A stretch of 64,000 nt of DNA, taken from the NCBI GenBank assembly GCA_040387795.1, contig JAZKDC010000003.1:97033-161032 (forward strand), read 5' to 3'. Source of the DNA: Verrucomicrobiota bacterium. Lineage in GTDB: Bacteria > Verrucomicrobiota > Verrucomicrobiia > Verrucomicrobiales > V1-33. A program made the position numbers and the translations under genes. The notes below the pieces were generated by a model. That model was given only the letters and a program-made list of their open reading frames with translations, did no database searches and was not told the origin of the DNA. Positions 1 through 64,000 of this stretch are shown piece by piece. Every line of letters begins with the position of its first letter. Within the stretch, counting starts at the first letter, position 1.

Positions 1-1
1 C

Positions 2-979
2 CAGCCGACCGTCGCCACGACCTGTTACGGCATGAACGACCACCGCTACGTGCCTTACACCGACGCCATCGGGGCGGAATATGTGAAAAACCAAACCGAA
101 ACCGTGCGCCAGTTCAAGGAAGCCGGCGTCCGCGTCGTCTTGGGTTCGCCCGGCACCATCGGGCTGATGCCGGCCTGGGTGAAGACGGCCACCGGCACCA
201 AGGAGGATCTGAATTTGAGCCTGCTGCGGCTGCGGAATCACGATGTGCAGATTGCGGAGGAAATGGGCGTCCGGTTTGCCGATGTTTACTGGCCGATGCT
301 CACCGCAGGTTTCACTGCCCAGCAAAAATTTGGCCCGGAGTTCATGATGACAGGCAAGGACGGAGTACATCCGGGCTGGGCCGGGCAGACCTTGATGGCT
401 TATGCTTTTTTGAAAGCCCTCGGCCTGGAGGGGGAGATTGGCACCCTGACCTGGGACGCGGCGGGCTGCACCGCGACCGGATCCGCCGGGCATGAAGTGG
501 TGGGCGCAGCCGATGGCGGCGTGAAATTCAAAAGCGACCGCTATCCTTTCTGCGTGCCGGAGGGCGATGTGAAAAAGGACGACTCCATCCAGTCCGCCGT
601 GGCGCTGATTCCCTTCCACGAAACCCTGAACCGGTTCACCCTCGTCCTGAAAAACGCCACTGCTCCCCAATACGAAGTAACTTGGGGCAACACCTCGAAA
701 ACCTTCCCCGCGGCTGACCTGACCAAAGGCATCAACCTCGCCGCCGGGTTCCGGGACAATCCCTTTTCCGCCCCGTTTGAGAAAGTCTCCAAGGCGGTCT
801 TTGCCAAGCAGGATTACGAAACCCGCCAAATCAAGACCCTCTTCCACGGGCCGGAAGGCGCGGCGGATATTGCCATGACCGCCGCCCTGACCGAAAAAGT
901 GCGCGCTCCCCTCGCGGAGGCCGTGGCCCAATCGGTGGGACCGGTGGAACACGTGCTGAAAGTGAAGGCCCTGCCCTGA
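2..979 (+). CDS. SGNH/GDSL hydrolase family protein (5' partial)
   Basis: Frame is open from the window edge (QPTVATTCYGMND = block III GxND); block V DGVHP present. Confidence 0.8.
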   Translation, partial: QPTVATTCYGMNDHRYVPYTDAIGAEYVKNQTETVRQFKEAGVRVVLGSPGTIGLMPAWVKTATGTKEDLNLSLLRLRNHDVQIAEEMGVRFADVYWPMLTAGFTAQQKFGPEFMMTGKDGVHPGWAGQTLMAYAFLKALGLEGEIGTLTWDAAGCTATGSAGHEVVGAADGGVKFKSDRYPFCVPEGDVKKDDSIQSAVALIPFHETLNRFTLVLKNATAPQYEVTWGNTSKTFPAADLTKGINLAAGFRDNPFSAPFEKVSKAVFAKQDYETRQIKTLFHGPEGAADIAMTAALTEKVRAPLAEAVAQSVGPVEHVLKVKALP

Positions 980-1029
980 AAATCGGGCGTGGCCTTGCTG
1001 CGCATGGAAATCCCCACTAAGACTAGGCT

Positions 1030-1272
1030 GTGATCCGCACCAGTCTGTCCAATCTGATCGTCCTGAACCTCGCTGCTGTGCTGGGCGGGCTGGCCCTGCT
1101 CTGGGCGGTGCGGGTATGGCGGGAGCGCCGCCGCGAGCGGGCCCGGACCAGACACCAGGTGGTCTGCGCGGTTTGCGGCCACGTCTTTGAAGATGCGGCC
1201 CGCGAGGACACGGTGGTCACCTGCCCGGCCTGTGGACGGCTGGTGGAACGGCAGGCGGTCCTGGATCTTTAA
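1030..1272 (+). CDS. Small membrane-anchored zinc-ribbon protein
   Basis: N-terminal hydrophobic helix, basic linker, CAVC...CPAC; GTG start. Confidence 0.65.
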   Translation: MIRTSLSNLIVLNLAAVLGGLALLWAVRVWRERRRERARTRHQVVCAVCGHVFEDAAREDTVVTCPACGRLVERQAVLDL

Positions 1273-1348
1273 CCATTCCCTCCCGGCGGAGCACTGGTCC
1301 GGTGGGTTTCCGCTTGGTTTCAGCCAGGTCCGTGGCATGCACTGCCCC

Positions 1349-2044
1349 ATGCCGCTGCATCCTGTCTCTGACTATCTTGATGTGATCCACACGCCGTTTC
1401 CGCGCCTGTTTGAGGGCATCGGGGAAGTGTGGGAGGCCCTGCCCCGGATCGGGCCCTTTTTGAAGGAATGGCTGGAACCCTCGGTGGAAGGCGACATCCG
1501 CGGGGATATCCACATTGAAGGACCGGTCTTTATTGGCCCGGGGGCGCAGATCATGCATGGGGCCGTGCTGCTGGGGCCGGTTTATATTGGCGCGGGGACT
1601 TTTGTGGGACCGGGCTGCTATTTGCGGCCGAACACCATCGTCGGGGAGAACGTGATCATCGGGAATTCCTGCGAGTTGAAAAACTGCATCGTGTCGGACA
1701 GCGCCGAAATCCCCCACTGGAATTATGTGGGGGACTCCCTGATCGGCCACAAAGCGCACCTCGGCGCCGGGGTGATCCTGTCCAACTGGCGGCACGACCA
1801 TGGCAGCATTCCGGTGCTGGACGGGCGGGCGGAGGGCGGGAAAATCCACACCGGCCTGCCCAAGTTCGGCGCGGTGATCGGCGACTACGCGGACCTCGGC
1901 TGCCATGCGGTCCTGAATCCCGGCAGCCTGATCGGCCGCCGCAGTGTGGTGTATGGCGGCGTGGTCTGGCGCGGCGGAGCCTTGCCGGCGGACCGGATTG
2001 TGAAATTGCGTCAGGACGTCGAAATCACGGAGCGGCGGGCATAG
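1349..2044 (+). CDS. Left-handed beta-helix (GlmU C-terminal-like) acyltransferase
   Basis: Hexapeptide repeats; ELKN, HWNYVGDS and LGAG motifs of the GlmU LbH domain; no N-terminal nucleotidyltransferase domain; start uncertain (1337 or 1349). Confidence 0.75.
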   Translation: MPLHPVSDYLDVIHTPFPRLFEGIGEVWEALPRIGPFLKEWLEPSVEGDIRGDIHIEGPVFIGPGAQIMHGAVLLGPVYIGAGTFVGPGCYLRPNTIVGENVIIGNSCELKNCIVSDSAEIPHWNYVGDSLIGHKAHLGAGVILSNWRHDHGSIPVLDGRAEGGKIHTGLPKFGAVIGDYADLGCHAVLNPGSLIGRRSVVYGGVVWRGGALPADRIVKLRQDVEITERRA

Positions 2045-2058
2045 TCAGGATCGCGCCG

Positions 2059-3063
2059 TTATTTGCCGGTTCCGGGAGCGAAATCCGCAGGCTTCAATCC
2101 TTTTTTCGCTCCGTTGAAGCCGTATTTGGAGGGAGTGAACGTCCCGCTGATCCCCACGTCGGCCTTGGCGGGCACTTCCATGCCGAGGGACCAATACACG
2201 CCATTCACCACGAGACGGCGCAGGTCCTCACTGACAAAATCCGTGGCCGATCCCATGGTGGTGGTGAACACCTTGTTGGTGACCCCGCTCTCCTGTTTGA
2301 AATCGCGGACCCAGGCGACGGGCATCATGGGCGAATTCACGCCCTGTTCGACTTGGTCAGTGGCGCGCTTTTTGGAATAGGCTGCCGGAGGATCGGAAGG
2401 CGCCATGCCTTTGAGCACCTGACCCCGCAGGAGAATGGTGGCATCGGCCGGGGGATAGGCTTCATAGACGTCGGTGTCCCCGAAGACATGAGTGACGCCC
2501 CGGAGGACCGGATGGGCGGCATGCGCGGGCTCGATCACCCCGCGGGTCGCTTCCACCTTGTGGTTGCCCCAGTGGCTCACCCAATCCTCGCCGACCACAT
2601 TTTTTCCGAATTTATTGTAGGACTTCCAAGGGGAGCTGTCGGGGAACTTGAAGGCATGGGTGCTGGTGCGCAGCGCAATAATTGGTTTGCCAGCTTTGAA
2701 GGCCTTGTCGAAGCGGGCCATCGCCGCATCCTCCCACTGCCGCCAGCGCAGCAGGATCACGATGGCATCGGCCGAATCCAGCGCTGCGGAACCGCTCAAG
2801 GTGGTATTTACATTCGGGTCCACGGTGCCGTCCTTGCCAGTCGCAAAACAAACCGAAGTCTTGAAGCCGTGTTTGCCGCTGAGGATTTTGGCCAGCACCG
2901 GCAGGCATTCCTCGCCGCGGTATTCCTCGTCCCCACTCAGGAAAACCACATGTTTTCCCTGCCCCGGACCGGCCTTGGCCTCAAAGGTGACCGCCCCCTC
3001 CTGGGCACGGGCGCCGGAGAGCGTTAGAGCAGCGGCAGCGAGGAATAAGAAATATGGTTTCAT
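2059..3063 (-). CDS. Secreted ThuA-like (class I glutamine amidotransferase-like) protein
   Basis: Signal peptide MKPYFLFLAAAALTLSGARA; SGDEEYR, RTSTHAF, PVAW and FTTTMG motifs typical of PVC ThuA-domain proteins. Confidence 0.75.
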   Translation of the reverse strand: MKPYFLFLAAAALTLSGARAQEGAVTFEAKAGPGQGKHVVFLSGDEEYRGEECLPVLAKILSGKHGFKTSVCFATGKDGTVDPNVNTTLSGSAALDSADAIVILLRWRQWEDAAMARFDKAFKAGKPIIALRTSTHAFKFPDSSPWKSYNKFGKNVVGEDWVSHWGNHKVEATRGVIEPAHAAHPVLRGVTHVFGDTDVYEAYPPADATILLRGQVLKGMAPSDPPAAYSKKRATDQVEQGVNSPMMPVAWVRDFKQESGVTNKVFTTTMGSATDFVSEDLRRLVVNGVYWSLGMEVPAKADVGISGTFTPSKYGFNGAKKGLKPADFAPGTGK

Positions 3064-3222
3064 GGGATTGGGGAAAAAAAGCAGCAGTGCTTCCCTGGAA
3101 CGTGGCCGGACGGGGGCGCGTTTCATCGGATGCAGCCCACGTATTGCGCAAAGTTATATGTTCTATTTCCATCTTGTCATCTGGACAAGCGCCCGCCGGC
3201 ATGGTTCTCTCGCCCCTTCCGC

Positions 3223-3657
3223 ATGAGCACCCCAGCCCCTTCCAAAAAATACCTGACCGCTGACGACGCCAAACACATCGCCCTCCCCTGGTGCGCGGTG
3301 GCAGAGTTCGTCTCCGTGGAAAATGCCGGCAGTCAGGACCTGTATCTCTGCCGCGCCACTTTCCCGGCGCATGAAGCCCACCTCTTCCACTATCATCCCG
3401 GCCGGGAGGAGATCATCTACGTGCTCGAAGGCCAGGCCGAACAGTGGGTGGGGGAGGAAAAGAAACTCCTCGGCCCTGGGGAAATGGCCCTGATCCCCGC
3501 CGGCATGCCGCACATGACCCTGAATCCCGGGCCGGCTCCCCTCAAATTCCTCGCCATCCTCAACAACATCCGCGGTCCCGAACCCATGGTGGTGGACTGC
3601 TTCCGCGAGGAACCGTGGGTCAGCCACTTCACTCCGATCGAGTATCCGCCGGTCTGA
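3223..3657 (+). CDS. Cupin domain protein
   Basis: HLFHYH...EEIIYVLEG and IPAGMPH cupin motifs. Confidence 0.85.
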   Translation: MSTPAPSKKYLTADDAKHIALPWCAVAEFVSVENAGSQDLYLCRATFPAHEAHLFHYHPGREEIIYVLEGQAEQWVGEEKKLLGPGEMALIPAGMPHMTLNPGPAPLKFLAILNNIRGPEPMVVDCFREEPWVSHFTPIEYPPV

Positions 3658-3731
3658 TCCCGCCCCTCCGCCGGCTCCCTTCCGTGCCGCGGCCATTTCA
3701 ACCTTACCACTCAACCCACCCACTTAAAATT

Positions 3732-4622
3732 ATGCCCAACCCCTGGACCGGAAAAGGAAACCCTTACACCCGTGAGGAAGTCATCGAACGCCTGCGTGCC
3801 GTCACGGCCAAAGGCGACGCCATCATTGCCGCCGGCGCGGGCACCGGAATCAGTGCCAAATTCATCGAAAAAGGCGGCGCTGACCTGATCATCATCTACA
3901 ACAGCGGCCGCTTCCGCATGATGGGCCACGGATCCACCGCCGGCATGATGGCGTATGGGGACGCCAATGCCATCGCCATGGAAATCGGCGAATACGAAGT
4001 CCTCCCTGTCGTCGAGGAATGCCCCGTGATCTGCGGGGTCCACGCCACCGACCCGCGCCGCCGGATGTGGCACTGGCTCGGCAAGGTCAAGGAAATGGGC
4101 TTCTCCGGCGTCAACAATTTCCCCACCCACACCATCATCGACGGCCATTTCCGCGGCGTGCTGGAAGAAACCGGCATGAGCGTGGTCAAGGAATATGAAA
4201 TGGTGGCCCTCGCCCGCCGCATGGATCTCTTCAGCGTGGTGTATGTCGGCAGCCCGCAGGAAGCCATCGAAATGGCCAAGGCCGGAGCCGACGCCATCAT
4301 TGCCCACGTCGGCACCACCATCGGCGGCAGCATCGGCGTCACCAATGCCCTCGTGCCCTGGGATGAAACCATCAAACGCACTCAGGACATCATCGACGCC
4401 GCCCGCACCGTGCGGAAGGACATCTTTTTCCTCTGCCACGGCGGTCCGATCAATACCCCGGAAGACGCCAAACGCGTCATGGGAGCCACCGATGCGGTCG
4501 GATTTGTCGGTGCCAGCAGCCTTGAACGCATGGGCGTGGAAGCCTCGCTGACCAACCTGACCCGGGAATTCAAAGCCCTGAAAGCCCCGGCGGCAGAGGC
4601 TTTCATGAAAGGCCAGGCCTGA
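3732..4622 (+). CDS. TIM-barrel phosphoenolpyruvate hydrolase-like protein (Tm-1-associated TIM barrel)
   Basis: GAGTGISAK, IYNSGRFRM, NFPT, HGGPI and GASSLER motifs. Confidence 0.85.
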   Translation: MPNPWTGKGNPYTREEVIERLRAVTAKGDAIIAAGAGTGISAKFIEKGGADLIIIYNSGRFRMMGHGSTAGMMAYGDANAIAMEIGEYEVLPVVEECPVICGVHATDPRRRMWHWLGKVKEMGFSGVNNFPTHTIIDGHFRGVLEETGMSVVKEYEMVALARRMDLFSVVYVGSPQEAIEMAKAGADAIIAHVGTTIGGSIGVTNALVPWDETIKRTQDIIDAARTVRKDIFFLCHGGPINTPEDAKRVMGATDAVGFVGASSLERMGVEASLTNLTREFKALKAPAAEAFMKGQA

Positions 4623-4646
4623 AATCCGCCTTGAATTCAACCGATC

Positions 4647-4678
4647 AAAGAAGCCCGGGACCTCCCGGGCTTCTTTTT
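4647..4678 (+). terminator. Intrinsic terminator
   Basis: AAAGAAGCCCGGGA-CC-TCCCGGGCTTCTTTTT hairpin with T-run after the TIM-barrel gene. Confidence 0.8.
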
Positions 4679-4842
4679 GCCGGTTTGAATCCAGCCTGAT
4701 TTCCCTACGGCGACGGCCCTGGGCAAGGCCCGGCAAAGTCATTTCTTTGCGCAATCAGGCGGTCCATCCGGCCAGATCAATCCCAGCCTCCCCCTCGCCC
4801 CTGCACTTGCACTTGGCGGGGGAATCGCCACAGTCGGCCCCG

Positions 4843-6615
4843 ATGATGTTTGAGAAAGGCGCCCAGTCAGGCGAGGAAATGGTTCTCGTGGGCATCGGTG
4901 TGTCCCCAGGGATCGCCCGGGGGCCGGTGCATCTGACGACAGATGTTTTCGAAATCCCGGAACTGGAGGAAATCCCGGAAGATGCCGTCGAGCGTGAAGT
5001 GCTCCGGCTGCAAACCGCCTTGGAAACGACACGGCGCCAGCTGGAAAACATGCGCGACCGCATCGCCAGCGAGATCGGGACGAATGATGCGGATATCTTT
5101 GATGCCCACCTGCTGATGCTGGAGGACCGGTCGGTGCTGGATGAGGTTTTCTCCCGCATCCGCAAAAAAGCCCAAAAAGCGGAAGGCGCCTTTTACGGCG
5201 TGATGGCCCGCTACGTGGAGACGCTACGGCGGATCGGAGATGAATATTTACGGGAACGCACCGTGGATATCGAAGATGTGGCCCGCCGGGTCGTCCGGAA
5301 TCTGCGCGGCACCGTCCTGGAACTGGCTCCCGCCGAGCCCCATGTGCTCCTGAGCACCGAACTGACGCCCAGTGACACGGCCGTAATGGACCGCGCTACG
5401 GTGCTGGGATTTGCCACGGAAGGCGGCAGCCACACCAGCCACAGCACCATCATGGCACGGTCGATGGGCATTCCCGCGGTGGTGGGGATTCCTGACCTCT
5501 CGACGCGTTTTCACACCGGTCAGGATGCCCTGCTGGATGGTTACGGCGGCCTGCTGATCATCAATCCCAGCGAGGAAACCCTTGCGGCCTATGCCGTCAC
5601 CCGCCGCAAAAAAGCCGCCCTCGAACGGCATCTGCGCGAAATGGTGGACCTGCCTGCGGAAACCGTGGACGGGAAACGGATCGTGCTCTCGGCGAATATT
5701 GAGTTTGAAAGTGAGATGGTGGAGGTGAATGCCTGGCGGGCGGAAGGCATCGGCCTCTACCGCACCGAGTTTTTCTTTATCAACCGCACCTCCCTGCCCA
5801 CGGAGGATGAGCAGGCCGAAAATTATGCCCGGATCGCCAGCGCCGCCGGACCGGAGGGGGTCATCATCCGAACTTTGGATGTCGGGGGGGACAAACTGCA
5901 CAGCCTGCACGACAGCCTGAACGAAACCAATCCGTTCCTCGGCTGGCGCGGCATCCGGGTTTCCCTCAAGCGCCGCAAACTCTTCAAATCCCAGCTCCGC
6001 GCCATCCTGCGGGCCAGTGCCGTGGGCCGGGTGCGCGTCATGTTTCCCATGATTTCCTGTGTGGAGGAACTCCGGGAAGCGCGGGCCATTCTGGCCGAGT
6101 GTCAGGATGAACTCCGGAAGGAAGGCGTGGTCTTCGACACCAACATGGAAGTAGGAGCCATGATCGAGGTGCCCAGTGCCGCCCTCACCGCCGATACCCT
6201 CGCCAAGGAAGTCGATTTCTTCAGCATCGGCACCAACGACCTGATCCAATACACTCTCGCGGTGGACCGGGGCAATGAAATGGTGGCCGATCTCTATCAA
6301 CCCTGCCACCCGGGCATCCTCAAGCTGCTGAAAAGCGTCAGCGATGCCGCCCGCCGCGCCGGGATCTGGACCGGTGTCTGCGGGGAAATGGCCAGCGACA
6401 TCATGCTGACCCCGCTGATGGTGGGCCTCGGGTTTGCGGAACTGAGCATGTCCACGCCCCAGCTCCCCATGGTCAAATACGCCATCCGGAAGCTCCCTTC
6501 CGCCCGTTGCGTGGCCCTGCTGGACGAAGCCCTGACCCTCGGCGAAGCTTCGAAAATCCGCGACCGCTGCCGGGAAGTTGCTTTGGAATATTACAGCGAA
6601 CTTTTCGTCACCTAA
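4843..6615 (+). CDS. ptsI: PTS enzyme I, phosphoenolpyruvate-protein phosphotransferase
   Basis: TSH phospho-His motif, GLYRTEF, NPFLGWRGIR, SIGTNDL, CGE. Confidence 0.95.
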   Translation: MMFEKGAQSGEEMVLVGIGVSPGIARGPVHLTTDVFEIPELEEIPEDAVEREVLRLQTALETTRRQLENMRDRIASEIGTNDADIFDAHLLMLEDRSVLDEVFSRIRKKAQKAEGAFYGVMARYVETLRRIGDEYLRERTVDIEDVARRVVRNLRGTVLELAPAEPHVLLSTELTPSDTAVMDRATVLGFATEGGSHTSHSTIMARSMGIPAVVGIPDLSTRFHTGQDALLDGYGGLLIINPSEETLAAYAVTRRKKAALERHLREMVDLPAETVDGKRIVLSANIEFESEMVEVNAWRAEGIGLYRTEFFFINRTSLPTEDEQAENYARIASAAGPEGVIIRTLDVGGDKLHSLHDSLNETNPFLGWRGIRVSLKRRKLFKSQLRAILRASAVGRVRVMFPMISCVEELREARAILAECQDELRKEGVVFDTNMEVGAMIEVPSAALTADTLAKEVDFFSIGTNDLIQYTLAVDRGNEMVADLYQPCHPGILKLLKSVSDAARRAGIWTGVCGEMASDIMLTPLMVGLGFAELSMSTPQLPMVKYAIRKLPSARCVALLDEALTLGEASKIRDRCREVALEYYSELFVT

Positions 6616-6643
6616 CCCTGTCCGCAATCCCGGATTGCCCCTG

Positions 6644-7738
6644 ATGAACCGACGCCATTTTATTGCCAGTCTCGGCGGAGGAGCAATCTCGCTCACCCAC
6701 GTTCAAGCCGTCTCCACGGCTGCCGCCGCCGGGCTGCGGGAAAAACTGGAAGCTCTGCGCCAAAAGCACCAGGTCCCTGCCCTCGCCGCCGCCCGCCTCG
6801 GTTTGGATGGCCTCCTGATTCAATCCGACACGGGATTCCGCAAAGCCGGCGGCAGCACTCCCGTCACCGCGTCCGATCTTTGGCATTACGGCTCCATGAC
6901 CAAAGCGATGACGGCCACCCTGCTCGCCACTTATGTGCAGGAGGGCCGGCTGCAATGGGACGATCCACTGGGCAAGTTGATCCCGGAATCCTGCCGGAAA
7001 GCACACCCCCGCACCAAGGACATCACCGTCCTGCAACTCCTGCAGCACCGCTCCGGCCTGCGGGCCAATCTGCTCTCCTGGTGGCACCTCCCCCGCGCCG
7101 ATCAACGCGGGGAAATCCTGCGTCTCGCCGCCCCCCCGGGAACCGATTGGCCCGCGCCCGGCTCCTATTTGTACAGCAATGTCGGTTACGCCATTGCCGG
7201 CCACCTTGCGGAAAAACTCGACCGCCAGTCTTGGGAAAAATTGCTGGAAAAACGTCTCTTCCGACCCCTGAAAATTACCGCCGGACAAGGCCCGGCGGGC
7301 ACCGAAGGCAAAGAAGACCAGCCTTGGCCGCACGATTCCAAAGGCAACCCGCTTCCTGCCAACGGACCAGGTTGTGACAATCCGCCGTCACTCGGTCCCG
7401 CCGGACGCGTCCACGCCAGTCTGGAAAACTACGCCCGTTTCGCCGCTGACCAATTGCGCGGAGCCGCCGGCCAATCCGCCCTGCTCCCGCCCGCGTTGTA
7501 TAAAATCCTGCACACCCCCGACCCCGCCAGCCACTATGCCTGCGGCTGGGGCCTTGCCGACCGTCCCTGGGCCGGCGGCCGGTGCCTCACGCACACCGGC
7601 AGCAACAACGCCAACTTCTCCGTTGTCTGGCTGGCCCCGGAAAAAGCCTTCGGGGTGTTCGCCACCTGCAACCAGGGAGGCCCGGCCGCCGCCGAAGCGT
7701 GTGATGCCGCCTGTTCCCTGATGATTCAGCACGGCTGA
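6644..7738 (+). CDS. Tat-exported serine hydrolase (beta-lactamase class C-like)
   Basis: MNRRHF twin-arginine signal; SMTK (SxxK), YSN and HTG motifs. Confidence 0.85.
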   Translation: MNRRHFIASLGGGAISLTHVQAVSTAAAAGLREKLEALRQKHQVPALAAARLGLDGLLIQSDTGFRKAGGSTPVTASDLWHYGSMTKAMTATLLATYVQEGRLQWDDPLGKLIPESCRKAHPRTKDITVLQLLQHRSGLRANLLSWWHLPRADQRGEILRLAAPPGTDWPAPGSYLYSNVGYAIAGHLAEKLDRQSWEKLLEKRLFRPLKITAGQGPAGTEGKEDQPWPHDSKGNPLPANGPGCDNPPSLGPAGRVHASLENYARFAADQLRGAAGQSALLPPALYKILHTPDPASHYACGWGLADRPWAGGRCLTHTGSNNANFSVVWLAPEKAFGVFATCNQGGPAAAEACDAACSLMIQHG

Positions 7739-8033
7739 ATTCCGCAGCAGCGGAAGAACCCCGGATTTTGCCAGGAGTAATCCGGTTCTGCCTGACCAAG
7801 GGGCACTTCCGCAGGCAAACGTCATGTCAAGACACATATCCGTCAGGTTCCCTGCTCAGAAATCCCTGCCTGGCGCCATGGGAGCGGTGCCTGACCGACC
7901 CGGGCTGAACGGAATCCCACATCTTACACCAGTAATCTGACAAATCCGGTGATTGTGCTGGCCAATAGCACGCGGAGTGCTGATGTTTCTGTTATCTGCA
8001 TTCCCCGGCGTTGCTCCAACGTCTCCCCCTCTG

Positions 8034-10010
8034 ATGAAACTCCCCCTCTCATTGATCTTCGCCGGATCCCTCGCGGCCCCAGCCTCCCTCCATGCGGCAT
8101 TGGACGAGTGGCAGGCGGCGGTCGATTCCGCCGGCACCACTCCTTCCGCAACCTATATCAAAGGCATCTCGGGACCGGCCATCTCCGGATTCGAGCCCGT
8201 CGTCCTCGATGTTGGCACCCTGACCGGCCCGCGCTCGTTTGAGTTCATAGTAAATGCGGGGGCCGCCGGAAGCTCCTCCGCCCTGATGGGGCTGGCCGGC
8301 CTGCAGGGCCTGAAATTCGAACAGAATTTCGAAACTGGTCATGTGGGGATCACCGACTATGGCATTGCGGACCACGACTCCCCGGTGCCGGGCCCGCTGC
8401 ACCAGGATAGCCAGATCGTTTTCACCTGCGACGGCACGGACACCCGGCTCTATATCAACGGCGCTGCAGTGCACACCTTCACCGGAGTGGACCTGGTGCT
8501 GTCAGGACAACAATCGCTCGGGGGTGTTTCCGACGGCGCAGGGGGACCTGTGTTTGACCGGCTGGACGGGCATATCCTCGGATTTGCCAGCTACGCCTCC
8601 GAACTGACGGCCGCAGAGATCGCTGCCCATCATACCGCCTTCAAGGTGGGCAGCACGCCGGTCTCCTTCGCCAACTGGCGCAATGCGGTGACCTCCGGCG
8701 CCATCCCGCCTGCCAATACCGTGTTCAGTCCGATCTCAGGCATGGCTCCCGTCCTCAGCAATCTGGGGGAACTCTCCGGCCCCCGGACTTTTGAATTCCT
8801 CGTCAATGCCGGTGAGGTGGGACGATCCGAAGCGCTGATGGGACGGTCCGGCGTGCAGGGATTGAAGTTCGACCAATGGGACAGCACCGGCGTGCTGGGT
8901 CTGACGGCCTTCGGGGTCGCAGATCACGTCACCACCGTGCCCAGCCCCTACAACACCCTGACTCAAATCGTCTGGGTTTCCCAGGACACCGGCACGGACG
9001 TCTACATTGATGGGGTGTGGCAACAGACCCTTGATGGGGTGCCCATTTCGCTGACCGGGTTCGTCGCCCTCGGCGCCGCCGCCACCATCACGGGGCTGGA
9101 GGGTGTCACCGTCTACCGCGATCCGCTCGACGGGCAGGTGCTGCGCTTCGCCAGCTATGACAATGCCCTCACGGAAGCCGAGGTGAACACCCACTATCAA
9201 TCCTTCCAGCAGGACGGTGGCGCACAGGTATTCAGCGCCTGGCAGGCCACGGTGAACAGTGGAAGTCCCGCCACCGTCATCCTCGAAGCCACCAATGGCA
9301 GCGAGGGGAGGAGCGTGGATGTGGGAACCCTCAGCGGGGGGCGTTCATTCGAATTTATCGTCAATGCCGGTCTCGGCAACGCCAGCGGTTCGCTGCTCGG
9401 AGGAAATAGCCAGGCCCTCAAATTCGAACAGTGGCAGGACACCGGCAGCCTCGGGATCACGGAATATGGCGTGGCCGATTTCAATTCCTCCATTCCCGCG
9501 CCGGAACTGATCGACACCCACATCGTTTATTCCTCCGATGGCACCGACACCCAGCTGTTTGTAAATGGAGTGTTGAGTTATACCTTCACCGGGGTGGCGC
9601 TCACCGGCACCGGCCAGCAGGGACTGGCCACCGCCGCCCAATTGCCGATCATCACTGCCAGTTACTTCGACCGCCTTGACGGGCACATCCTCGGGTTTGC
9701 CAGTTATGCGGAGGCGCTCCCGCCGGCGGAGATTGCCGCGCATTATGCCGCGCTGCTCAACACCACGCCGGTGGCGCCGGGTCCGTTTGTCATCACCGGC
9801 TTCAGCCGGAATGCCACCACCCGGGCCATCACCCTGACGTGGAGTTCCGATGACGGTGCGACCTACCGGATCGACTATAGCGAGACCCCCGGCACCTTCG
9901 CCAACACCGCAGTGGCCGGCATTCCGGCCACCCTTGGCGGCACCACCTCCCGCACCTTTGCGGCCCCTTCCGCAGCGGAACGGCTCTTCTTCCGGATCGT
10001 CCGCCTCTGA
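8034..10010 (+). CDS. Secreted protein with three tandem LamG/ConA-like domains and a C-terminal FFR-ending domain
   Basis: Signal peptide; three ~185-aa repeats (RSFEFIVNAG...LKFEQ...YGVAD...LDGHILGFASY); C-terminus ...RLFFRIVRL. Confidence 0.8.
   Translation: MKLPLSLIFAGSLAAPASLHAALDEWQAAVDSAGTTPSATYIKGISGPAISGFEPVVLDVGTLTGPRSFEFIVNAGAAGSSSALMGLAGLQGLKFEQNFETGHVGITDYGIADHDSPVPGPLHQDSQIVFTCDGTDTRLYINGAAVHTFTGVDLVLSGQQSLGGVSDGAGGPVFDRLDGHILGFASYASELTAAEIAAHHTAFKVGSTPVSFANWRNAVTSGAIPPANTVFSPISGMAPVLSNLGELSGPRTFEFLVNAGEVGRSEALMGRSGVQGLKFDQWDSTGVLGLTAFGVADHVTTVPSPYNTLTQIVWVSQDTGTDVYIDGVWQQTLDGVPISLTGFVALGAAATITGLEGVTVYRDPLDGQVLRFASYDNALTEAEVNTHYQSFQQDGGAQVFSAWQATVNSGSPATVILEATNGSEGRSVDVGTLSGGRSFEFIVNAGLGNASGSLLGGNSQALKFEQWQDTGSLGITEYGVADFNSSIPAPELIDTHIVYSSDGTDTQLFVNGVLSYTFTGVALTGTGQQGLATAAQLPIITASYFDRLDGHILGFASYAEALPPAEIAAHYAALLNTTPVAPGPFVITGFSRNATTRAITLTWSSDDGATYRIDYSETPGTFANTAVAGIPATLGGTTSRTFAAPSAAERLFFRIVRL
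8100..9758 (+). repeat. Three intragenic domain repeats (approx. 8100-8643, 8667-9206, 9231-9758)
   Basis: Recurring motifs SFEFIVNAG / TFEFLVNAG / SFEFIVNAG and LDGHILGFASY / LDGQVLRFASY / LDGHILGFASY. Confidence 0.85.
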
Positions 10011-10070
10011 TTCCCTTTCCCCTCCAGCGTCCATCCCAACACAACACAACACCTGCAAAAATATCGTCCC

Positions 10071-10757
10071 ATGAAAAAAGCCATCACCCTCTGTCTGGTT
10101 ACCAGCGCCCTGCTCCTCCCCCTTCAGGAGGCGGGAGCCACCCTCACCCTCTGGCAGGCTGAAGTGAATGCCGGCAGCGTTCCGGCGGCGACCGTGTTCA
10201 GTGAAGTCTCCGCGCCTGTCCTATCGAACATCGGCACCCTGACCGGCGGCCGGGCCTTTGAATTTATTGTCAATGCCGACCCGTCTGCTACCGGTTCCAT
10301 CTCGTCGGCCCTGCTCGGCACCCAATCGGTCGAGAATGGCCGTCAGGGGCTGAAGTACGAACAATACAACGATACCGGCAATCTTGGGATGACTGCCTTC
10401 GGGGTGGCGGACTATGAGACGACCATCGCGGCCCCCATCAACTCCAACACCCAGGTGGTGTTCACTTCCGATGGCATCAAGACAGATCTCTATCTGAATG
10501 GCGTCTTTCAAACGAGCTTTGCGGCCGCCCTGGCCCTGACCGGCGAGCAGGGACTCGGAGCGGCCTATGCGCCGGCGACGTCGGCCTTCTTTGATATCCT
10601 CCCAGGAAAAATCCTCGGATTTGCCAGCTATGACAGTGATCTGGGAGCGGCGGAGATCCTGACACACTACAACGCTTTCGCCGCCGTACCCGAAGCCGGC
10701 AGCAGCATTCTTTTCCTCACCGGAATCGCCGGGCTGGCCCTCCGCCGGCGGCGTTGA
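10071..10757 (+). CDS. PEP-CTERM-type sorting-domain protein with one LamG-like domain
   Basis: Signal peptide; same domain as the upstream gene (RAFEFIVNA, GLKYEQ, ILGFASY); C-terminal VPEAGSSILFLTGIAGLALRRRR. Confidence 0.85.
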   Translation: MKKAITLCLVTSALLLPLQEAGATLTLWQAEVNAGSVPAATVFSEVSAPVLSNIGTLTGGRAFEFIVNADPSATGSISSALLGTQSVENGRQGLKYEQYNDTGNLGMTAFGVADYETTIAAPINSNTQVVFTSDGIKTDLYLNGVFQTSFAAALALTGEQGLGAAYAPATSAFFDILPGKILGFASYDSDLGAAEILTHYNAFAAVPEAGSSILFLTGIAGLALRRRR

Positions 10758-10781
10758 CCGGCGTGGTTCCCCAGCCACCTG

Positions 10782-13700
10782 ATGAGAGCGCTCCCTCCAG
10801 TCCGGGCAGGCCAGGCATGGTTGCGGCACGGCCGCGCCCGCCTTTGCGGCCTGGCCGCGCTGGTGCTGGCGGGGGCAGCTCCGGCAGGGGCCTCGTTGGC
10901 GGACTATGACACCGTCATTTCACGGGAGGCGGCAGGCGGGCTCATTCCAGCGGCGACCCTGACGGATGCGATCACGTTTCCCGGCAATCAGAATGCAGCG
11001 TTCAACTTCGGCCCGGTGACCGGAGACGGCACCTTCGAGTGCATCGTCGAACCCTCCGGCCTCGCCGCCAGTGCCTACCTGGCAGTGGGCTCAAATACCC
11101 AAAGCAACCTTCGGCTCCAGCAATATAACAACACCGGGGAACTGGGCATGACCCTGCTGGGGGTGGCAGACTATCGCTTCAGTCCCGCCGTCCCGGCCCC
11201 GGCAGAAACAGCACATCTGGTGTGGCTGTGGGACGGTGCGGGCACCATGCAGATGTTTGTGAACGGCACCCCCGCCGGAAGCCGGAGCGGGGTCGCCTCA
11301 CCATTCGCGTTACCGACGGGCCAGGGCTGGCTGGGGGCCAATCCCAGCAGCGGCGAGGGAATGTCAGGCACCGTCTTCCGCGTCACCACCTACGATTCCC
11401 GCCTCTCCGTCGAAGCGATCCGGCGGCATGCCGAAGCCTTCCTCGGCATCCTGAGTCCCCCGGTCATTTCCTCGTTCTCCGCCGATCCGCCTGCCGCGGC
11501 CAGCGGGGCCACGGTCACGCTGTCCTGGACTGTCTCCGGGGCCGACACCCTCACGCTGGACGGCACTGCGGTGACCGGATTGTCGGGAAAAGTCATCACC
11601 CTGACAGCCAATGGCTCCCACACCCTGGCAGCGGCCAATGCCCATGGAACCACCACGCGCACCCTGCTCATTCCCATGGTGCAGGCGGCCAGCCATGTGG
11701 TCATCAATGAATTCATGGCCTCCAACCAATCCGGCCTGACAGACGAAACCGGAGCCTTCCCGGACTGGCTGGAACTCTACAATCCCACCAGCAGTGCGGT
11801 GAATCTGGCAGGCTATTACCTCACCGACAATCCCGCCAACCCGCAACAATGGGCCCTGCCCGCCGTTTCACTGCCCGCCGGAGGGTATCTCGTGATCTTC
11901 CTTTCCGGCCGGGATACCCCGCCGCTGGCGGCCCCGTGGCACGCCAACTTCCGCCTCAACAAAGACGGGGAATACCTCGCCCTGACCACTGCGTCCGGAG
12001 TGGTTCATGAATTCTCCCCCGCCTTTCCTCCGCAGGAAGACGACCTCCCGTGGGCCCTGACCGGCGGAGATCCCGGTCTGGCTGGATACGCGGAACGGCC
12101 AACCCCGGGCACCGCCAACGATCCGGCCCTGCCCCGGCCGGCGAGGGTGCAGTTTTCCCAGCCGGGCGGGCTGTTGCGCGGACCGGTGAGCCTGACCCTT
12201 TCCTCCGGCTCCCCCGGTGCACAAATTTTCTATCAAATCAACCAGGCACCTGCCTCCGCCTACACCAGCCCCATTGAAATCACCGCGACGGCGCAGGTCC
12301 GGGCGTGGGCGGAACAGGCGGGCCAGCGCAGCGCGGAGACCACCACCGCGTGGGTGAAGCTGGCCCCGGATCTGGCCACCTATCAATCACCGCTGCCGGT
12401 GCTCATGATCGATAACTTCGCCAGCGGAGCGGTACCGCAGAAAGGCTGGAGCGGCAACGGCTCCGGAGTCCAGCAGGTGCCCCGGCAGGCAGCTGCCTGG
12501 CTGGCCTGGGAAAGGTCAGGAGCCACCAGCACCACTGCCAGCGAACCGGCCTTCTCCTCGCGCATCGGTCTCCGGGGGCGAGGCGCCTTCTCCAGCTCGT
12601 GGCGGCAGAAACCCTACTCCGTGGAGGCCATGGACGCGTCCGGCAGTGAACTGGATGTCAGCGTGCTCGGGATGCCGGCCCATTCCAACTGGGTGCTCTA
12701 CTTCCCTGATCCCGGGGCCGACAAGGACCCCACCCTGCTCTTCAACACCTTTGTTTATGACCTCGCGCGGCGCCTCGGCCATCCTTCGCAGCGGTTCCGC
12801 TGGGTGGAATTGTTCGTCAACGAGGACGGAGGCGACCTCTCCCTGAACGACCGCCGCGGTGTCTATGCGGTGCTCGAAAAGGTCTCCCGCGGAGCCGAAC
12901 GCCTCGACTTCTCCCGGCTCAGCGCGGACGGCCAGCAGGGCGGCTGGCTGCTCAGCCTCAACCGGATGGATGCCATCCCGGAAACCGGATGGCCCGCGCT
13001 GAATGGAACCACCACTCCTTCTTTTTTCCGCACTGCCGGGGCCAACCGCCTCCAGGAAACGCAGCCTGACAATCCCGCCACCGGCGGCGACGACGAACCG
13101 AAACAAAGCAACGGTTTCCTCAATTTCGACAATCCCGGGGGTTACACCATCCTCCCCGCCCAACGGGCCGCGGTCCAGAACTGGTTCCGCCAGTTTGAGG
13201 ACGTCCTCTACGGCAGCACCTGGCGCGATCCCGCAACAGGTTACCGGCAATGGCTGGATGCGGACGACTTCGCCGGCTATTTTGTCTTCAATGAGCTGAC
13301 CAAAAACGGCGACGGAATGCTCATCTCCATGTTTCCCTGGAAAGGCGATGACGGCAAACTGCGCATGGGTCCGGTCTGGGACTACAATTATGCCAGCTAT
13401 TACGCCGGGGGCGGCGCGACCGGCAGCCTGCGCTGGCGCGGAGACCGGATCTGGTACGCCCGCCTCTTTGCCGATCCGGATTTCCTGCAGCTCTACACCG
13501 ACCGCTGGTTCGCCTGGCGACAGGGCGCCATGAGCAATGCCGGCATCACGGACGTGATTGACGATCAGGCCGCGGAAATCACGGCGGCCAAAGCAGTCGC
13601 CCAAGGCATCTCCAGCGCCGCGGCATGGAATAGCAGCCTCACGCAAATGAAGTCGTGGCTGACCCAGCGGGCCACCTGGGTGGATGGTCAATACGCCGCC

Positions 13701-14768
13701 CGGCCGGTGCTCAGTCCCGCCGGAGGGATTGTCAGCAGCGGGCAGGAGATTGCCCTCACCGCCGTGGGCGGCGTGCCATGGCACACCACGGACCGCAGCG
13801 ATCCGCGCCTGGCGGGCGGCACCGTTTCCCCCGCCGCCTCCAGCACCGGCCTCCACACCATCGCCGCAGACACCAGAATAACTGCCCGAAACCGCGTCTC
13901 CGCCACCCGCTGGAGCGCCCCGGCCAGCGCCATCTACGTCACCGGCGCCATTCCGGCCACCGCCTTGAACCTGACCTTCTCCGAAATTCACTATCATCCG
14001 GCCCCACCTGACGCCGCGGAGTTCGCCGCCGGCTTCACCGATCCCGGGGATTTTGAGTTTGTGGAACTGCTGAATGCCGGGGCTGACAAAATCAGCCTGG
14101 CCGGACTGCGCCTCGTCAAAACCGGCCCTGTCCAGGGGATCGATTACCGCTTCGACGAGGGAACGCAGTGGTCGCTCGCGCCCGGCGCACGGCTGCTGCT
14201 CGTACGGAACATTCCGGCCTTCACCCTGCGCTACGGCCCGGGCCTGCCGGTGGCGGGGGAATTCGCCGGCCAGCTCGGCAATGGCGGCGACACCCTGACC
14301 CTGCTCGATGCTGCCAGCGCCCCCCTGCTCAACCTGACTTGGACGGACATCACGCCGTGGCCGTCAGCCCCGGACGGCGCTGGCTACAGCCTGACCCTCC
14401 TCTCCGGCACCACCCCGTTGTCCGCCCCCAATTCTGTTTCCTGGCGCGCCAGCACCGCCCGGGGAGGCTCCCCCGGCACCAGCGACAGCCTTCCCCTGAC
14501 GGATGGCGGTCTCGCCAGCTACGCCTTCGGCACGGCTCCCTCCACGGTGACTTTCAGCAATGGCACCCTGTTCGTTACCCAGCCCCGCCGCCCCGGCAGC
14601 GATCTCGTCAGTGTCGCCCTCGAACACTCCCTGGACCTCACCACGTGGGTCCAGACCGGACCGGAGGAATTCGCCACGGAACCGGATGCCGACGGCATCA
14701 CCCGCATCCGGCGGCAACTCCCCGCCGGCGCCAAGGGCTTTTTCCGCTGGCACCTGCGCAGCCGGTAA
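10782..14768 (+). CDS. Secreted CotH-family kinase with N-terminal LamG-like domain, lamin-tail (LTD) and FN3-associated domains
   Basis: VVINEFMASN...DWLELYN and FSEIHYHP...FEFVELLN (LTD); RGRGAFS, KPYSVE, MGPVWDYN (CotH); C-terminal GFFRW. Confidence 0.85.
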   Translation: MRALPPVRAGQAWLRHGRARLCGLAALVLAGAAPAGASLADYDTVISREAAGGLIPAATLTDAITFPGNQNAAFNFGPVTGDGTFECIVEPSGLAASAYLAVGSNTQSNLRLQQYNNTGELGMTLLGVADYRFSPAVPAPAETAHLVWLWDGAGTMQMFVNGTPAGSRSGVASPFALPTGQGWLGANPSSGEGMSGTVFRVTTYDSRLSVEAIRRHAEAFLGILSPPVISSFSADPPAAASGATVTLSWTVSGADTLTLDGTAVTGLSGKVITLTANGSHTLAAANAHGTTTRTLLIPMVQAASHVVINEFMASNQSGLTDETGAFPDWLELYNPTSSAVNLAGYYLTDNPANPQQWALPAVSLPAGGYLVIFLSGRDTPPLAAPWHANFRLNKDGEYLALTTASGVVHEFSPAFPPQEDDLPWALTGGDPGLAGYAERPTPGTANDPALPRPARVQFSQPGGLLRGPVSLTLSSGSPGAQIFYQINQAPASAYTSPIEITATAQVRAWAEQAGQRSAETTTAWVKLAPDLATYQSPLPVLMIDNFASGAVPQKGWSGNGSGVQQVPRQAAAWLAWERSGATSTTASEPAFSSRIGLRGRGAFSSSWRQKPYSVEAMDASGSELDVSVLGMPAHSNWVLYFPDPGADKDPTLLFNTFVYDLARRLGHPSQRFRWVELFVNEDGGDLSLNDRRGVYAVLEKVSRGAERLDFSRLSADGQQGGWLLSLNRMDAIPETGWPALNGTTTPSFFRTAGANRLQETQPDNPATGGDDEPKQSNGFLNFDNPGGYTILPAQRAAVQNWFRQFEDVLYGSTWRDPATGYRQWLDADDFAGYFVFNELTKNGDGMLISMFPWKGDDGKLRMGPVWDYNYASYYAGGGATGSLRWRGDRIWYARLFADPDFLQLYTDRWFAWRQGAMSNAGITDVIDDQAAEITAAKAVAQGISSAAAWNSSLTQMKSWLTQRATWVDGQYAARPVLSPAGGIVSSGQEIALTAVGGVPWHTTDRSDPRLAGGTVSPAASSTGLHTIAADTRITARNRVSATRWSAPASAIYVTGAIPATALNLTFSEIHYHPAPPDAAEFAAGFTDPGDFEFVELLNAGADKISLAGLRLVKTGPVQGIDYRFDEGTQWSLAPGARLLLVRNIPAFTLRYGPGLPVAGEFAGQLGNGGDTLTLLDAASAPLLNLTWTDITPWPSAPDGAGYSLTLLSGTTPLSAPNSVSWRASTARGGSPGTSDSLPLTDGGLASYAFGTAPSTVTFSNGTLFVTQPRRPGSDLVSVALEHSLDLTTWVQTGPEEFATEPDADGITRIRRQLPAGAKGFFRWHLRSR

Positions 14769-14895
14769 CTTTCCGGCAGAAGCCGGCGATGGCCTCCGTT
14801 TGGCAGGAATCTTCACGCCGTCCGCGAATCCGGTGAATGCCGGATTGCCAGCGGTGGACTCCACCGTCATGGAGAGCCCGTCCCCTACCATCGCC

Positions 14896-15377
14896 ATGAA
14901 CTCATATCACCTCTCCCGGAACCGGGTCCAAACCGGCATTTTTCCAGAGGGCGAGATTCCGGCGATGCTGACGGCGGGCCATGCTGGACCGAAGGGACGC
15001 CGGAGTGGCGGCCGGTGCGGGAGGTAATTCCGCTGCCGGTGGAGATGCCGCCGCCGCTGCCTTATGGGACCCAACCCCCCGGCATGCCGGTTTCAGCGCG
15101 CCGGATCGGGGATGATGCGGGGATCCGGATGCTGCTGCCGGTGGGCCGCTCGGGCTGGGCGATTGCGGCAGGGTATCTGGGTTTGTTCAGCCTGATTATC
15201 CTGCCCGCCCCGCTGGCTCTGATCATTTCGATCATCGCCATGCGCGACATCAAAAAGAGCCGCGCTACCGCGACGCCAAAGTATGGCATGGGCCGGGCGG
15301 TTTTTGGACTGATCATGGGAGTGCTGGGCACCGGATTGATCCTGACGCTCCTGGTGAGCCTCCTTTCGAAGAAATAA
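14896..15377 (+). pseudogene. Frameshifted GYF_2 (DUF4339)-DUF4190 membrane protein
   Basis: MNSYHLSRNRVQTGIFPEGEIPAMLTAG in one frame continues as CWTEGTPEWRPVREVIP in another from ~14982; downstream PVGRSGWAIAAGYLGL...GMGRAVFG is DUF4190-like. Confidence 0.7.
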
Positions 15378-15537
15378 CGGGCTGACCACCGTGTTCCCTG
15401 CCGCCCCGGGGTGGGGGACAGAATTTGTGGAGGCCGCCGCAAACCGGCTCCGATCATGGAGACACGCCCTCTGCAAATCAATTCCTTGGAACAAAACAAG
15501 CCTGCCCTGAAAGGTCTACTCCTGAAGAATACCCGGC

Positions 15538-15565
15538 TTGACGCGCGGATTAAAAAACCTACGAT
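15538..15565 (+). promoter_or_regulatory. Putative sigma70 promoter for accBC
   Basis: TTGACG, 16-nt spacer, TACGAT; followed by a CCCATCC/GGATGGG hairpin and CAGGAG RBS. Confidence 0.5.
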
Positions 15566-15656
15566 GAGTCCCCCCGCCCCATCCCCTTGGATGGGGGGCC
15601 GGACCGGAATCCACCCCGTTTTCCCAATCCCATTGAAACCTGAACAGGAGGCACCC

Positions 15657-16151
15657 TTGGACTTAAAAGAGATTCGTCAAATCATCGAAATGATGAAACG
15701 CAACGACCTGTCGTTGTTCCACTTGGAACGCGAAGGGTTCAAAATCAAACTCCGCAAAGGCGTCGATTTCGACACCATGGTGGACAAACTGGGAGGCTCC
15801 GGCGTGATGATGGCCGCCCCGCATACGGCCCCGGTGGCCCATGCCGAACCGGCTTCGGCTGCCGCCCCCGAGTCCGGAGATCCGGAACTATCCGAGAGCG
15901 CTGCCAGTGGTAGTTCCCGTATTTTGTCGCCGATGGTCGGCACCTTCTACCGCGCAGCAGGTCCTGGGGAAAAAATCTTCGCCAGTGTCGGCGATACCAT
16001 CACCGAAGGCACCACCGTCTGCATCATCGAAGCCATGAAAGTGATGAACGAGATCAAAGCCGAAATCAGTGGCGTGATCACCCGCGTGCTCGTGGAGGAC
16101 GCCACTCCCGTGCAGTTCGAGACCCCGCTTTTCGAAATCAAGCCGGCCTGA
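15657..16151 (+). CDS. accB: Acetyl-CoA carboxylase biotin carboxyl carrier protein
   Basis: SPMVGTFY and EAMKVMN biotinylation motif; TTG start after AGGAG. Confidence 0.93.
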
Positions 16152-16215
16152 TCCTGCCCCCATCCGCCCGCCGCCTGTTACCGGTCCGCGGCTTCTCCCC
16201 GTCCTCTTCCGTTTC

Positions 16216-17571
<1,356 letters not shown>

Positions 17572-17714
17572 CGCCACAGCGCGCAGTAGAGCGCTCGGCA
17601 AGGTCCTGAATCGATGGTCCGCGGACCAGGGGATTCCCTGATCAGGCCCGGTCCTACCGGGGCAATCTGACTAAAACGTTGCATTTTCCAACTGGCTTCG
17701 GCCATAAGGACGGA

Positions 17715-20700
17715 ATGCCCCTACCCGTCCCCCGTTCTGTGCTTCGAGCACTTCCCCCTCTGTTGGCCCTGTTGGGGACCCTTCCGGCAGGGGCTGAAAT
17801 CGTGATCAACGAACTGATGGCCAGCGGTTCGGACCGCTTGCTGCGTTGGTCGGCGGCCGGAGTGCCTACTCTCGGCACGGGCACGCCATGGTATGCCAGC
17901 GGGTTCAGCGATGCAAGCTGGAGTACCGGGACCGGTCCCTTTGGATTCGGCACCTTCACCAATGTTTCGCCGGCCCCGGCCATCACGACCAATACGGCGA
18001 CCCAGATGCAGAACCTGACGCCGACCCTGTACCTGAGAAAGACGTTTACGGTTTCCGCCAGCGATGCCGGGCGGGCCGACGCCCTGAGTTTCGACGTGCA
18101 GTTCAACGATGGTTTCGTTTGCTATCTCAATGGCGTGGAGGTGATCCGCCGCAATGCCGGCCCCGCCAATCAGTTTGTCTACCGCGACCAATTCGCCGCC
18201 TTCGGCACCCCGGCGAATACCGAGTCTACCACCACGCCGTACCTGCGCACCGAAACCCTGACGCTCGGCGCGGCCAACACCCGCCTCCTCTCCGGCACCA
18301 ATACCCTGGCGGTTCACGCGCTCAATTACTGGGAAACCACCAGCCTGCTGAACACCTCCACCAACGTGTTCGCCTCCATCAACAACCGCGACAATTTCTA
18401 TTTCAAAGGAGATCTCAAAATCACCGCGGCGCCGGCCGTCACCCTGGCGGCGAACAACACGGCGTGGCGTTATCTTCCCGGGGTGGTGGAACCCTCCGGC
18501 GGCCTCTATGATCCGACCCAGATTTTCCTAGCCAAACAAAATGCCCGCTGGGGCCGGCCCAGTTTTGATGACTCGGCCTGGAGCAGCGGGGCCTCCCCGC
18601 TGGGCGCGGGCACTCCTCCTGCCGGCGTCACTCTCGGGACCAATCTCACCCCGTCCATCCCGGGCCAATCCACCTCGCTCTACGCCCGCACGGTTTTTAC
18701 CGCGACGGCAGCCGATATCGCCGACCCGCTGATGCTGCAGCTTCTGATGGATTATGATGATGGATTTGTCGCCTATCTGAACGGCGTGGAAGTTGCCCGC
18801 TCCGGGATGGCGGAGGCGAATTCCTTCACGCCCCATAATGCGGTCGCCAGCGCCGCCCGCACCCCGGGCAGTTACACCACATACAATCTGGATCCGCCCG
18901 CCCGCCTGCTCATCCAGGGGCAGAACGTCTTTTCCGTCCAGATCCATAATGTCACACTCAACGACGCCGATCTCTTCTTCCGCGCCCAATTGCGCACCAA
19001 TTCCGCCGGCACCAACCGCACCCTCGTCACCCCCACCGGCATCTTCAATTATTTCGTTGGCATCGGGGAACCTGTGGAGTCCGAGGATGATGCCCTGGAA
19101 GACAACCCCGAAGCTCCTGACTCCGCGCTCGACTGGGTGGAACTGCATAACAATGGAACCGCGGCCGTTTCCCTGGGCAACTGGACCTTCAGCGACAGCG
19201 CTTCCCTGCCCGCCAAGTGGGCCTTCCCTCCGGAGGCCACCCTGCCCGCCGGAGGCTATCTGTTGCTGGCCTGCGATGACTTGAACATTACCGCCCCTGC
19301 CCCGGGAGGATTTTATCATACCGGCTTCAAGCTGGCCTCGCAGGGGGAATCCCTGGTGCTGCGCGACTCCCTCGGCACCATCGTCCAGCAAACCACCTTT
19401 CCCGCCCAGACTGCCTTCCAAAGTTATGGCCGCAGCGGGGACGGCAGTTACCGCTTCCATGATGCTCCGACCCCCGGGACGGCCAATGCCGGGGCGGTCC
19501 TGACAGGCAAGGTGGCGGCACCGGTGCTCAGCCTCGCCGGTGGCTTTTATCCGGGATCACGCACCGTCTCCTTTTCCTCCAGCACCCCCGGGGCCACCCT
19601 CCGCTATACCTTGAATGGCACCGAACCGACCGAAACCAATGGCACCGCCGGCACCACCGCGACCCTCAGCAGTTCGCGGGCCCTGCGCGTGCGCGCCTTC
19701 GCCGCCGCCCTGATTCCCAGCGACACCATCACCCGCACCTATCTGATTGCCGAACCGGTCTCCCGGCAGGGACTGCCCGCCCTGTGCGTGACCGGCGACG
19801 AGCAGCGCTCCCTTTATCAACCCTTCGGAGCCATGGCCATCAAGGGCGGGGCCTTTCCCAATTACATTGCCCCGCTTCCCACCAACAACAATGGCGTCTG
19901 GACCCAGACCGGAGCCACCGCGGGCACCCCCGCCGACCTGACGGCCTATAACAACCCCATCCACCGCGGCCGTTTCATTGAACGTCCGGCTCATCTGGAA
20001 ATCCTCCGGGCCGATGGCACCCCGGGGCCCAACATCGGATTCGGTCTCCGGGTTTCCGGCAGCGGCCACGCCCGGCCACGCTACAAGCTGACCAATCAGA
20101 ACCGCGCTCCGGGGGCCTCGCCCGCTCCCAACGATGGCGCGTGGAGTGCGACTTCCTTCACGGAAAAACCCTCCTTCAATTTCTTCTTCCGCGACGACTA
20201 TGGCGGCGATCCGCTGGAACACAGCCTCTTCCCTGACTATCCAGTCAATCAATTCCATGACGTCCGCGTGCGGGCCGGAAAAAACGATCCCAGCAATCCG
20301 TTTGTCGAGGATGAATTCATGCGCCGGGTCTTTATCAGCACCGGCCAGGAAGGCAGCCGCGGCATGATCAACACGCTATACGTCAACGGCATCTACAAAG
20401 GCTACTACAACCTCTGCGAACACATCCGAGAGGATTTCCTCCAACGGCACCACGGCGGCACCAATGCCTGGGACGTGCGACAGGTCACGGCCATTGCGAG
20501 TGGCGATGGCCTCGCCTTTCAGGAAATGCTGACCTATATCCGCAACAACCCGCAAGGCACGCTTTCCAACTACCAGGGCATGAAGACCCGGCTGGATATG
20601 GTGAATTTTGCGGACTATTTGATTGTGAATCTGCTGGGCGTCACCGGCGACTGGCCGCACAACAACTTTGTGTGCGCCCGCGAGCGCTCCGTGAATGGCC

Positions 20701-23306
20701 TCCACCGCTACTACCTGTGGGACGCCGAGGGCGCCTTCGGGGATTTCAGCGGAAACGTCAGGACCAATATGTTTGTGGCCGGCACCACCGGCTCCATCAT
20801 CACCACCGCTCCGGCCACCGCCGGCCAGGGCGAAGGCATCCGCATCCTCTACACCCTGCTGCGCGCCAGTCCGGAGTTCAAACTCCTCTTCGCCGACCGC
20901 ATCCAGAAGCACTTCTTCAACGGCGGTGCCCTGACCGAATCGCGGCTCCTCGCCGCATGGAATGTCCTGAAGTCCGAACTCGCTCCGGTCATCGCGCCCA
21001 CCGCGGTGACCGACCGCGTCGCCCCGTGGCTCAATGGCGTGGGCGATGCCACCCGCTACACCACCACCGGCGCCACCAATACCCCCAGCCGCCGCAATGT
21101 GCTCTTCAACGGTTATACCGATGACGTGGCCGGCGGCACCTTTGTCCAGCCCCACCTTGCCGCCGAAGGCCTCTGGCCCGCCACCAGGGCTCCCGGGTTC
21201 AGCCAGACCCCCGGCCCGGTCGCCAGCGGCTCCTCCCTGGCCCTGACAAATCCCAATGCCTCCGGCACAATTTATTTTACCCTGACCGGGCTCGATCCCC
21301 GCAGCGAGGGAGGCATCGTGGCCGGCACCGCTTACAGCGCTCCGCTGACCATCACTTACGGCACCACCGTGAAGGCCCGGGTCCGCAGCACTGCCGGCGA
21401 GTGGAGTCCGTTGGTGGAAGGTACCTTCCTCACCGCCACCGTCGAACCCCTCGTTTTGACGGAGCTGATGTATCACCCCACGGACTTCGGGACGGTGGAT
21501 GGAGATGAATACGAATTCCTCGAACTCAGGAATGCCGGCACCCAGACCCTCCAACTGGGGGGCATGAAGTTCACCGCCGGCATCGACTACACCTTTGCCT
21601 CCGGCAGCACCATCGCCCCCGGAGCCCGCCTCGTGCTGGCCCGTATCACCTCCCGCTTCCTCGAAAAATACCCCACTGTGACCCCGCATGGGGAATGGGG
21701 TGCCGCCAGCAACCTGGCCAACTCCGGCGAAACCCTCACCCTGACCAATCCTGCCGGGCTGACCGTCTTCAGTGTCACCTGGTCCGATGCTCCGCCCTGG
21801 CCAGGGGAGGCGGATGGCCTCGGCCGCTCCCTCGTCCCGGTCGATCCCGATGCCACTTCCACCCCTGCCCTTGCCCCGGGCTGGCGCACCAGCAGCCAGC
21901 CGGAGGGCAGCCCCGGGGCTGACGATCCCGCCCCTCCGGCCGCGACGGTTTACATCAACGAACTCCTCTCCAACGCCCTCGCGCCGGATACTGACCGCAT
22001 CGAACTCTACAATCCCAATCCGGTGGCAGTCGATGTGAGCCACTGGTGGATCAGCGATAGCAACAATCTGCTCCAAAAATTCCGCATCCCGCCCGGCACG
22101 GTGATCCCCGCCGGTGGTTTCCTGGTTTTCAGCGAATCGGATTTCAACACTGGCCTGAATGCCTTTGCCTTCAGTTCCACCGGCGAAAATGCCGTGCTCA
22201 GCAGTGGTGATGCCGGCGGCGCTCTCACCGGTTACAGCACCTCGCTGAACTTCGGCCCGGCCGATCCCGGGGTCTCTTTTGGACGCCATTTGAATTCCCG
22301 GGGCACCGCTTTTTTCACGGCCCAGGCCCGGGCCACCTTCGGATCCGCCAATGCCGGACCGCTGGTGGGTCCGGTGGCGCTCAGCGAATTGTTGTATTGG
22401 CCAGTCCCCGGCAATGATGAGTTTGTGGAGCTGCGCAACATCAGCACCCAGTCGGTTCCACTCTTCGACCCCGCCAATCCCGCCAATGTCTGGCGCGTCG
22501 ACGGCATCGGCTTCAGTTTCCCGGCCGGCATCACCCTCGCTCCCGGCCAGATCGTCCTTGTCGTTCCGATCGATCCGGAAACCTTCCGCACCAAATACAG
22601 CATCCCGGCCGCCACCGCCATCTACGGCCCGGCGACGGCGTCCCTGCGGAACGAAGGGGAGCAGATCACTTTGCAAAAGCCCGGCCCGCCCTGGCTGGAC
22701 GGGACCGGCCTCACGGTGGTTCCCTTTATTGAGGTCGACCGCGTAAACTTCAGTCCGCTCGCCCCTTGGCCGGTTTCCGCCGGCGGCCCTAACGGCATCA
22801 GCCTGGAACGGCTCAATGCCCATGTCTTTGGCGATGACCCGGCCAACTGGCGGGCCGCTGCCGCGCCTGGCGGCACCTTCGGCCGCTCCGCCGCCCTGAC
22901 CTGGTCCCAGTGGTCCGCCCTGCATTTCACCCCGCTGCAGCAAGCCGATCCCGCCACCGGCACTGCCGGGGCCGACTCCGACTTCGACGGCCTCACCAAC
23001 GCCGAGGAATGGGCTTATGGCACTTATCCCTGGCAGCCCGAGGCGACCCCCACCACGGGGAACATGGTCCCGGTCGGTCCGGCCCGGCACCTCCAATTGA
23101 CCACCCGCCGCAGCCGCAGTGCCACCGGGCTCACCCTGCAGGCTGACACCTCAGCCAATCTGAACTTCTGGTCTCCCGGCGCGGCACCCCTAACCGGCAC
23201 GCCGATCGATCAGGGAGACGGAACGGAATCCATCAGCTTCCGCCATCCCACCCCGGTCACCAACGATTCCCGGCAATTCCTCCGGCTGCGCATCCTATCC
23301 AATTAG
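17715..23306 (+). CDS. Giant secreted CotH-family kinase with multiple LTD, FN3-associated and galactose-binding-like beta-sandwich domains
   Basis: Signal peptide; two YxRxxF...DGFVxYLNGVEV domains; CotH motifs KPSF, DWPHNN, WDAE; LTDs (TELMYHP, INELLSN, SELLYWP); DSDFDGLTN. Confidence 0.85.
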   Translation: MPLPVPRSVLRALPPLLALLGTLPAGAEIVINELMASGSDRLLRWSAAGVPTLGTGTPWYASGFSDASWSTGTGPFGFGTFTNVSPAPAITTNTATQMQNLTPTLYLRKTFTVSASDAGRADALSFDVQFNDGFVCYLNGVEVIRRNAGPANQFVYRDQFAAFGTPANTESTTTPYLRTETLTLGAANTRLLSGTNTLAVHALNYWETTSLLNTSTNVFASINNRDNFYFKGDLKITAAPAVTLAANNTAWRYLPGVVEPSGGLYDPTQIFLAKQNARWGRPSFDDSAWSSGASPLGAGTPPAGVTLGTNLTPSIPGQSTSLYARTVFTATAADIADPLMLQLLMDYDDGFVAYLNGVEVARSGMAEANSFTPHNAVASAARTPGSYTTYNLDPPARLLIQGQNVFSVQIHNVTLNDADLFFRAQLRTNSAGTNRTLVTPTGIFNYFVGIGEPVESEDDALEDNPEAPDSALDWVELHNNGTAAVSLGNWTFSDSASLPAKWAFPPEATLPAGGYLLLACDDLNITAPAPGGFYHTGFKLASQGESLVLRDSLGTIVQQTTFPAQTAFQSYGRSGDGSYRFHDAPTPGTANAGAVLTGKVAAPVLSLAGGFYPGSRTVSFSSSTPGATLRYTLNGTEPTETNGTAGTTATLSSSRALRVRAFAAALIPSDTITRTYLIAEPVSRQGLPALCVTGDEQRSLYQPFGAMAIKGGAFPNYIAPLPTNNNGVWTQTGATAGTPADLTAYNNPIHRGRFIERPAHLEILRADGTPGPNIGFGLRVSGSGHARPRYKLTNQNRAPGASPAPNDGAWSATSFTEKPSFNFFFRDDYGGDPLEHSLFPDYPVNQFHDVRVRAGKNDPSNPFVEDEFMRRVFISTGQEGSRGMINTLYVNGIYKGYYNLCEHIREDFLQRHHGGTNAWDVRQVTAIASGDGLAFQEMLTYIRNNPQGTLSNYQGMKTRLDMVNFADYLIVNLLGVTGDWPHNNFVCARERSVNGLHRYYLWDAEGAFGDFSGNVRTNMFVAGTTGSIITTAPATAGQGEGIRILYTLLRASPEFKLLFADRIQKHFFNGGALTESRLLAAWNVLKSELAPVIAPTAVTDRVAPWLNGVGDATRYTTTGATNTPSRRNVLFNGYTDDVAGGTFVQPHLAAEGLWPATRAPGFSQTPGPVASGSSLALTNPNASGTIYFTLTGLDPRSEGGIVAGTAYSAPLTITYGTTVKARVRSTAGEWSPLVEGTFLTATVEPLVLTELMYHPTDFGTVDGDEYEFLELRNAGTQTLQLGGMKFTAGIDYTFASGSTIAPGARLVLARITSRFLEKYPTVTPHGEWGAASNLANSGETLTLTNPAGLTVFSVTWSDAPPWPGEADGLGRSLVPVDPDATSTPALAPGWRTSSQPEGSPGADDPAPPAATVYINELLSNALAPDTDRIELYNPNPVAVDVSHWWISDSNNLLQKFRIPPGTVIPAGGFLVFSESDFNTGLNAFAFSSTGENAVLSSGDAGGALTGYSTSLNFGPADPGVSFGRHLNSRGTAFFTAQARATFGSANAGPLVGPVALSELLYWPVPGNDEFVELRNISTQSVPLFDPANPANVWRVDGIGFSFPAGITLAPGQIVLVVPIDPETFRTKYSIPAATAIYGPATASLRNEGEQITLQKPGPPWLDGTGLTVVPFIEVDRVNFSPLAPWPVSAGGPNGISLERLNAHVFGDDPANWRAAAAPGGTFGRSAALTWSQWSALHFTPLQQADPATGTAGADSDFDGLTNAEEWAYGTYPWQPEATPTTGNMVPVGPARHLQLTTRRSRSATGLTLQADTSANLNFWSPGAAPLTGTPIDQGDGTESISFRHPTPVTNDSRQFLRLRILSN

Positions 23307-23384
23307 GCAGGGGCGGTGCCCCCGCTCCTTCCAGAATCAGCGGCTCCGCAGGGGAACGCGCCGGCCCAGTTTTTCGTCAGGGAA

Positions 23385-24425
23385 TCAAAGCCGCCGCAGA
23401 CCGTCTTCTGTCATGGGACAGGGAATGGCGGCGTCGATGGCATCGATCCGGGCCAAAGTCGCCGGATCCAGCACCACCTCCGCGGCGGGGAGGGTTTCCT
23501 CCAATTGGGCGACACTGGTGGCACCCACGATAGTGGAGGCCACATAGTCGTGCTGCTTGCTCCAGGCAAGGGCCAGCACTGCCACGCTGATGCCCAGGTC
23601 CCGGGCGATCGGTTGCAGGCGGCTGACGGTTTCCAACGACCGCTCATTGACGAAGCGGCGGGCCATGTTCAGCTGGCGGGGAGCACCATGCGTCAGGTAA
23701 TCGGTGAAACGCGCTCCCTCCGGCAGGGCTCCGGCATTGTATTTGCCCGTAAGCACGCCCCCACCGAGCGGCGAGTAGGGCAGCAGGCTGACGCCTTCCT
23801 TGCGGCACACCTGGGCCAACTCGCTTTCACAGCGCCGGTTGATCAGGGAAAAGTTATTCTGCACGGTGTCATGCCGCGCCAATCCATGCTTTTCGGAGAT
23901 CCACAGACTCTTCATCAAGCCCCACGAAGTCTCATTGCTGCACCCGACCGCACGCACCTTGCCCTGCTTCACCAGGGTCGTCAGTCCCTCCATCGTCTCT
24001 TCCGGCCTCATGCCATGGTCGGGCCAGTGGGTTTGATAAAGATCCAGATAATCGGTCTGGAGGCGGCGCAGGCTGTCTTCGCAGGCCCTTACAATCTGGT
24101 GCCGGTCCAGCGCGGTGAACCCTCCGCGCACCGGCGGGCGGAACCATCCGTGCCCTGGCCCGGTGATCTTGGAAGCGATGATGAATTGCCCGCGCGGTTT
24201 CGCTTTCAGCCAGCGCCCCACAATCTCCTCGGTCACCCCGAACAGCTCCGCGCTGGGCGGCACCGGATACAGTTCCGCGGTGTCAAAAAAATCGATCCCG
24301 GCTTCCGCAGCCCGGTCCATGATGGCTCGTGAGACCGTTTCATCGGCCTGTAGTCCGAAGGTCATGGTGCCGAGACAAAGCTCCGTCACCACCAATCCGC
24401 TGCGTCCCAATCTTTTTCGGTTCAT
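23385..24425 (-). CDS. Aldo/keto reductase (Tas-like)
   Basis: [36 protein letters not shown]. Confidence 0.92.
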
Positions 24426-24495
24426 GGAGCACCATCATGCCGTCCTGCGGGCCTGACTCAAGCCGGATCAACGGAACCCGCCGGAACCTCAGGGC

Positions 24496-26151
24496 CTAAT
24501 TCCCGGCGTGGGCCTTGAGGATGCGCCGGACTTCGGCAATGGCCTGCGGGTTCTGGTGGGCACTGTGGTTGGACGGCACGGTCAGCTCGCTTTGGGCGCC
24601 ATCCATACGGCTGCTCCAGTATGGGACAAAACCATCTGATTTGACGGGCTTGGTGTGGTCCGGATTCCCGCCCTTGCCGCGGTCACCGACGATCACGTGG
24701 TAGGGAATGTCCCGGGCTGGCTCGATCTTGTTGATGGCTTGGACAAACCGGTTCTTCGGCGACATGGTATCCACGCTGTTGGGCATGCGCTTCAGATTGA
24801 GGGTGTCGCCGGTGTTGGTGACAAACTTCAGGGCCTCGGTCCCTGCCTTGAGCAGGGAGGTGGGGGATTTGACGAGCCTGGACCCGAACCGGCCCAGCCA
24901 GTTGGTGGCGAGGTCGCTGCCACGGAGCGGCGCTGCGATGAAGATGACCCGGTCCACATCCTCGCGTTTTCTGAAAATGAGGGCATCGGTGATGATCTGG
25001 CGCGACTCTGGCGAAAGATTGGTCTCGGCGGGGGACTGCCGGAAGGTTTCCTGCCAAATTTTATCACCACTGTCAGTGATCATGAGCCGGCTGATGCAGC
25101 CGCCCATGCTGTGGCCAATCAGGATGGCGTCCTTTTGGCCGGGATATTGCTTTTTCATTTCATCCAGCTGTTTCCGGAAAATGGCGGCGGAATGGGGGTA
25201 GGGATACCCGCTGGGGTAACTGTAGAACCAGATTTGATAGCGGGCCCGGATGGCGGGATCGGCGCGCAGGGCATTGATGAGCGGGGTCCAGGTGGCAGGG
25301 GAATCCATCAATCCATGGACACAGATCACCGGGATTTTATCAGGATCGTAGGGCTGCAGCCGGGCCAGCCGGGCGGTTTCGGCATACTTGGCCGGGCGCA
25401 GCAGGCGGGACAGCTCCATCTTCTTCGGGTTTTCCCGGGCGAGCATCATGGCGAGGGGAGCGGTGTAATCCGCTGCCAGAGGATACCGGTGGCCGGCGAG
25501 GGTGGTGGTTTCGGCATCAAGCGGGTCCTCGAAACTGACGATGCAGCGCCGCCCCTCGAACCGTGCTACCGCCGTGACACCCAGGTAGATGTGCTTGCCT
25601 TGGACGAAGCGGTCTTTTTTCAGAAGCGCCGAGGCGTCGTCCAGGACAGCGATCAGGGGAGCCCCCAAGCCAGCCTTGGTGACGCGGTCCCTCGTGTAAC
25701 TGCCGCCAGTCAGGATCTGGTCCGCGGGGATGAATTCTATTTTGTCGAGAATGGGCTCCTTGGTGATGGAAGTGGTGCCGGTCAGTTCCCAGCTCCCGCT
25801 GGCACTGGAGACGGCGAGGGGTTTGTCCCAAGCTTTGATTTTGGCATCGCGCAGGTTGGTGAAGACCCGGGCGAGGGCGAAGTTGTAGGCGTCACGTGCG
25901 GCCGTGTTGCCCGGACTGCGCTTGAGTTCGGAGGCGGCTGTTGCTGCAGCGCTGAGAAGTTCCCCGAGGGCTGCCTGCGGATCTTTGGTCTGCTGGGTGA
26001 GGGCCTTGGTGATACCTTGCTGAGCAGTTCCGAGAGCGCCGGCCGTAGCCATGAGAGGGTGGAACTGGGGCCGGGTTTCGGAAACGGTGGCGTATTGCTT
26101 GCAGCTGGTGAGGGCGACCAGGCAGCAAAGGAGAGTGGAGAGACGGTTCAT
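24496..26151 (-). CDS. Alpha/beta-hydrolase lipoprotein (esterase/lipase-like)
   Basis: Lipobox LTSC; VHGL, GHSMG nucleophile elbow, SDGFV, His near the C-terminus. Confidence 0.85.
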   Translation of the reverse strand: MNRLSTLLCCLVALTSCKQYATVSETRPQFHPLMATAGALGTAQQGITKALTQQTKDPQAALGELLSAAATAASELKRSPGNTAARDAYNFALARVFTNLRDAKIKAWDKPLAVSSASGSWELTGTTSITKEPILDKIEFIPADQILTGGSYTRDRVTKAGLGAPLIAVLDDASALLKKDRFVQGKHIYLGVTAVARFEGRRCIVSFEDPLDAETTTLAGHRYPLAADYTAPLAMMLARENPKKMELSRLLRPAKYAETARLARLQPYDPDKIPVICVHGLMDSPATWTPLINALRADPAIRARYQIWFYSYPSGYPYPHSAAIFRKQLDEMKKQYPGQKDAILIGHSMGGCISRLMITDSGDKIWQETFRQSPAETNLSPESRQIITDALIFRKREDVDRVIFIAAPLRGSDLATNWLGRFGSRLVKSPTSLLKAGTEALKFVTNTGDTLNLKRMPNSVDTMSPKNRFVQAINKIEPARDIPYHVIVGDRGKGGNPDHTKPVKSDGFVPYWSSRMDGAQSELTVPSNHSAHQNPQAIAEVRRILKAHAGN

Positions 26152-26427
26152 AGGGAAGCTTTTTCAGAATAGCGCCGTTGGCAGTCAATAGAGTATCCGG
26201 GCGAAGGGAAATACATCGTCCGCAGCAGCTCGGCAACGAAGTAACCACAGCCTCCGGCAGGTTTGACGACTGAATGGATGAAGAGGGCTCCTGCCTCAAT
26301 CCTCCTCCGCGCCGGGTCAGGACAGACATCCTGGATCAGCTCCAAATCGGCACCTGACTGCGGGAGATTGCCGCGGGCGGGAATCCGGATCAAGATCGCC
26401 GCCGCCGGACCCTTGGCCGGGTAAGTG

Positions 26428-26457
26428 AAAAGCCGGGCTCCGTGTGGAGCCCGGCTT
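26428..26457 (-). terminator. Intrinsic terminator downstream of pfkA
   Basis: Minus strand AAGCCGGGCTCC-ACAC-GGAGCCCGGCTTTT. Confidence 0.7.
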
Positions 26458-26513
26458 GAAAATGATCAGTGGTTTTGCACGCGGCGCAGGGCTGAGGCAA
26501 GATCAGCGCGGCT

Positions 26514-27590
26514 TTACTTATCCCCGAAGGAAATGCCGACGGCACGGGCGGTTTGGACGACTTCGCTGTCCGGCTCAACGAGGCGGCAGGCGCTGACGGC
26601 TTCTTCGATCGGCACGGAGTCCACGTGGTAGGCCTGGTAACTGACCATGTGGCCGTACTTGGCTTCTTCGATGAGCTTGACGGCTTTCACACCGAACCGG
26701 GCGCCAAGGAGGCGGTCGAGAGCGGTGGGGCTGCCGCCGCGCTGGAGGTGACCGAGGGTGCAGGAACGGGTTTCCTTGCCGGTCATTTCTGCGATTTTAT
26801 TGGCGACGTAATCACCGATGCCGCCGAGGCGGTGTTCGGAGGAACTGCTCTTTTCCTTGGTCATGGCATCACCGCCGGGGAGGTGGGCGCCTTCGGCCAC
26901 GACGACCATGGTGCTGTGCAGCCCTTGGGCTTCGCGCTGGCGGATGGCATTGGCGACGTTTTCAAAGTTGAACTCGATCTCGGGGATGAGGATGACATGG
27001 GCGCCTCCGGCGATGCCACCCCACAGGGCGATCCAACCAGCGTTGCGGCCCATGACTTCCACCACCATGACGCGCTTGTGGCTGTCGGCGGTGGTATGGA
27101 GGCGGTCGAGGGCATCGACCACGGTGCTGACGGCGGAATCAAATCCGAAGGTCATGGCGGTGGCCGCGAGGTCGTTATCGATCGTCTTGGGGACGCCGAC
27201 CACGGGGAGGCCATTGCGCATCAGCTGCATGCCCGTGGTGAGGGAACCATCGCCACCGACGACGATCAAGGCGCGGATTTCGAGGAGCTTCAGGGTGGTC
27301 TTGGCTTTGTCGATGATCTCCTGAGGGATTTCGGCGACGTTGCCTTCACCGACTTTGGCGGCGAAGTGGCCTTTGTTGGTGGTGCCAAGGATGGTGCCAC
27401 CCTGCTTGAGGATGCCGGCCATTTTCTCGGGCTCGAGCATCATGTAGTCGCCGGGAGGGAGGAGGCCTTCGAATCCGTCACGGAAACCGACGACTTCCCA
27501 GCCAAGTTTGGCCGCTGCGCCAACGACGCCGTAAATCACTGCATTGAGTCCGGGGCAGTCGCCCCCGCTGTTTAGGATACCGATTCTCAT
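26514..27590 (-). CDS. pfkA: 6-phosphofructokinase (probably ATP-dependent)
   Basis: SGGDCPGLN, GGDGS, PKTIDND, MGR, LGHLQRGG. Confidence 0.93.
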   Translation of the reverse strand: MRIGILNSGGDCPGLNAVIYGVVGAAAKLGWEVVGFRDGFEGLLPPGDYMMLEPEKMAGILKQGGTILGTTNKGHFAAKVGEGNVAEIPQEIIDKAKTTLKLLEIRALIVVGGDGSLTTGMQLMRNGLPVVGVPKTIDNDLAATAMTFGFDSAVSTVVDALDRLHTTADSHKRVMVVEVMGRNAGWIALWGGIAGGAHVILIPEIEFNFENVANAIRQREAQGLHSTMVVVAEGAHLPGGDAMTKEKSSSSEHRLGGIGDYVANKIAEMTGKETRSCTLGHLQRGGSPTALDRLLGARFGVKAVKLIEEAKYGHMVSYQAYHVDSVPIEEAVSACRLVEPDSEVVQTARAVGISFGDK

Positions 27591-27690
27591 GGATGGGATG
27601 GTGGAAGGGATGGGATGGAGTTGGGAGAGAGTGGTGGGATGGGGGAAAGACGCAAGCAGCATTCCGGCCAGCCGGGCAGGAAGCGGGAGT

Positions 27691-28866
27691 TCAGTAGACA
27701 GGCACCGGCTGATACCCTCCTTGCGGGTAAGCGGGGGCTTGGGGGTAGGGATAAGCCGGCGCTGCAGGATATTCGGGAGCCGGAGGATAAGCTGGGGCGG
27801 GGGCGGGGGCGGGCGGGGGGGCCGGTTGGGCGGGCGGAGCCGCAGCGGGCACGGCGGCCGGAGCACTGCCAAGGTACTCGGAAAGGTTTCCGGCGGGGCT
27901 GCCAGCGGCGCGCCAGGCATCGTAACGGCTCCATCCCTCGGAAAGGAGACGGGTGGTGGCGTTGAAGCGGTCAGGCGCGCCGAGGACCACAACCGTAAGG
28001 CGGTGGGGAATGACCAGCGTGCTGCCATCCGACCGCTTGATCACCGTGGCCGGTTTCGGGGCAGTGACGGCAAGGCAGGGACCGGCGAGGTTGGTAGTGC
28101 CGGTTTTTCCGGCATCGATCCGGTTGCGGCCGATGATTTCGTTGGTGTTCCGGACCGAGAGGGATTGGGCCATTCCATTGCGGAGGAAGGCGATGCGGCG
28201 TTCTTTCTGGGAGGTGTAGAAGGTGAAGCCTGGAGTGGTCAGAGCTTGATTCAGCAACCGGGCGACGTCGGAAGCGCAGGAGTAGCCGGTGGCCCCGGGA
28301 AGTTCCAGACCGTGGGGATTGGCGAAACGGGTGTTGCGCAGGTTGAGTTTGGCGCGCAGGCCGTTCATCTGACTGACAAAGGCCTGGAGGGGCGCCCCGC
28401 CCAGACCCGCCTGGGAAAGTTTAACCCCGAAATGGGTGCCGAGGGTTTCAGCCGCAAAATTATCGGAAGCCATCATCGCCGCGTAGAGGGCATCCCGCAC
28501 GCTGATCCCATCACCCGGCTGCAGGCCCAGGGGGCTGGGAACGCCCAGGGTCGTCACGCTGGGGGGCACGGTCATGACTTCATCGATATCCCCGGAGGAA
28601 CCCCGGATAAAATCGAGCACAACCACCGCGGTGGCGATCTTGCACAGGCTGGCGACGGAGCGCTTTTGATCCGGCTGGTTGGAAAGCAGGACGCGGCCGT
28701 CATTGGCATCTGCCACCACATAGGAAGCGATGCCGGGATAAACCGGGCCGATGTTGGCCACGCTATGGGGTCCGGCGTCACCGCTGGCTTGGAGACCCAC
28801 ACAACTGGGGAGGCAAGGGACGGCGCACAGCCCCGCGACCAGTCGGAAAAAGGAGCGCAAAGTCAT
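27691..28866 (-). CDS. D-alanyl-D-alanine carboxypeptidase (peptidase S11) with Pro/Tyr-rich tail, probable lipoprotein
   Basis: SLCK (SxxK), SDN, NPHGL, KTG motifs; LPSC lipobox-like. Confidence 0.85.
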   Translation of the reverse strand: MTLRSFFRLVAGLCAVPCLPSCVGLQASGDAGPHSVANIGPVYPGIASYVVADANDGRVLLSNQPDQKRSVASLCKIATAVVVLDFIRGSSGDIDEVMTVPPSVTTLGVPSPLGLQPGDGISVRDALYAAMMASDNFAAETLGTHFGVKLSQAGLGGAPLQAFVSQMNGLRAKLNLRNTRFANPHGLELPGATGYSCASDVARLLNQALTTPGFTFYTSQKERRIAFLRNGMAQSLSVRNTNEIIGRNRIDAGKTGTTNLAGPCLAVTAPKPATVIKRSDGSTLVIPHRLTVVVLGAPDRFNATTRLLSEGWSRYDAWRAAGSPAGNLSEYLGSAPAAVPAAAPPAQPAPPPAPAPAPAYPPAPEYPAAPAYPYPQAPAYPQGGYQPVPVY

Positions 28867-29065
28867 AGATCGAGAAATACCGCGGGAAAGCGGAGGGGTC
28901 ATCTAAGCAGGGCATCCCCCCGGCGCAACGTGGAATGTGCTCCGGCTCTTCCAATTCATGTTGGCGGCCCGGGGCCGGCGCGGAATCGCCCGTGAAAGGC
29001 GGCGTTTTCCGTGTCATCCAACCGGGCGCCGGTGGCGTTCTGCCCTTGTAGCTTGCATTTCCGTG

Positions 29066-30007
29066 ATGACTCCCCCTCCTGCCTGGCAATCCGCGTCAGC
29101 CCGTGCGACGGCCTGCGCGGCCGCCTTGCTGGCCACGGGTTGTGCCGTGGTGGAGCGCGCCGGCATTGCCGTGCTTTACGAAAAATCAGCTCTGCCCGGG
29201 ACACAAATCCAGGCTGATCTCTCCTATGGCCCCGCCCCCCGGCAGCGGCTCGATCTTTTTCTCCCCTCCGGAAAGTCCGGCTGGCCCGTGGCCATTTTTG
29301 TCCACGGGGGGAGTTGGACCGGCGGCGACAAGGGGCTCCGGGTAGGCGGAGCCGATGTGTACGGAAACATCGGGCGCTACCTGGCCGGCCAAGGCATTGG
29401 AGTGGCCGTGATCAACTACCGGCTGCAACCACAGGTGGGCTGGAGGGAACAGGTGGCAGATGTCGCCCGCGCCACCAGATGGGTCCACCAACACATTGCT
29501 TCACGCGGCGGCCGGCCTGATCAGCTTTTTCTTTTCGGTCACTCGGCCGGCGCTCAACTCGCCGCCTACACCGGGCTGAATCCACAGGCTCTGGACGGAA
29601 CCGGTTTGCCCCCTGGCACCCTGCGCGGCGTCATCGCGGTCAGCGGGGCCGGCCTCGACCTGATGGATGCCGGCACCTACGCGCTGGGACACCGCCCGGA
29701 TTATTACCGCGGCATCATCGATCCCGCCAAAACCAACCAGGCGTGGCAGCGGGAAGGCTCGGCCGTGAGTTATATCCGCGGTTCCTCCCCGCCATTTCTG
29801 GTGATGGTGGGCGGCAGTGAGGAGAAGGCCATGATCCGGCAATCGAACCGTCTTCACGAGGCACTGGTGGGCCAAGGGGTTTCCTCCACCCTGCTGGAAG
29901 TGCGCGGTCAGAGCCACGGGCGCATCGTGTTGACGCTGAGCCGGCCTGACAAAAAGGCCGGCCCGGCGGCGGTTGATTTTATCCGTCGCACCATCGGCGG
30001 AGGGTGA
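29066..30007 (+). CDS. Alpha/beta hydrolase (HSL/BD-FAE-like esterase)
   Basis: HGGSW, GHSAG, lipobox-like LATGC; start approximate. Confidence 0.85.
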   Translation: MTPPPAWQSASARATACAAALLATGCAVVERAGIAVLYEKSALPGTQIQADLSYGPAPRQRLDLFLPSGKSGWPVAIFVHGGSWTGGDKGLRVGGADVYGNIGRYLAGQGIGVAVINYRLQPQVGWREQVADVARATRWVHQHIASRGGRPDQLFLFGHSAGAQLAAYTGLNPQALDGTGLPPGTLRGVIAVSGAGLDLMDAGTYALGHRPDYYRGIIDPAKTNQAWQREGSAVSYIRGSSPPFLVMVGGSEEKAMIRQSNRLHEALVGQGVSSTLLEVRGQSHGRIVLTLSRPDKKAGPAAVDFIRRTIGGG

Positions 30008-30060
30008 TCCTCCCCGCCCGCCGGTCATGATCCTCCCCGCCCGCCGGTCATGAGCCTCCC
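30005..30060 (+). repeat. 23-bp tandem duplication plus partial third copy
   Basis: TGATCCTCCCCGCCCGCCGGTCA at 30005-30027 and 30028-30050, then TGAGCCTCCC. Confidence 0.9.
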
Positions 30061-30130
30061 CCCGGCTTGTCCTGCCCAAACCCAGTCCTTGCCAGGAAGT
30101 TATCTGCGAAAGTCCGGTTTCCGGCCTTTA

Positions 30131-30168
30131 CTTTCCGTAATTTCGGTTTAAACAGAAATTACCGAAAG
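30131..30168. promoter_or_regulatory. 38-bp near-perfect AT-rich palindrome, putative operator
   Basis: CTTTCCGTAATTTCGGTTTAAACAGAAATTACCGAAAG, two mismatched pairs, 45 nt upstream of the 30214 start. Confidence 0.7.
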
Positions 30169-30213
30169 AAAGCCGCCGGCTTTCCGGTTCACCACCAACC
30201 AGGATCCCCAACC

Positions 30214-30660
30214 ATGAACCACATGATCGTCACCTACACCCTCTACCTCACCCTCAGCCTCCTGCTGACAGTCTGGGTGGCCCGCACCCTGCACCGCAAT
30301 GGCCGCATCTTCCTCGTCGCGGCCTTCAAGGGAAATGAAGCGCTGGCGGACAGTGTGAACCATCTGCTGGTGGTCGGCTTCTATCTGGTGAATTTCGGAT
30401 TTGTCGCCCTGTATCTCAAGCTCACCGGCAGGGTGGCAGACGGTCAGGGTGTCTTTGAAGCAGTGGCGGGCAAACTGGGCATCGTGCTCCTCGTGCTGGG
30501 CGCGATGCACTTTTTCAATCTCTATCTCTTCAACCACCTGCGCCGGAATGCCGAACTCGACACCGCACCTCCTCCCGTCGCCCCGGTGACAACCTTGGCC
30601 CAGGTGATCGCCCGGGCCACCACGCCAGCCACCACCCTCCCCACTCCCCGCGAAGGATAG
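30214..30660 (+). CDS. Conserved integral membrane protein (about 3 TM)
   Basis: YLTLSLLLTVWVARTLHRNGRIFL, LADSVNHLLVVGFYL, LGAMHFFN. Confidence 0.8.
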   Translation: MNHMIVTYTLYLTLSLLLTVWVARTLHRNGRIFLVAAFKGNEALADSVNHLLVVGFYLVNFGFVALYLKLTGRVADGQGVFEAVAGKLGIVLLVLGAMHFFNLYLFNHLRRNAELDTAPPPVAPVTTLAQVIARATTPATTLPTPREG

Positions 30661-30673
30661 ACCTGCCATCAAC

Positions 30674-30711
30674 GGCGGGGGAGGCCCGGAGCCTCCCCCG
30701 CCCTGCTTTCT
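30674..30711 (+). terminator. Strong intergenic hairpin (terminator or mRNA stabiliser)
   Basis: GGCGGGGGAGGC-CCGGA-GCCTCCCCCGCC followed by CTGCTTTTC. Confidence 0.55.
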
Positions 30712-30735
30712 CCAACCTGAAACATCCCAACTCAC

Positions 30736-31119
30736 ATGGAAGCCCTTTTTGTTTTTTATGATGGCGAGTGCGGCCTGTGCAGCAAAGCCCGCACCCATCT
30801 GGCGGGCTTGGCCCAACACGTGCCTTTGATTTTTGTGCCCTACCAGGATCTCCGCCTTCAGGCCGTCTTTCCTGAACTCGAATTGCTGGATCCCGATCAA
30901 CAGGTGATCGCCATGAGCGACACTGGCGACATCTACCGGGGAGACAGCGCTTGGATCACCATTCTCTGGGCCCTCCGCGACTACCGCCGTTGGGCCTTCC
31001 TCCTGGCCCGCCCGGCCTGGCGGCATCAGGCCAAGGCTGCGGTCCACTATCTGTCCCTGAACCGGCGCCGCCTCTCGGCCGGGCTGGGGCTGCGCGTGCG
31101 GTCCACCTTTCCCGACTGA
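30736..31119 (+). CDS. DCC1-like thiol-disulfide oxidoreductase (DUF393)
   Basis: VFYDGECGLC (DxxCxxC) motif. Confidence 0.88.
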   Translation: MEALFVFYDGECGLCSKARTHLAGLAQHVPLIFVPYQDLRLQAVFPELELLDPDQQVIAMSDTGDIYRGDSAWITILWALRDYRRWAFLLARPAWRHQAKAAVHYLSLNRRRLSAGLGLRVRSTFPD

Positions 31120-31201
31120 CCCCGGCCGGACGTTTGAAACGGGCGGCTTGCTTCCCGCGACATTGTTTCCGTCTTCCTTTTCTGTGCCTGGCGGACCTTG
31201 C

Positions 31202-32527
31202 CTATTTTGCAGGAGTTACCCTGGTTGGCTCCTGCAATCGCCGGGTGATAACAGGCCGGTTGAGGAGAATCTCCAGTTTGCCGCGCAGGTCACCGACCAG
31301 GATCCTGACGGTTTCCGGAGGGAGCTTGCCTTCTATGGTCAGAACCATCTGATTTCTGTTGTCTGTGTAACGGGCGACTACGCCGTTCACGGAGATGCGG
31401 GTCCCGTCGAAGACATCGCCGGGTTGGCTGTAGTCTTCCTCGTCCCAATCATAAGGGCCGTTTTCATCATACCCCTCGTCCGCTGTTTCCTCATCGTTGG
31501 ATTCCGGTTCCGGTATGGCCGTATGCGGCAGGGCCGGCTGGTAAAGTTGCCCGAAGACCTCCAGGTCCGGGTTGTAGCCTTTGGCATAAAGGCCCGCGGC
31601 GTCGGCTTGGGCTTTGGGATTCGTTTTTCCGAAACGGTCTTGGAACTCTTTCCATTTTTCCGCAGGGACGATTTTTTGAGGCGCGGGCTTGTCCGGATCC
31701 GGTTTGCTCCCCCTGTCATACTGCATGGACCAAGGGAGATTGCCCATTTGCCAAAGTGGCAGAACCCGCACGCCTTCCGCATAAAAGACGTGTCGTTCCC
31801 ACGGGTGTTGTGTTAACCGGGTCCACGCCCAGGTGCCGAGGTCCAAGGACCAGGCGTCCGGGTTTTCCAGCAGACTGAACCTGTCTTTGTAGGCAGGATC
31901 AATCAAGCCACCCCGCACCTGGATGGACTTCTGGTCGGGTGCCAGTTCCGCAATATGCTTGTGGATCCACCCGGGCGGCGTGCCGGTGGAGCGGATGAGC
32001 CGGATCGCGAACGTATTCAGGTCGAGTTCGGCGATTTGGGTGATGCCGGCTTTCCTGTTGTCAGGGTAACCCAGATTGCCAATCACAATAATCCGGTCAT
32101 CCAGCAGGGTAGCGGTATGAAAATCGGTCGGAGGAAAAACCGTCTCCGGATAACCGAAGAGATCCAGCTTCCCGTCGGGATGATACAACGTGACGTCGTT
32201 GTAGATGTGAAAATCCGGATCGTAGGAATCCTCATGTTCTCCCGCGATCAAAATCACCCGTCCATCCGGCAAGGCAGTGACGGATTGGCCAAATCGGGCG
32301 AAGCACCATGCAGGGCCGGCAGCGAAAGGGGAGGGATAGCCGAAACGATCTCCTGCGGAATAGGCATCAATGCGGGTTTTGACCAGCCATTCCCACAGCG
32401 GATTGTTCATCCGTTGGGGATTCTCCGTGCCGAAGCGGGGCGCGCGCCATTCCAAAGCCAGTTCGGGCGTAATGGCGGAGGCATCCAGCCGGTCCGGTTT
32501 GTAGCGTTTGGGGCGTTTCGGTTTCAT
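31202..32527 (-). CDS. Hypothetical protein with kelch-like beta-strand repeats
   Basis: RFGQSVTALPDGRVILIAGEHED, DFHTATLLDDRIIVIG; long ORF; visibly lower GC than flanks. Confidence 0.7.
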   Translation of the reverse strand: MKPKRPKRYKPDRLDASAITPELALEWRAPRFGTENPQRMNNPLWEWLVKTRIDAYSAGDRFGYPSPFAAGPAWCFARFGQSVTALPDGRVILIAGEHEDSYDPDFHIYNDVTLYHPDGKLDLFGYPETVFPPTDFHTATLLDDRIIVIGNLGYPDNRKAGITQIAELDLNTFAIRLIRSTGTPPGWIHKHIAELAPDQKSIQVRGGLIDPAYKDRFSLLENPDAWSLDLGTWAWTRLTQHPWERHVFYAEGVRVLPLWQMGNLPWSMQYDRGSKPDPDKPAPQKIVPAEKWKEFQDRFGKTNPKAQADAAGLYAKGYNPDLEVFGQLYQPALPHTAIPEPESNDEETADEGYDENGPYDWDEEDYSQPGDVFDGTRISVNGVVARYTDNRNQMVLTIEGKLPPETVRILVGDLRGKLEILLNRPVITRRLQEPTRVTPAK

Positions 32528-32629
32528 GGGCAGAAAGCACTATCGTGAAAGAACAGCGGACGCTTGGCCAGATAAACCGCACCGTTGGCAACGGAATGTT
32601 ACGGCCATGCTGCCTGTCGCCGGATGGTG

Positions 32630-33763
32630 TCAGGCAGGCGGCAGAATCCAATGGGGAACAAAGCGCGAGGTGTTGGCGGTGATGCGTTGGGAGTCCTCGC
32701 GGATGCCGAGGCCGGCGGGGGTGCCATCGATCATCCAGACCCCGAGCACCGGCCAGTTTCCGTCACAGGATTCATTTTCCGCGACGGCCTGGTAAACAAA
32801 ACCTTCCGCGCCGTAAGGGCCGTCCTGTTCGTCCGAAACCTTGCCCTGCTGCACGATCCTGACATTGGCCCCCTCGCGGCTGAAAACGGGTTTCCTGACG
32901 TAGGTATCGCCCAGCAGTCCGGCCTCGCGGTAGCAGGGCAGCAGCGCGGGATGGGAGGGAAACATCTCCCACAGGATGGCCAGCATGGCTTTGTTGCTCC
33001 AGAGCAGTTTCCACGGCGGCTCCAGAAACCGGCATTTCGATGCGCCGATGTGTCTGCCGAAATCCTCCCGCAGCATCCACTCCCAGGGATAGAGTTTGAA
33101 GAGCGTGCGGATCGGGATTTCCTCCTCATCGGTGAAGCTCCGCTCCGCCTCATTCCATCCGATGGCAGCCATGGCGAGGCGGGTGGTCGGCAGGCCAGTC
33201 TGGCGGGCGGTGTCTTCCAGATAGGCAGCGGTAATTTCATCCTCCCAGCCATCCGCGATGGAGCCGAAATGGACGTGCCCGGGAGCCAGCCGCTGCCATG
33301 CCGCCAGCAATTGTTCATGGATGCCGTTCCACTGGTCGCAGCCGGGTTTCACCTCCTTCAGCCAGTGCCATTGGATCACGGAAGCCTCCAACAACGCGGT
33401 CGGCGTATCCGCGTTGTATTCCAGCAGGATGGGCTGGCCCCAGCGGTCCAGCACCATATCGAACCGGCCGTATAACGTGAATTCGTCCTCTTCCCACGAT
33501 TTCCGGATCAGCGGCACATGGTCCGGGTGGATGCAGAGATCGGCCCAGCGGTTTTTTTGAATCACGTGGTCCGTGGCTTGGATGTAAAGCTGGTGCACTT
33601 CCGCGGCCGTTTCCTCCAGCAGGCCGACTTCGACCTCGTTGAGTTCGTAGGCGGTGCTTTCATCCCAGTAGGGCGTCTCCGCATCATCATGATGCCACGC
33701 GAGTCCCTGACTGCGGACGGTGGCTTCCCAATCCGGGCGCGGGGTGAGGCGGTGGCGGATCAT
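32630..33763 (-). CDS. Glutathionylspermidine synthase family ATP-grasp protein (YgiC/YjfC-like)
   Basis: YWDE, LYGRFD, LEYNADTPT, FKLYPWEW, KPVFSREGAN, GIRED. Confidence 0.92.
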   Translation of the reverse strand: MIRHRLTPRPDWEATVRSQGLAWHHDDAETPYWDESTAYELNEVEVGLLEETAAEVHQLYIQATDHVIQKNRWADLCIHPDHVPLIRKSWEEDEFTLYGRFDMVLDRWGQPILLEYNADTPTALLEASVIQWHWLKEVKPGCDQWNGIHEQLLAAWQRLAPGHVHFGSIADGWEDEITAAYLEDTARQTGLPTTRLAMAAIGWNEAERSFTDEEEIPIRTLFKLYPWEWMLREDFGRHIGASKCRFLEPPWKLLWSNKAMLAILWEMFPSHPALLPCYREAGLLGDTYVRKPVFSREGANVRIVQQGKVSDEQDGPYGAEGFVYQAVAENESCDGNWPVLGVWMIDGTPAGLGIREDSQRITANTSRFVPHWILPPA

Positions 33764-34191
33764 GAGCGTCCGGAGAAAAAACCGCCGGTGCGGCCGAACC
33801 CGCCGCGGCGGGATGCCTGGGTGGAGTGGAATTGGTTGTTGGCACTGGCCACGGCACTGCGGCTGGGAACGGAGGACGTCAAATTCCGCGCCGTATCCGG
33901 GCTGGGATGCCAACCGCCGCCGTAGAAATAACTGCCACGCCCGGCGTCGTAATGATTGTAGCGGAAGGGGAAGAACCCGTGATAGCCGGCATGATAATAT
34001 CCGGCTCCGGGGACATAATGGTTGTTGGCGTAGGACTGCCCTTCCACCACGGGGTCCTCGTCCCGGCTGCATTGATGGAACAACACCGGAGCCCCGATGA
34101 CGATGGCCGCCGCCACGCCGATGGTGACCCACGCGCTGCGTCGGCGCCGGGCGGCTTCGCGGTCTATTAATTCGGATCGGGCAGGATTCAT
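33760..34191 (-). CDS. Membrane-anchored YgiB/YjfM-like protein
   Basis: One TM, Tyr/Gly-rich middle, C-terminal SRRGGFGRTGG; ATGA overlaps with both neighbours. Confidence 0.65.
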   Translation of the reverse strand: MNPARSELIDREAARRRRSAWVTIGVAAAIVIGAPVLFHQCSRDEDPVVEGQSYANNHYVPGAGYYHAGYHGFFPFRYNHYDAGRGSYFYGGGWHPSPDTARNLTSSVPSRSAVASANNQFHSTQASRRGGFGRTGGFFSGRS

Positions 34192-34433
34192 CCGGCAATG
34201 GCAGCCACAATGATGGCGCAGATCCCGAGGACGAGGGCCGCTCCCAGGATCGCGGCGGCGACATTGCCTTCTTCAAAAATTTTCTTGTTCAAATCCCCCG
34301 GCGTCAGCCAGTCGAGGAGACGGAAAGCCAGCAGCGCCAACAGAATGCCGGCCAGGGAATAGATGACAGTGGCCGGCAGGGCCTCTTTGAAGAGGTGCTC
34401 CCAGTAGGCATCGGCAAGGTATGGCTGCAGCAT
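34188..34433 (-). CDS. DUF350 (YjfL-like) small membrane protein
   Basis: DWLTPG...IFEEGNVAAAI...IIVAAI. Confidence 0.85.
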   Translation of the reverse strand: MLQPYLADAYWEHLFKEALPATVIYSLAGILLALLAFRLLDWLTPGDLNKKIFEEGNVAAAILGAALVLGICAIIVAAIAG

Positions 34434-34500
34434 GACTTCCCTCTACGCTGAGCCCGCCGGGTGTGAAATTACAAAATGCCCCGGCAATTCCCATGAAGAA

Positions 34501-34535
34501 CAAAAAAGCCCGGCTGTTTACAGCCGGGCTTTTTG
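34501..34535. terminator. Bidirectional-type intrinsic terminator after the TPR gene
   Basis: CAAAAAAGCCCGGCTG-TTTA-CAGCCGGGCTTTTTG. Confidence 0.85.
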
Positions 34536-34562
34536 TGGGTGATAGGATCGGACCGGGCTGGC

Positions 34563-35954
34563 TCAGTAGGAGCCTTCCACGCGGGTCGCGACGTCCTTGT
34601 AGCCGTAGTCCACTTCGTAGATTTGTTTGAAGGCTTCGAGGAACTCGTCCTTGCGGCCCATCTTTTCGAGGATGTTGCCGAGCACGTAGAGGACTTCCTT
34701 CTTGATGGCGTCGAGGGTGGGGATTTCGCTGGCAGCTTCCTGGAGCTGGCGGACGCCGAGGTCGAGCATGTTCTTGGCTTCGTAACAACGGGCCAGGGCC
34801 AACATGGCCTTGGTGCGGATTGCCGGGTTGTTCTTGGCGCGCTGGAGTTCCGGGATGGCCTCGGTGGGATGACCGGCGTTGAAGAGGTTGATGCCCAGCT
34901 CGTAACGGAGCTGCGGGTCGGTGGGGTTGCGCTCCACCCGCTCCCGGGAGGAGGCGACCAGTTTCTCGATGCGGCGCTGATGCAGTTCCTTCAGCTGTTC
35001 GCGGGCGGCTTCGGCGGTGTCGGCAGTCGGGTCGGCATCAATCACGGACTGGAGGTGCGCGAGATTGGCTTCATCGAGACGGTCGGAGATTTTGTGGACC
35101 TTGGTTTCGAGGGAGGCGTCGCCGTTGCTGAGCTGATAGGCCCACTGGTAATAGGAGAGGGCGCTGGCGTAGTCGTCGAGGCGCTCGTAAAGTTCGCCGA
35201 TGCGGCGGGAGGTGTCCACATTGTTGGGATCGGCCTCGTATTCGGCGCCGAGGTAGGCCAGCTGCTCCATCATCTGCTCCTTGGTGGCGCCGATGCGGTT
35301 GAGATCTTCCAGCTGTTTGGCCTTATCCTTGTTTTTGAGAAGGTCGCGGAAGTTTCCGCCTTCGCCGCCATCCCATTTCTGCTTGTTCATGGACAAGCGG
35401 GCGTTGGCATTGGTCACCCCACGGCGGGCTTCGCCGTCGGAGTTGTCGACCTTCAGAATATTATTGAAGACCGCGATCGCCTTTTCTGGGTCGTTGATCT
35501 GCATAAAATACTCGGCCGCCTTGTGCATGATCTTGATGTTCGTGGGCGCGCCCTTGATCATCATTTCCAAGGCAAAGGCAGCGGTCTGCGGCATTTTGGC
35601 GGCCACGGACGCGTCAAACATCATCTGGTTGGCGGCGGTGTTGAAGGGGTCGGTGGCGAGGATTTCCTCCAAGTCGTAGAGCACACCGACCGGGTCCTTC
35701 TCGGCCTTCGTTTTCAATTTCATCACCGAGAGGCTGGAGGTATCGAGCAGCTTCTTTTTGCCGGAGTGGGCGAGCGCGGCGGCGGTGCGCAGGGTTTTGC
35801 GCCCTTCAAGGAAAGTAGGCACGTCCTTGATGATGGGCAGGAGCAACTGGACGGCGTAGCTGGCGTTCTGCATTTTCACCGACGCCGCGGCCTTCTCAAA
35901 AAGGCTGCGGTGGGCGGGTGAAAGATCGGCGGTGGTGGTGACGACTTCGGACAT
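34563..35954 (-). CDS. Tetratricopeptide repeat protein
   Basis: Helical repeats with TPR pattern; C-terminal IYEVDYGYKDV. Confidence 0.85.
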   Translation of the reverse strand: MSEVVTTTADLSPAHRSLFEKAAASVKMQNASYAVQLLLPIIKDVPTFLEGRKTLRTAAALAHSGKKKLLDTSSLSVMKLKTKAEKDPVGVLYDLEEILATDPFNTAANQMMFDASVAAKMPQTAAFALEMMIKGAPTNIKIMHKAAEYFMQINDPEKAIAVFNNILKVDNSDGEARRGVTNANARLSMNKQKWDGGEGGNFRDLLKNKDKAKQLEDLNRIGATKEQMMEQLAYLGAEYEADPNNVDTSRRIGELYERLDDYASALSYYQWAYQLSNGDASLETKVHKISDRLDEANLAHLQSVIDADPTADTAEAAREQLKELHQRRIEKLVASSRERVERNPTDPQLRYELGINLFNAGHPTEAIPELQRAKNNPAIRTKAMLALARCYEAKNMLDLGVRQLQEAASEIPTLDAIKKEVLYVLGNILEKMGRKDEFLEAFKQIYEVDYGYKDVATRVEGSY

Positions 35955-36151
35955 GATGGGGAATGGGAGAAAAAAATCCTGAGTGGAACGGGGTATTTAC
36001 TCAAGGCAGGGGGGGGGCCGCAACAAACATTTTTCGATTCGTAGGGGAATGGCCGAGGCCGCTGCATTTTACCTTGCGCACCTGACGGGCGGCTGCTTCT
36101 GTCGCCCTGTCATCCGAACGAGCGGATGACGCCATCCCCGACCGACTTTTT

Positions 36152-36784
36152 ATGATCACCCGTTCCCTGTTAAGCGCGGCTCTCGCGGCTGCATTGTTGA
36201 CCTCCGCCACGCCCGCTTCCGCCCAGGAAATGAAAATCGGCATCGTGGACATGAAACGTGTCTTCCAGGAATATTTCAAAACCAAGGACGCCGAGAAGAA
36301 GGTGAACGAGGACAAATCCAAGGCGAAAAAGGAATTGGACGAACGCAGCGCCAAATACCGTGACCTCATCACCAAGTGGAATGAGATCGAAAAAATCCTC
36401 AAGGACAAGCTCGTCAACGAAGAGCTGAAGGGTCAAAAACAGAAAGAGGCCCAGGAAATCATCTCCGAAGCCCGCGCGCTGGAGCGCGACATGGAAGAAT
36501 TCCGCCGCCGCCGCGAGCAGCAGCTCCAGGAGCAGGTGATGCGCATGCGCAAAGGCCTCCTTGAGGACATCAAGAGCCGCGTCGAAGACAAGGCCAAACG
36601 CGACAATTACGATCTGGTCTTCGACAAGAGCGGTATGTCTCCCAGCGGGGTGCCCTTCCTGCTCCACAGCAAGGATGCGGTGGATTTCAGCACTGAAGTC
36701 ATCACCGAGCTGAATAAAAACGCCCCGGCGGAATCCGCCGCTCCGGCCGTGGCCCCTGCTGCCGACGCCAAGAAACCGAAGTGA
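36152..36784 (+). CDS. skp: OmpH/Skp periplasmic chaperone
   Basis: Signal peptide, KIGIVDM, long coiled coil, YDLVFDK...DFSTEVI; upstream of lpxD. Confidence 0.88.
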   Translation: MITRSLLSAALAAALLTSATPASAQEMKIGIVDMKRVFQEYFKTKDAEKKVNEDKSKAKKELDERSAKYRDLITKWNEIEKILKDKLVNEELKGQKQKEAQEIISEARALERDMEEFRRRREQQLQEQVMRMRKGLLEDIKSRVEDKAKRDNYDLVFDKSGMSPSGVPFLLHSKDAVDFSTEVITELNKNAPAESAAPAVAPAADAKKPK

Positions 36785-36834
36785 TCCCGTCACCCACTTG
36801 GCCTGCCGCCCCTGCGGACAGCCCGTAAATCCAC

Positions 36835-37854
36835 GTGGAAATTTCTCTCGAACAATTGGCCATTCTCAGCGGAGGAGTGGCCGAACCGGGGTATGCGGCC
36901 GTCACGTTGACCGGTTTTTCCGCCCTCAAGGAGGCGGGTCCGGGTGATTTCAGCTTTTTTGGCAACGAGCGCTACCTCCCGGACCTCCGCAAGACCAAGG
37001 CCTCGGCGGTGCTCGTCCCGGCCGGGTTTGCCGAAGCGATTCCCGGCGTGGCCCTCGTGCGGGTCGAAAACCCCTCCGCGGCCTTCGCGGAAGTCGTCAA
37101 ACAATTCCTCCCGCCGCCCCGGGTCTTTCATCCCGGCATCCACCCCTCCGCAGTGATTGATCCCGCCACGGTGCTGGATCCCGCCAAAGTCTGTATCAAA
37201 GCGGGCGCCATCATCGAAGCGGGCGTCGAAATCGGCGAAGGCACCGAAATCGGAGCGGGCGGTTTTGTCGGGGAAGGCACCAAAATTGGCTGCCATTGCC
37301 TCCTGCATCCCCGGGTCACCCTCTACCACCACACCGTGCTCGGCGACCGGGTCTGCCTCCATGCCGGGGTGGTGCTGGGAGCCGATGGATTTGGCTACGA
37401 ATTCATCGACGGATGCCACCGGAAAATCGACCAGGTCGGTATCGTGCAAATTGACGATGATGTCGAAATCGGAGCGAATTCCACCATTGACCGCGCCCGC
37501 TTCGGGAAAACGTGGATCCGTCAGGGCGCCAAAATAGACAACCAGGTTCAAATCGGTCACAATGTGGTTCTCGGCCGCCACTGTGTGGTGGTTGCCCAGG
37601 TCGGCATCGCTGGCAGCACCTGCATTGGCGATTACACCGTCATCGCCGCGCAGGCCGGGATCGCCGGGCACCTCGAACTGGGGCCGCAACTGGTCATCGG
37701 AGCCCGGGCCGGCGTCACCAAGTCGATCCTGGAAAAAGGCCATTACATGGGCTATCCCGCCGGGCCCGCCGCGGAAATCCGCAAGCAGTGGGTCCACATC
37801 CGTAAAATCGGTGGCCTGCTGCAGCGCGTCTCCACCTTGGAAAAACAGGGCTGA
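36835..37854 (+). CDS. lpxD: UDP-3-O-(3-hydroxyacyl)glucosamine N-acyltransferase
   Basis: GADGFG, EIGANSTIDR, KIDNQVQIGHN, hexapeptide repeats. Confidence 0.95.
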   Translation: MEISLEQLAILSGGVAEPGYAAVTLTGFSALKEAGPGDFSFFGNERYLPDLRKTKASAVLVPAGFAEAIPGVALVRVENPSAAFAEVVKQFLPPPRVFHPGIHPSAVIDPATVLDPAKVCIKAGAIIEAGVEIGEGTEIGAGGFVGEGTKIGCHCLLHPRVTLYHHTVLGDRVCLHAGVVLGADGFGYEFIDGCHRKIDQVGIVQIDDDVEIGANSTIDRARFGKTWIRQGAKIDNQVQIGHNVVLGRHCVVVAQVGIAGSTCIGDYTVIAAQAGIAGHLELGPQLVIGARAGVTKSILEKGHYMGYPAGPAAEIRKQWVHIRKIGGLLQRVSTLEKQG

Positions 37855-38052
37855 TCCGCCTGCCCTGCCCTCCGGAAAATCCCGGACCCGTCGTATTTCA
37901 GGCCTTTGGAAATGAGTTGATCCCCGCCGCGGCCTGGCCGGAACAGCACAATTTCACTTGCCCATCCGCCCCCCCTCCATCAATCCTGGAGAACGCGCCA
38001 TCACCCGCCTTTGCCGTTGGCGGGGCCATCGTCCGGCCCGTGCTTCCTTCCC

Positions 38053-39519
38053 ATGTCCGCCTCCCCTCCTACTCCGCCTGCCCGCATTCTGATTCTCGGC
38101 GGCGGACCCACCGGCCTGTATGCCGCCCGCACTCTGGCGGCCCAGGGACATCAGGTCACCCTTCTTGAAAAAGAGGGTCATCCCGGCGGCCTCGCCACCA
38201 GCTTCAATCACAATGGGAACTGGTATGACTTGGGGGTCCACATGCTGCATGAATTCGACCAGGAAATTTTCCACGACATCCGCGACAACATCATGGGCGA
38301 GGAACGTCTCGCGGTGCAGCTCGACTCCAAAATCCGCTGGGCCGGCTCTTTCTACCGGTATCCGCTGCAGTTTGGCGATATGATCAAGGGCATCCCGCCC
38401 CTCACCCTCGCCCGCTGTGTCTTCAGCCTCTTCGGCACCCAATTGTGGTTCAAGCTTTTCCCGAAGACCCCCATCAACGCGGAAGAGGCCCTCATCCAGC
38501 TCTACGGGCGCCAGCTTTACGAGTTCTTCTTCAAGGATTTCACCCAGCGTTACTGGGGATTTCCCACCACCGAACTCGACGCCAAATTCATCACCACGAA
38601 GATGCCCCGCCTCACCGCGGTGGATGTCCTGAAGAAAATCCTCTCCAAAGTCGGCATCAAGGACAACCGTGTCCACGCCGTCGACAGCGCGCTTTCCGAG
38701 GAAACCCTGCACTATTCGAAGACCGGCGCGGAAACCATGACCCGCCGCATTGCCGCCTACGCCCAATCCCTGGGCGCCTCCATTTTCTACCATCAGGACG
38801 TCACCGGGGTGCAGCTGGAACACGGCCGGGTCACGGCAGTGGACGTCCGGAATACCGTCACCGGCAACCTCACCCGCCACGAGTGCGACTACTGCATCAA
38901 TACCATCCCCCTGCCGGAACTGGTCAGGAAAATGGTCCCGCCCCCGGCCCCGGAAGTCCTTGCTTCCTGCAATTATCTCAAGTTCAAACCGATCACCATC
39001 CACGGCCTTCTGGTGGACAAACCGAAGTGTATTGATGGCCTCTATATTTATTACCGCGAACGCATCTTCCACCGCGTCGGCGAGCCCAAAAACGCCGGGC
39101 TGATCGTCAATCCGCCGGACCACAGCGTGCTCATCGTCGAAACCACCTGCGAACTGGGTGATGAGAAGTGGCGGGTCACGGATGCCGTCAAGGAGCAGAT
39201 CATCCAGGACCTGGAGATTGAAAACATCTGCACCCGGGCCCAGATCAAGGAGTGGCACACCCTGCAGGCCGTGCATGGCTATCCGATTTTCAAACTGGGC
39301 TTTGAACCGCACTTCCAGGCCCTCAAAGGCACCGTGGACGGCATTCCCAACCTCCGCACGGCCGGCCGCCAGGGGGCTTTTTGCTATCCAAACATGCACG
39401 GCGCGATGCGCCAGGGGGCCAACGCCGCCAAAGCGATGGCCCGGCAAATTGCGGAAGACCACCATGAAACCACCACCCGCTCCTCCCCGGTGGCCAGTGT
39501 GGAGGAGATCGTGGACTAG
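38053..39519 (+). CDS. FAD-dependent oxidoreductase (protoporphyrinogen oxidase/amine oxidase/UDP-galactopyranose mutase-like)
   Basis: GGGPTG dinucleotide fold, GG...DLGVH, GRQGAFCYPNM. Confidence 0.8.
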   Translation: MSASPPTPPARILILGGGPTGLYAARTLAAQGHQVTLLEKEGHPGGLATSFNHNGNWYDLGVHMLHEFDQEIFHDIRDNIMGEERLAVQLDSKIRWAGSFYRYPLQFGDMIKGIPPLTLARCVFSLFGTQLWFKLFPKTPINAEEALIQLYGRQLYEFFFKDFTQRYWGFPTTELDAKFITTKMPRLTAVDVLKKILSKVGIKDNRVHAVDSALSEETLHYSKTGAETMTRRIAAYAQSLGASIFYHQDVTGVQLEHGRVTAVDVRNTVTGNLTRHECDYCINTIPLPELVRKMVPPPAPEVLASCNYLKFKPITIHGLLVDKPKCIDGLYIYYRERIFHRVGEPKNAGLIVNPPDHSVLIVETTCELGDEKWRVTDAVKEQIIQDLEIENICTRAQIKEWHTLQAVHGYPIFKLGFEPHFQALKGTVDGIPNLRTAGRQGAFCYPNMHGAMRQGANAAKAMARQIAEDHHETTTRSSPVASVEEIVD

Positions 39520-39581
39520 CATGAGTGCCGCTTGATGGATGATCCAGGTAATTCATGACTCCGCCAGACTTCCCCTCCGTG

Positions 39582-40097
39582 ATGCGACGCGCCTTTTACC
39601 TCCTGCCCGTCCTGGGGTTGCTATCCCCATCGTGCCGCAGCACCGGGAAGGACCCTGGCATTGCATTGCGCCAGACCGCCATCCGTGCGGAGCCGGCTGG
39701 CGACTACTGGATCGGTCGCCGCTATTTCGTGAACGGCCCCCAGGGCACGACCCGCTTCTGGGGTTATGTCCGCCGCCCCGGGCAACCGTGGGAAAAAGCC
39801 AAACTGGTTATCATGGACGAATCCATCCGTAAAACCCCGGACCGGCTGCCGGCCGCGACAGACCGCGGTCCAGCCCATGGATACGATCAAAATTACGAAT
39901 ACAGAATCTCGGGCAATTACTCCGGCCATGAATGCTATGACCCCAATTCAGATCTGGTCCTGCCGGTTTTCCGGGCCACCCATTATGAATTGATCACCCC
40001 CCAGCCTGGTTTTCTTTTTACACCCTCCGATGCCCAGGACCGGCGGAATTACATCCCCGCCCGTGAAGCGGAGCACACCACACCACAAAGGATGTGA
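39582..40097 (+). CDS. Hypothetical lipoprotein (paralog A)
   Basis: LLSPSC lipobox-like; strong similarity to the next gene (WIGRRYFV, RFWGY, NYEYRI, YDPN). Confidence 0.8.
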   Translation: MRRAFYLLPVLGLLSPSCRSTGKDPGIALRQTAIRAEPAGDYWIGRRYFVNGPQGTTRFWGYVRRPGQPWEKAKLVIMDESIRKTPDRLPAATDRGPAHGYDQNYEYRISGNYSGHECYDPNSDLVLPVFRATHYELITPQPGFLFTPSDAQDRRNYIPAREAEHTTPQRM

Positions 40098-40205
40098 ACC
40101 ACCGCTCCAAAAAACGCTTCTTCCCTTTTCAACTTTTCCATTCCGCTGTTCAACGCTCGCATTTCCCGCTTCACCATCCATCATTTCCCGATCATCCTGC
40201 TCCCC

Positions 40206-40709
40206 ATGCGCCGCGCTCTCTTCCTCCTCCTTGCCCTGCTCCCGCTCCTCCCGTCCTGCCAAACCACTGCGGGCGGCCCCTTGGTCGAGGCCCGCAATCA
40301 GGCGATCCTTGCCGAACCCCGCGGCGACTTCTGGATCGGCCGCCGCTACTTCGTCGACAAAGTCCGCTTCTGGGGCTACCTGCGTCGCCCGGGCCAATTG
40401 TGGGACAACGCCCAGCTCGTGGTCATGGATGAATCCCGGATCAAAACCCCGGACCGCCTTCCCGAGATGCCGGCCGATGGCGGCCCGGCCCATGGTTTTG
40501 ATCACAACTATGAGTACCGCATTACCGGCTCCTTCAATGGCCGCAAAGTCTATGATCCCAACGCGGACATGGAACTGCCGGTTTTCTCTCCCGGCAGTTA
40601 TGAAGTCATGAACCGCACCCCCGGCTTCCTTTTCAGCCCCAACGACCGCTACAGCCCCAAATATATCCCCGCCCGCGAGGTCTCCCGCACCACCCCGGCG
40701 CGCCTCTAG
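40206..40709 (+). CDS. Hypothetical lipoprotein (paralog B)
   Basis: LLPSC lipobox-like; paralog of 39582-40097. Confidence 0.82.
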   Translation: MRRALFLLLALLPLLPSCQTTAGGPLVEARNQAILAEPRGDFWIGRRYFVDKVRFWGYLRRPGQLWDNAQLVVMDESRIKTPDRLPEMPADGGPAHGFDHNYEYRITGSFNGRKVYDPNADMELPVFSPGSYEVMNRTPGFLFSPNDRYSPKYIPAREVSRTTPARL

Positions 40710-40856
40710 CCACCCGCGCGCTTTGAATCCGGCCCCCGGCTAAGGGGAGGAATGGCCGCCCTCCCAAGGAGCTTGCGGCGCCCCTGTTCCGCTGTCAGAA
40801 TCCTGGGCACTTTTGTGATCCTGATCCTGCGGCAATGGTGGCCTCCGTCTCCTTGA

Positions 40857-42551
40857 ATGAAAGAACAAAAAGTATCGATCTCCCGCCAGACCTTCCGTCT
40901 GCTCGGACGGGCGATAATGGTTTTCATGAGGTCCCCGGTAGGAGGCCGGGCCAGGCTGCTGGGGCTTTCCCTGCTGCTGTTGATGCTTTGCATCAATGGG
41001 ATGAATGTCATCAACAGCTACGTCGGGCGTTACTTCATGTCGGCCATCGAAAGCCGGGACCACGCAGGATTTGTCCGCTACGCCTGGCTTTATGCCGGCG
41101 TGTTTGTCTGCTCCACCATCGTGGCGGTATTTTTCCGCTTTTCCGAAGAAAGGCTCGGGCTGCTCTGGCGCGATTACCTGACCCACCGCTCGGTCGGCCG
41201 ATACATCGACCAACGCATTTATCTGCACCTCGGGACCACTGCCGGAATCACCAATCCCGATCAGCGCATGAGCGAGGACATCAAGCAGCTGACCACCACG
41301 ACCTTGTCGTTTTTGCTGATGATTCTGAACGGCACCCTGACGGCGATTTCGTTCTCCGGAGTGCTCTGGGCCATCAGTCCCAAACTCTTCCTGATCGCGG
41401 TGCTTTATGCGGCGGCGGGCTCCGCCCTGACGATCCTGCTGGGACGCCCGCTCATCCGGCTGAATTACCGGCAATCCGACGTGGAGGCGGACTTCCGCTC
41501 GGAACTGATCCGGGTGCGGGAGAATGCCGAAGGGATCGCCCTCACCGGCAACGAAAGCAGAACCCGGGAGCGGCTGATGAACCGGCTGGATCAGCTCGTG
41601 GAGAATTTTGGCAGGATCATCCGGGTGAACCGGAATCTCAGCTTTTTCACCAGTGGTTATAACTACATGATCCAGCTGATCCCGATCCTGATCGTGGCCC
41701 CGCTTTTCATGCATCATGGAGCGGAGTTCGGGGTGATTGGTCAGGCGGCGATGGCGTTTGCCACCCTGCTGGGAGCCTTTTCCCTGATCGTCACCCAGTT
41801 CCAGGCCATCTCGGCTTACGCCTCGGTCACGGCTCGCCTGGGCGAATTCCTTGAGGCTTCCGAAAAAGCAGCGGTAAGGAACGAAGCTTCGTGCATCGGG
41901 TGTTCGACCATCTCCGATCATTTCGCCTACGTGGATCTGACTCTGCATTCCACCGACCCGGAGGGCACGGTGCTGTTGGATCGGCTGAACGCGTCTTTTC
42001 TTCCCGGAACCAGAGTGCTGGTCCATGGCCCCAATCCCGCCGCGAGAATGGCTCTGTTCCGGGCCTCTGCCGGACTGTACGAGGCCGGCACGGGGAATAT
42101 CGTCCGTCCTCCGGCCGGGAAGTTGGCTTTCCTGCCCGAACGGCCTTATCTGCCCCCGGGCACCTTGCGGGACCTGCTGGTTCCATCCGGAAACGACAAC
42201 CGGATGACCAATGAGGAAATTTCCGGAGTGCTCCGGGAGGTCGGGCTGGAAGCTTTAGCCAATAAACGCGATGGCTTTGAACATCCTGCAATTTGGCTGG
42301 AGCTGTTGTCCTTTGAAGATCAGCAGCGCATGTCCGTCGCCCGGGCGATCCTCGCCAGGCCCGACTTTGCCTTGCTCGATCAACTCAATTCAGCCTTGGG
42401 CGGGACAGAGCATCACCGCATCCTGAAACTGCTGGCCGCGCATGGTATCACCTGCATCTCCTTCGGTGATGATGCCCCGGATACCTCCGGCCATGACGCC
42501 TGTCTTGAACTGAATGCGGATGGTTCCTGGAAGTGGACGGATCTCCGTTAG
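40857..42551 (+). CDS. ABCD/YddA-type fused ABC transporter with degenerate NBD
   Basis: NPDQRMSEDI, EADFRSELIRVRENAE (EAA motif), FLPERPYLP; Walker A and signature altered. Confidence 0.85.
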   Translation: MKEQKVSISRQTFRLLGRAIMVFMRSPVGGRARLLGLSLLLLMLCINGMNVINSYVGRYFMSAIESRDHAGFVRYAWLYAGVFVCSTIVAVFFRFSEERLGLLWRDYLTHRSVGRYIDQRIYLHLGTTAGITNPDQRMSEDIKQLTTTTLSFLLMILNGTLTAISFSGVLWAISPKLFLIAVLYAAAGSALTILLGRPLIRLNYRQSDVEADFRSELIRVRENAEGIALTGNESRTRERLMNRLDQLVENFGRIIRVNRNLSFFTSGYNYMIQLIPILIVAPLFMHHGAEFGVIGQAAMAFATLLGAFSLIVTQFQAISAYASVTARLGEFLEASEKAAVRNEASCIGCSTISDHFAYVDLTLHSTDPEGTVLLDRLNASFLPGTRVLVHGPNPAARMALFRASAGLYEAGTGNIVRPPAGKLAFLPERPYLPPGTLRDLLVPSGNDNRMTNEEISGVLREVGLEALANKRDGFEHPAIWLELLSFEDQQRMSVARAILARPDFALLDQLNSALGGTEHHRILKLLAAHGITCISFGDDAPDTSGHDACLELNADGSWKWTDLR

Positions 42552-42747
42552 CTCCCCGCCCCCGAAAAAACATCGGCCCCGGTGCGGGCGGCTTCCCCCG
42601 GAATAACCAGTGAAGCCACGGTGATTTGACGCCGTCCAGCCATTGTGCCCGGCGCATTTCTCGTTTATAGACGCGGCCCGCCGGATCCCAGCTTCCGCTG
42701 CTACGGCGGGTTTTTCGATTCAAGAACCGATCCCCAACCACATTCCC

Positions 42748-43227
42748 ATGGACGCATTGCTCGACCTGCTCACCAAGGACTCCCGGCTCAGCCCGGAAGA
42801 CCTCGCCGCCCGCCTGAATCTCACGCCGGCAGAAGTGAAGGCCAAAACCGCCGCGTGGGAAGCAGATGGCACCATCCTTGGTTATCAGGCCGTGGTGGAC
42901 CCGGAGAAAACGGACCAGGGCGGAGTGACGGCCCTGATCGAGGTGCGGCTGACCCCGGAACGCGGAGGTGGTTTCGACCGGCTGGCGGAACGCGTGGCCA
43001 AGTTCGACCAGGTGACCACCTGCTGGCTGATGAGCGGCGGGTATGACCTCGCGGTGGTGGTACAGGCCGGCAGCCTCCAGGAGGTCGCCCGGTTTGTCGC
43101 GGAGAAGCTCAGCACCCTGGGCGGCGTCCTCAGCACGGTGACGCACTTCCAACTGAAAATCTATAAACAGAACGGCTTCCTCTCGGCCCCCACGCCGGAC
43201 GGCTCCCGACTGCCGATCACGCCATGA
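42748..43227 (+). CDS. Lrp/AsnC family transcriptional regulator
   Basis: HTH N-terminus, ILGYQAVVD, LMSGGYDL; ATGA overlap with the aminotransferase (AlaR-AlaT-like pair). Confidence 0.9.
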   Translation: MDALLDLLTKDSRLSPEDLAARLNLTPAEVKAKTAAWEADGTILGYQAVVDPEKTDQGGVTALIEVRLTPERGGGFDRLAERVAKFDQVTTCWLMSGGYDLAVVVQAGSLQEVARFVAEKLSTLGGVLSTVTHFQLKIYKQNGFLSAPTPDGSRLPITP

Positions 43228-44435
43228 AGTCTCCCTCCGATTCCCCTGACAACCTTTCCCCCAGCGTGAAAAGTAAAATCTCCGACCGCATCCAGGCGAT
43301 TCCCCGCTCCGGCATCCGCGAATTCTTCGAACTGGTCCTCAACGCCGGCGATGTGATTTCGCTGGGCGTGGGCGAACCTGACTTCTCCACTCCCTGGCAT
43401 ATCCGGGAAGCCGCGATCTACTCCCTGGAAAAAGGCCAAACCTCCTACACCAGCAACCTCGGCCTGCTGGAGCTGCGCAAAAGCATCACCAAGTATGTCG
43501 CGAAAAAATTCCACGTGGACTACGATCCTGCCAAGGAGGTCATCGTCACCGTGGGCGTTTCCGAAGCCTTGGACCTGGCGTTCCGCGCCCTGCTGAATCC
43601 GGGCGAGGAGGTCATCTACCATGAACCCTGCTACGTGAGTTATAGCCCTACCATCTACATGGCCTACGGGGTACCAGTAGTCGTGGAAACCAAGGCGGAA
43701 GACGACTTTGCCCTGCGTGCTGTCGATGTGGAGAAATGCATCACGGCGAAAACGAAGGTGATCATGCTGAACTTCCCTACCAATCCCACCGGAGCCGTGA
43801 TGGATCCGAAGGAATTGCAGGGCATCGCCGACCTCGCCATCAAACATGACCTCATCGTCATCACCGACGAGATTTACAGCGAACTGCTCTATGATGACCG
43901 CACCCATCCCAGCATCGCCGCCCTGCCCGGCATGAAGGAGCGCACCATCCTGATGCACGGCTTCAGCAAGGCTTTCGCCATGACCGGATTCCGTCTCGGC
44001 TACGCCTGCGCCCCACCGGAGTTGACGGAAGCGATGATGAAGATCCACCAATACTCCATGCTCTGCGCCGGGATCACGGCCCAGGTCGCCGCCATCGAAG
44101 CGCTCGAACACGGCGCCGCTCCCATGGAGGAAATGCGCAAGGCCTACTGGCGCCGGAGGAATCTGGTCGTGAGCAAACTCAATGGAGCCGGCCTGAAGAC
44201 CTTCCTCCCCGGCGGAGCCTTCTACGCCTTCCCGGACATCCGCAGCACCGGCATGACCAGCCGGGAATTCGCCACCCGCCTTCTCGAAGAGGAAAAAGTC
44301 GCCGTGGTGCCCGGCACCGCCTTCGGCAAAGCCGGTGAAGGATTTGTCAGAGCCTGCTACGCCACCGACGAGAAGCAGCTCGCCATTGCCCTCGACCGCA
44401 TCGCGGACTTCGCGCAGCGGCACCGGAAAAGTTAG
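43224..44435 (+). CDS. PLP-dependent aminotransferase class I/II
   Basis: LGVGEPDF, NPTG, DEIY, SKAFAMTGFRLG. Confidence 0.93.
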   Translation: MKSPSDSPDNLSPSVKSKISDRIQAIPRSGIREFFELVLNAGDVISLGVGEPDFSTPWHIREAAIYSLEKGQTSYTSNLGLLELRKSITKYVAKKFHVDYDPAKEVIVTVGVSEALDLAFRALLNPGEEVIYHEPCYVSYSPTIYMAYGVPVVVETKAEDDFALRAVDVEKCITAKTKVIMLNFPTNPTGAVMDPKELQGIADLAIKHDLIVITDEIYSELLYDDRTHPSIAALPGMKERTILMHGFSKAFAMTGFRLGYACAPPELTEAMMKIHQYSMLCAGITAQVAAIEALEHGAAPMEEMRKAYWRRRNLVVSKLNGAGLKTFLPGGAFYAFPDIRSTGMTSREFATRLLEEEKVAVVPGTAFGKAGEGFVRACYATDEKQLAIALDRIADFAQRHRKS

Positions 44436-44642
44436 TCTCCACCTCAAGCAGCCTCCCCGGGGTGGACGAAGCTTCCGCTGCGTTTCTCTGGATCATCCGT
44501 TTCACTCCGAGTCGGATACCTTCTGCAATCGCTGCTAAAGGACGGGCGCGTCCTAACGCAGTGACCCCAGAGGTTGGCCGAACCTAAGCAAAGCGGAGAT
44601 AGGCCATCTCATACGGGGTAACTTCAGCGGCAACTGCGAAGC

Positions 44643-47435
44643 TCATTTAATCTCTGGCTTCTTATGGCGTAATCGTCTGGGGTTTTGCTTGAGGGTAAGT
44701 TTTTGTTTTACAAGGATCCCATTCGAAGAATGCTGGCGCAGGAATTCCCGGCGTTGCAGCAGCTCCTTCAGCCAATGGATCAGATCATGATGTTGCTTTT
44801 CACCAAGGTCCCAAGCAGCAGGAGGGCCAATGACAAAACGGTCGTAGAACTCCTGAAGGACGTCGCCACGCATGTCGTGGGACCAGCTTTTCCAGCTGAA
44901 TGACTCCTTAAGCCACTCGTCGTCGACCGCATAATTAGCACAACCCCACAGAACTGGCCCGAAGTGATGGTCCCCCGAGCGAATGCTATCGCCATCTTGC
45001 GCTGTCCTGCTCCCATCGCTCCACCCGCCTATTAACAGTAGCGCCAACCGACTCTTGCCCTCAGGAAACCGCTGGAGCCACTCGACAATTCGGAGGGAAT
45101 TGGTTTGGGAATGAAGATAACCGCCAACATAATGAAAAAATGTGTGGAGCATAAGTTGGGGCTTCGGCACGCGAATGAGCAGATCGCACACATCGAGCGT
45201 CAGCTTCGAATCGGTTCCTCCCAGTGCCCACAATATGGAAATCGTCAAGAAACTTTGATGGCAGGGCGTTGCTATATCGATTGCTTCGGGCGGGATTACG
45301 CCCTCGCGCAATAGCTTCGAAAAGACGTTTACACCGTGTAAATCAGATAAACCTCGAAGCCTCATCGAGTCGACGCCATTCTCTGAATAGTAAGCCTCGG
45401 GAACAGTCCCTGAAATGCTCAATGAATTCGAGTTCCCTTCTTTGGGTGCCCACGAGCCACTCAATAGCTTCATCGCCAATTTCTTCCGAACGTCGTGCTC
45501 AAGTCGCTCCCCTTGATCTCCCAGCAGAGCAAGCGCAAGCAAAGGGCCGTCATCCCCGTTCTCTTCAGCCAGTTCGAAGGAAAACTTCTCCAATTCCAGC
45601 GGCGTAGTCTTGCCCGCCCAGAAAAACAACACCGCAGTCCATGTGTCCTCGTGCCGATGGTCCCAGAGTTCCTTGCGATCCAACCGTGTGCCATTGGGCA
45701 AAAACGTGGTGCCATTGCAGATCAACTCGGCGACCAAAAACTCGCCGATCGTCTTATGCATGAATGACCAGGCTCCAGGACCTTGAATCAAACCAGTTCG
45801 CTCACACAGCGCGGGCAGCAGACAGTCGGTTGTTTCGTCGAACTTGAACTTTTCAAGCGCTTCGGTAACAAGTCGTCGCATCGTATCGTCATTCACCTCA
45901 TTCAGGCCATTCCAATGGAAGTGCAGCGAAATGTGGGCGAGCACTCGACGCTTTTGTTTGTCAGTTAGCTTCGTAGCGCGGGCTTCAATGCCCAGTCCTG
46001 AATCACGCAAACCGAGCATGGCAGCAATGTAGCGCTCGTAGAGGTCCACTCGACCACTCGGGAGTTTCTTGTCCCTATGGTGCACAAATAGCAGTGTACC
46101 CAACATCAGCGGGGTGTCGGCCAACGGCTTGAGGCTGGGGTCCTTAAAGAACGTCCGTGCTAACGCCTTCGCGTCCACTTTTCGCTCGGAGGGTGACAGT
46201 TCGCCTTCGGGCAAATGCCGATGCCAGCGCTGGATGAAGTCCACAATTCTCGATTCATCAAACGGCCGGAGGTCCCACTGCTGCCACGGCCCCGGCAGCG
46301 CTTCCAGATGCCCGCTTTGTAATGGACGCGACGTAACGATGATGCTGCTCTGCCTCGCGGAAGCACCGAGGTCCTTAATCCACTTCTCCACGCCATCGCG
46401 CCTAGCCTCGGGAACTTCGTCGAAGCCATCGAGAATAACGACGAGCTTTCCCGCTTCATGCCAGCCACGTAGTAGCTCATCGGTGAGCGCATTTCCTAGG
46501 TGCACGCCTGCCTGTTTCTTCACTAAGTCAAGCAATGAATGCGATTCAATATTGGTTTCGCCACGCAGTCGAATGAGGACAGCGAGGCGGCTGCCCGAGG
46601 CCTGAAGCAAGCATGATTGCAACCATAACGCACACGTAGTCTTACCCACGCCTGCCCCTCCGTGTACGACGTTTCTGGCTCCAGGCATGCAAAGCCGGTG
46701 CAGAATCCATTCTTGTTGGCCTACCGGTTTTGCATTTTGCTTCCGCTCGCGAAACTGAGGAACGACGAAGTGATCCGACAACGAACCGAAGAGACTGCGC
46801 TCTGCACGTAAAGGCGAAAGGTCAAGCCGCAGTAGAAGGTTGTTGAGCAGGGTCTGGGCGAACTCGCGAAGGAGTCCGTCGGCCTTCTTTTCTTTAGCGC
46901 CCTGCATTGCTTCTACGACGGAACCCGGTAGGGCCGTGACCTTTGCACTCATCCCGCTGATCTCGTCAGCTAGATGGCTTAGTCTGCGGAACCCCTCGCG
47001 GTAGCCTTCGGCCTGCCACTCGGCGAGTGCAACTCGTGATCCGGCGAGAAAGTGTGCGATCTGCGGGAACAGCACCGTATAAAATTGCTCCATTCCCTCA
47101 TGCCTGATAGCTTCGGGAAGTTCGCCTTTCGGATGGCACTGATCGAAGAGCTTTTTTCCATCGAGATCACCTGCAAAGAACTTCTGCGGTTCGTTGGCCA
47201 GAGGCTGCAATTTGTCGCAAAGGCAGGTAATGAGGATTTCCTTCTTGGAATCATCGGCTTTTTCCGCACGCAGGTATTCGTCGGTTTGCTCGACGATGCG
47301 ATCTACGGCGTCCTCGACGAGGCGCTTCATTTTCCGCTGCAGGAAAATACCTTTCACTTTATCTCCGAGGATCTTGTTGCCCAGGGACGTAACGACACCA
47401 CTCACCTTGTCGGCAGCAAATAATAAAAAGCTCAT
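44643..47435 (-). CDS. NACHT (STAND) NTPase, NLR-like protein
   Basis: Walker A GGAGVGKT, Walker B LVVILDGFDE, IVTSRP, TPLML, FMHKTIGEFL; low GC. Confidence 0.88.
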   Translation of the reverse strand: MSFLLFAADKVSGVVTSLGNKILGDKVKGIFLQRKMKRLVEDAVDRIVEQTDEYLRAEKADDSKKEILITCLCDKLQPLANEPQKFFAGDLDGKKLFDQCHPKGELPEAIRHEGMEQFYTVLFPQIAHFLAGSRVALAEWQAEGYREGFRRLSHLADEISGMSAKVTALPGSVVEAMQGAKEKKADGLLREFAQTLLNNLLLRLDLSPLRAERSLFGSLSDHFVVPQFRERKQNAKPVGQQEWILHRLCMPGARNVVHGGAGVGKTTCALWLQSCLLQASGSRLAVLIRLRGETNIESHSLLDLVKKQAGVHLGNALTDELLRGWHEAGKLVVILDGFDEVPEARRDGVEKWIKDLGASARQSSIIVTSRPLQSGHLEALPGPWQQWDLRPFDESRIVDFIQRWHRHLPEGELSPSERKVDAKALARTFFKDPSLKPLADTPLMLGTLLFVHHRDKKLPSGRVDLYERYIAAMLGLRDSGLGIEARATKLTDKQKRRVLAHISLHFHWNGLNEVNDDTMRRLVTEALEKFKFDETTDCLLPALCERTGLIQGPGAWSFMHKTIGEFLVAELICNGTTFLPNGTRLDRKELWDHRHEDTWTAVLFFWAGKTTPLELEKFSFELAEENGDDGPLLALALLGDQGERLEHDVRKKLAMKLLSGSWAPKEGNSNSLSISGTVPEAYYSENGVDSMRLRGLSDLHGVNVFSKLLREGVIPPEAIDIATPCHQSFLTISILWALGGTDSKLTLDVCDLLIRVPKPQLMLHTFFHYVGGYLHSQTNSLRIVEWLQRFPEGKSRLALLLIGGWSDGSRTAQDGDSIRSGDHHFGPVLWGCANYAVDDEWLKESFSWKSWSHDMRGDVLQEFYDRFVIGPPAAWDLGEKQHHDLIHWLKELLQRREFLRQHSSNGILVKQKLTLKQNPRRLRHKKPEIK

Positions 47436-47588
47436 ACGGGCAGGCTACAGATGGAGTGATTCATGACAACCTTAGATCATCAAGGGCCTCAATCTCGTCC
47501 AATCCCACGTGGCAGAAGCCGGAGATATCCCGCCTGCACCTGCCACATTCCGGGATGACATCCGGCGCGGGCGGGTTAAGGAGCGGGC

Positions 47589-48389
47589 GTGAGTTCTGAT
47601 TCTCCAGCCTCCTCCTCCAGCCGCACGCGGTCCCTGCCGCCACCGACCATCACGCACACGGCACCATTCCTCGTGTTCATGGGTTTCCTCGCCCTGAAGG
47701 GATTGTTCAAGGAACCTGGCCAATACCCGCCGGGCACCCCTTGGTACTTCACCCATGCCGACCAGTGGATTTATCCGCTGCAGACCCTGACGTGTCTGGC
47801 CCTCATTGCATGGTGGTGGCCGGCCTATCCCATCCACCGGATCAAGCTGTCCACCGCCCTCTTCGCCATCGCAGTGGGCGCGGCAGGCATCGCCTTGTGG
47901 ATTCTGCCCTCCGTGCTGCATGACCGGTGGAATGTCGCCTCGTGGGCCGCGCCCTCCTGGTGGAAATGGAAGTGGCTGGGCCTGGAGTCGCGCGGAGGCG
48001 AGGGTTTCAATCCAATGATCTGGCGGGATCAACCGGCGGTCTTTTACGGCACGGTATTCATGCGTTTTGTGCGGATGACGATCGCCGTGCCGATCCTTGA
48101 GGAGTTATTTTGGAGGAGTTTTCTCTGGCGCACCATCGCTGAACCCTATCGGGATTTCTGGCTCGCCCCCATCGGCCAATGGAGCGCCCGCGCCCTCGCC
48201 GCCACCGTGCCGCTGTTTGCCTTGGCCCATCAACCCTCCGACTGGCTCGGAGCCATCATTTGGGCGCTGCTGATCAGCTGGGTGCTGGTGCGGACCAAAA
48301 GCCTGACGGCGTGCATCCTCGTCCACGCCACGTCCAATCTGTTGCTCGGTTGGTATGTCATGCAGACGCAGCAGTGGGGCTTCTGGTGA
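47589..48389 (+). CDS. CAAX prenyl protease-related (CPBP) intramembrane metalloprotease, exosortase/PEP-CTERM-associated type
   Basis: EELFWR, FALAH and HATSN motifs; multiple TM segments. Confidence 0.85.
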   Translation: MSSDSPASSSSRTRSLPPPTITHTAPFLVFMGFLALKGLFKEPGQYPPGTPWYFTHADQWIYPLQTLTCLALIAWWWPAYPIHRIKLSTALFAIAVGAAGIALWILPSVLHDRWNVASWAAPSWWKWKWLGLESRGGEGFNPMIWRDQPAVFYGTVFMRFVRMTIAVPILEELFWRSFLWRTIAEPYRDFWLAPIGQWSARALAATVPLFALAHQPSDWLGAIIWALLISWVLVRTKSLTACILVHATSNLLLGWYVMQTQQWGFW

Positions 48390-48525
48390 ACCCTTCCTGG
48401 TCCGGCCCGCGTTTTTCCGGGGGCGGGGCACCGGCGGAACTCCCTTTCCACGCACTTTCCTGATTTGATCTTCCTGCCCTTTGCGGCCTTTTGTTCCTCC
48501 AGTTTTACCCCTTTGTGATTTGAAT

Positions 48526-49317
48526 ATGCCTTCCCCTACCTTGCTCGACCGCATGGAGCGCCGTTTTGACCGCCTCGCCATCCCCGGTCTCCTTCGTGTC
48601 ATCGCCAGTTTTCAGGTCATTTGTTTCCTGCTGATTTACGCCAAGCCAGGATTTGCCAGTCAGCTGATGCTGACTCCCGCCGCATTGACGGAGTGGGAGG
48701 TTTGGCGGTTCTTCACATTTTGCTTCATCCCGAATACCCTGAGCCTGATCTGGATCTTTTTCGCGGTGATGCTCCTGCTTTTGATCGGTGATCAGTTGGA
48801 GGCGGAATGGGGCAAATTCCGGCTCAACCTGTATTATTTCAGTTCTGTCGCCTGCCTCTGGGCCGGAGTGCTGCTGGCTGGGCCGTTGGGAGCAGCAGTG
48901 GGGCTGCAGGCCAGTACGCTGTTGTATTCCAGCCTCTTTCTTGCCTTTGCCACCGTCGTGCCGAATTACACTTTCCTGATTTTTTTCATCCTGCCGGTGA
49001 AGGTGAAGTGGCTGGCGCTGCTGACGGGCGCAGGCCTGCTCTATGAATTCCTTGCGGTGCCCGCCATGCGGCTCCCGCTGCTGCTGGCCTTCGTTCCTTA
49101 CGCCTGTTTTGCCCTCCCCATCGCGTGGCGCCGTTGGCGGCATGGGGTGCGGGTCTCCTCCCGCCGGGCGGAGTATGAATCAGGCAAACTGCCGGCAGAT
49201 GCCGCTTTTCACCTTTGCCGGACCTGCGGCCGGACGGAAATGTCTGATCCAACCCTGGAATTCCGCATTGCCGCGGATGGCGAGGAATACTGTCAGGAGC
49301 ACCTGCCGGAAGGCTGA
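48526..49317 (+). CDS. Rhomboid-like membrane protein with C-terminal Cys/His finger
   Basis: EVWRFFT, LEAEWG, LPVKVKW; CRTC...YCQEH at the C-terminus. Confidence 0.7.
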   Translation: MPSPTLLDRMERRFDRLAIPGLLRVIASFQVICFLLIYAKPGFASQLMLTPAALTEWEVWRFFTFCFIPNTLSLIWIFFAVMLLLLIGDQLEAEWGKFRLNLYYFSSVACLWAGVLLAGPLGAAVGLQASTLLYSSLFLAFATVVPNYTFLIFFILPVKVKWLALLTGAGLLYEFLAVPAMRLPLLLAFVPYACFALPIAWRRWRHGVRVSSRRAEYESGKLPADAAFHLCRTCGRTEMSDPTLEFRIAADGEEYCQEHLPEG

Positions 49318-49359
49318 ACATCCACAGTGCAGGCCATGGGCCGCACTTCATCGTGGGAT

Positions 49360-50157
49360 CTACGTCATGGGGAGCGTCAGCCGTTCCCGTGGAGTCAGGA
49401 TTTCCGGTCCATCGGCGGTGATGAGAATGGTGTGCTCAAAGTGGGAACTGGGTTTGCCATCCCTCGTTACGGCTGTCCAGCGATCCGCCAGGACATCCAC
49501 TTCGGAAGTGCCCATATTCACCATCGGTTCGATGGCGATGACCATGCCAGGCTCCAACCGTGTTTTGATTCTCCCGGAATCGTAATTGGGGACTTCCGGT
49601 TTTTCATGCAGCTTGCGGCCCAATCCGTGGCCCACAAATTGTTTCACCACCGTAAAACCGAACCGCTGCACCAATGCTTCAACACTGCCACAAACTTTGC
49701 GCAGCATTTCTCCCGGCTGGGCCAGGCTGATGGCGGTATGCAGCGACTCTTCGGTCGCTCTTAATAGCTGATGGACTTCTGGAAGGATGGCGCCCACCGG
49801 AACACTGGTCGCATTGTCGCCAATCCAGCCATTTTTGACTACGCCGACATCAATTTTAACGATGTCACCGTTTTGAATGATCCGTCTCGCCCGGCCAATG
49901 CCGTGCACGACTTCCTCATTCAGGGAAATGCAGATTTGGCCTGGATACCCTTTGTAGTTGAGAAAGGCACTCCGGCAGCCGGCATCGGCCATGAACTGCG
50001 CGGCTGCGGCATCGATCTCGCCCGTGCTGATGCCGGGACGGACCAAGGCGACCGTCTGCTGGAGCACTTTGGCGGCCGTGTGACCGGCCTCCCTCAGTCC
50101 GTCGATCTCCGCGCCTTTGCGCAGGGGGATCCCGGTTTGTCCATTGCTCCGCTTCAT
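49360..50157 (-). CDS. map: Methionine aminopeptidase type I
   Basis: NEEVVHGI, DVG, GHGLG, AIEPM, HFEHT. Confidence 0.95.
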   Translation of the reverse strand: MKRSNGQTGIPLRKGAEIDGLREAGHTAAKVLQQTVALVRPGISTGEIDAAAAQFMADAGCRSAFLNYKGYPGQICISLNEEVVHGIGRARRIIQNGDIVKIDVGVVKNGWIGDNATSVPVGAILPEVHQLLRATEESLHTAISLAQPGEMLRKVCGSVEALVQRFGFTVVKQFVGHGLGRKLHEKPEVPNYDSGRIKTRLEPGMVIAIEPMVNMGTSEVDVLADRWTAVTRDGKPSSHFEHTILITADGPEILTPRERLTLPMT

Positions 50158-50166
50158 GTAAATGAT

Positions 50167-51669
50167 TTATCCGACAGATTTGCGATAAATCATGGCACTG
50201 ACCCCGGCGATGATCAGAATCCCAAGGATGACCCACAACCAGACCATCTTCGAGGCTTCGGCAAGCTGCCCTTCCCGGGAGGTGCCATCCCCATCATAGC
50301 GGCTCTTCAACCGTCCGCGTTTGAGGAACCCGTCATAGTTTTGCTGGATCAGGTGGGTTTCCACCTGACGCATCACGTCAAGGAGAACGCCCACGATAAT
50401 CAGGATGCTGGTCCCACCGAAGAACTGAGCGGTGCTGGAAGCCACCTTCCAGTAATAAGTCATCATTTGCGGCACGATCGCGACCAGCGAGAGGAAGATG
50501 GCCCCGGCGAAGGTCAACCGGCTCATGGTGTAATCGAGAAAATCAGCGGTCGGTTTCCCCGGACGGATTCCCGGGATATAACCACCATTGGATTTCAAAT
50601 CCTCCGAAATCTGAGTCGGTTGGAACATGGTCGCCACCCAGAAGTAGGCAAAGAAGAAGATCAGCACGCAGTAAATGCCCCAATGCAGAGGGCCCTGTTC
50701 ATTCATCAGGCGGTAGAAACTATTGACCCACTCGGAAGTGGGGAAGAGCCACTGCAGAATTAACGCGGGGAACGAGATGATCGCCGAGGCAAAAATGATC
50801 GGCATCACGCCTGAATAATTCAGTTTGATCGGCAAGTGGGTGGATTGCCCACCCATTACCTTGCGGCCCACCATCCGTTTGGCATAGTTGACCGCAATTT
50901 TGCGGACGGCTTGCGTCAGGACGATGATCGAGGCGATCGACAGGAAGAACAGGAGGAGGAGGCCCACAAAGAGGGCGGCCTTCAGAGGATCACCGGGCTG
51001 GATGTAGGTGGTGAAGGTTCCGACCAAGGCATTGGGCAGGGCCGATAGGATGTTGACACAAATAATCAGCGAAGTGCCGTTCCCGATACCCCGTTCGGTG
51101 ATTTGTTCACCGAGCCACATCAAAAAGAGACATCCTGCGGTCATCACGGTCACCGCCATGAAGTAGAATCCAGGCCCCGGATTGGCCACCAACTGGTAGC
51201 CACCCTGTTTCAGGTAATCGTCCATCCCCTGCAGCAGCGGATTGCTCGCGGGAGAAACCAATCCCTTGGCCAGAAGATATCCCTGCACCAAACAAAGGAA
51301 AATAGTGAGGTAGCGGGTATACTGGGTGATTTTCTGACGGCCACCGGTTTCACGGGAGATCTTGCTCAGGCGGGGTACCACCGCGGTGAGCAGTTGCACC
51401 ATGATGGAGGCACTGATGTAAGGCATAATGCCCAAACCGAATACCGCGCAGGCACCGATAGCCCCCCCACTGAAGGCATTGATCAGGGTCGCCACCGCAT
51501 TGGTATCGGCCGAAGACGCCTTGTCGAGGTAACCTTGAACGACCGTCGGATCCACCCCGGGCAGGGTGATGGCAGCGCCAATGCGGACCACCGCCAGCAT
51601 GGCGAACGTGAACAGAATGCGGGAACGGAGTTCCGGGATTTTGAAAATATTACGGAAGGCGGAAATCAT
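50167..51669 (-). CDS. secY: Preprotein translocase subunit SecY
   Basis: LGIMPYISASI, GIGNGTSL, GVMPIIFA, IPGIRPG, GGTSILI. Confidence 0.97.
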   Translation of the reverse strand: MISAFRNIFKIPELRSRILFTFAMLAVVRIGAAITLPGVDPTVVQGYLDKASSADTNAVATLINAFSGGAIGACAVFGLGIMPYISASIMVQLLTAVVPRLSKISRETGGRQKITQYTRYLTIFLCLVQGYLLAKGLVSPASNPLLQGMDDYLKQGGYQLVANPGPGFYFMAVTVMTAGCLFLMWLGEQITERGIGNGTSLIICVNILSALPNALVGTFTTYIQPGDPLKAALFVGLLLLFFLSIASIIVLTQAVRKIAVNYAKRMVGRKVMGGQSTHLPIKLNYSGVMPIIFASAIISFPALILQWLFPTSEWVNSFYRLMNEQGPLHWGIYCVLIFFFAYFWVATMFQPTQISEDLKSNGGYIPGIRPGKPTADFLDYTMSRLTFAGAIFLSLVAIVPQMMTYYWKVASSTAQFFGGTSILIIVGVLLDVMRQVETHLIQQNYDGFLKRGRLKSRYDGDGTSREGQLAEASKMVWLWVILGILIIAGVSAMIYRKSVG

Positions 51670-51724
51670 GAGAGGCAGGTAGCGGTGGGAAGGCCGGAGC
51701 GGCGGAAGAGTGGGAGCGTAACAA

Positions 51725-51752
51725 AGCGGGCGCAACTGAGGTTGCGCCCGCT
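51725..51752 (-). terminator. Perfect 12-bp hairpin between rplO and secY
   Basis: Minus strand AGCGGGCGCAAC-CTCA-GTTGCGCCCGCT followed by TTGT; weak U-tract, so it may be an attenuator or processing site. Confidence 0.5.
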
Positions 51753-51770
51753 CCGGAGGATTCTGCTGCT

Positions 51771-52232
51771 TTATGCCGCAGCGGGCCCGCGGGAGGTCAC
51801 GGTGCCTCCAGCCTTTTCAATCTTTTCCCGGGCGGAGGCACTGATGCGGTCAACGTTGACCGTCAGTTTTTTGGTGATCTCACCAAAACCGAGGATCTTC
51901 ACGCCGTCCCAGCGGCCTTTGACCAGCTTGGCATCGCGGAGGGTGACTTCGTTGATTTCATCGCCATCTTCGAAGACCTCATCAAGTGTGCTGACGTTGA
52001 TGCTGGCCCAATTGTAACAGAAGGCGGCATTGTTGAAGCCCTTTTTGGGGAGACGACGATAAATCGGCATCTGGCCACCTTCGAAGCCGTGACGGACGGT
52101 TCCGCCGGCGCGGGCTTTTTGACCTTTGTGGCCCTTGCCGGAGGTCTTGCCATGGCCGGAGCTTTCGCCACAACCGAGGCGTTTGATCCGGTGCTTGGCA
52201 CCCGGATTGGGGGAGAGTGAGTCGAGACGCAT
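51771..52232 (-). CDS. rplO: 50S ribosomal protein L15
   Basis: GKTSGKGHKGQKAR, FEGGQMP. Confidence 0.97.
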   Translation of the reverse strand: MRLDSLSPNPGAKHRIKRLGCGESSGHGKTSGKGHKGQKARAGGTVRHGFEGGQMPIYRRLPKKGFNNAAFCYNWASINVSTLDEVFEDGDEINEVTLRDAKLVKGRWDGVKILGFGEITKKLTVNVDRISASAREKIEKAGGTVTSRGPAAA

Positions 52233-52297
52233 AATGCTGGAATTTTAAAGGATGGACCGGCGCGGGGCCGGCGGGGAGGACTGGCCGTCCGGGCGGA

Positions 52298-52822
52298 TTA
52301 CGCCTTTTCGGTTTTGAACTTGCCGCGGGCTTTGAGGAACTGCTCGCGGGTGCGCATCTGGGTCAGAGCGCTGAGCGTGGCTTTCACCACGTTGGCTGGG
52401 TTTTTGGAGCCCAGGCTCTTGGCCAGGATGTCGCGGACTCCGGCAGCTTCCACCACGGCGCGGACGGCACCACCGGCGATAATGCCCGTTCCGGGGCTGG
52501 CAGGTTTCAAAAGAACCTTGCCGCCGCCGAACTCGCCGAGAACGACGTGGGGAACGGTGTTGTCACGGAGGGAGACCGACACCATGCCCTTGCGGGAGGC
52601 TTCACTGGCCTTCTTGATGGCGTCGGAGACTTCGTTGGCCTTGCCGAAGCCGAAGCCGACCTTGCCCTGACGGTCCCCAGCCACCACTAGGGCGCTGAAG
52701 CTGAAGCGGCGTCCGCCCTTCACGACCTTGGCGCATCGGTTGATGAACACCACCTTTTCGGTGATTTCGGCTTTGCTGCCGGAATCGGAGTGTTCGGAAG
52801 TAATAACAGTATCAGTTGCCAT
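52298..52822 (-). CDS. rpsE: 30S ribosomal protein S5
   Basis: [19 protein letters not shown]. Confidence 0.97.
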
Positions 52823-52833
52823 GCGTCAGGAAT

Positions 52834-53187
52834 TTAGAATTTGAGACCGCTTTCACGGGCGGCGTCGGCGAGGGCTTTGACCTTGCCATGATAGAAGTGA
52901 CCCCCACGGTCGAAGACCACGGTTTCCACGGAGATGGCCTTGGCGCGCTCGGCGATCAGCTGACCCACCTTGAGGGCGGTGTCGGCGTTGGCCTTGGAGC
53001 TGTTGACGGCTTCGTCCTTGGTGCTGGCGGAGGCGATCGTCTTGCCGCTGATATCGTCAATCAGCTGGGCATACACGTTCTTGTTGGAGAAGTGGACGGC
53101 GAGGCGCGGGCGCTGCGCGGTGCCGGACACTTTGCGGCGGATGCGTGTGTGAACACGGCGCCGGGCTTCTTTGCGGTTAACCTTCAT
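52834..53187 (-). CDS. rplR: 50S ribosomal protein L18
   Basis: RPRLAV, VFDRGG..YHGKVKALAD. Confidence 0.97.
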   Translation of the reverse strand: MKVNRKEARRRVHTRIRRKVSGTAQRPRLAVHFSNKNVYAQLIDDISGKTIASASTKDEAVNSSKANADTALKVGQLIAERAKAISVETVVFDRGGHFYHGKVKALADAARESGLKF

Positions 53188-53225
53188 GATTTTGAAATGG
53201 AGTATAAGTTGGAGGAAGCGAAGGG

Positions 53226-53762
53226 TTACTTCACTTTCTTGCCTTCCTTGCGGCGGATTTGTTCGCCGGTGTAGCGGACTCCCTTGCCTTTATAAGGCTC
53301 GGGCGGATAATAGGAACGGACATCCGCGGCGAACTGGCCGACGCGCTGTTTGTCGATTCCTTCGACTTTGATCTTGGTGTTTTCGGTCACGGTGACGGTG
53401 AGGTCAGCCGGGATCGGGTGCAGCAGAGGGTGGCTGTAACCAAGGCTCAGATCCAGTTTGTCACCCTTGACGGCGGCGCGAAAGCCGGTGCCATGGATTT
53501 CCAACTGGCGGACGAAGCCGTCGTTCACACCGATGATCATGTTGCTGATGAGGCGCTGGCTGGTGCCGTGCAGGGCACGGAGCTTGCGGTCATCACTGGC
53601 ACGCTTCACGGAAAGCTCGGAGCCTTCCTGGGAGAAACTGATCCCCAGCGGGAGGACGTAGCTGAGTTTGCCCTTGGGTCCGGCCACAGAGACGGTGCCG
53701 TCTTTGTTTTCGATGGTGACCTTGGCGGGAAGCGGAATGGATTTATTACCAACTCGGGACAT
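53226..53762 (-). CDS. rplF: 50S ribosomal protein L6
   Basis: MSRVG, PEPYKGKGVRY. Confidence 0.97.
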   Translation of the reverse strand: MSRVGNKSIPLPAKVTIENKDGTVSVAGPKGKLSYVLPLGISFSQEGSELSVKRASDDRKLRALHGTSQRLISNMIIGVNDGFVRQLEIHGTGFRAAVKGDKLDLSLGYSHPLLHPIPADLTVTVTENTKIKVEGIDKQRVGQFAADVRSYYPPEPYKGKGVRYTGEQIRRKEGKKVK

Positions 53763-53790
53763 ATGCTTGAAGTGTTAAGGAGTTGGAGGT

Positions 53791-54189
53791 TTACCAGACA
53801 ATGGCGAGGAGCTCACCACCGATACGTTGCTTTTTGGCCTGGGATCCGGTCATCAGCCCTTTGGAGGTGCTGAGGATAGCGATGCCGAGGCCGTTCAGCA
53901 CCTTGGGAATTTCTTCGACAGGCACATATTGGCGCATCCCGGGGCTGGACATACGCTTGAGATCGGTCAGGACAGCGCGGCCATCGGTACTCTTGGTTTT
54001 GACGCGGATCTGGGGATGTCCCTCTCCGGTTTCGACTTCGTAGGACCAGATGTAGCCTTCTTCCTGAAGAATGCGGGCGATCTCCGCCTTGATGCGGGAG
54101 AAGGGAGCGGTGAACTCTTCTTTCCGGGCGCGGCTGGCGTTTTTCCAGCGGGTGAGGAAGTCGGAGATGGGGTCGGTGAGGACGGCCAT
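53791..54189 (-). CDS. rpsH: 30S ribosomal protein S8
   Basis: DPISDFLTR, GLGIAILSTSKG, GGELL. Confidence 0.97.
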   Translation of the reverse strand: MAVLTDPISDFLTRWKNASRARKEEFTAPFSRIKAEIARILQEEGYIWSYEVETGEGHPQIRVKTKSTDGRAVLTDLKRMSSPGMRQYVPVEEIPKVLNGLGIAILSTSKGLMTGSQAKKQRIGGELLAIVW

Positions 54190-54219
54190 GATATTTTAGA
54201 GATAGAAAGTTGGAAGGAA

Positions 54220-54810
54220 TTAGGCAGCAGCCACTTCGCTCTGGGAGACAGCGGCAGGCTTGTGGTCGCGGAACGGCATCCCGAGAGCGCGCAGGAGTTC
54301 GCGTCCGGCGTCATCGGTGGTGGCGGTGGTCACGATGCAGATATCAAAGCCGAGCTGGCGTTTGATCTTATCAATTTCAATCTCGGGGAAGATCGATTGG
54401 TCGGTGATGCCGAGGGTGTAGTTCCCTTTGCCATCGAAGGCTTTGGGACTGACCCCACGGAAATCGCGGACCACAGGAAGAGCCATCTTCATGAGGCGCT
54501 CAAGGAATTCCCACATGAGGCGGCCACGCAGGGTGACCTTCACGCCGAGGGGTTCCCCTTCGCGGAGTTTGAAGTTCGAGATCGCCTTTTTGGATTTGGT
54601 GATCACGGCTTTCTGACCGGTGATGGTCTGAACGTCATTGAGGGCATCTTCGACGGCCTGCTTGCGGTCGGCCTGTTTGCCAACCGAGCAATTCACCACG
54701 ACTTTTTCAATCTGGGGAATTTGGTGCAGGTTGGTAACCCCAAGCTTGGCTTTGAGGTGCGGAGCGACTTTCTCCTTATAAAACTGTTTGAGGGCGGGTA
54801 CTGGTTCCAT
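54220..54810 (-). CDS. rplE: 50S ribosomal protein L5
   Basis: ITGQK, FKLREG, RDFRG, FPEI. Confidence 0.97.
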   Translation of the reverse strand: MEPVPALKQFYKEKVAPHLKAKLGVTNLHQIPQIEKVVVNCSVGKQADRKQAVEDALNDVQTITGQKAVITKSKKAISNFKLREGEPLGVKVTLRGRLMWEFLERLMKMALPVVRDFRGVSPKAFDGKGNYTLGITDQSIFPEIEIDKIKRQLGFDICIVTTATTDDAGRELLRALGMPFRDHKPAAVSQSEVAAA

Positions 54811-54830
54811 GTCCGTGTGGGGTCAGGGGC

Positions 54831-55139
54831 TTATTCGGTGGCTGCTTTGGCGCGCTTTTTGGCGGGAGCCTTGGCAGGTTTTGCAGCCTTGACGGCCTTG
54901 GGCTTTTCCTTCACCGGAGCTTCGGCAAGGCGTACGTTGGAAAGATGGATCGGGCCTTCACGCTCGATGATGCCACCCTCGGAGGACTGGGTCTTCTTGA
55001 CGTGCTTTTTGATCATGTGCACGCCCTTGATGATCACCTGCGACTTCGTCGGGTTGACGGAGAGGATGACACCGGTCTTGCCTTTGTGCCCGCCGGAAAT
55101 GATGACGACCTGGTCGTCCTTCTTTACGTGTGTTTTCAT
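54831..55139 (-). CDS. rplX: 50S ribosomal protein L24
   Basis: KDDQVVIISGGHKGKTG, EGPIHLSNV. Confidence 0.95.
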   Translation of the reverse strand: MKTHVKKDDQVVIISGGHKGKTGVILSVNPTKSQVIIKGVHMIKKHVKKTQSSEGGIIEREGPIHLSNVRLAEAPVKEKPKAVKAAKPAKAPAKKRAKAATE

Positions 55140-55143
55140 GGGT

Positions 55144-55509
55144 CTAGAGAACTTCGGGGGCAAGGGAAACGATTTTCATGAAATTCCGGTCGCGGAGTTC
55201 ACGGGCCACAGGGCCAAAGATGCGGGTCCCGCGGGGGTTCTGATCTTTGTCGATGATGACAATCGCGTTGGAGTCGAACCGGAGGATCGACCCGTCATCG
55301 CGGCGGATGGGAGCACTGGTGCGGACGACGACGCCTTTGACGACTTCGCCTTTTTTGATGGCACCGGTGGGGGTTGCTTCGCGGATGTGGGCGGTGATGA
55401 TGTCGCCGATGCCGGCAGTGCGCGAACGCTTGCCGAGAACGCCGATCATCTTCGCAACACGGGCTCCCGTGTTGTCCGCCACCTGCACCTTGGATTCCAT
55501 TTGAATCAT
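55144..55509 (-). CDS. rplN: 50S ribosomal protein L14
   Basis: [26 protein letters not shown]. Confidence 0.98.
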
Positions 55510-55552
55510 GGTATTATGTTTGGGATGTGGTTTGGCTTGGTGAGTAAGCAGT

Positions 55553-55831
55553 TTAGTGCTTGAGAACTTCGACGAGGCGCCAGCGCTTGAGCTTGCTCAG
55601 CGGGCGGGACTCCATGACGCGGACGCGATCACCCACTTTGGCTTCGCCGGCGTCATCGGAGGCGTAAAGCTTGGTGGTTTTTTTGACGATCTTGCGGAAC
55701 TTCGGGTGGGGAACGCGGCGGACAACGCCGACGACGATGGTCTTGTCCATCTTGTCAGACAGGACGACGCCGACACGGGTTTTGCGGGTAGGACGGTCGG
55801 TTTCCTGTGGCTGGTTGGTTTCTTCGGACAT
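55553..55831 (-). CDS. rpsQ: 30S ribosomal protein S17
   Basis: [18 protein letters not shown]. Confidence 0.97.
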
Positions 55832-55865
55832 GGGAAAAGTCTAAGGTATAGGGAGGGAAACCAAC

Positions 55866-56066
55866 TCAGGCCACGCTGGCGGCGCGTTTGGCGGTCAGTT
55901 CGGTTTCAATGCGGGCGAGGTCCTTGCGGATGAACGTAAGGCGGGAGGGATTCTCCAATTGGCCACTGCGCTGCTGCAGGCGGAGGTTGAAGCCCTCCTG
56001 TTTGAGTTCACCGCGCTTGGCGATCAATTCATCGACCGACAGGTCGCGGATTTCACTGTTTTTCAT
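55866..56066 (-). CDS. rpmC: 50S ribosomal protein L29
   Basis: FNLRLQ...GQLENP...RKDLARIET. Confidence 0.95.
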   Translation of the reverse strand: MKNSEIRDLSVDELIAKRGELKQEGFNLRLQQRSGQLENPSRLTFIRKDLARIETELTAKRAASVA

Positions 56067-56087
56067 GGGACGGGAGACGGATGGAGG

Positions 56088-56507
56088 TTAAGCGGCGCCA
56101 TTGCGGCGGACGAAGCGGCAACGGATGCCCAACTTCTGGGCCGCGAGACGGAAGGACTCACGGGCGAGGGATTCCGGCACGCCGGCAGTTTCGAAGAGCA
56201 TATTGCCGGGACGGACCACGGCGACCCAGAACTCAGGCTGCCCCTTGCCCTTGCCCATACGGGTCTCAGGAGGACGGGCCGTCACTGGCTTGTGGGGGAA
56301 GATGCGGATGAAGACCTTGCCCTTCCGTTTCAGGTTGCGGGTGATCGCCACCCGGCACGCTTCGATCTGGGTATTCTTGATCCAGCCCCGGTCAAGGGTT
56401 TGGAGGCCGAATTCACCGAAATCCACGTTGGTGCCGCGTTGGGCATTGCCCGACCGGCTGCCACGCATGGTTTTGCGGTGCTTTACTCTTTTAGGCTGCA
56501 TTGCCAT
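56088..56507 (-). CDS. rplP: 50S ribosomal protein L16
   Basis: [15 protein letters not shown]. Confidence 0.97.
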
Positions 56508-56553
56508 AGTGATGAAAGATAGTTAGGAATTAAAAGGAAAGGACAGTTCAGGC

Positions 56554-57375
56554 TCAGGCTTGAGCAGCAGGGGCTGGAGCTGGAGCAGGGCCGCGATTGC
56601 CGCCACGGTCACCACCACCACGGGGACCACCGGGGCCTCCGCCAGGACCACCACGGCCGCGGCCACCAGGACCACCACCACCGGGGCGGTCACCACGGGG
56701 ACGCTCACGGCGGGCGTTGGGTGGCGGGGGCGGCGGGGCTTCGCCTTCGGCGAGGACGCGACGGTTGATCCAACACTTGACGCCGATGATGCCATAAACG
56801 GTACGGGCTTCAGCGAAGCCGTAGTCGATCGGAACACGGAGAGTTTGCAGAGGCACTTTGCCTTCTTTATACCATTCAGCACGGGCGATATCGGCTCCAC
56901 CGAGGCGGCCGGCGGCACGGATACGGATGCCCAGAGCACCAAAGTCCATCGCGGTCTGCACGGCACGCTTCATGGCGCGGCGGAAGGAAATACGGCGTTC
57001 CAGCTGGGTGGCGACGTTCTCCGCGATCAATTGAGCCTCGATCTCGGGCTGTTTGATTTCGAAAATGTCGATTTTGACCTGTTTGCCACCGCACATCTCA
57101 CTGATGGCGGCGTTCATGAGTTCGATTTCGGAACCCTTGCGGCCGATCACCAGACCAGGGCGGGCGGTGAAGAGGGTGACACGGACGCTGTTCCAGGCAC
57201 GCTCAATGACGATGCGGGAAAGGGCGGCAAACATCAGCTTCCCTTTCAGGTAACTGCGGATTTTGATGTCGCTGTGGAGAAAGCCGGGAAAGTCGGCTTT
57301 GGGGGCGTACCACTTGGAGCGCCAGTCCTTGTTGACGGCGAGGCGGAAGCCGATCGGATTGATTTTCTGTCCCAT
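56554..57375 (-). CDS. rpsC: 30S ribosomal protein S3 with RGG-rich tail
   Basis: MGQKINP, GRLGGADIAR, PLQTLR, GIIGVKCWI. Confidence 0.97.
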   Translation of the reverse strand: MGQKINPIGFRLAVNKDWRSKWYAPKADFPGFLHSDIKIRSYLKGKLMFAALSRIVIERAWNSVRVTLFTARPGLVIGRKGSEIELMNAAISEMCGGKQVKIDIFEIKQPEIEAQLIAENVATQLERRISFRRAMKRAVQTAMDFGALGIRIRAAGRLGGADIARAEWYKEGKVPLQTLRVPIDYGFAEARTVYGIIGVKCWINRRVLAEGEAPPPPPPNARRERPRGDRPGGGGPGGRGRGGPGGGPGGPRGGGDRGGNRGPAPAPAPAAQA

Positions 57376-57405
57376 AGAATCGTGTCAGTGAAAATTTAAG
57401 TCGGC

Positions 57406-57798
57406 TTATTCAGCAGCGGCAGCGGTTTTGGAAACGTGCTTGCGGCCTTTGGTTTTGACGACGGGTTTGTCGTCGGAAACGATGATTTGAAGATGCGCCA
57501 TGGGTTTCCGGATGGCGGCGGAGGATCCCTTGGCCAACGGCATCATGCGCTTGTGCACCGGGCCGTGGTTGGCGACGGCGGATTTCACAATCAGCGCGTC
57601 GGGGTTGAGATCGAAATTATGCTCCGCATTGGCTACCGCGGACTTGAGGGTCTTGGTGAACAACACTGCAGCCTTTTTGGGGGTGAAGGTGAGCAGGCTG
57701 AGGGCTTGGCCGACTGGCAACCCTTGGATTTCGCGGGCCACATCACGCGCCTTGAGCGGGGAGATGCGGACATATTTGGAGATGGCTTTGACGTCCAT
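57406..57798 (-). CDS. rplV: 50S ribosomal protein L22
   Basis: RISPLKAR, SAVANAEHN. Confidence 0.96.
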   Translation of the reverse strand: MDVKAISKYVRISPLKARDVAREIQGLPVGQALSLLTFTPKKAAVLFTKTLKSAVANAEHNFDLNPDALIVKSAVANHGPVHKRMMPLAKGSSAAIRKPMAHLQIIVSDDKPVVKTKGRKHVSKTAAAAE

Positions 57799-57809
57799 GA
57801 CTGGTAGTT

Positions 57810-58532
57810 TTACTTTAAAGTTGAAATGGTTTCGGGTTTGGCCAGATCACCGACCTTGAGGGCACCGGCAGAACTGGTAGAAGTCATCAGCAATCCGGCA
57901 ATCCGGCTCCTCACATCGACCACCAATCCGGTGGCGACAATTTTCTCCCCACGGACCAGTCGCATCGGGGTTCCAAGGCGGAGGCCACTTTCAGCGCCAG
58001 TATTGATGACTGCAAGTCCAAGATCGTTTTTCAGGGAAATGACTTTGGCGGACTCGAGTGGAGTGGGAGCGGCGGCCGTTTCCGCTTTGGCGGAGATCAG
58101 GGATTGGTTGGCGGCGGCAAGTTCCTGTTGGAGACGCTCCCGGCTGAGTTTGTCCTGCGGATCGCTCAGCAACGCCAAGGAGGCTTCGGATAGACTGACC
58201 ACCCTCTCCGTCAATTCCTTGACGCGGCGGTCGGCGAGGCGGTAATCTGAAACGGCAGCAAGGAGACGTTCCTGGAGCGGTCGCAACTCCGGCTTGAGGC
58301 CTGCCAGACCGAGCGCTTCCGTCTGCAGGCGCAGGCGTTCATACTCGGCACGGAGGGTTTCCAATTCCTGGTTGGCTTTCGCGAGGCTTTCCGCCGGAGC
58401 AGCCGGGTTGGGGACCTCAACCACAGGTCCTGATGGCGCGGCACCCTGGTCCTGTGCCACGACACGACCGGCGAGTGCCGCCAGAAGGGCGGCACCGCAG
58501 ATGACGGTAGTGGCAGAGGACGAAAAGGACAC
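57810..58532 (-). CDS. Hypothetical secreted coiled-coil protein inserted in the S10 operon
   Basis: 240-aa ORF filling the rpsS-rplV gap; signal-peptide-like N-terminus, heptad coiled coil, C-terminal VINxG..GL..G beta-domain. Confidence 0.8.
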   Translation of the reverse strand: MSFSSSATTVICGAALLAALAGRVVAQDQGAAPSGPVVEVPNPAAPAESLAKANQELETLRAEYERLRLQTEALGLAGLKPELRPLQERLLAAVSDYRLADRRVKELTERVVSLSEASLALLSDPQDKLSRERLQQELAAANQSLISAKAETAAAPTPLESAKVISLKNDLGLAVINTGAESGLRLGTPMRLVRGEKIVATGLVVDVRSRIAGLLMTSTSSAGALKVGDLAKPETISTLK

Positions 58533-58547
58533 GGAGGCGCTGGAGGA

Positions 58548-58826
58548 TTATTTGGATACCTTGGCCGTGGTGGCGCCGTGACCTTTGAAGGTACGGGTCG
58601 GGGAGAATTCCCCGAGGCGGTGGCCGACCATGTTTTCGGTGACGAAAACGCTGATGAAGTCCTTCCCGTTATGAACGAGGAAGGTGTGACCAACAAAGTC
58701 AGGAGAGATGGTTGAAGCGCGGGCCCATGTTTTGATGGGGCGCTTTTGGCCGCTGTCATTCATCTTGTCGATCTTCACCAGTAGCTTCTGGTTGATAAAA
58801 GGACCTTTTTTGAGGGATCTGCCCAT
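58548..58826 (-). CDS. rpsS: 30S ribosomal protein S19
   Basis: [21 protein letters not shown]. Confidence 0.98.
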
Positions 58827-58864
58827 GGTATTGAACTATTTAAAGAGAGTTGGGTTGGGCGGGC

Positions 58865-59710
58865 TTATTTGCCTTTCTTGGCATTGCGGCGCTGCACGAT
58901 GAAGCGGTCGGTCTTGTGATACTTCTTGCGGGTCTTCTCACCCTTGGCGTGACCCCAGGGACTGAGAAGGTGTTGGCGGCCACCACCGGATTTGGATCGG
59001 CCTTCACCACCACCGTTGGGGTGATCGACCGGGTTCATGGTCATCCCGCGGACGGTAGGACGGACGCCCATCCAACGGGTGCGGCCCGCTTTTCCGGAAA
59101 CCACGTTCATGTGCTCGCTGTTACCAACGGTGCCGATGGTGGCGTAGCATTCCTGATGGATCTTGCGGATTTCGCCGGAAGGCATCTTCATGAGGGCGTA
59201 GTCGCCTTCGCGGTTGTTCAGCATGACCGATTGGCCGGCGGAACGGGCGACACGGCCGCCTTGACCGGGCTTGAGTTCGACATTGTGAACGGCGGTGCCG
59301 AGCGGGATGGAACGAAGCGGGAGGGCGTTGCCGACTTCCGGAGCCACTTTCTCTCCTGCGATGACGGTCATGCCGGCGACGAGGTGGTTGGGGGCGAGGA
59401 TGTAAGCCTTGGTGCCGTCCTCGTATTTCAGAAGCGCAATACGGGCGGTGCGGCCTGGATCGTATTCAATGGCTTCGACGTTCGCGGGAGCGTCACGCTT
59501 GAGGCGCTTGAAGTCGATGATGCGGTATTTGCGCTTATGGCCACCACCGATGTGACGGCAGGTGATAACACCTTGGTTGTTGCGGCCACCGGAACGCTTT
59601 TTGACATCAAGCAGGGACTTCTCGGGCTTCTTTTTGGAAAGCGCGGAGAGATCGGGGTGCTCTTTGTAGCGGTTGGTGGGTGTGTAGGGGCGGAAGGTCT
59701 TGAGTGCCAT
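58865..59710 (-). CDS. rplB: 50S ribosomal protein L2
   Basis: [25 protein letters not shown]. Confidence 0.98.
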
Positions 59711-59760
59711 GATGTTGGATCAGGTTGGCAGTGGAAATGAGTGAGGGGAAACCGGAAGGA

Positions 59761-60042
59761 TTAGACCAGATCGATCTTTTCGCCTTCGGCCAGACGGACG
59801 ATGGCTTTCTTCCAGTGATTGGTGCGGCCTTTTTGGGCTCCGCGGCGACGGGCTTTGCCGGCGTAGTTGCAGGTGCGGACCTGGGTGACCTTCTTGCCGA
59901 AAATGGTGGTGACGGCGAGTTTGATGTCCAGCTTGTTGGCCTTCGGATCGACTTCGAACACGTATTCGTTGTTCAGTTCGCCGAGGACGGTGGCCTTTTC
60001 ACTGAGGCGGATGTTTCTGATGACTTGATAGACGTCTTTCAT
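59761..60042 (-). CDS. rplW: 50S ribosomal protein L23
   Basis: SEKA, YVFEV, WKKAIVRL. Confidence 0.96.
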   Translation of the reverse strand: MKDVYQVIRNIRLSEKATVLGELNNEYVFEVDPKANKLDIKLAVTTIFGKKVTQVRTCNYAGKARRRGAQKGRTNHWKKAIVRLAEGEKIDLV

Positions 60043-60650
60043 AGGGCGGTCCTCCGGGAGAGAGTTTCGAGGGCGTCGGCGGTGACGATGATCTTGCGGT
60101 AGTTGAGGAGATGCTCAGTGTTGACCTCGTTGGCGGTCATGAGCAGGGCACCGGCGTAGTTGCGCCCAGCGAGGTAGGTTTGCTCATCGAACGCGGCGGC
60201 AATCACGATGACTTTCGGGGAAACCACGATGCTGTTGAGCAGCGCGGCGAAGGATTTGGTCTTGCCATCGGCAACTGAGAAGCCGGGGATGGTCAGGACG
60301 TCCTGCATTTTGATGCGCTCGGAGAGGGCTTTCTTGAAGGCAATCTTCTTGTCCTTCTTGGAGACCTTCTTGGAGTAATCGCGGGGCTTTGGTCCGTGGG
60401 CGACACCACCACCGACGCGGGTCGGGGAGCGGCGTTCACCGGCACGGGCATTGCCGGTGCCTTTTTGGCGGTAGAGCTTTTTGTTGGAACCACGGACTTC
60501 GCCGCGGGTCTTGGTGCAGGCGGTGCCGCTGCGGCGGTTGGCCCGCATGGCGACGACGACGTCGTGAACCGTTTGCGTATAGCGTCCGTTTTCGACCACG
60601 CTGATGTTAGCGGCCTTGGCGGATTCGAGAGTGAGCACTGAAGATGCCAT
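60039..60650 (-). CDS. rplD: 50S ribosomal protein L4
   Basis: [21 protein letters not shown]. Confidence 0.97.
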
Positions 60651-60681
60651 AAAGATAGTCCTTTCCTTGGATCAAATGGGG

Positions 60682-61329
60682 TTACTTGGCCTCGGGAGCG
60701 GGGCGCTTTTTGGCGGGGCGGATGATGACAAGGCTTTCCTTGGCACCGGGGATGCTGCCGGAGATGAAGATGATATTGTCCTCGGGGCGGCTGCCCACGA
60801 TTTGCAGATTCTGCGTGGTGCGGCGGTCAACCCCCATGTGGCCGGGCATTTTCTGGTTTTTCCAGACGCGGCCGGGTGTGAGGCGGCAACCGATGGCACC
60901 CGTCCGGCGGTGCATCATGGAACCGTGGGTCATGCGGAGACCACCGAAGTGGTAGCGCTTGACGACGCCGGCGAAGCCTTTGCCCTTGGTGGTGCCGATG
61001 ACATCAACCCATTGGCCGGTGGCGAAGTGGGTGGTGTCCAGCTTGGTGCCGACTTCGGGAGCGGAACCGGCTTCGACACGGAATTCACGGGCGTGATATT
61101 TCGGGGCGGAACCAGCCTTTTTGAAGTGACCGATTTCTGGTTTGGTGGAACGGCTCTCCCGCTTGTCAATAAATCCGATCTGGACAGCGGAATAGCCGTC
61201 TGTTTCGGTGTTCTTGACTTGGGTGACTTCGTTCTGACTCACGTCAACGACGGTCACGGCGACGGCTTTGCCTTTGTCGTCGTAGATGTGGGTCATGCCC
61301 AATTTTTTGCCTAAAAGTCCGAGGCTCAT
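60682..61329 (-). CDS. rplC: 50S ribosomal protein L3
   Basis: GKKLGMT, KGKGFAG, KMPGHMG. Confidence 0.97.
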   Translation of the reverse strand: MSLGLLGKKLGMTHIYDDKGKAVAVTVVDVSQNEVTQVKNTETDGYSAVQIGFIDKRESRSTKPEIGHFKKAGSAPKYHAREFRVEAGSAPEVGTKLDTTHFATGQWVDVIGTTKGKGFAGVVKRYHFGGLRMTHGSMMHRRTGAIGCRLTPGRVWKNQKMPGHMGVDRRTTQNLQIVGSRPEDNIIFISGSIPGAKESLVIIRPAKKRPAPEAK

Positions 61330-61372
61330 GGTGATTACTCAGTTGGTGACAGCGCAGTGATGCGAGTCGGGT

Positions 61373-61681
61373 TTAAATCTTGATGGAAATATCGACACCG
61401 GCGGGGAGATTGAGCTTCTTCAGCTCATCCACGGTGCGGGCGGTGGGATCGACGATGTCGAGAAGCCGCTTGTGAGTGCGGATTTCGAACTGCTCGGCGG
61501 ACTTCTTGTCAACGTGGACGGAACGGTTCACGGAGAACTTTTCGATCCGGGTCGGGAGAGGCACGGGGCCGGCGACGCGGGCTCCGGTGCGTTTGGCGGT
61601 GTCCACGATCTCGGTCACGCTGCGATCGAGAGTGCGGAAATCATAGGCCCGGAGGCGGATGCGGATGCGCTGGTTTTGCAT
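61373..61681 (-). CDS. rpsJ: 30S ribosomal protein S10
   Basis: [17 protein letters not shown]. Confidence 0.98.
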
Positions 61682-61708
61682 GGGAATGGAGATAAAAGAA
61701 CTAAAGGA

Positions 61709-63877
61709 TTACTGGCCACCGCGGCGGTTGCCGCCCCCGCGGGCTTCGACGACCTGCTCGACGATGTTGTTGGGCACCGGTTCGAAATGGCTGGGCTGCA
61801 TGCTGTAGGAAGCACGGCCGGAGGAAAGAGTCCGGATGGCGGTCGAATAACCGAACATTTCGGAAAGCGGCACTTCGGCATTTACGATGGAGGCGTTCTG
61901 ACGGCTTTCCATGCTGTTGATGCGTCCGCGGCGGCGGCTCAAGTCACCCATGATGTCTCCCTGGTATTCGTCAGGGGTGGTGCATTCGACCCCCATGATC
62001 GGCTCGAGGAGCTGGCACTTGGCTTTCTTGAAGGCGTCCTTCATGGCGAAGATCGCCGCCATCTTGAAGGCGTTTTCGTTGGAGTCCACGTCGTGGAAGG
62101 AACCGTCGATCAATTCGATGTGGAGATCGACCACTGGATAACCAGCGATGATGCCGTTGGTGGTGGCTTCCAGGATGCCATCCATGGAAGGCTTGATGTA
62201 TTCCTTGGGAATGGAACCGCCGACGATCTTGTTTTCGGTGGTGATGCCCTTGCCGCGTTCGGAAGGATACATTTTGAGAACCACGTGGCCGTATTGACCG
62301 CGACCGCCTGACTGCTTGACCAGCTTGCCTTCACCATCGGCGGGGACGGTGGTGCACTCGCGGTAGGCGATCTGGGGTTTGCCGGAATCCACTTCCACCT
62401 TGAATTCGCGGAGCATGCGGTCCCGGATAATCTCGAGGTGCAGCTCACCCATGCCGGCGATGATGGTCTGGCCGGTTTCTTCATCTGTGCGGACGACGAA
62501 GGTCGGATCCTCATCGGAGAGGCGCTGGAGGGCGACAGCCATTTTTTCCTGGTCCGCTTTGGTCCGGGGCTCGATGGACATCGAGATCACGGGATCCGGG
62601 AAGGTCGGGGGCTCGAGGAGAATTTCGGCACTCTCGTCGCAAAGGGTATCGCCGGTGCGAAGTTCCTTGAGCCCGACGATGGCGGCAATGTCACCGGAAT
62701 AACACGTTTCGATATCCGTGTGCTGATTGGCCTGAATCTGGATCAGACGGCCCACGCGCTCCCTCTTGCGGGTTCGGGGGTTGTAAATTTGGTCTCCCTT
62801 GGAAACTTTGCCGCGGTAGACGCGGAAGAAAACCAGCTTGCCGACGAATTTGTCGGACCAGAGTTTGAAACCGAGACTGACGAACTTGCCGTTATCGTCC
62901 GGGGAAACTTCGATCTTCTTGTCGAGATCATCCGCGTCGTGACCGATCTGCGGCTGAATATCGAGGGGGTTGGGAAGGTAGTCGACAACAGCGTCGAGAA
63001 GAGCCTGCACCCCTTTGTTTTTAAAGGCGGAACCACCAGCAACCGGGACGATCTGGTTGGCGATGACGGCGCGGCGGAGAGCGCTTTTCACGTCTTTGAC
63101 CGTGATCGGCATTTCCTCGAGGAACATCATGCCGAGTTTTTCATCCACGTCGCAAAGGGCGGCGGTAAGATCGTCGTAGGCCGCATCGGCGATCATTTTT
63201 TGATCCTCGGTCAGAGGACCGTATTCGTAGGTGGAGCCGAGTTTCTCGGCATCCGAATACATGATGGATTGTTTGCCAATGACGTCGATCACTCCCTTGA
63301 GCTGATCTTCGGCGCCGATCGGGATCAGGATCGGGTGGGCGTTGGCTCCGAGTTTGGAACGGAGTTCACTGACAGCCTTGTTAAAGTCGGCACCGGTGCG
63401 GTCCATCTTATTGACGAAGGCCATCCGGGGGACGTTATACTTGGTGGCCTGGCGCCAGACCGTTTCGGACTGGGGCTGAACCCCGGCGACGCCGCAATAA
63501 ACCAGAATCACGCCATCGAGCACCCGGAGGGAGCGTTCCACTTCGGCCGTGAAATCGACGTGGCCCGGAGTGTCGATGATATTCACCCGCATCTCCTCGC
63601 CTTCAAACATTTTGAAGACACCGGGATTCGGGAGCTGCTTCCACTTGGTGGTCACCGCAGCGGAAGTGATCGTAATGCCGCGCTCTTTTTCCTGCTCCAT
63701 CCAGTCGGTCGTGGCTGCTCCGTCGTGCACTTCACCGATGCGGTGAATCATGCCGGTGTAGAACAGGATCCGCTCCGTCAACGTGGTCTTCCCCGCGTCA
63801 ATGTGCGCGGAGATCCCGATATTTCGGGTACGCTCCAGCGGATATTGGCGGTTGGGACTGTTACGGGGATCAGCCAT
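61709..63877 (-). CDS. fusA: Elongation factor G
   Basis: [41 protein letters not shown]. Confidence 0.98.
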
Positions 63878-63960
63878 GACGGGGACGGAGGGAGGAAGAA
63901 AGGTCTTCTAAGAGATGACGAAAAAAGGAGGCGGAACGGAAGCGACGAACTGGAAGCGGA

Positions 63961-64000
63961 CTACCAGCGGAAGTGGGCGAAGGCGCGGTTGGCCTGAGCC
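63961..64000 (-). CDS. rpsG: 30S ribosomal protein S7, 3' end only
   Basis: Minus strand reads AQANRAFAHFRW-stop, the conserved S7 C-terminus, directly upstream of fusA. Confidence 0.92.
   Translation of the reverse strand, partial: AQANRAFAHFRW

Follow-up and report, generated by a model that had tools for sequence, protein, structure and literature searches.

Three adjoining genes on the + strand of the window, the 64,000-nucleotide stretch of DNA from an uncultured Verrucomicrobiales bacterium that was analyzed here, encode proteins carrying the same domain of about 183 aa with a ConA/LamG fold. It occurs three times in the product of the first gene (T), once in that of the second (S), and once in that of the third (K), a CotH-family protein. 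The tentatively preferred explanation, given a chance slightly below even, is that T, S, and K work as a linked exported set and are sent to one target by this matched, private lectin-type domain. A sequence-only reading had interpreted the locus as an extracytoplasmic phosphorylation or surface-assembly system built on the shared domain. The part of this interpretation that stood is a real, conserved gene set with a private LamG subfamily and an intact CotH domain, but the subfamily proved to be widespread without CotH.

Gene T (8034..10010, with the open reading frame also available from 7953) encodes a 658-aa exported protein in which a putative signal peptide is followed by three LamG-subfamily repeats and by a short beta-sandwich at the C terminus, whose last residues are RLFFRIVRL. 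Gene S (10071..10757) encodes 228 aa with a putative signal peptide, a single domain of the subfamily, and a PEP-CTERM tail, and gene K (10782..14768) an exported multidomain protein of 1328 aa. The signal peptides are putative because they were assigned by eye from a basic N terminus, a run of hydrophobic residues, and a site resembling A-x-A. The intergenic gaps are 60 nt between T and S and 24 nt between S and K. Open reading frames, gaps, alignment, and BLAST all agree with the earlier description of three close, co-oriented genes sharing a domain of about 185 aa, and every motif quoted for it was present in the T, S, and K translations. Transcription of T-S-K into one transcript is predicted from the common strand and the short gaps. 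A consensus scan, which is weak evidence, found no sigma-70-type promoter-like site between 7600 and 15500 and no terminator-like site in either the T-S or the S-K gap. In a search of sequencing runs, a single DNA run contained the whole stretch and may be the source sample; no RNA-bearing run with the locus was listed.

The domain copies were located by alignment at 8097..8648, 8661..9212, and 9225..9761 in T, at 10137-10685 in S, and, as a divergent N-terminal copy, at 10893..11447 in K. In the five-copy alignment (169 to 179 columns), identity within the group of the three T repeats and the S copy was 40 to 51%, with 47 to 48% for the S domain against the T repeats, and 29 to 32% for the K copy against those of S and T. 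Compared with T and S by BLAST, K gave E values of 1e-11 to 1e-18, which means that the similarity of the domains is not due to chance. Laminin_G_3 (PF13385; Pfam cut-off 27.6 bits) matched T with 70.9 bits over three stretches and K with 37.6 bits; S remained under the cut-off with 20.8 bits, and its homology to T is plain nonetheless. A profile of the five copies found strong matches in the same genome at these five copies only (E 5e-66 to 1e-83); two further matches were weak. Judged from these profile matches, the domain forms a Laminin_G_3 subfamily of its own, private to the T-S-K locus within its own genome. A separate idea, that the copies are targets of a diversity-generating retroelement, for which CotH-like examples are given in the available part of a preprint, was rejected, since copies only 29 to 51% identical at the protein level are not template and variable repeats.

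The proposed LamG/ConA fold was borne out by an AlphaFold2 model of the S domain (10137-10685), a jelly roll with a pLDDT of 97.4 and a pTM of 0.93. Foldseek matched this model to pentraxins, the sialidase lectin domains CBM40/NanB, and domain 4 of AbnA with a probability of 1.00 and a TM of about 0.6, at an identity of only 10 to 17% to these nearest solved folds. Polar residues are conserved at E42, Q76, T86, and D92 (domain numbering), and binding of a ligand, glycan or Ca2+, would be a candidate function of the domain. In the tree, the K copies formed one clade (SH-aLRT 99) and all 27 T copies were nested inside the S copies (support 93), mostly grouped by repeat position. The paralogy of the T, S, and K domains thus appears to be old and maintained.

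Beyond the shared domain, S ends differently from T and K. The tail of S (10686-10754; VPEAGSSILFLTGIAGLALRRRR) consists of VPEAG..., a hydrophobic stretch, and RRRR. It passes NCBIfam TIGR02595 with 19.3 bits (cut-off 16) and just misses Pfam PF07589 with 19.1 bits (cut-off 20.7). Its sorting motif is PEA rather than PEP, with PEA, PEP, or PET in the orthologues. Together with two exosortases in the genome (PF09721 matches of 165.8 and 149.8 bits), this upholds the assignment of S as a PEP-CTERM protein. K closes with a domain (14466..14759, residues 1229-1326; E 2.5e-17 to a custom HMM) that has no Pfam match and, according to the same HMM, closes 124 open reading frames of this genome. The C-terminal domain of T (9753..9998), also without a Pfam match, is a weak, shortened form of this genome-wide domain, with 19.8 bits to the custom HMM. 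The T orthologues in related bacteria are 650 to 720 aa long.

The description of K as a lamin-tail and CotH protein also held. LTD (PF00932) matched with 84.6 bits (cut-off 34.3) over two stretches. The first lamin-tail domain is at 11682..12002 (residues 301-407), and the second at 13965..14348 (about residues 1062-1189), with boundaries taken from the motif and not from the Pfam range. Between them are a CHB_HEX_C_1/Fn3_assoc-type domain at 12162..12344 (residues 461-521; Pfam, 28.7 bits) and the CotH kinase-fold domain at 12570..13682 (residues 597-967), which matched PF08757 over profile positions 1-322 with 117.1 bits (cut-off 23.8). Direct phmmer searches with K or its CotH region alone found nothing among the PDB sequences, and a profile of CotH paralogues from the same genome, which has 37 CotH open reading frames including K, matched Bacillus cereus CotH 5jd9 with an E value of 1.3e-12. 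The putative catalytic aspartates D844 (13311-13313) and D867 (13380-13382) are invariant in the paralogue alignment A2, align to NFDG and WDYD of 5jd9, and are present in all 14 K orthologues, as are the motifs NGDG and WDYN. A strict regular expression for the catalytic motif recovered 6 of the 37 paralogues; it was too strict, and the HMM alignment was used instead. D844 and D867 are 23 residues apart, the same spacing as for D228 and D251 of Bacillus subtilis, to which they were mapped via spacing and motif and not by direct alignment. An excerpt of PMC7821199 reports that mutation of D228 and D251 inactivates B. subtilis CotH. With these residues retained, K looks like a catalytically intact CotH phosphotransferase, as far as can be predicted from the alignments.

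An intact K may phosphorylate T and S, with the shared domain recruiting the substrate, by analogy to cotG-cotH-cotB of Bacillus. The tight and conserved T-S-K order and the retained aspartates of K would agree with this, as would the clustering of B. subtilis cotH with its substrate genes cotB and cotG (PMC7821199, in the part available). However, the Ser/Lys/Arg-rich repeats of the Bacillus substrates CotB and CotG are absent from T, and the only part of S that would count is its RRRR tail. According to the S-domain model, T and S would be compact, folded jelly rolls; an ATP source outside the cell would be needed, and K exists without S or T in two genomes, G021 and G024. T and S are regarded as quite improbable substrates of K.

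Evaluation of the preferred explanation, direction to one target by a matched domain, needs to consider how the three genes are kept together in related bacteria. The gene order, which had been expected to be conserved elsewhere if the arrangement was meaningful, is collinear in five genomes of two genera (G000, G005, G007, G008, and G020) but dispersed in genus g4, where K stands alone in G021 and G024. Partial sets are T-K in G001, with S missing between them, S-K in G006, and divergent S and K in G016; in G023, K comes after a LamG-PEP-CTERM protein. The domain was found in 20 of the 38 genomes of the family, and 18 of the 38 are without any of T, S, and K. In the other members of the family the genes have changed their order or lie scattered, but they mostly still co-occur. 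T, S, and K may be remnants of local duplication and domain shuffling among modular secreted giants, with nothing in common except the ancestry of the domain. The dispersal in g4, the splitting of S into two open reading frames in G008, and its absence between T and K in G001 fit such a history. At least 6 of the 37 CotH open reading frames of the genome have a domain-sharing non-CotH neighbor, as have about 7 of the 44 non-CotH giants, so that these neighbors are equally common (about 16%) for both and local duplication alone yields such pairs. On the other hand, flanking genes are kept only between the near-identical genomes G005 and G008 and differ elsewhere, while the T-S-K order held across genera at about 50 to 60% protein identity. 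All three genes are retained, though dispersed, in G013 and G053, the LamG domain of K is strongly conserved (72% mean column identity in 10 orthologues), and all three architectures are found again with another LamG subfamily, which is matched independently. A history of duplication without any functional link is considered unlikely.

In other genomes most members of the subfamily lack CotH, which goes partly against the suggested link of the domain to CotH. CotH was present in 1 of the best 150 representative clusters of the subfamily, about 23 of which were small PEP-CTERM proteins, and the neighbor frequencies given above are not specific for CotH. Clusters of LamG plus PEP-CTERM proteins of about 240 aa are common in Verrucomicrobiota and Planctomycetota. 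The low share of CotH in the subfamily, the nonspecific neighbors, the dispersal in g4, and the solitary K genes there all count against a target shared by T, S, and K, and the K copy, sharing only about 30% identity with those of S and T, could differ from them in specificity.

The second trio, on contig C11, is composed of a LamG plus PEP-CTERM protein of 476 aa, a protein of 1001 aa with two LamG domains, and a LamG-LTD-CotH protein of 2123 aa. Its LamG copies score 72 to 226 bits among themselves and at most 21 bits to the first trio, and the same subfamily was found in 26 of the 38 family genomes with the same three size classes. A second trio with a different, internally matched LamG subfamily argues for functional design. 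The idea of a pentraxin-like ring of 3 + 1 + 1 copies was rejected because the second trio has 2 + 1 + 1.

Copies that match within each trio and not between trios would also be expected of fitting interfaces. The LamG domains may bind each other homotypically, as in pentraxins or SHBG, with the anchored S and the trivalent T holding K at the surface by a cohesin-dockerin-like logic. Oligomeric pentraxins are indeed among the nearest solved folds, and S is anchored while T and K carry another C-terminal domain. Yet a shared ligand explains the matched copies equally well, and the K copy, at about 30% identity, has diverged much further than would be expected if the copies co-evolved as a homotypic interface. 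S-type proteins also occur widely where a search of the genome found no K-type protein. A complex prediction for the S and K LamG domains (alignments A4 and A5, run without controls) scored 0.00 in both runs and counts neither for nor against binding. Docking of the copies to each other is judged quite unlikely.

The preferred explanation, a common target, starts from the established elements: shared domain and fold, gene linkage, catalytic aspartate pair, sorting machinery, and second trio. S would show a single domain copy at the cell surface via PEP-CTERM/exosortase sorting; T, soluble or in an outer layer, would act with its three copies as a cross-linker or avidity binder; and K would place its copy ahead of a CotH phosphotransferase that looks active and has lamin-tail and glycan-module-like domains around it. 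We infer that the domain binds a ligand, that this ligand is a glycan shared by the three proteins, and that K phosphorylates extracellularly. Most likely, the common target would be a glycan that belongs to the cell itself, on its surface or in its exopolysaccharide matrix, and K would either modify this glycan or act beside it. Counted in favor of a shared glycan are two independent links to exopolysaccharide: cotH-like genes adjoin Pel polysaccharide operons in non-sporeformers (bioRxiv 10.1101/768473, excerpt), and PEP-CTERM is an exopolysaccharide-associated sorting system (PMC6491731, citing Haft 2006; passage available). Counting against the preferred explanation, extracellular phosphorylation by K would require an ATP source outside the cytoplasm.

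In a wider and rather doubtful extension, matched-lectin sets would serve generally as an address system for the many secreted CotH proteins of Verrucomicrobiales. In every set, a private lectin-type domain (LamG here, malectin-like or discoidin-like at other loci) would be carried by an exosortase-anchored surface protein, by a secreted protein that is multivalent, and by a CotH phosphotransferase. This enzyme would thus be brought to one glycan or to partner proteins and phosphorylate the extracellular matrix, with phosphate that might come from a VTC/DUF4956 polyphosphate system. Verrucomicrobiota, Planctomycetota, and other bacteria have very large numbers of secreted CotH-type kinases. 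The T-S-K set provides concrete candidates for the target, scaffold, or substrate of such an enzyme, and two independently matched trios allow a clean comparison of domain specificity. If the shared-ligand model is true, bacteria would have a route by which enzymes are directed to the matrix component that structural lectins also reach.

The arrangement had been presented as undescribed, and a literature search in a limited collection likewise found no account of a CotH gene tied to LamG or PEP-CTERM partners. Cellulosomes and polysaccharide-utilization systems use the same carbohydrate-binding module on scaffold and enzymes. By analogy, T-S-K would have one binding module on an anchored protein, a multivalent protein, and an enzyme, but it is without glycoside hydrolases or cohesin-dockerin pairs, its enzyme has a kinase fold, and binding is inferred. 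S resembles PEP-CTERM/exosortase substrates (TIGR02595, PF07589) in its motif, hydrophobic span, and Arg cluster and in the presence of the two exosortases, and differs in its PEA motif and a score below the Pfam cut-off; the matched-domain link to a CotH enzyme is new. The Gram-positive pel-operon set of cotH, polyphosphate polymerase, and DUF4956 (bioRxiv 10.1101/768473, as excerpted) has a counterpart in the one adjacent VTC and DUF4956 pair of this genome, which is, however, located away from the T-S-K locus. With the Bacillus CotH kinase (PF08757; PDB 5jd9/5jda), K shares the CotH domain and both catalytic aspartates, and the position of its gene next to candidate partner genes is like that in cotG-cotH-cotB (PMC7821199, portion available). 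In contrast to Bacillus CotH, K is exported, has several domains in its 1328 aa, and comes from a bacterium of the Gram-negative type that does not sporulate; it is one of 37 CotH open reading frames, and its neighbors are lectin-fold proteins without SKR repeats. The secreted LTD-CotH giants known from bacteria, among them those of the Planctomycetota-Verrucomicrobiota-Chlamydiota (PVC) group, have the same backbone of LTD, CHB_HEX_C/Fn3_assoc, and CotH; K differs from them in a private LamG subfamily, which also occurs in its PEP-CTERM and multi-repeat neighbors.

The three window genes, T (triple-repeat protein, positions 8034 to 10010), S (LamG and PEP-CTERM protein, 10071 to 10757) and K (LamG-LTD-CotH protein, 10782 to 14768), were co-oriented ORFs separated by gaps of 60 nt between T and S and 24 nt between S and K. 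This arrangement, and all motifs quoted for it by the sequence-only reading, were recovered in the ORFs and their translations. T has an open frame from 7953 onward, and translation from the ATG at position 8034 yields a normal signal peptide; the signal peptides of all three proteins were assessed by eye only. Five copies of the shared domain of about 183 aa, three from T and one each from S and K, were excised and aligned. Pairwise identity was 40 to 51% among the three T repeats and the S copy, whereas the N-terminal copy of K shared 29 to 32% with the other four over 169 to 175 columns. BLAST matches of K with T and S had E values between 1e-11 and 1e-18, so that one domain common to the three proteins, with a more divergent copy in K, is present as had been claimed. 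Its Pfam name is Laminin_G_3, with 70.9 bits in three stretches of T, 37.6 bits in K and 20.8 bits in S, the latter below the Pfam cut-off of 27.6. K contained in addition two lamin-tail domains, a CHB_HEX_C/Fn3_assoc module and a full-length CotH domain at 117.1 bits. The PEP-CTERM tail proposed for the C terminus of S passed the cut-off of 16 of NCBIfam TIGR02595 with 19.3 bits, though it was slightly below Pfam's own cut-off. The genome encodes two exosortases, and S is therefore provided with sorting machinery.

K by itself gave no match to the PDB sequences. When ten CotH paralogues of the own genome (G000) were combined into a profile, Bacillus cereus CotH (5jd9) was matched with an E value of 1.3e-12, and the aspartates invariant in the paralogue alignment were D844 (NGDGM) and D867 (WDYNY) of K, which align with NFDG and WDYD of 5jd9. 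According to PMC7821199, the catalytic D228 and D251 of Bacillus subtilis CotH are 23 residues apart, the same spacing as in K, and their substitution inactivates the enzyme. Neither motif varied among the 14 K orthologues, in line with the assignment of K to the CotH family. T and S might be the substrates of K by analogy to CotB and CotG, which are those of CotH; the apparently active kinase in the neighboring gene would agree with this, but the Bacillus substrates possess Ser/Lys/Arg-rich repeats and none of this kind were found in T or S, and this possibility is rated as quite improbable. Any kinase model would require a phosphate donor outside the cytoplasm.

The CotH family was strongly expanded in this genome: 37 ORFs of 900 to 3263 aa contained 40 Pfam matches, and both catalytic-position aspartates were kept in 31 of the 36 alignable ORFs. 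A second CotH giant of 1875 aa with four LTD stretches (17679 to 23306) is located in the window 2.9 kb downstream of K. A single adjacent pair of VTC (polyphosphate-polymerase-like) and DUF4956 genes exists in the genome (stretches L126/L127, C18:242320-243803), unlinked to the window locus. Such a gene set occurs beside cotH in Gram-positive pel loci, as described in bioRxiv 10.1101/768473. Among 14 control genomes, those of B. thetaiotaomicron, C. glutamicum and M. acetivorans matched VTC, DUF4956 and CotH alike, and B. subtilis had CotH only, without VTC or DUF4956.

A domain of about 110 to 120 aa closed 124 ORFs of the genome, with 124 of 131 HMM hits no more than 12 residues from the ORF end. 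In this domain, a TSP3-like DxDxDG...N-L-x-E-Y-A-x-G-x-x-P motif precedes an Ig-like sandwich that ends in R-x-F-x-R-L-R (also given as RxFxRLRv). Of the 26 CotH ORFs detected by the own HMM, 25 possessed the domain. In the window, the domain, which differs from the sorting tail of S, was located at 14466 to 14759 (K), 22977 to 23297 (second CotH giant) and, weakly, 9753 to 9998 (T). No Pfam family matched it, an AlphaFold2 model with a pLDDT of 77 yielded no PDB match in Foldseek at E ≤ 1e-3, and its Atlas neighbors were "hypothetical" Verrucomicrobiota clusters. The domain may serve in sorting or anchoring.

From a 38-row alignment of domain copies in G000 and its relatives, AlphaFold2 predicted for the S domain a jelly roll with a helix at either terminus (pLDDT 97.4, pTM 0.93). 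Foldseek placed the model into the ConA/LamG fold, in agreement with the fold proposed before. The closest solved structures were pentraxins, the NanB and CBM40 sialic-acid-binding lectin domains and domain 4 of AbnA, with an identity of merely 10 to 17%. Conserved positions in the domain include E42, Q76, T86 and D92. When the five-copy profile was used against the own 6.4-Mb genome, strong matches occurred only at these five places, besides two weak ones. The 38-row profile, searched against 1.84 billion representative proteins, matched 250 clusters at E ≤ 1e-30 and 4,756 at E ≤ 1e-10; at E ≤ 1e-3 the number rose to 26,892, which is that of the wider LamG superfamily. As judged from these profile searches, the shared domain is a distinct subfamily of LamG. 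The 150 best representatives included about 23 of the S type (about 220 to 250 aa with a PEP-CTERM-like tail) and several of the T type (about 650 to 670 aa with three repeats); only one, an 868-aa fragment, also carried CotH. The ESM Atlas contained many PEP-CTERM clusters of about 240 aa with the subfamily domain, mostly from Verrucomicrobiota and Planctomycetota. This indicates that S is the usual form of the subfamily and the CotH fusion a local speciality. The rarity of CotH among the best representatives speaks in part against the proposed link of the domain to CotH.

The domain was found at E ≤ 1e-20 in 20 of 38 genomes of the same family (15 of the 24 of good quality) and was absent at this threshold from the other 18. 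Order-wide, it occurred at E ≤ 1e-25 in 31 of 251 genomes, distributed over the families as 19/37 (f1), 9/69 (f4), 1/68 (f5), 1/4 (f6) and 0/69 (f2). All named records with close relatives were uncultured Verrucomicrobiales or Verrucomicrobiota MAGs. Gene maps made with own HMMs for the shared domain and for CotH revealed collinear T-S-K in five genomes (G000, G005, G007, G008, G020), of which four belong to the genus of the window and the fifth to a second one. G008, a close relative with about 92% identity, has intact T and K genes; its S gene is divided between a 146-aa and a 102-aa ORF that overlap (stretch L082, C285, 10826 to 11490), either by a frameshift or by an assembly error. The order seen in the window is thus conserved in the other four of these genomes, and partial, dispersed or reduced to K in others: T-K in G001; S-K in G006; divergent S and K in G016 of a third genus; a 728-aa LamG and PEP-CTERM protein followed by K in G023, with T on a separate contig; all three genes spread over different contigs in G013 and G053; S and K at separate places in G022 and G049; and K alone in G021 and G024. 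T-, S- or K-sized ORFs, classed by ORF length only, were on short contigs in G004, G041, G047 and G050. Outside the family, G238 possessed a K-type protein of 1661 aa (LamG, CotH and C-terminal domain) and, on a separate contig, a gene of the S type; in G235, S preceded a two-repeat protein; and G029 had two tandem S genes with no CotH within the 14 kb examined.

In the window, the trio is flanked upstream by ptsI and a beta-lactamase-like gene and downstream by a small membrane protein gene, accB and accC. These flanks were retained only in the near-identical genomes G005 and G008, and the cluster was surrounded by other genes in G001, G007 and G020, which indicates that T, S and K move as a group amid changing surroundings. 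In two genera, the K orthologue adjoins a protein of about 1450 aa with 3-keto-disaccharide hydrolase, DUF7133, HEAT and cytochrome c domains (L069 1548 to 6053 in G006; L073 6047 to 10339 in G013), an adjacency that may be a remnant of synteny or coincidental. A quick maximum-likelihood tree of 51 domain copies assigned all 13 K copies to a single clade on a long stem (SH-aLRT 99) and all 27 T copies to a single clade nested among the S copies (support 93), with the T copies clustering mostly by repeat position. By this topology, the split of K and S and the triplication are old and were maintained. The LamG copy of K was strongly conserved, with 72% mean column identity in ten orthologues.

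When the CotH genes of G000 were checked for neighbors with one of their non-catalytic domains, a second trio appeared on contig C11 (stretch L124, C11:150000-161500). It comprises a 476-aa LamG and PEP-CTERM protein (316 to 1743, minus strand), a 1001-aa protein with CHRD, two LamG and Ig domains (1832 to 4834, minus strand) and a 2123-aa LamG-LTD-CBM-CotH giant (4783 to 11151, plus strand). LamG copies matched mutually at 72 to 226 bits within this trio and at 54 to 157 bits within the window trio, and the best score between the trios was 21 bits. The C11 subfamily was detected in 26 of 38 genomes of the family and there, too, fell into three size classes, whose genes were neighbors in some genomes and scattered in others. 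In G049, of another genus, PEP-CTERM LamG genes of both subfamilies (241 and 476 aa) are separated by no more than about 2 kb (L097, C62:12000-25000) and adjoin, divergently, another CotH giant of at least 1999 aa.

Further CotH giants of G000 had such neighbors: on C6 (L121, C6:209000-222000), a giant with a malectin-like domain at its N terminus is preceded by a 1303-aa protein that contains the same domain in four copies; on C18 (L123, C18:15000-27000), a discoidin (F5/8 type C) protein faces a giant with discoidin domains; on C19, a LamG (LamG_3) protein precedes an LTD-LamG-CotH giant (L122, C19:226000-237000) and an Ig-rich neighbor shares an Ig-type domain with a second giant (L125, C19:206000-217000). 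Of 48 control giants of at least 900 aa, non-CotH by the own HMM and with the C-terminal domain, 11 had a neighbor with a common domain. After removal of two that were listed CotH partners and two that were CotH by Pfam, about 7 of 44 (about 16%) remained, compared to at least 6 of 37 CotH ORFs, so that sharing a domain with a neighbor is a general habit of the secreted giants and not CotH-specific. Such a habit would suit a trio without any coupling beyond common descent. Chance duplication is nevertheless hard to credit because two independently matched trios contain the same three architectures, and an absence of coupling is considered unlikely. The two matched trios are the main argument for what would be a functional design.

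A private lectin-fold domain is common to three exported proteins, one with an exosortase-type anchor, one that is trivalent and one that is an apparently active CotH enzyme, and the set is conserved as a unit, its design being repeated with a second LamG subfamily. The matched domain may, as the preferred though tentative explanation, send T, S and K to one ligand, most likely a glycan of the cell's own surface or of the exopolysaccharide matrix. S would then present the site for binding at the cell, T would serve for cross-linking of the ligand or for added avidity, and K would be active on the ligand or beside it. Two sources tie PEP-CTERM sorting (PMC6491731, citing Haft 2006) and cotH-like genes (bioRxiv 10.1101/768473) to exopolysaccharide systems, and these two links are independent of each other. 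Alternatively, the LamG copies may dock together, with S and T thereby keeping K at the surface. The matching within each trio suits docking and a shared ligand equally, and docking is rated as distinctly unlikely.

The literature searched contained nothing that connects CotH with partners of the LamG or PEP-CTERM kind, in line with the earlier statement that no description of this arrangement was known. The trio alone reveals no new mechanism; it makes the question of secreted CotH function directly accessible to experiments on binding, docking and phosphotransfer, for which the partners can now be named. Secreted LTD-CotH giants, LamG and PEP-CTERM proteins and exosortase sorting are already known kinds, and the conserved trio with a matched domain, realized twice, is new.
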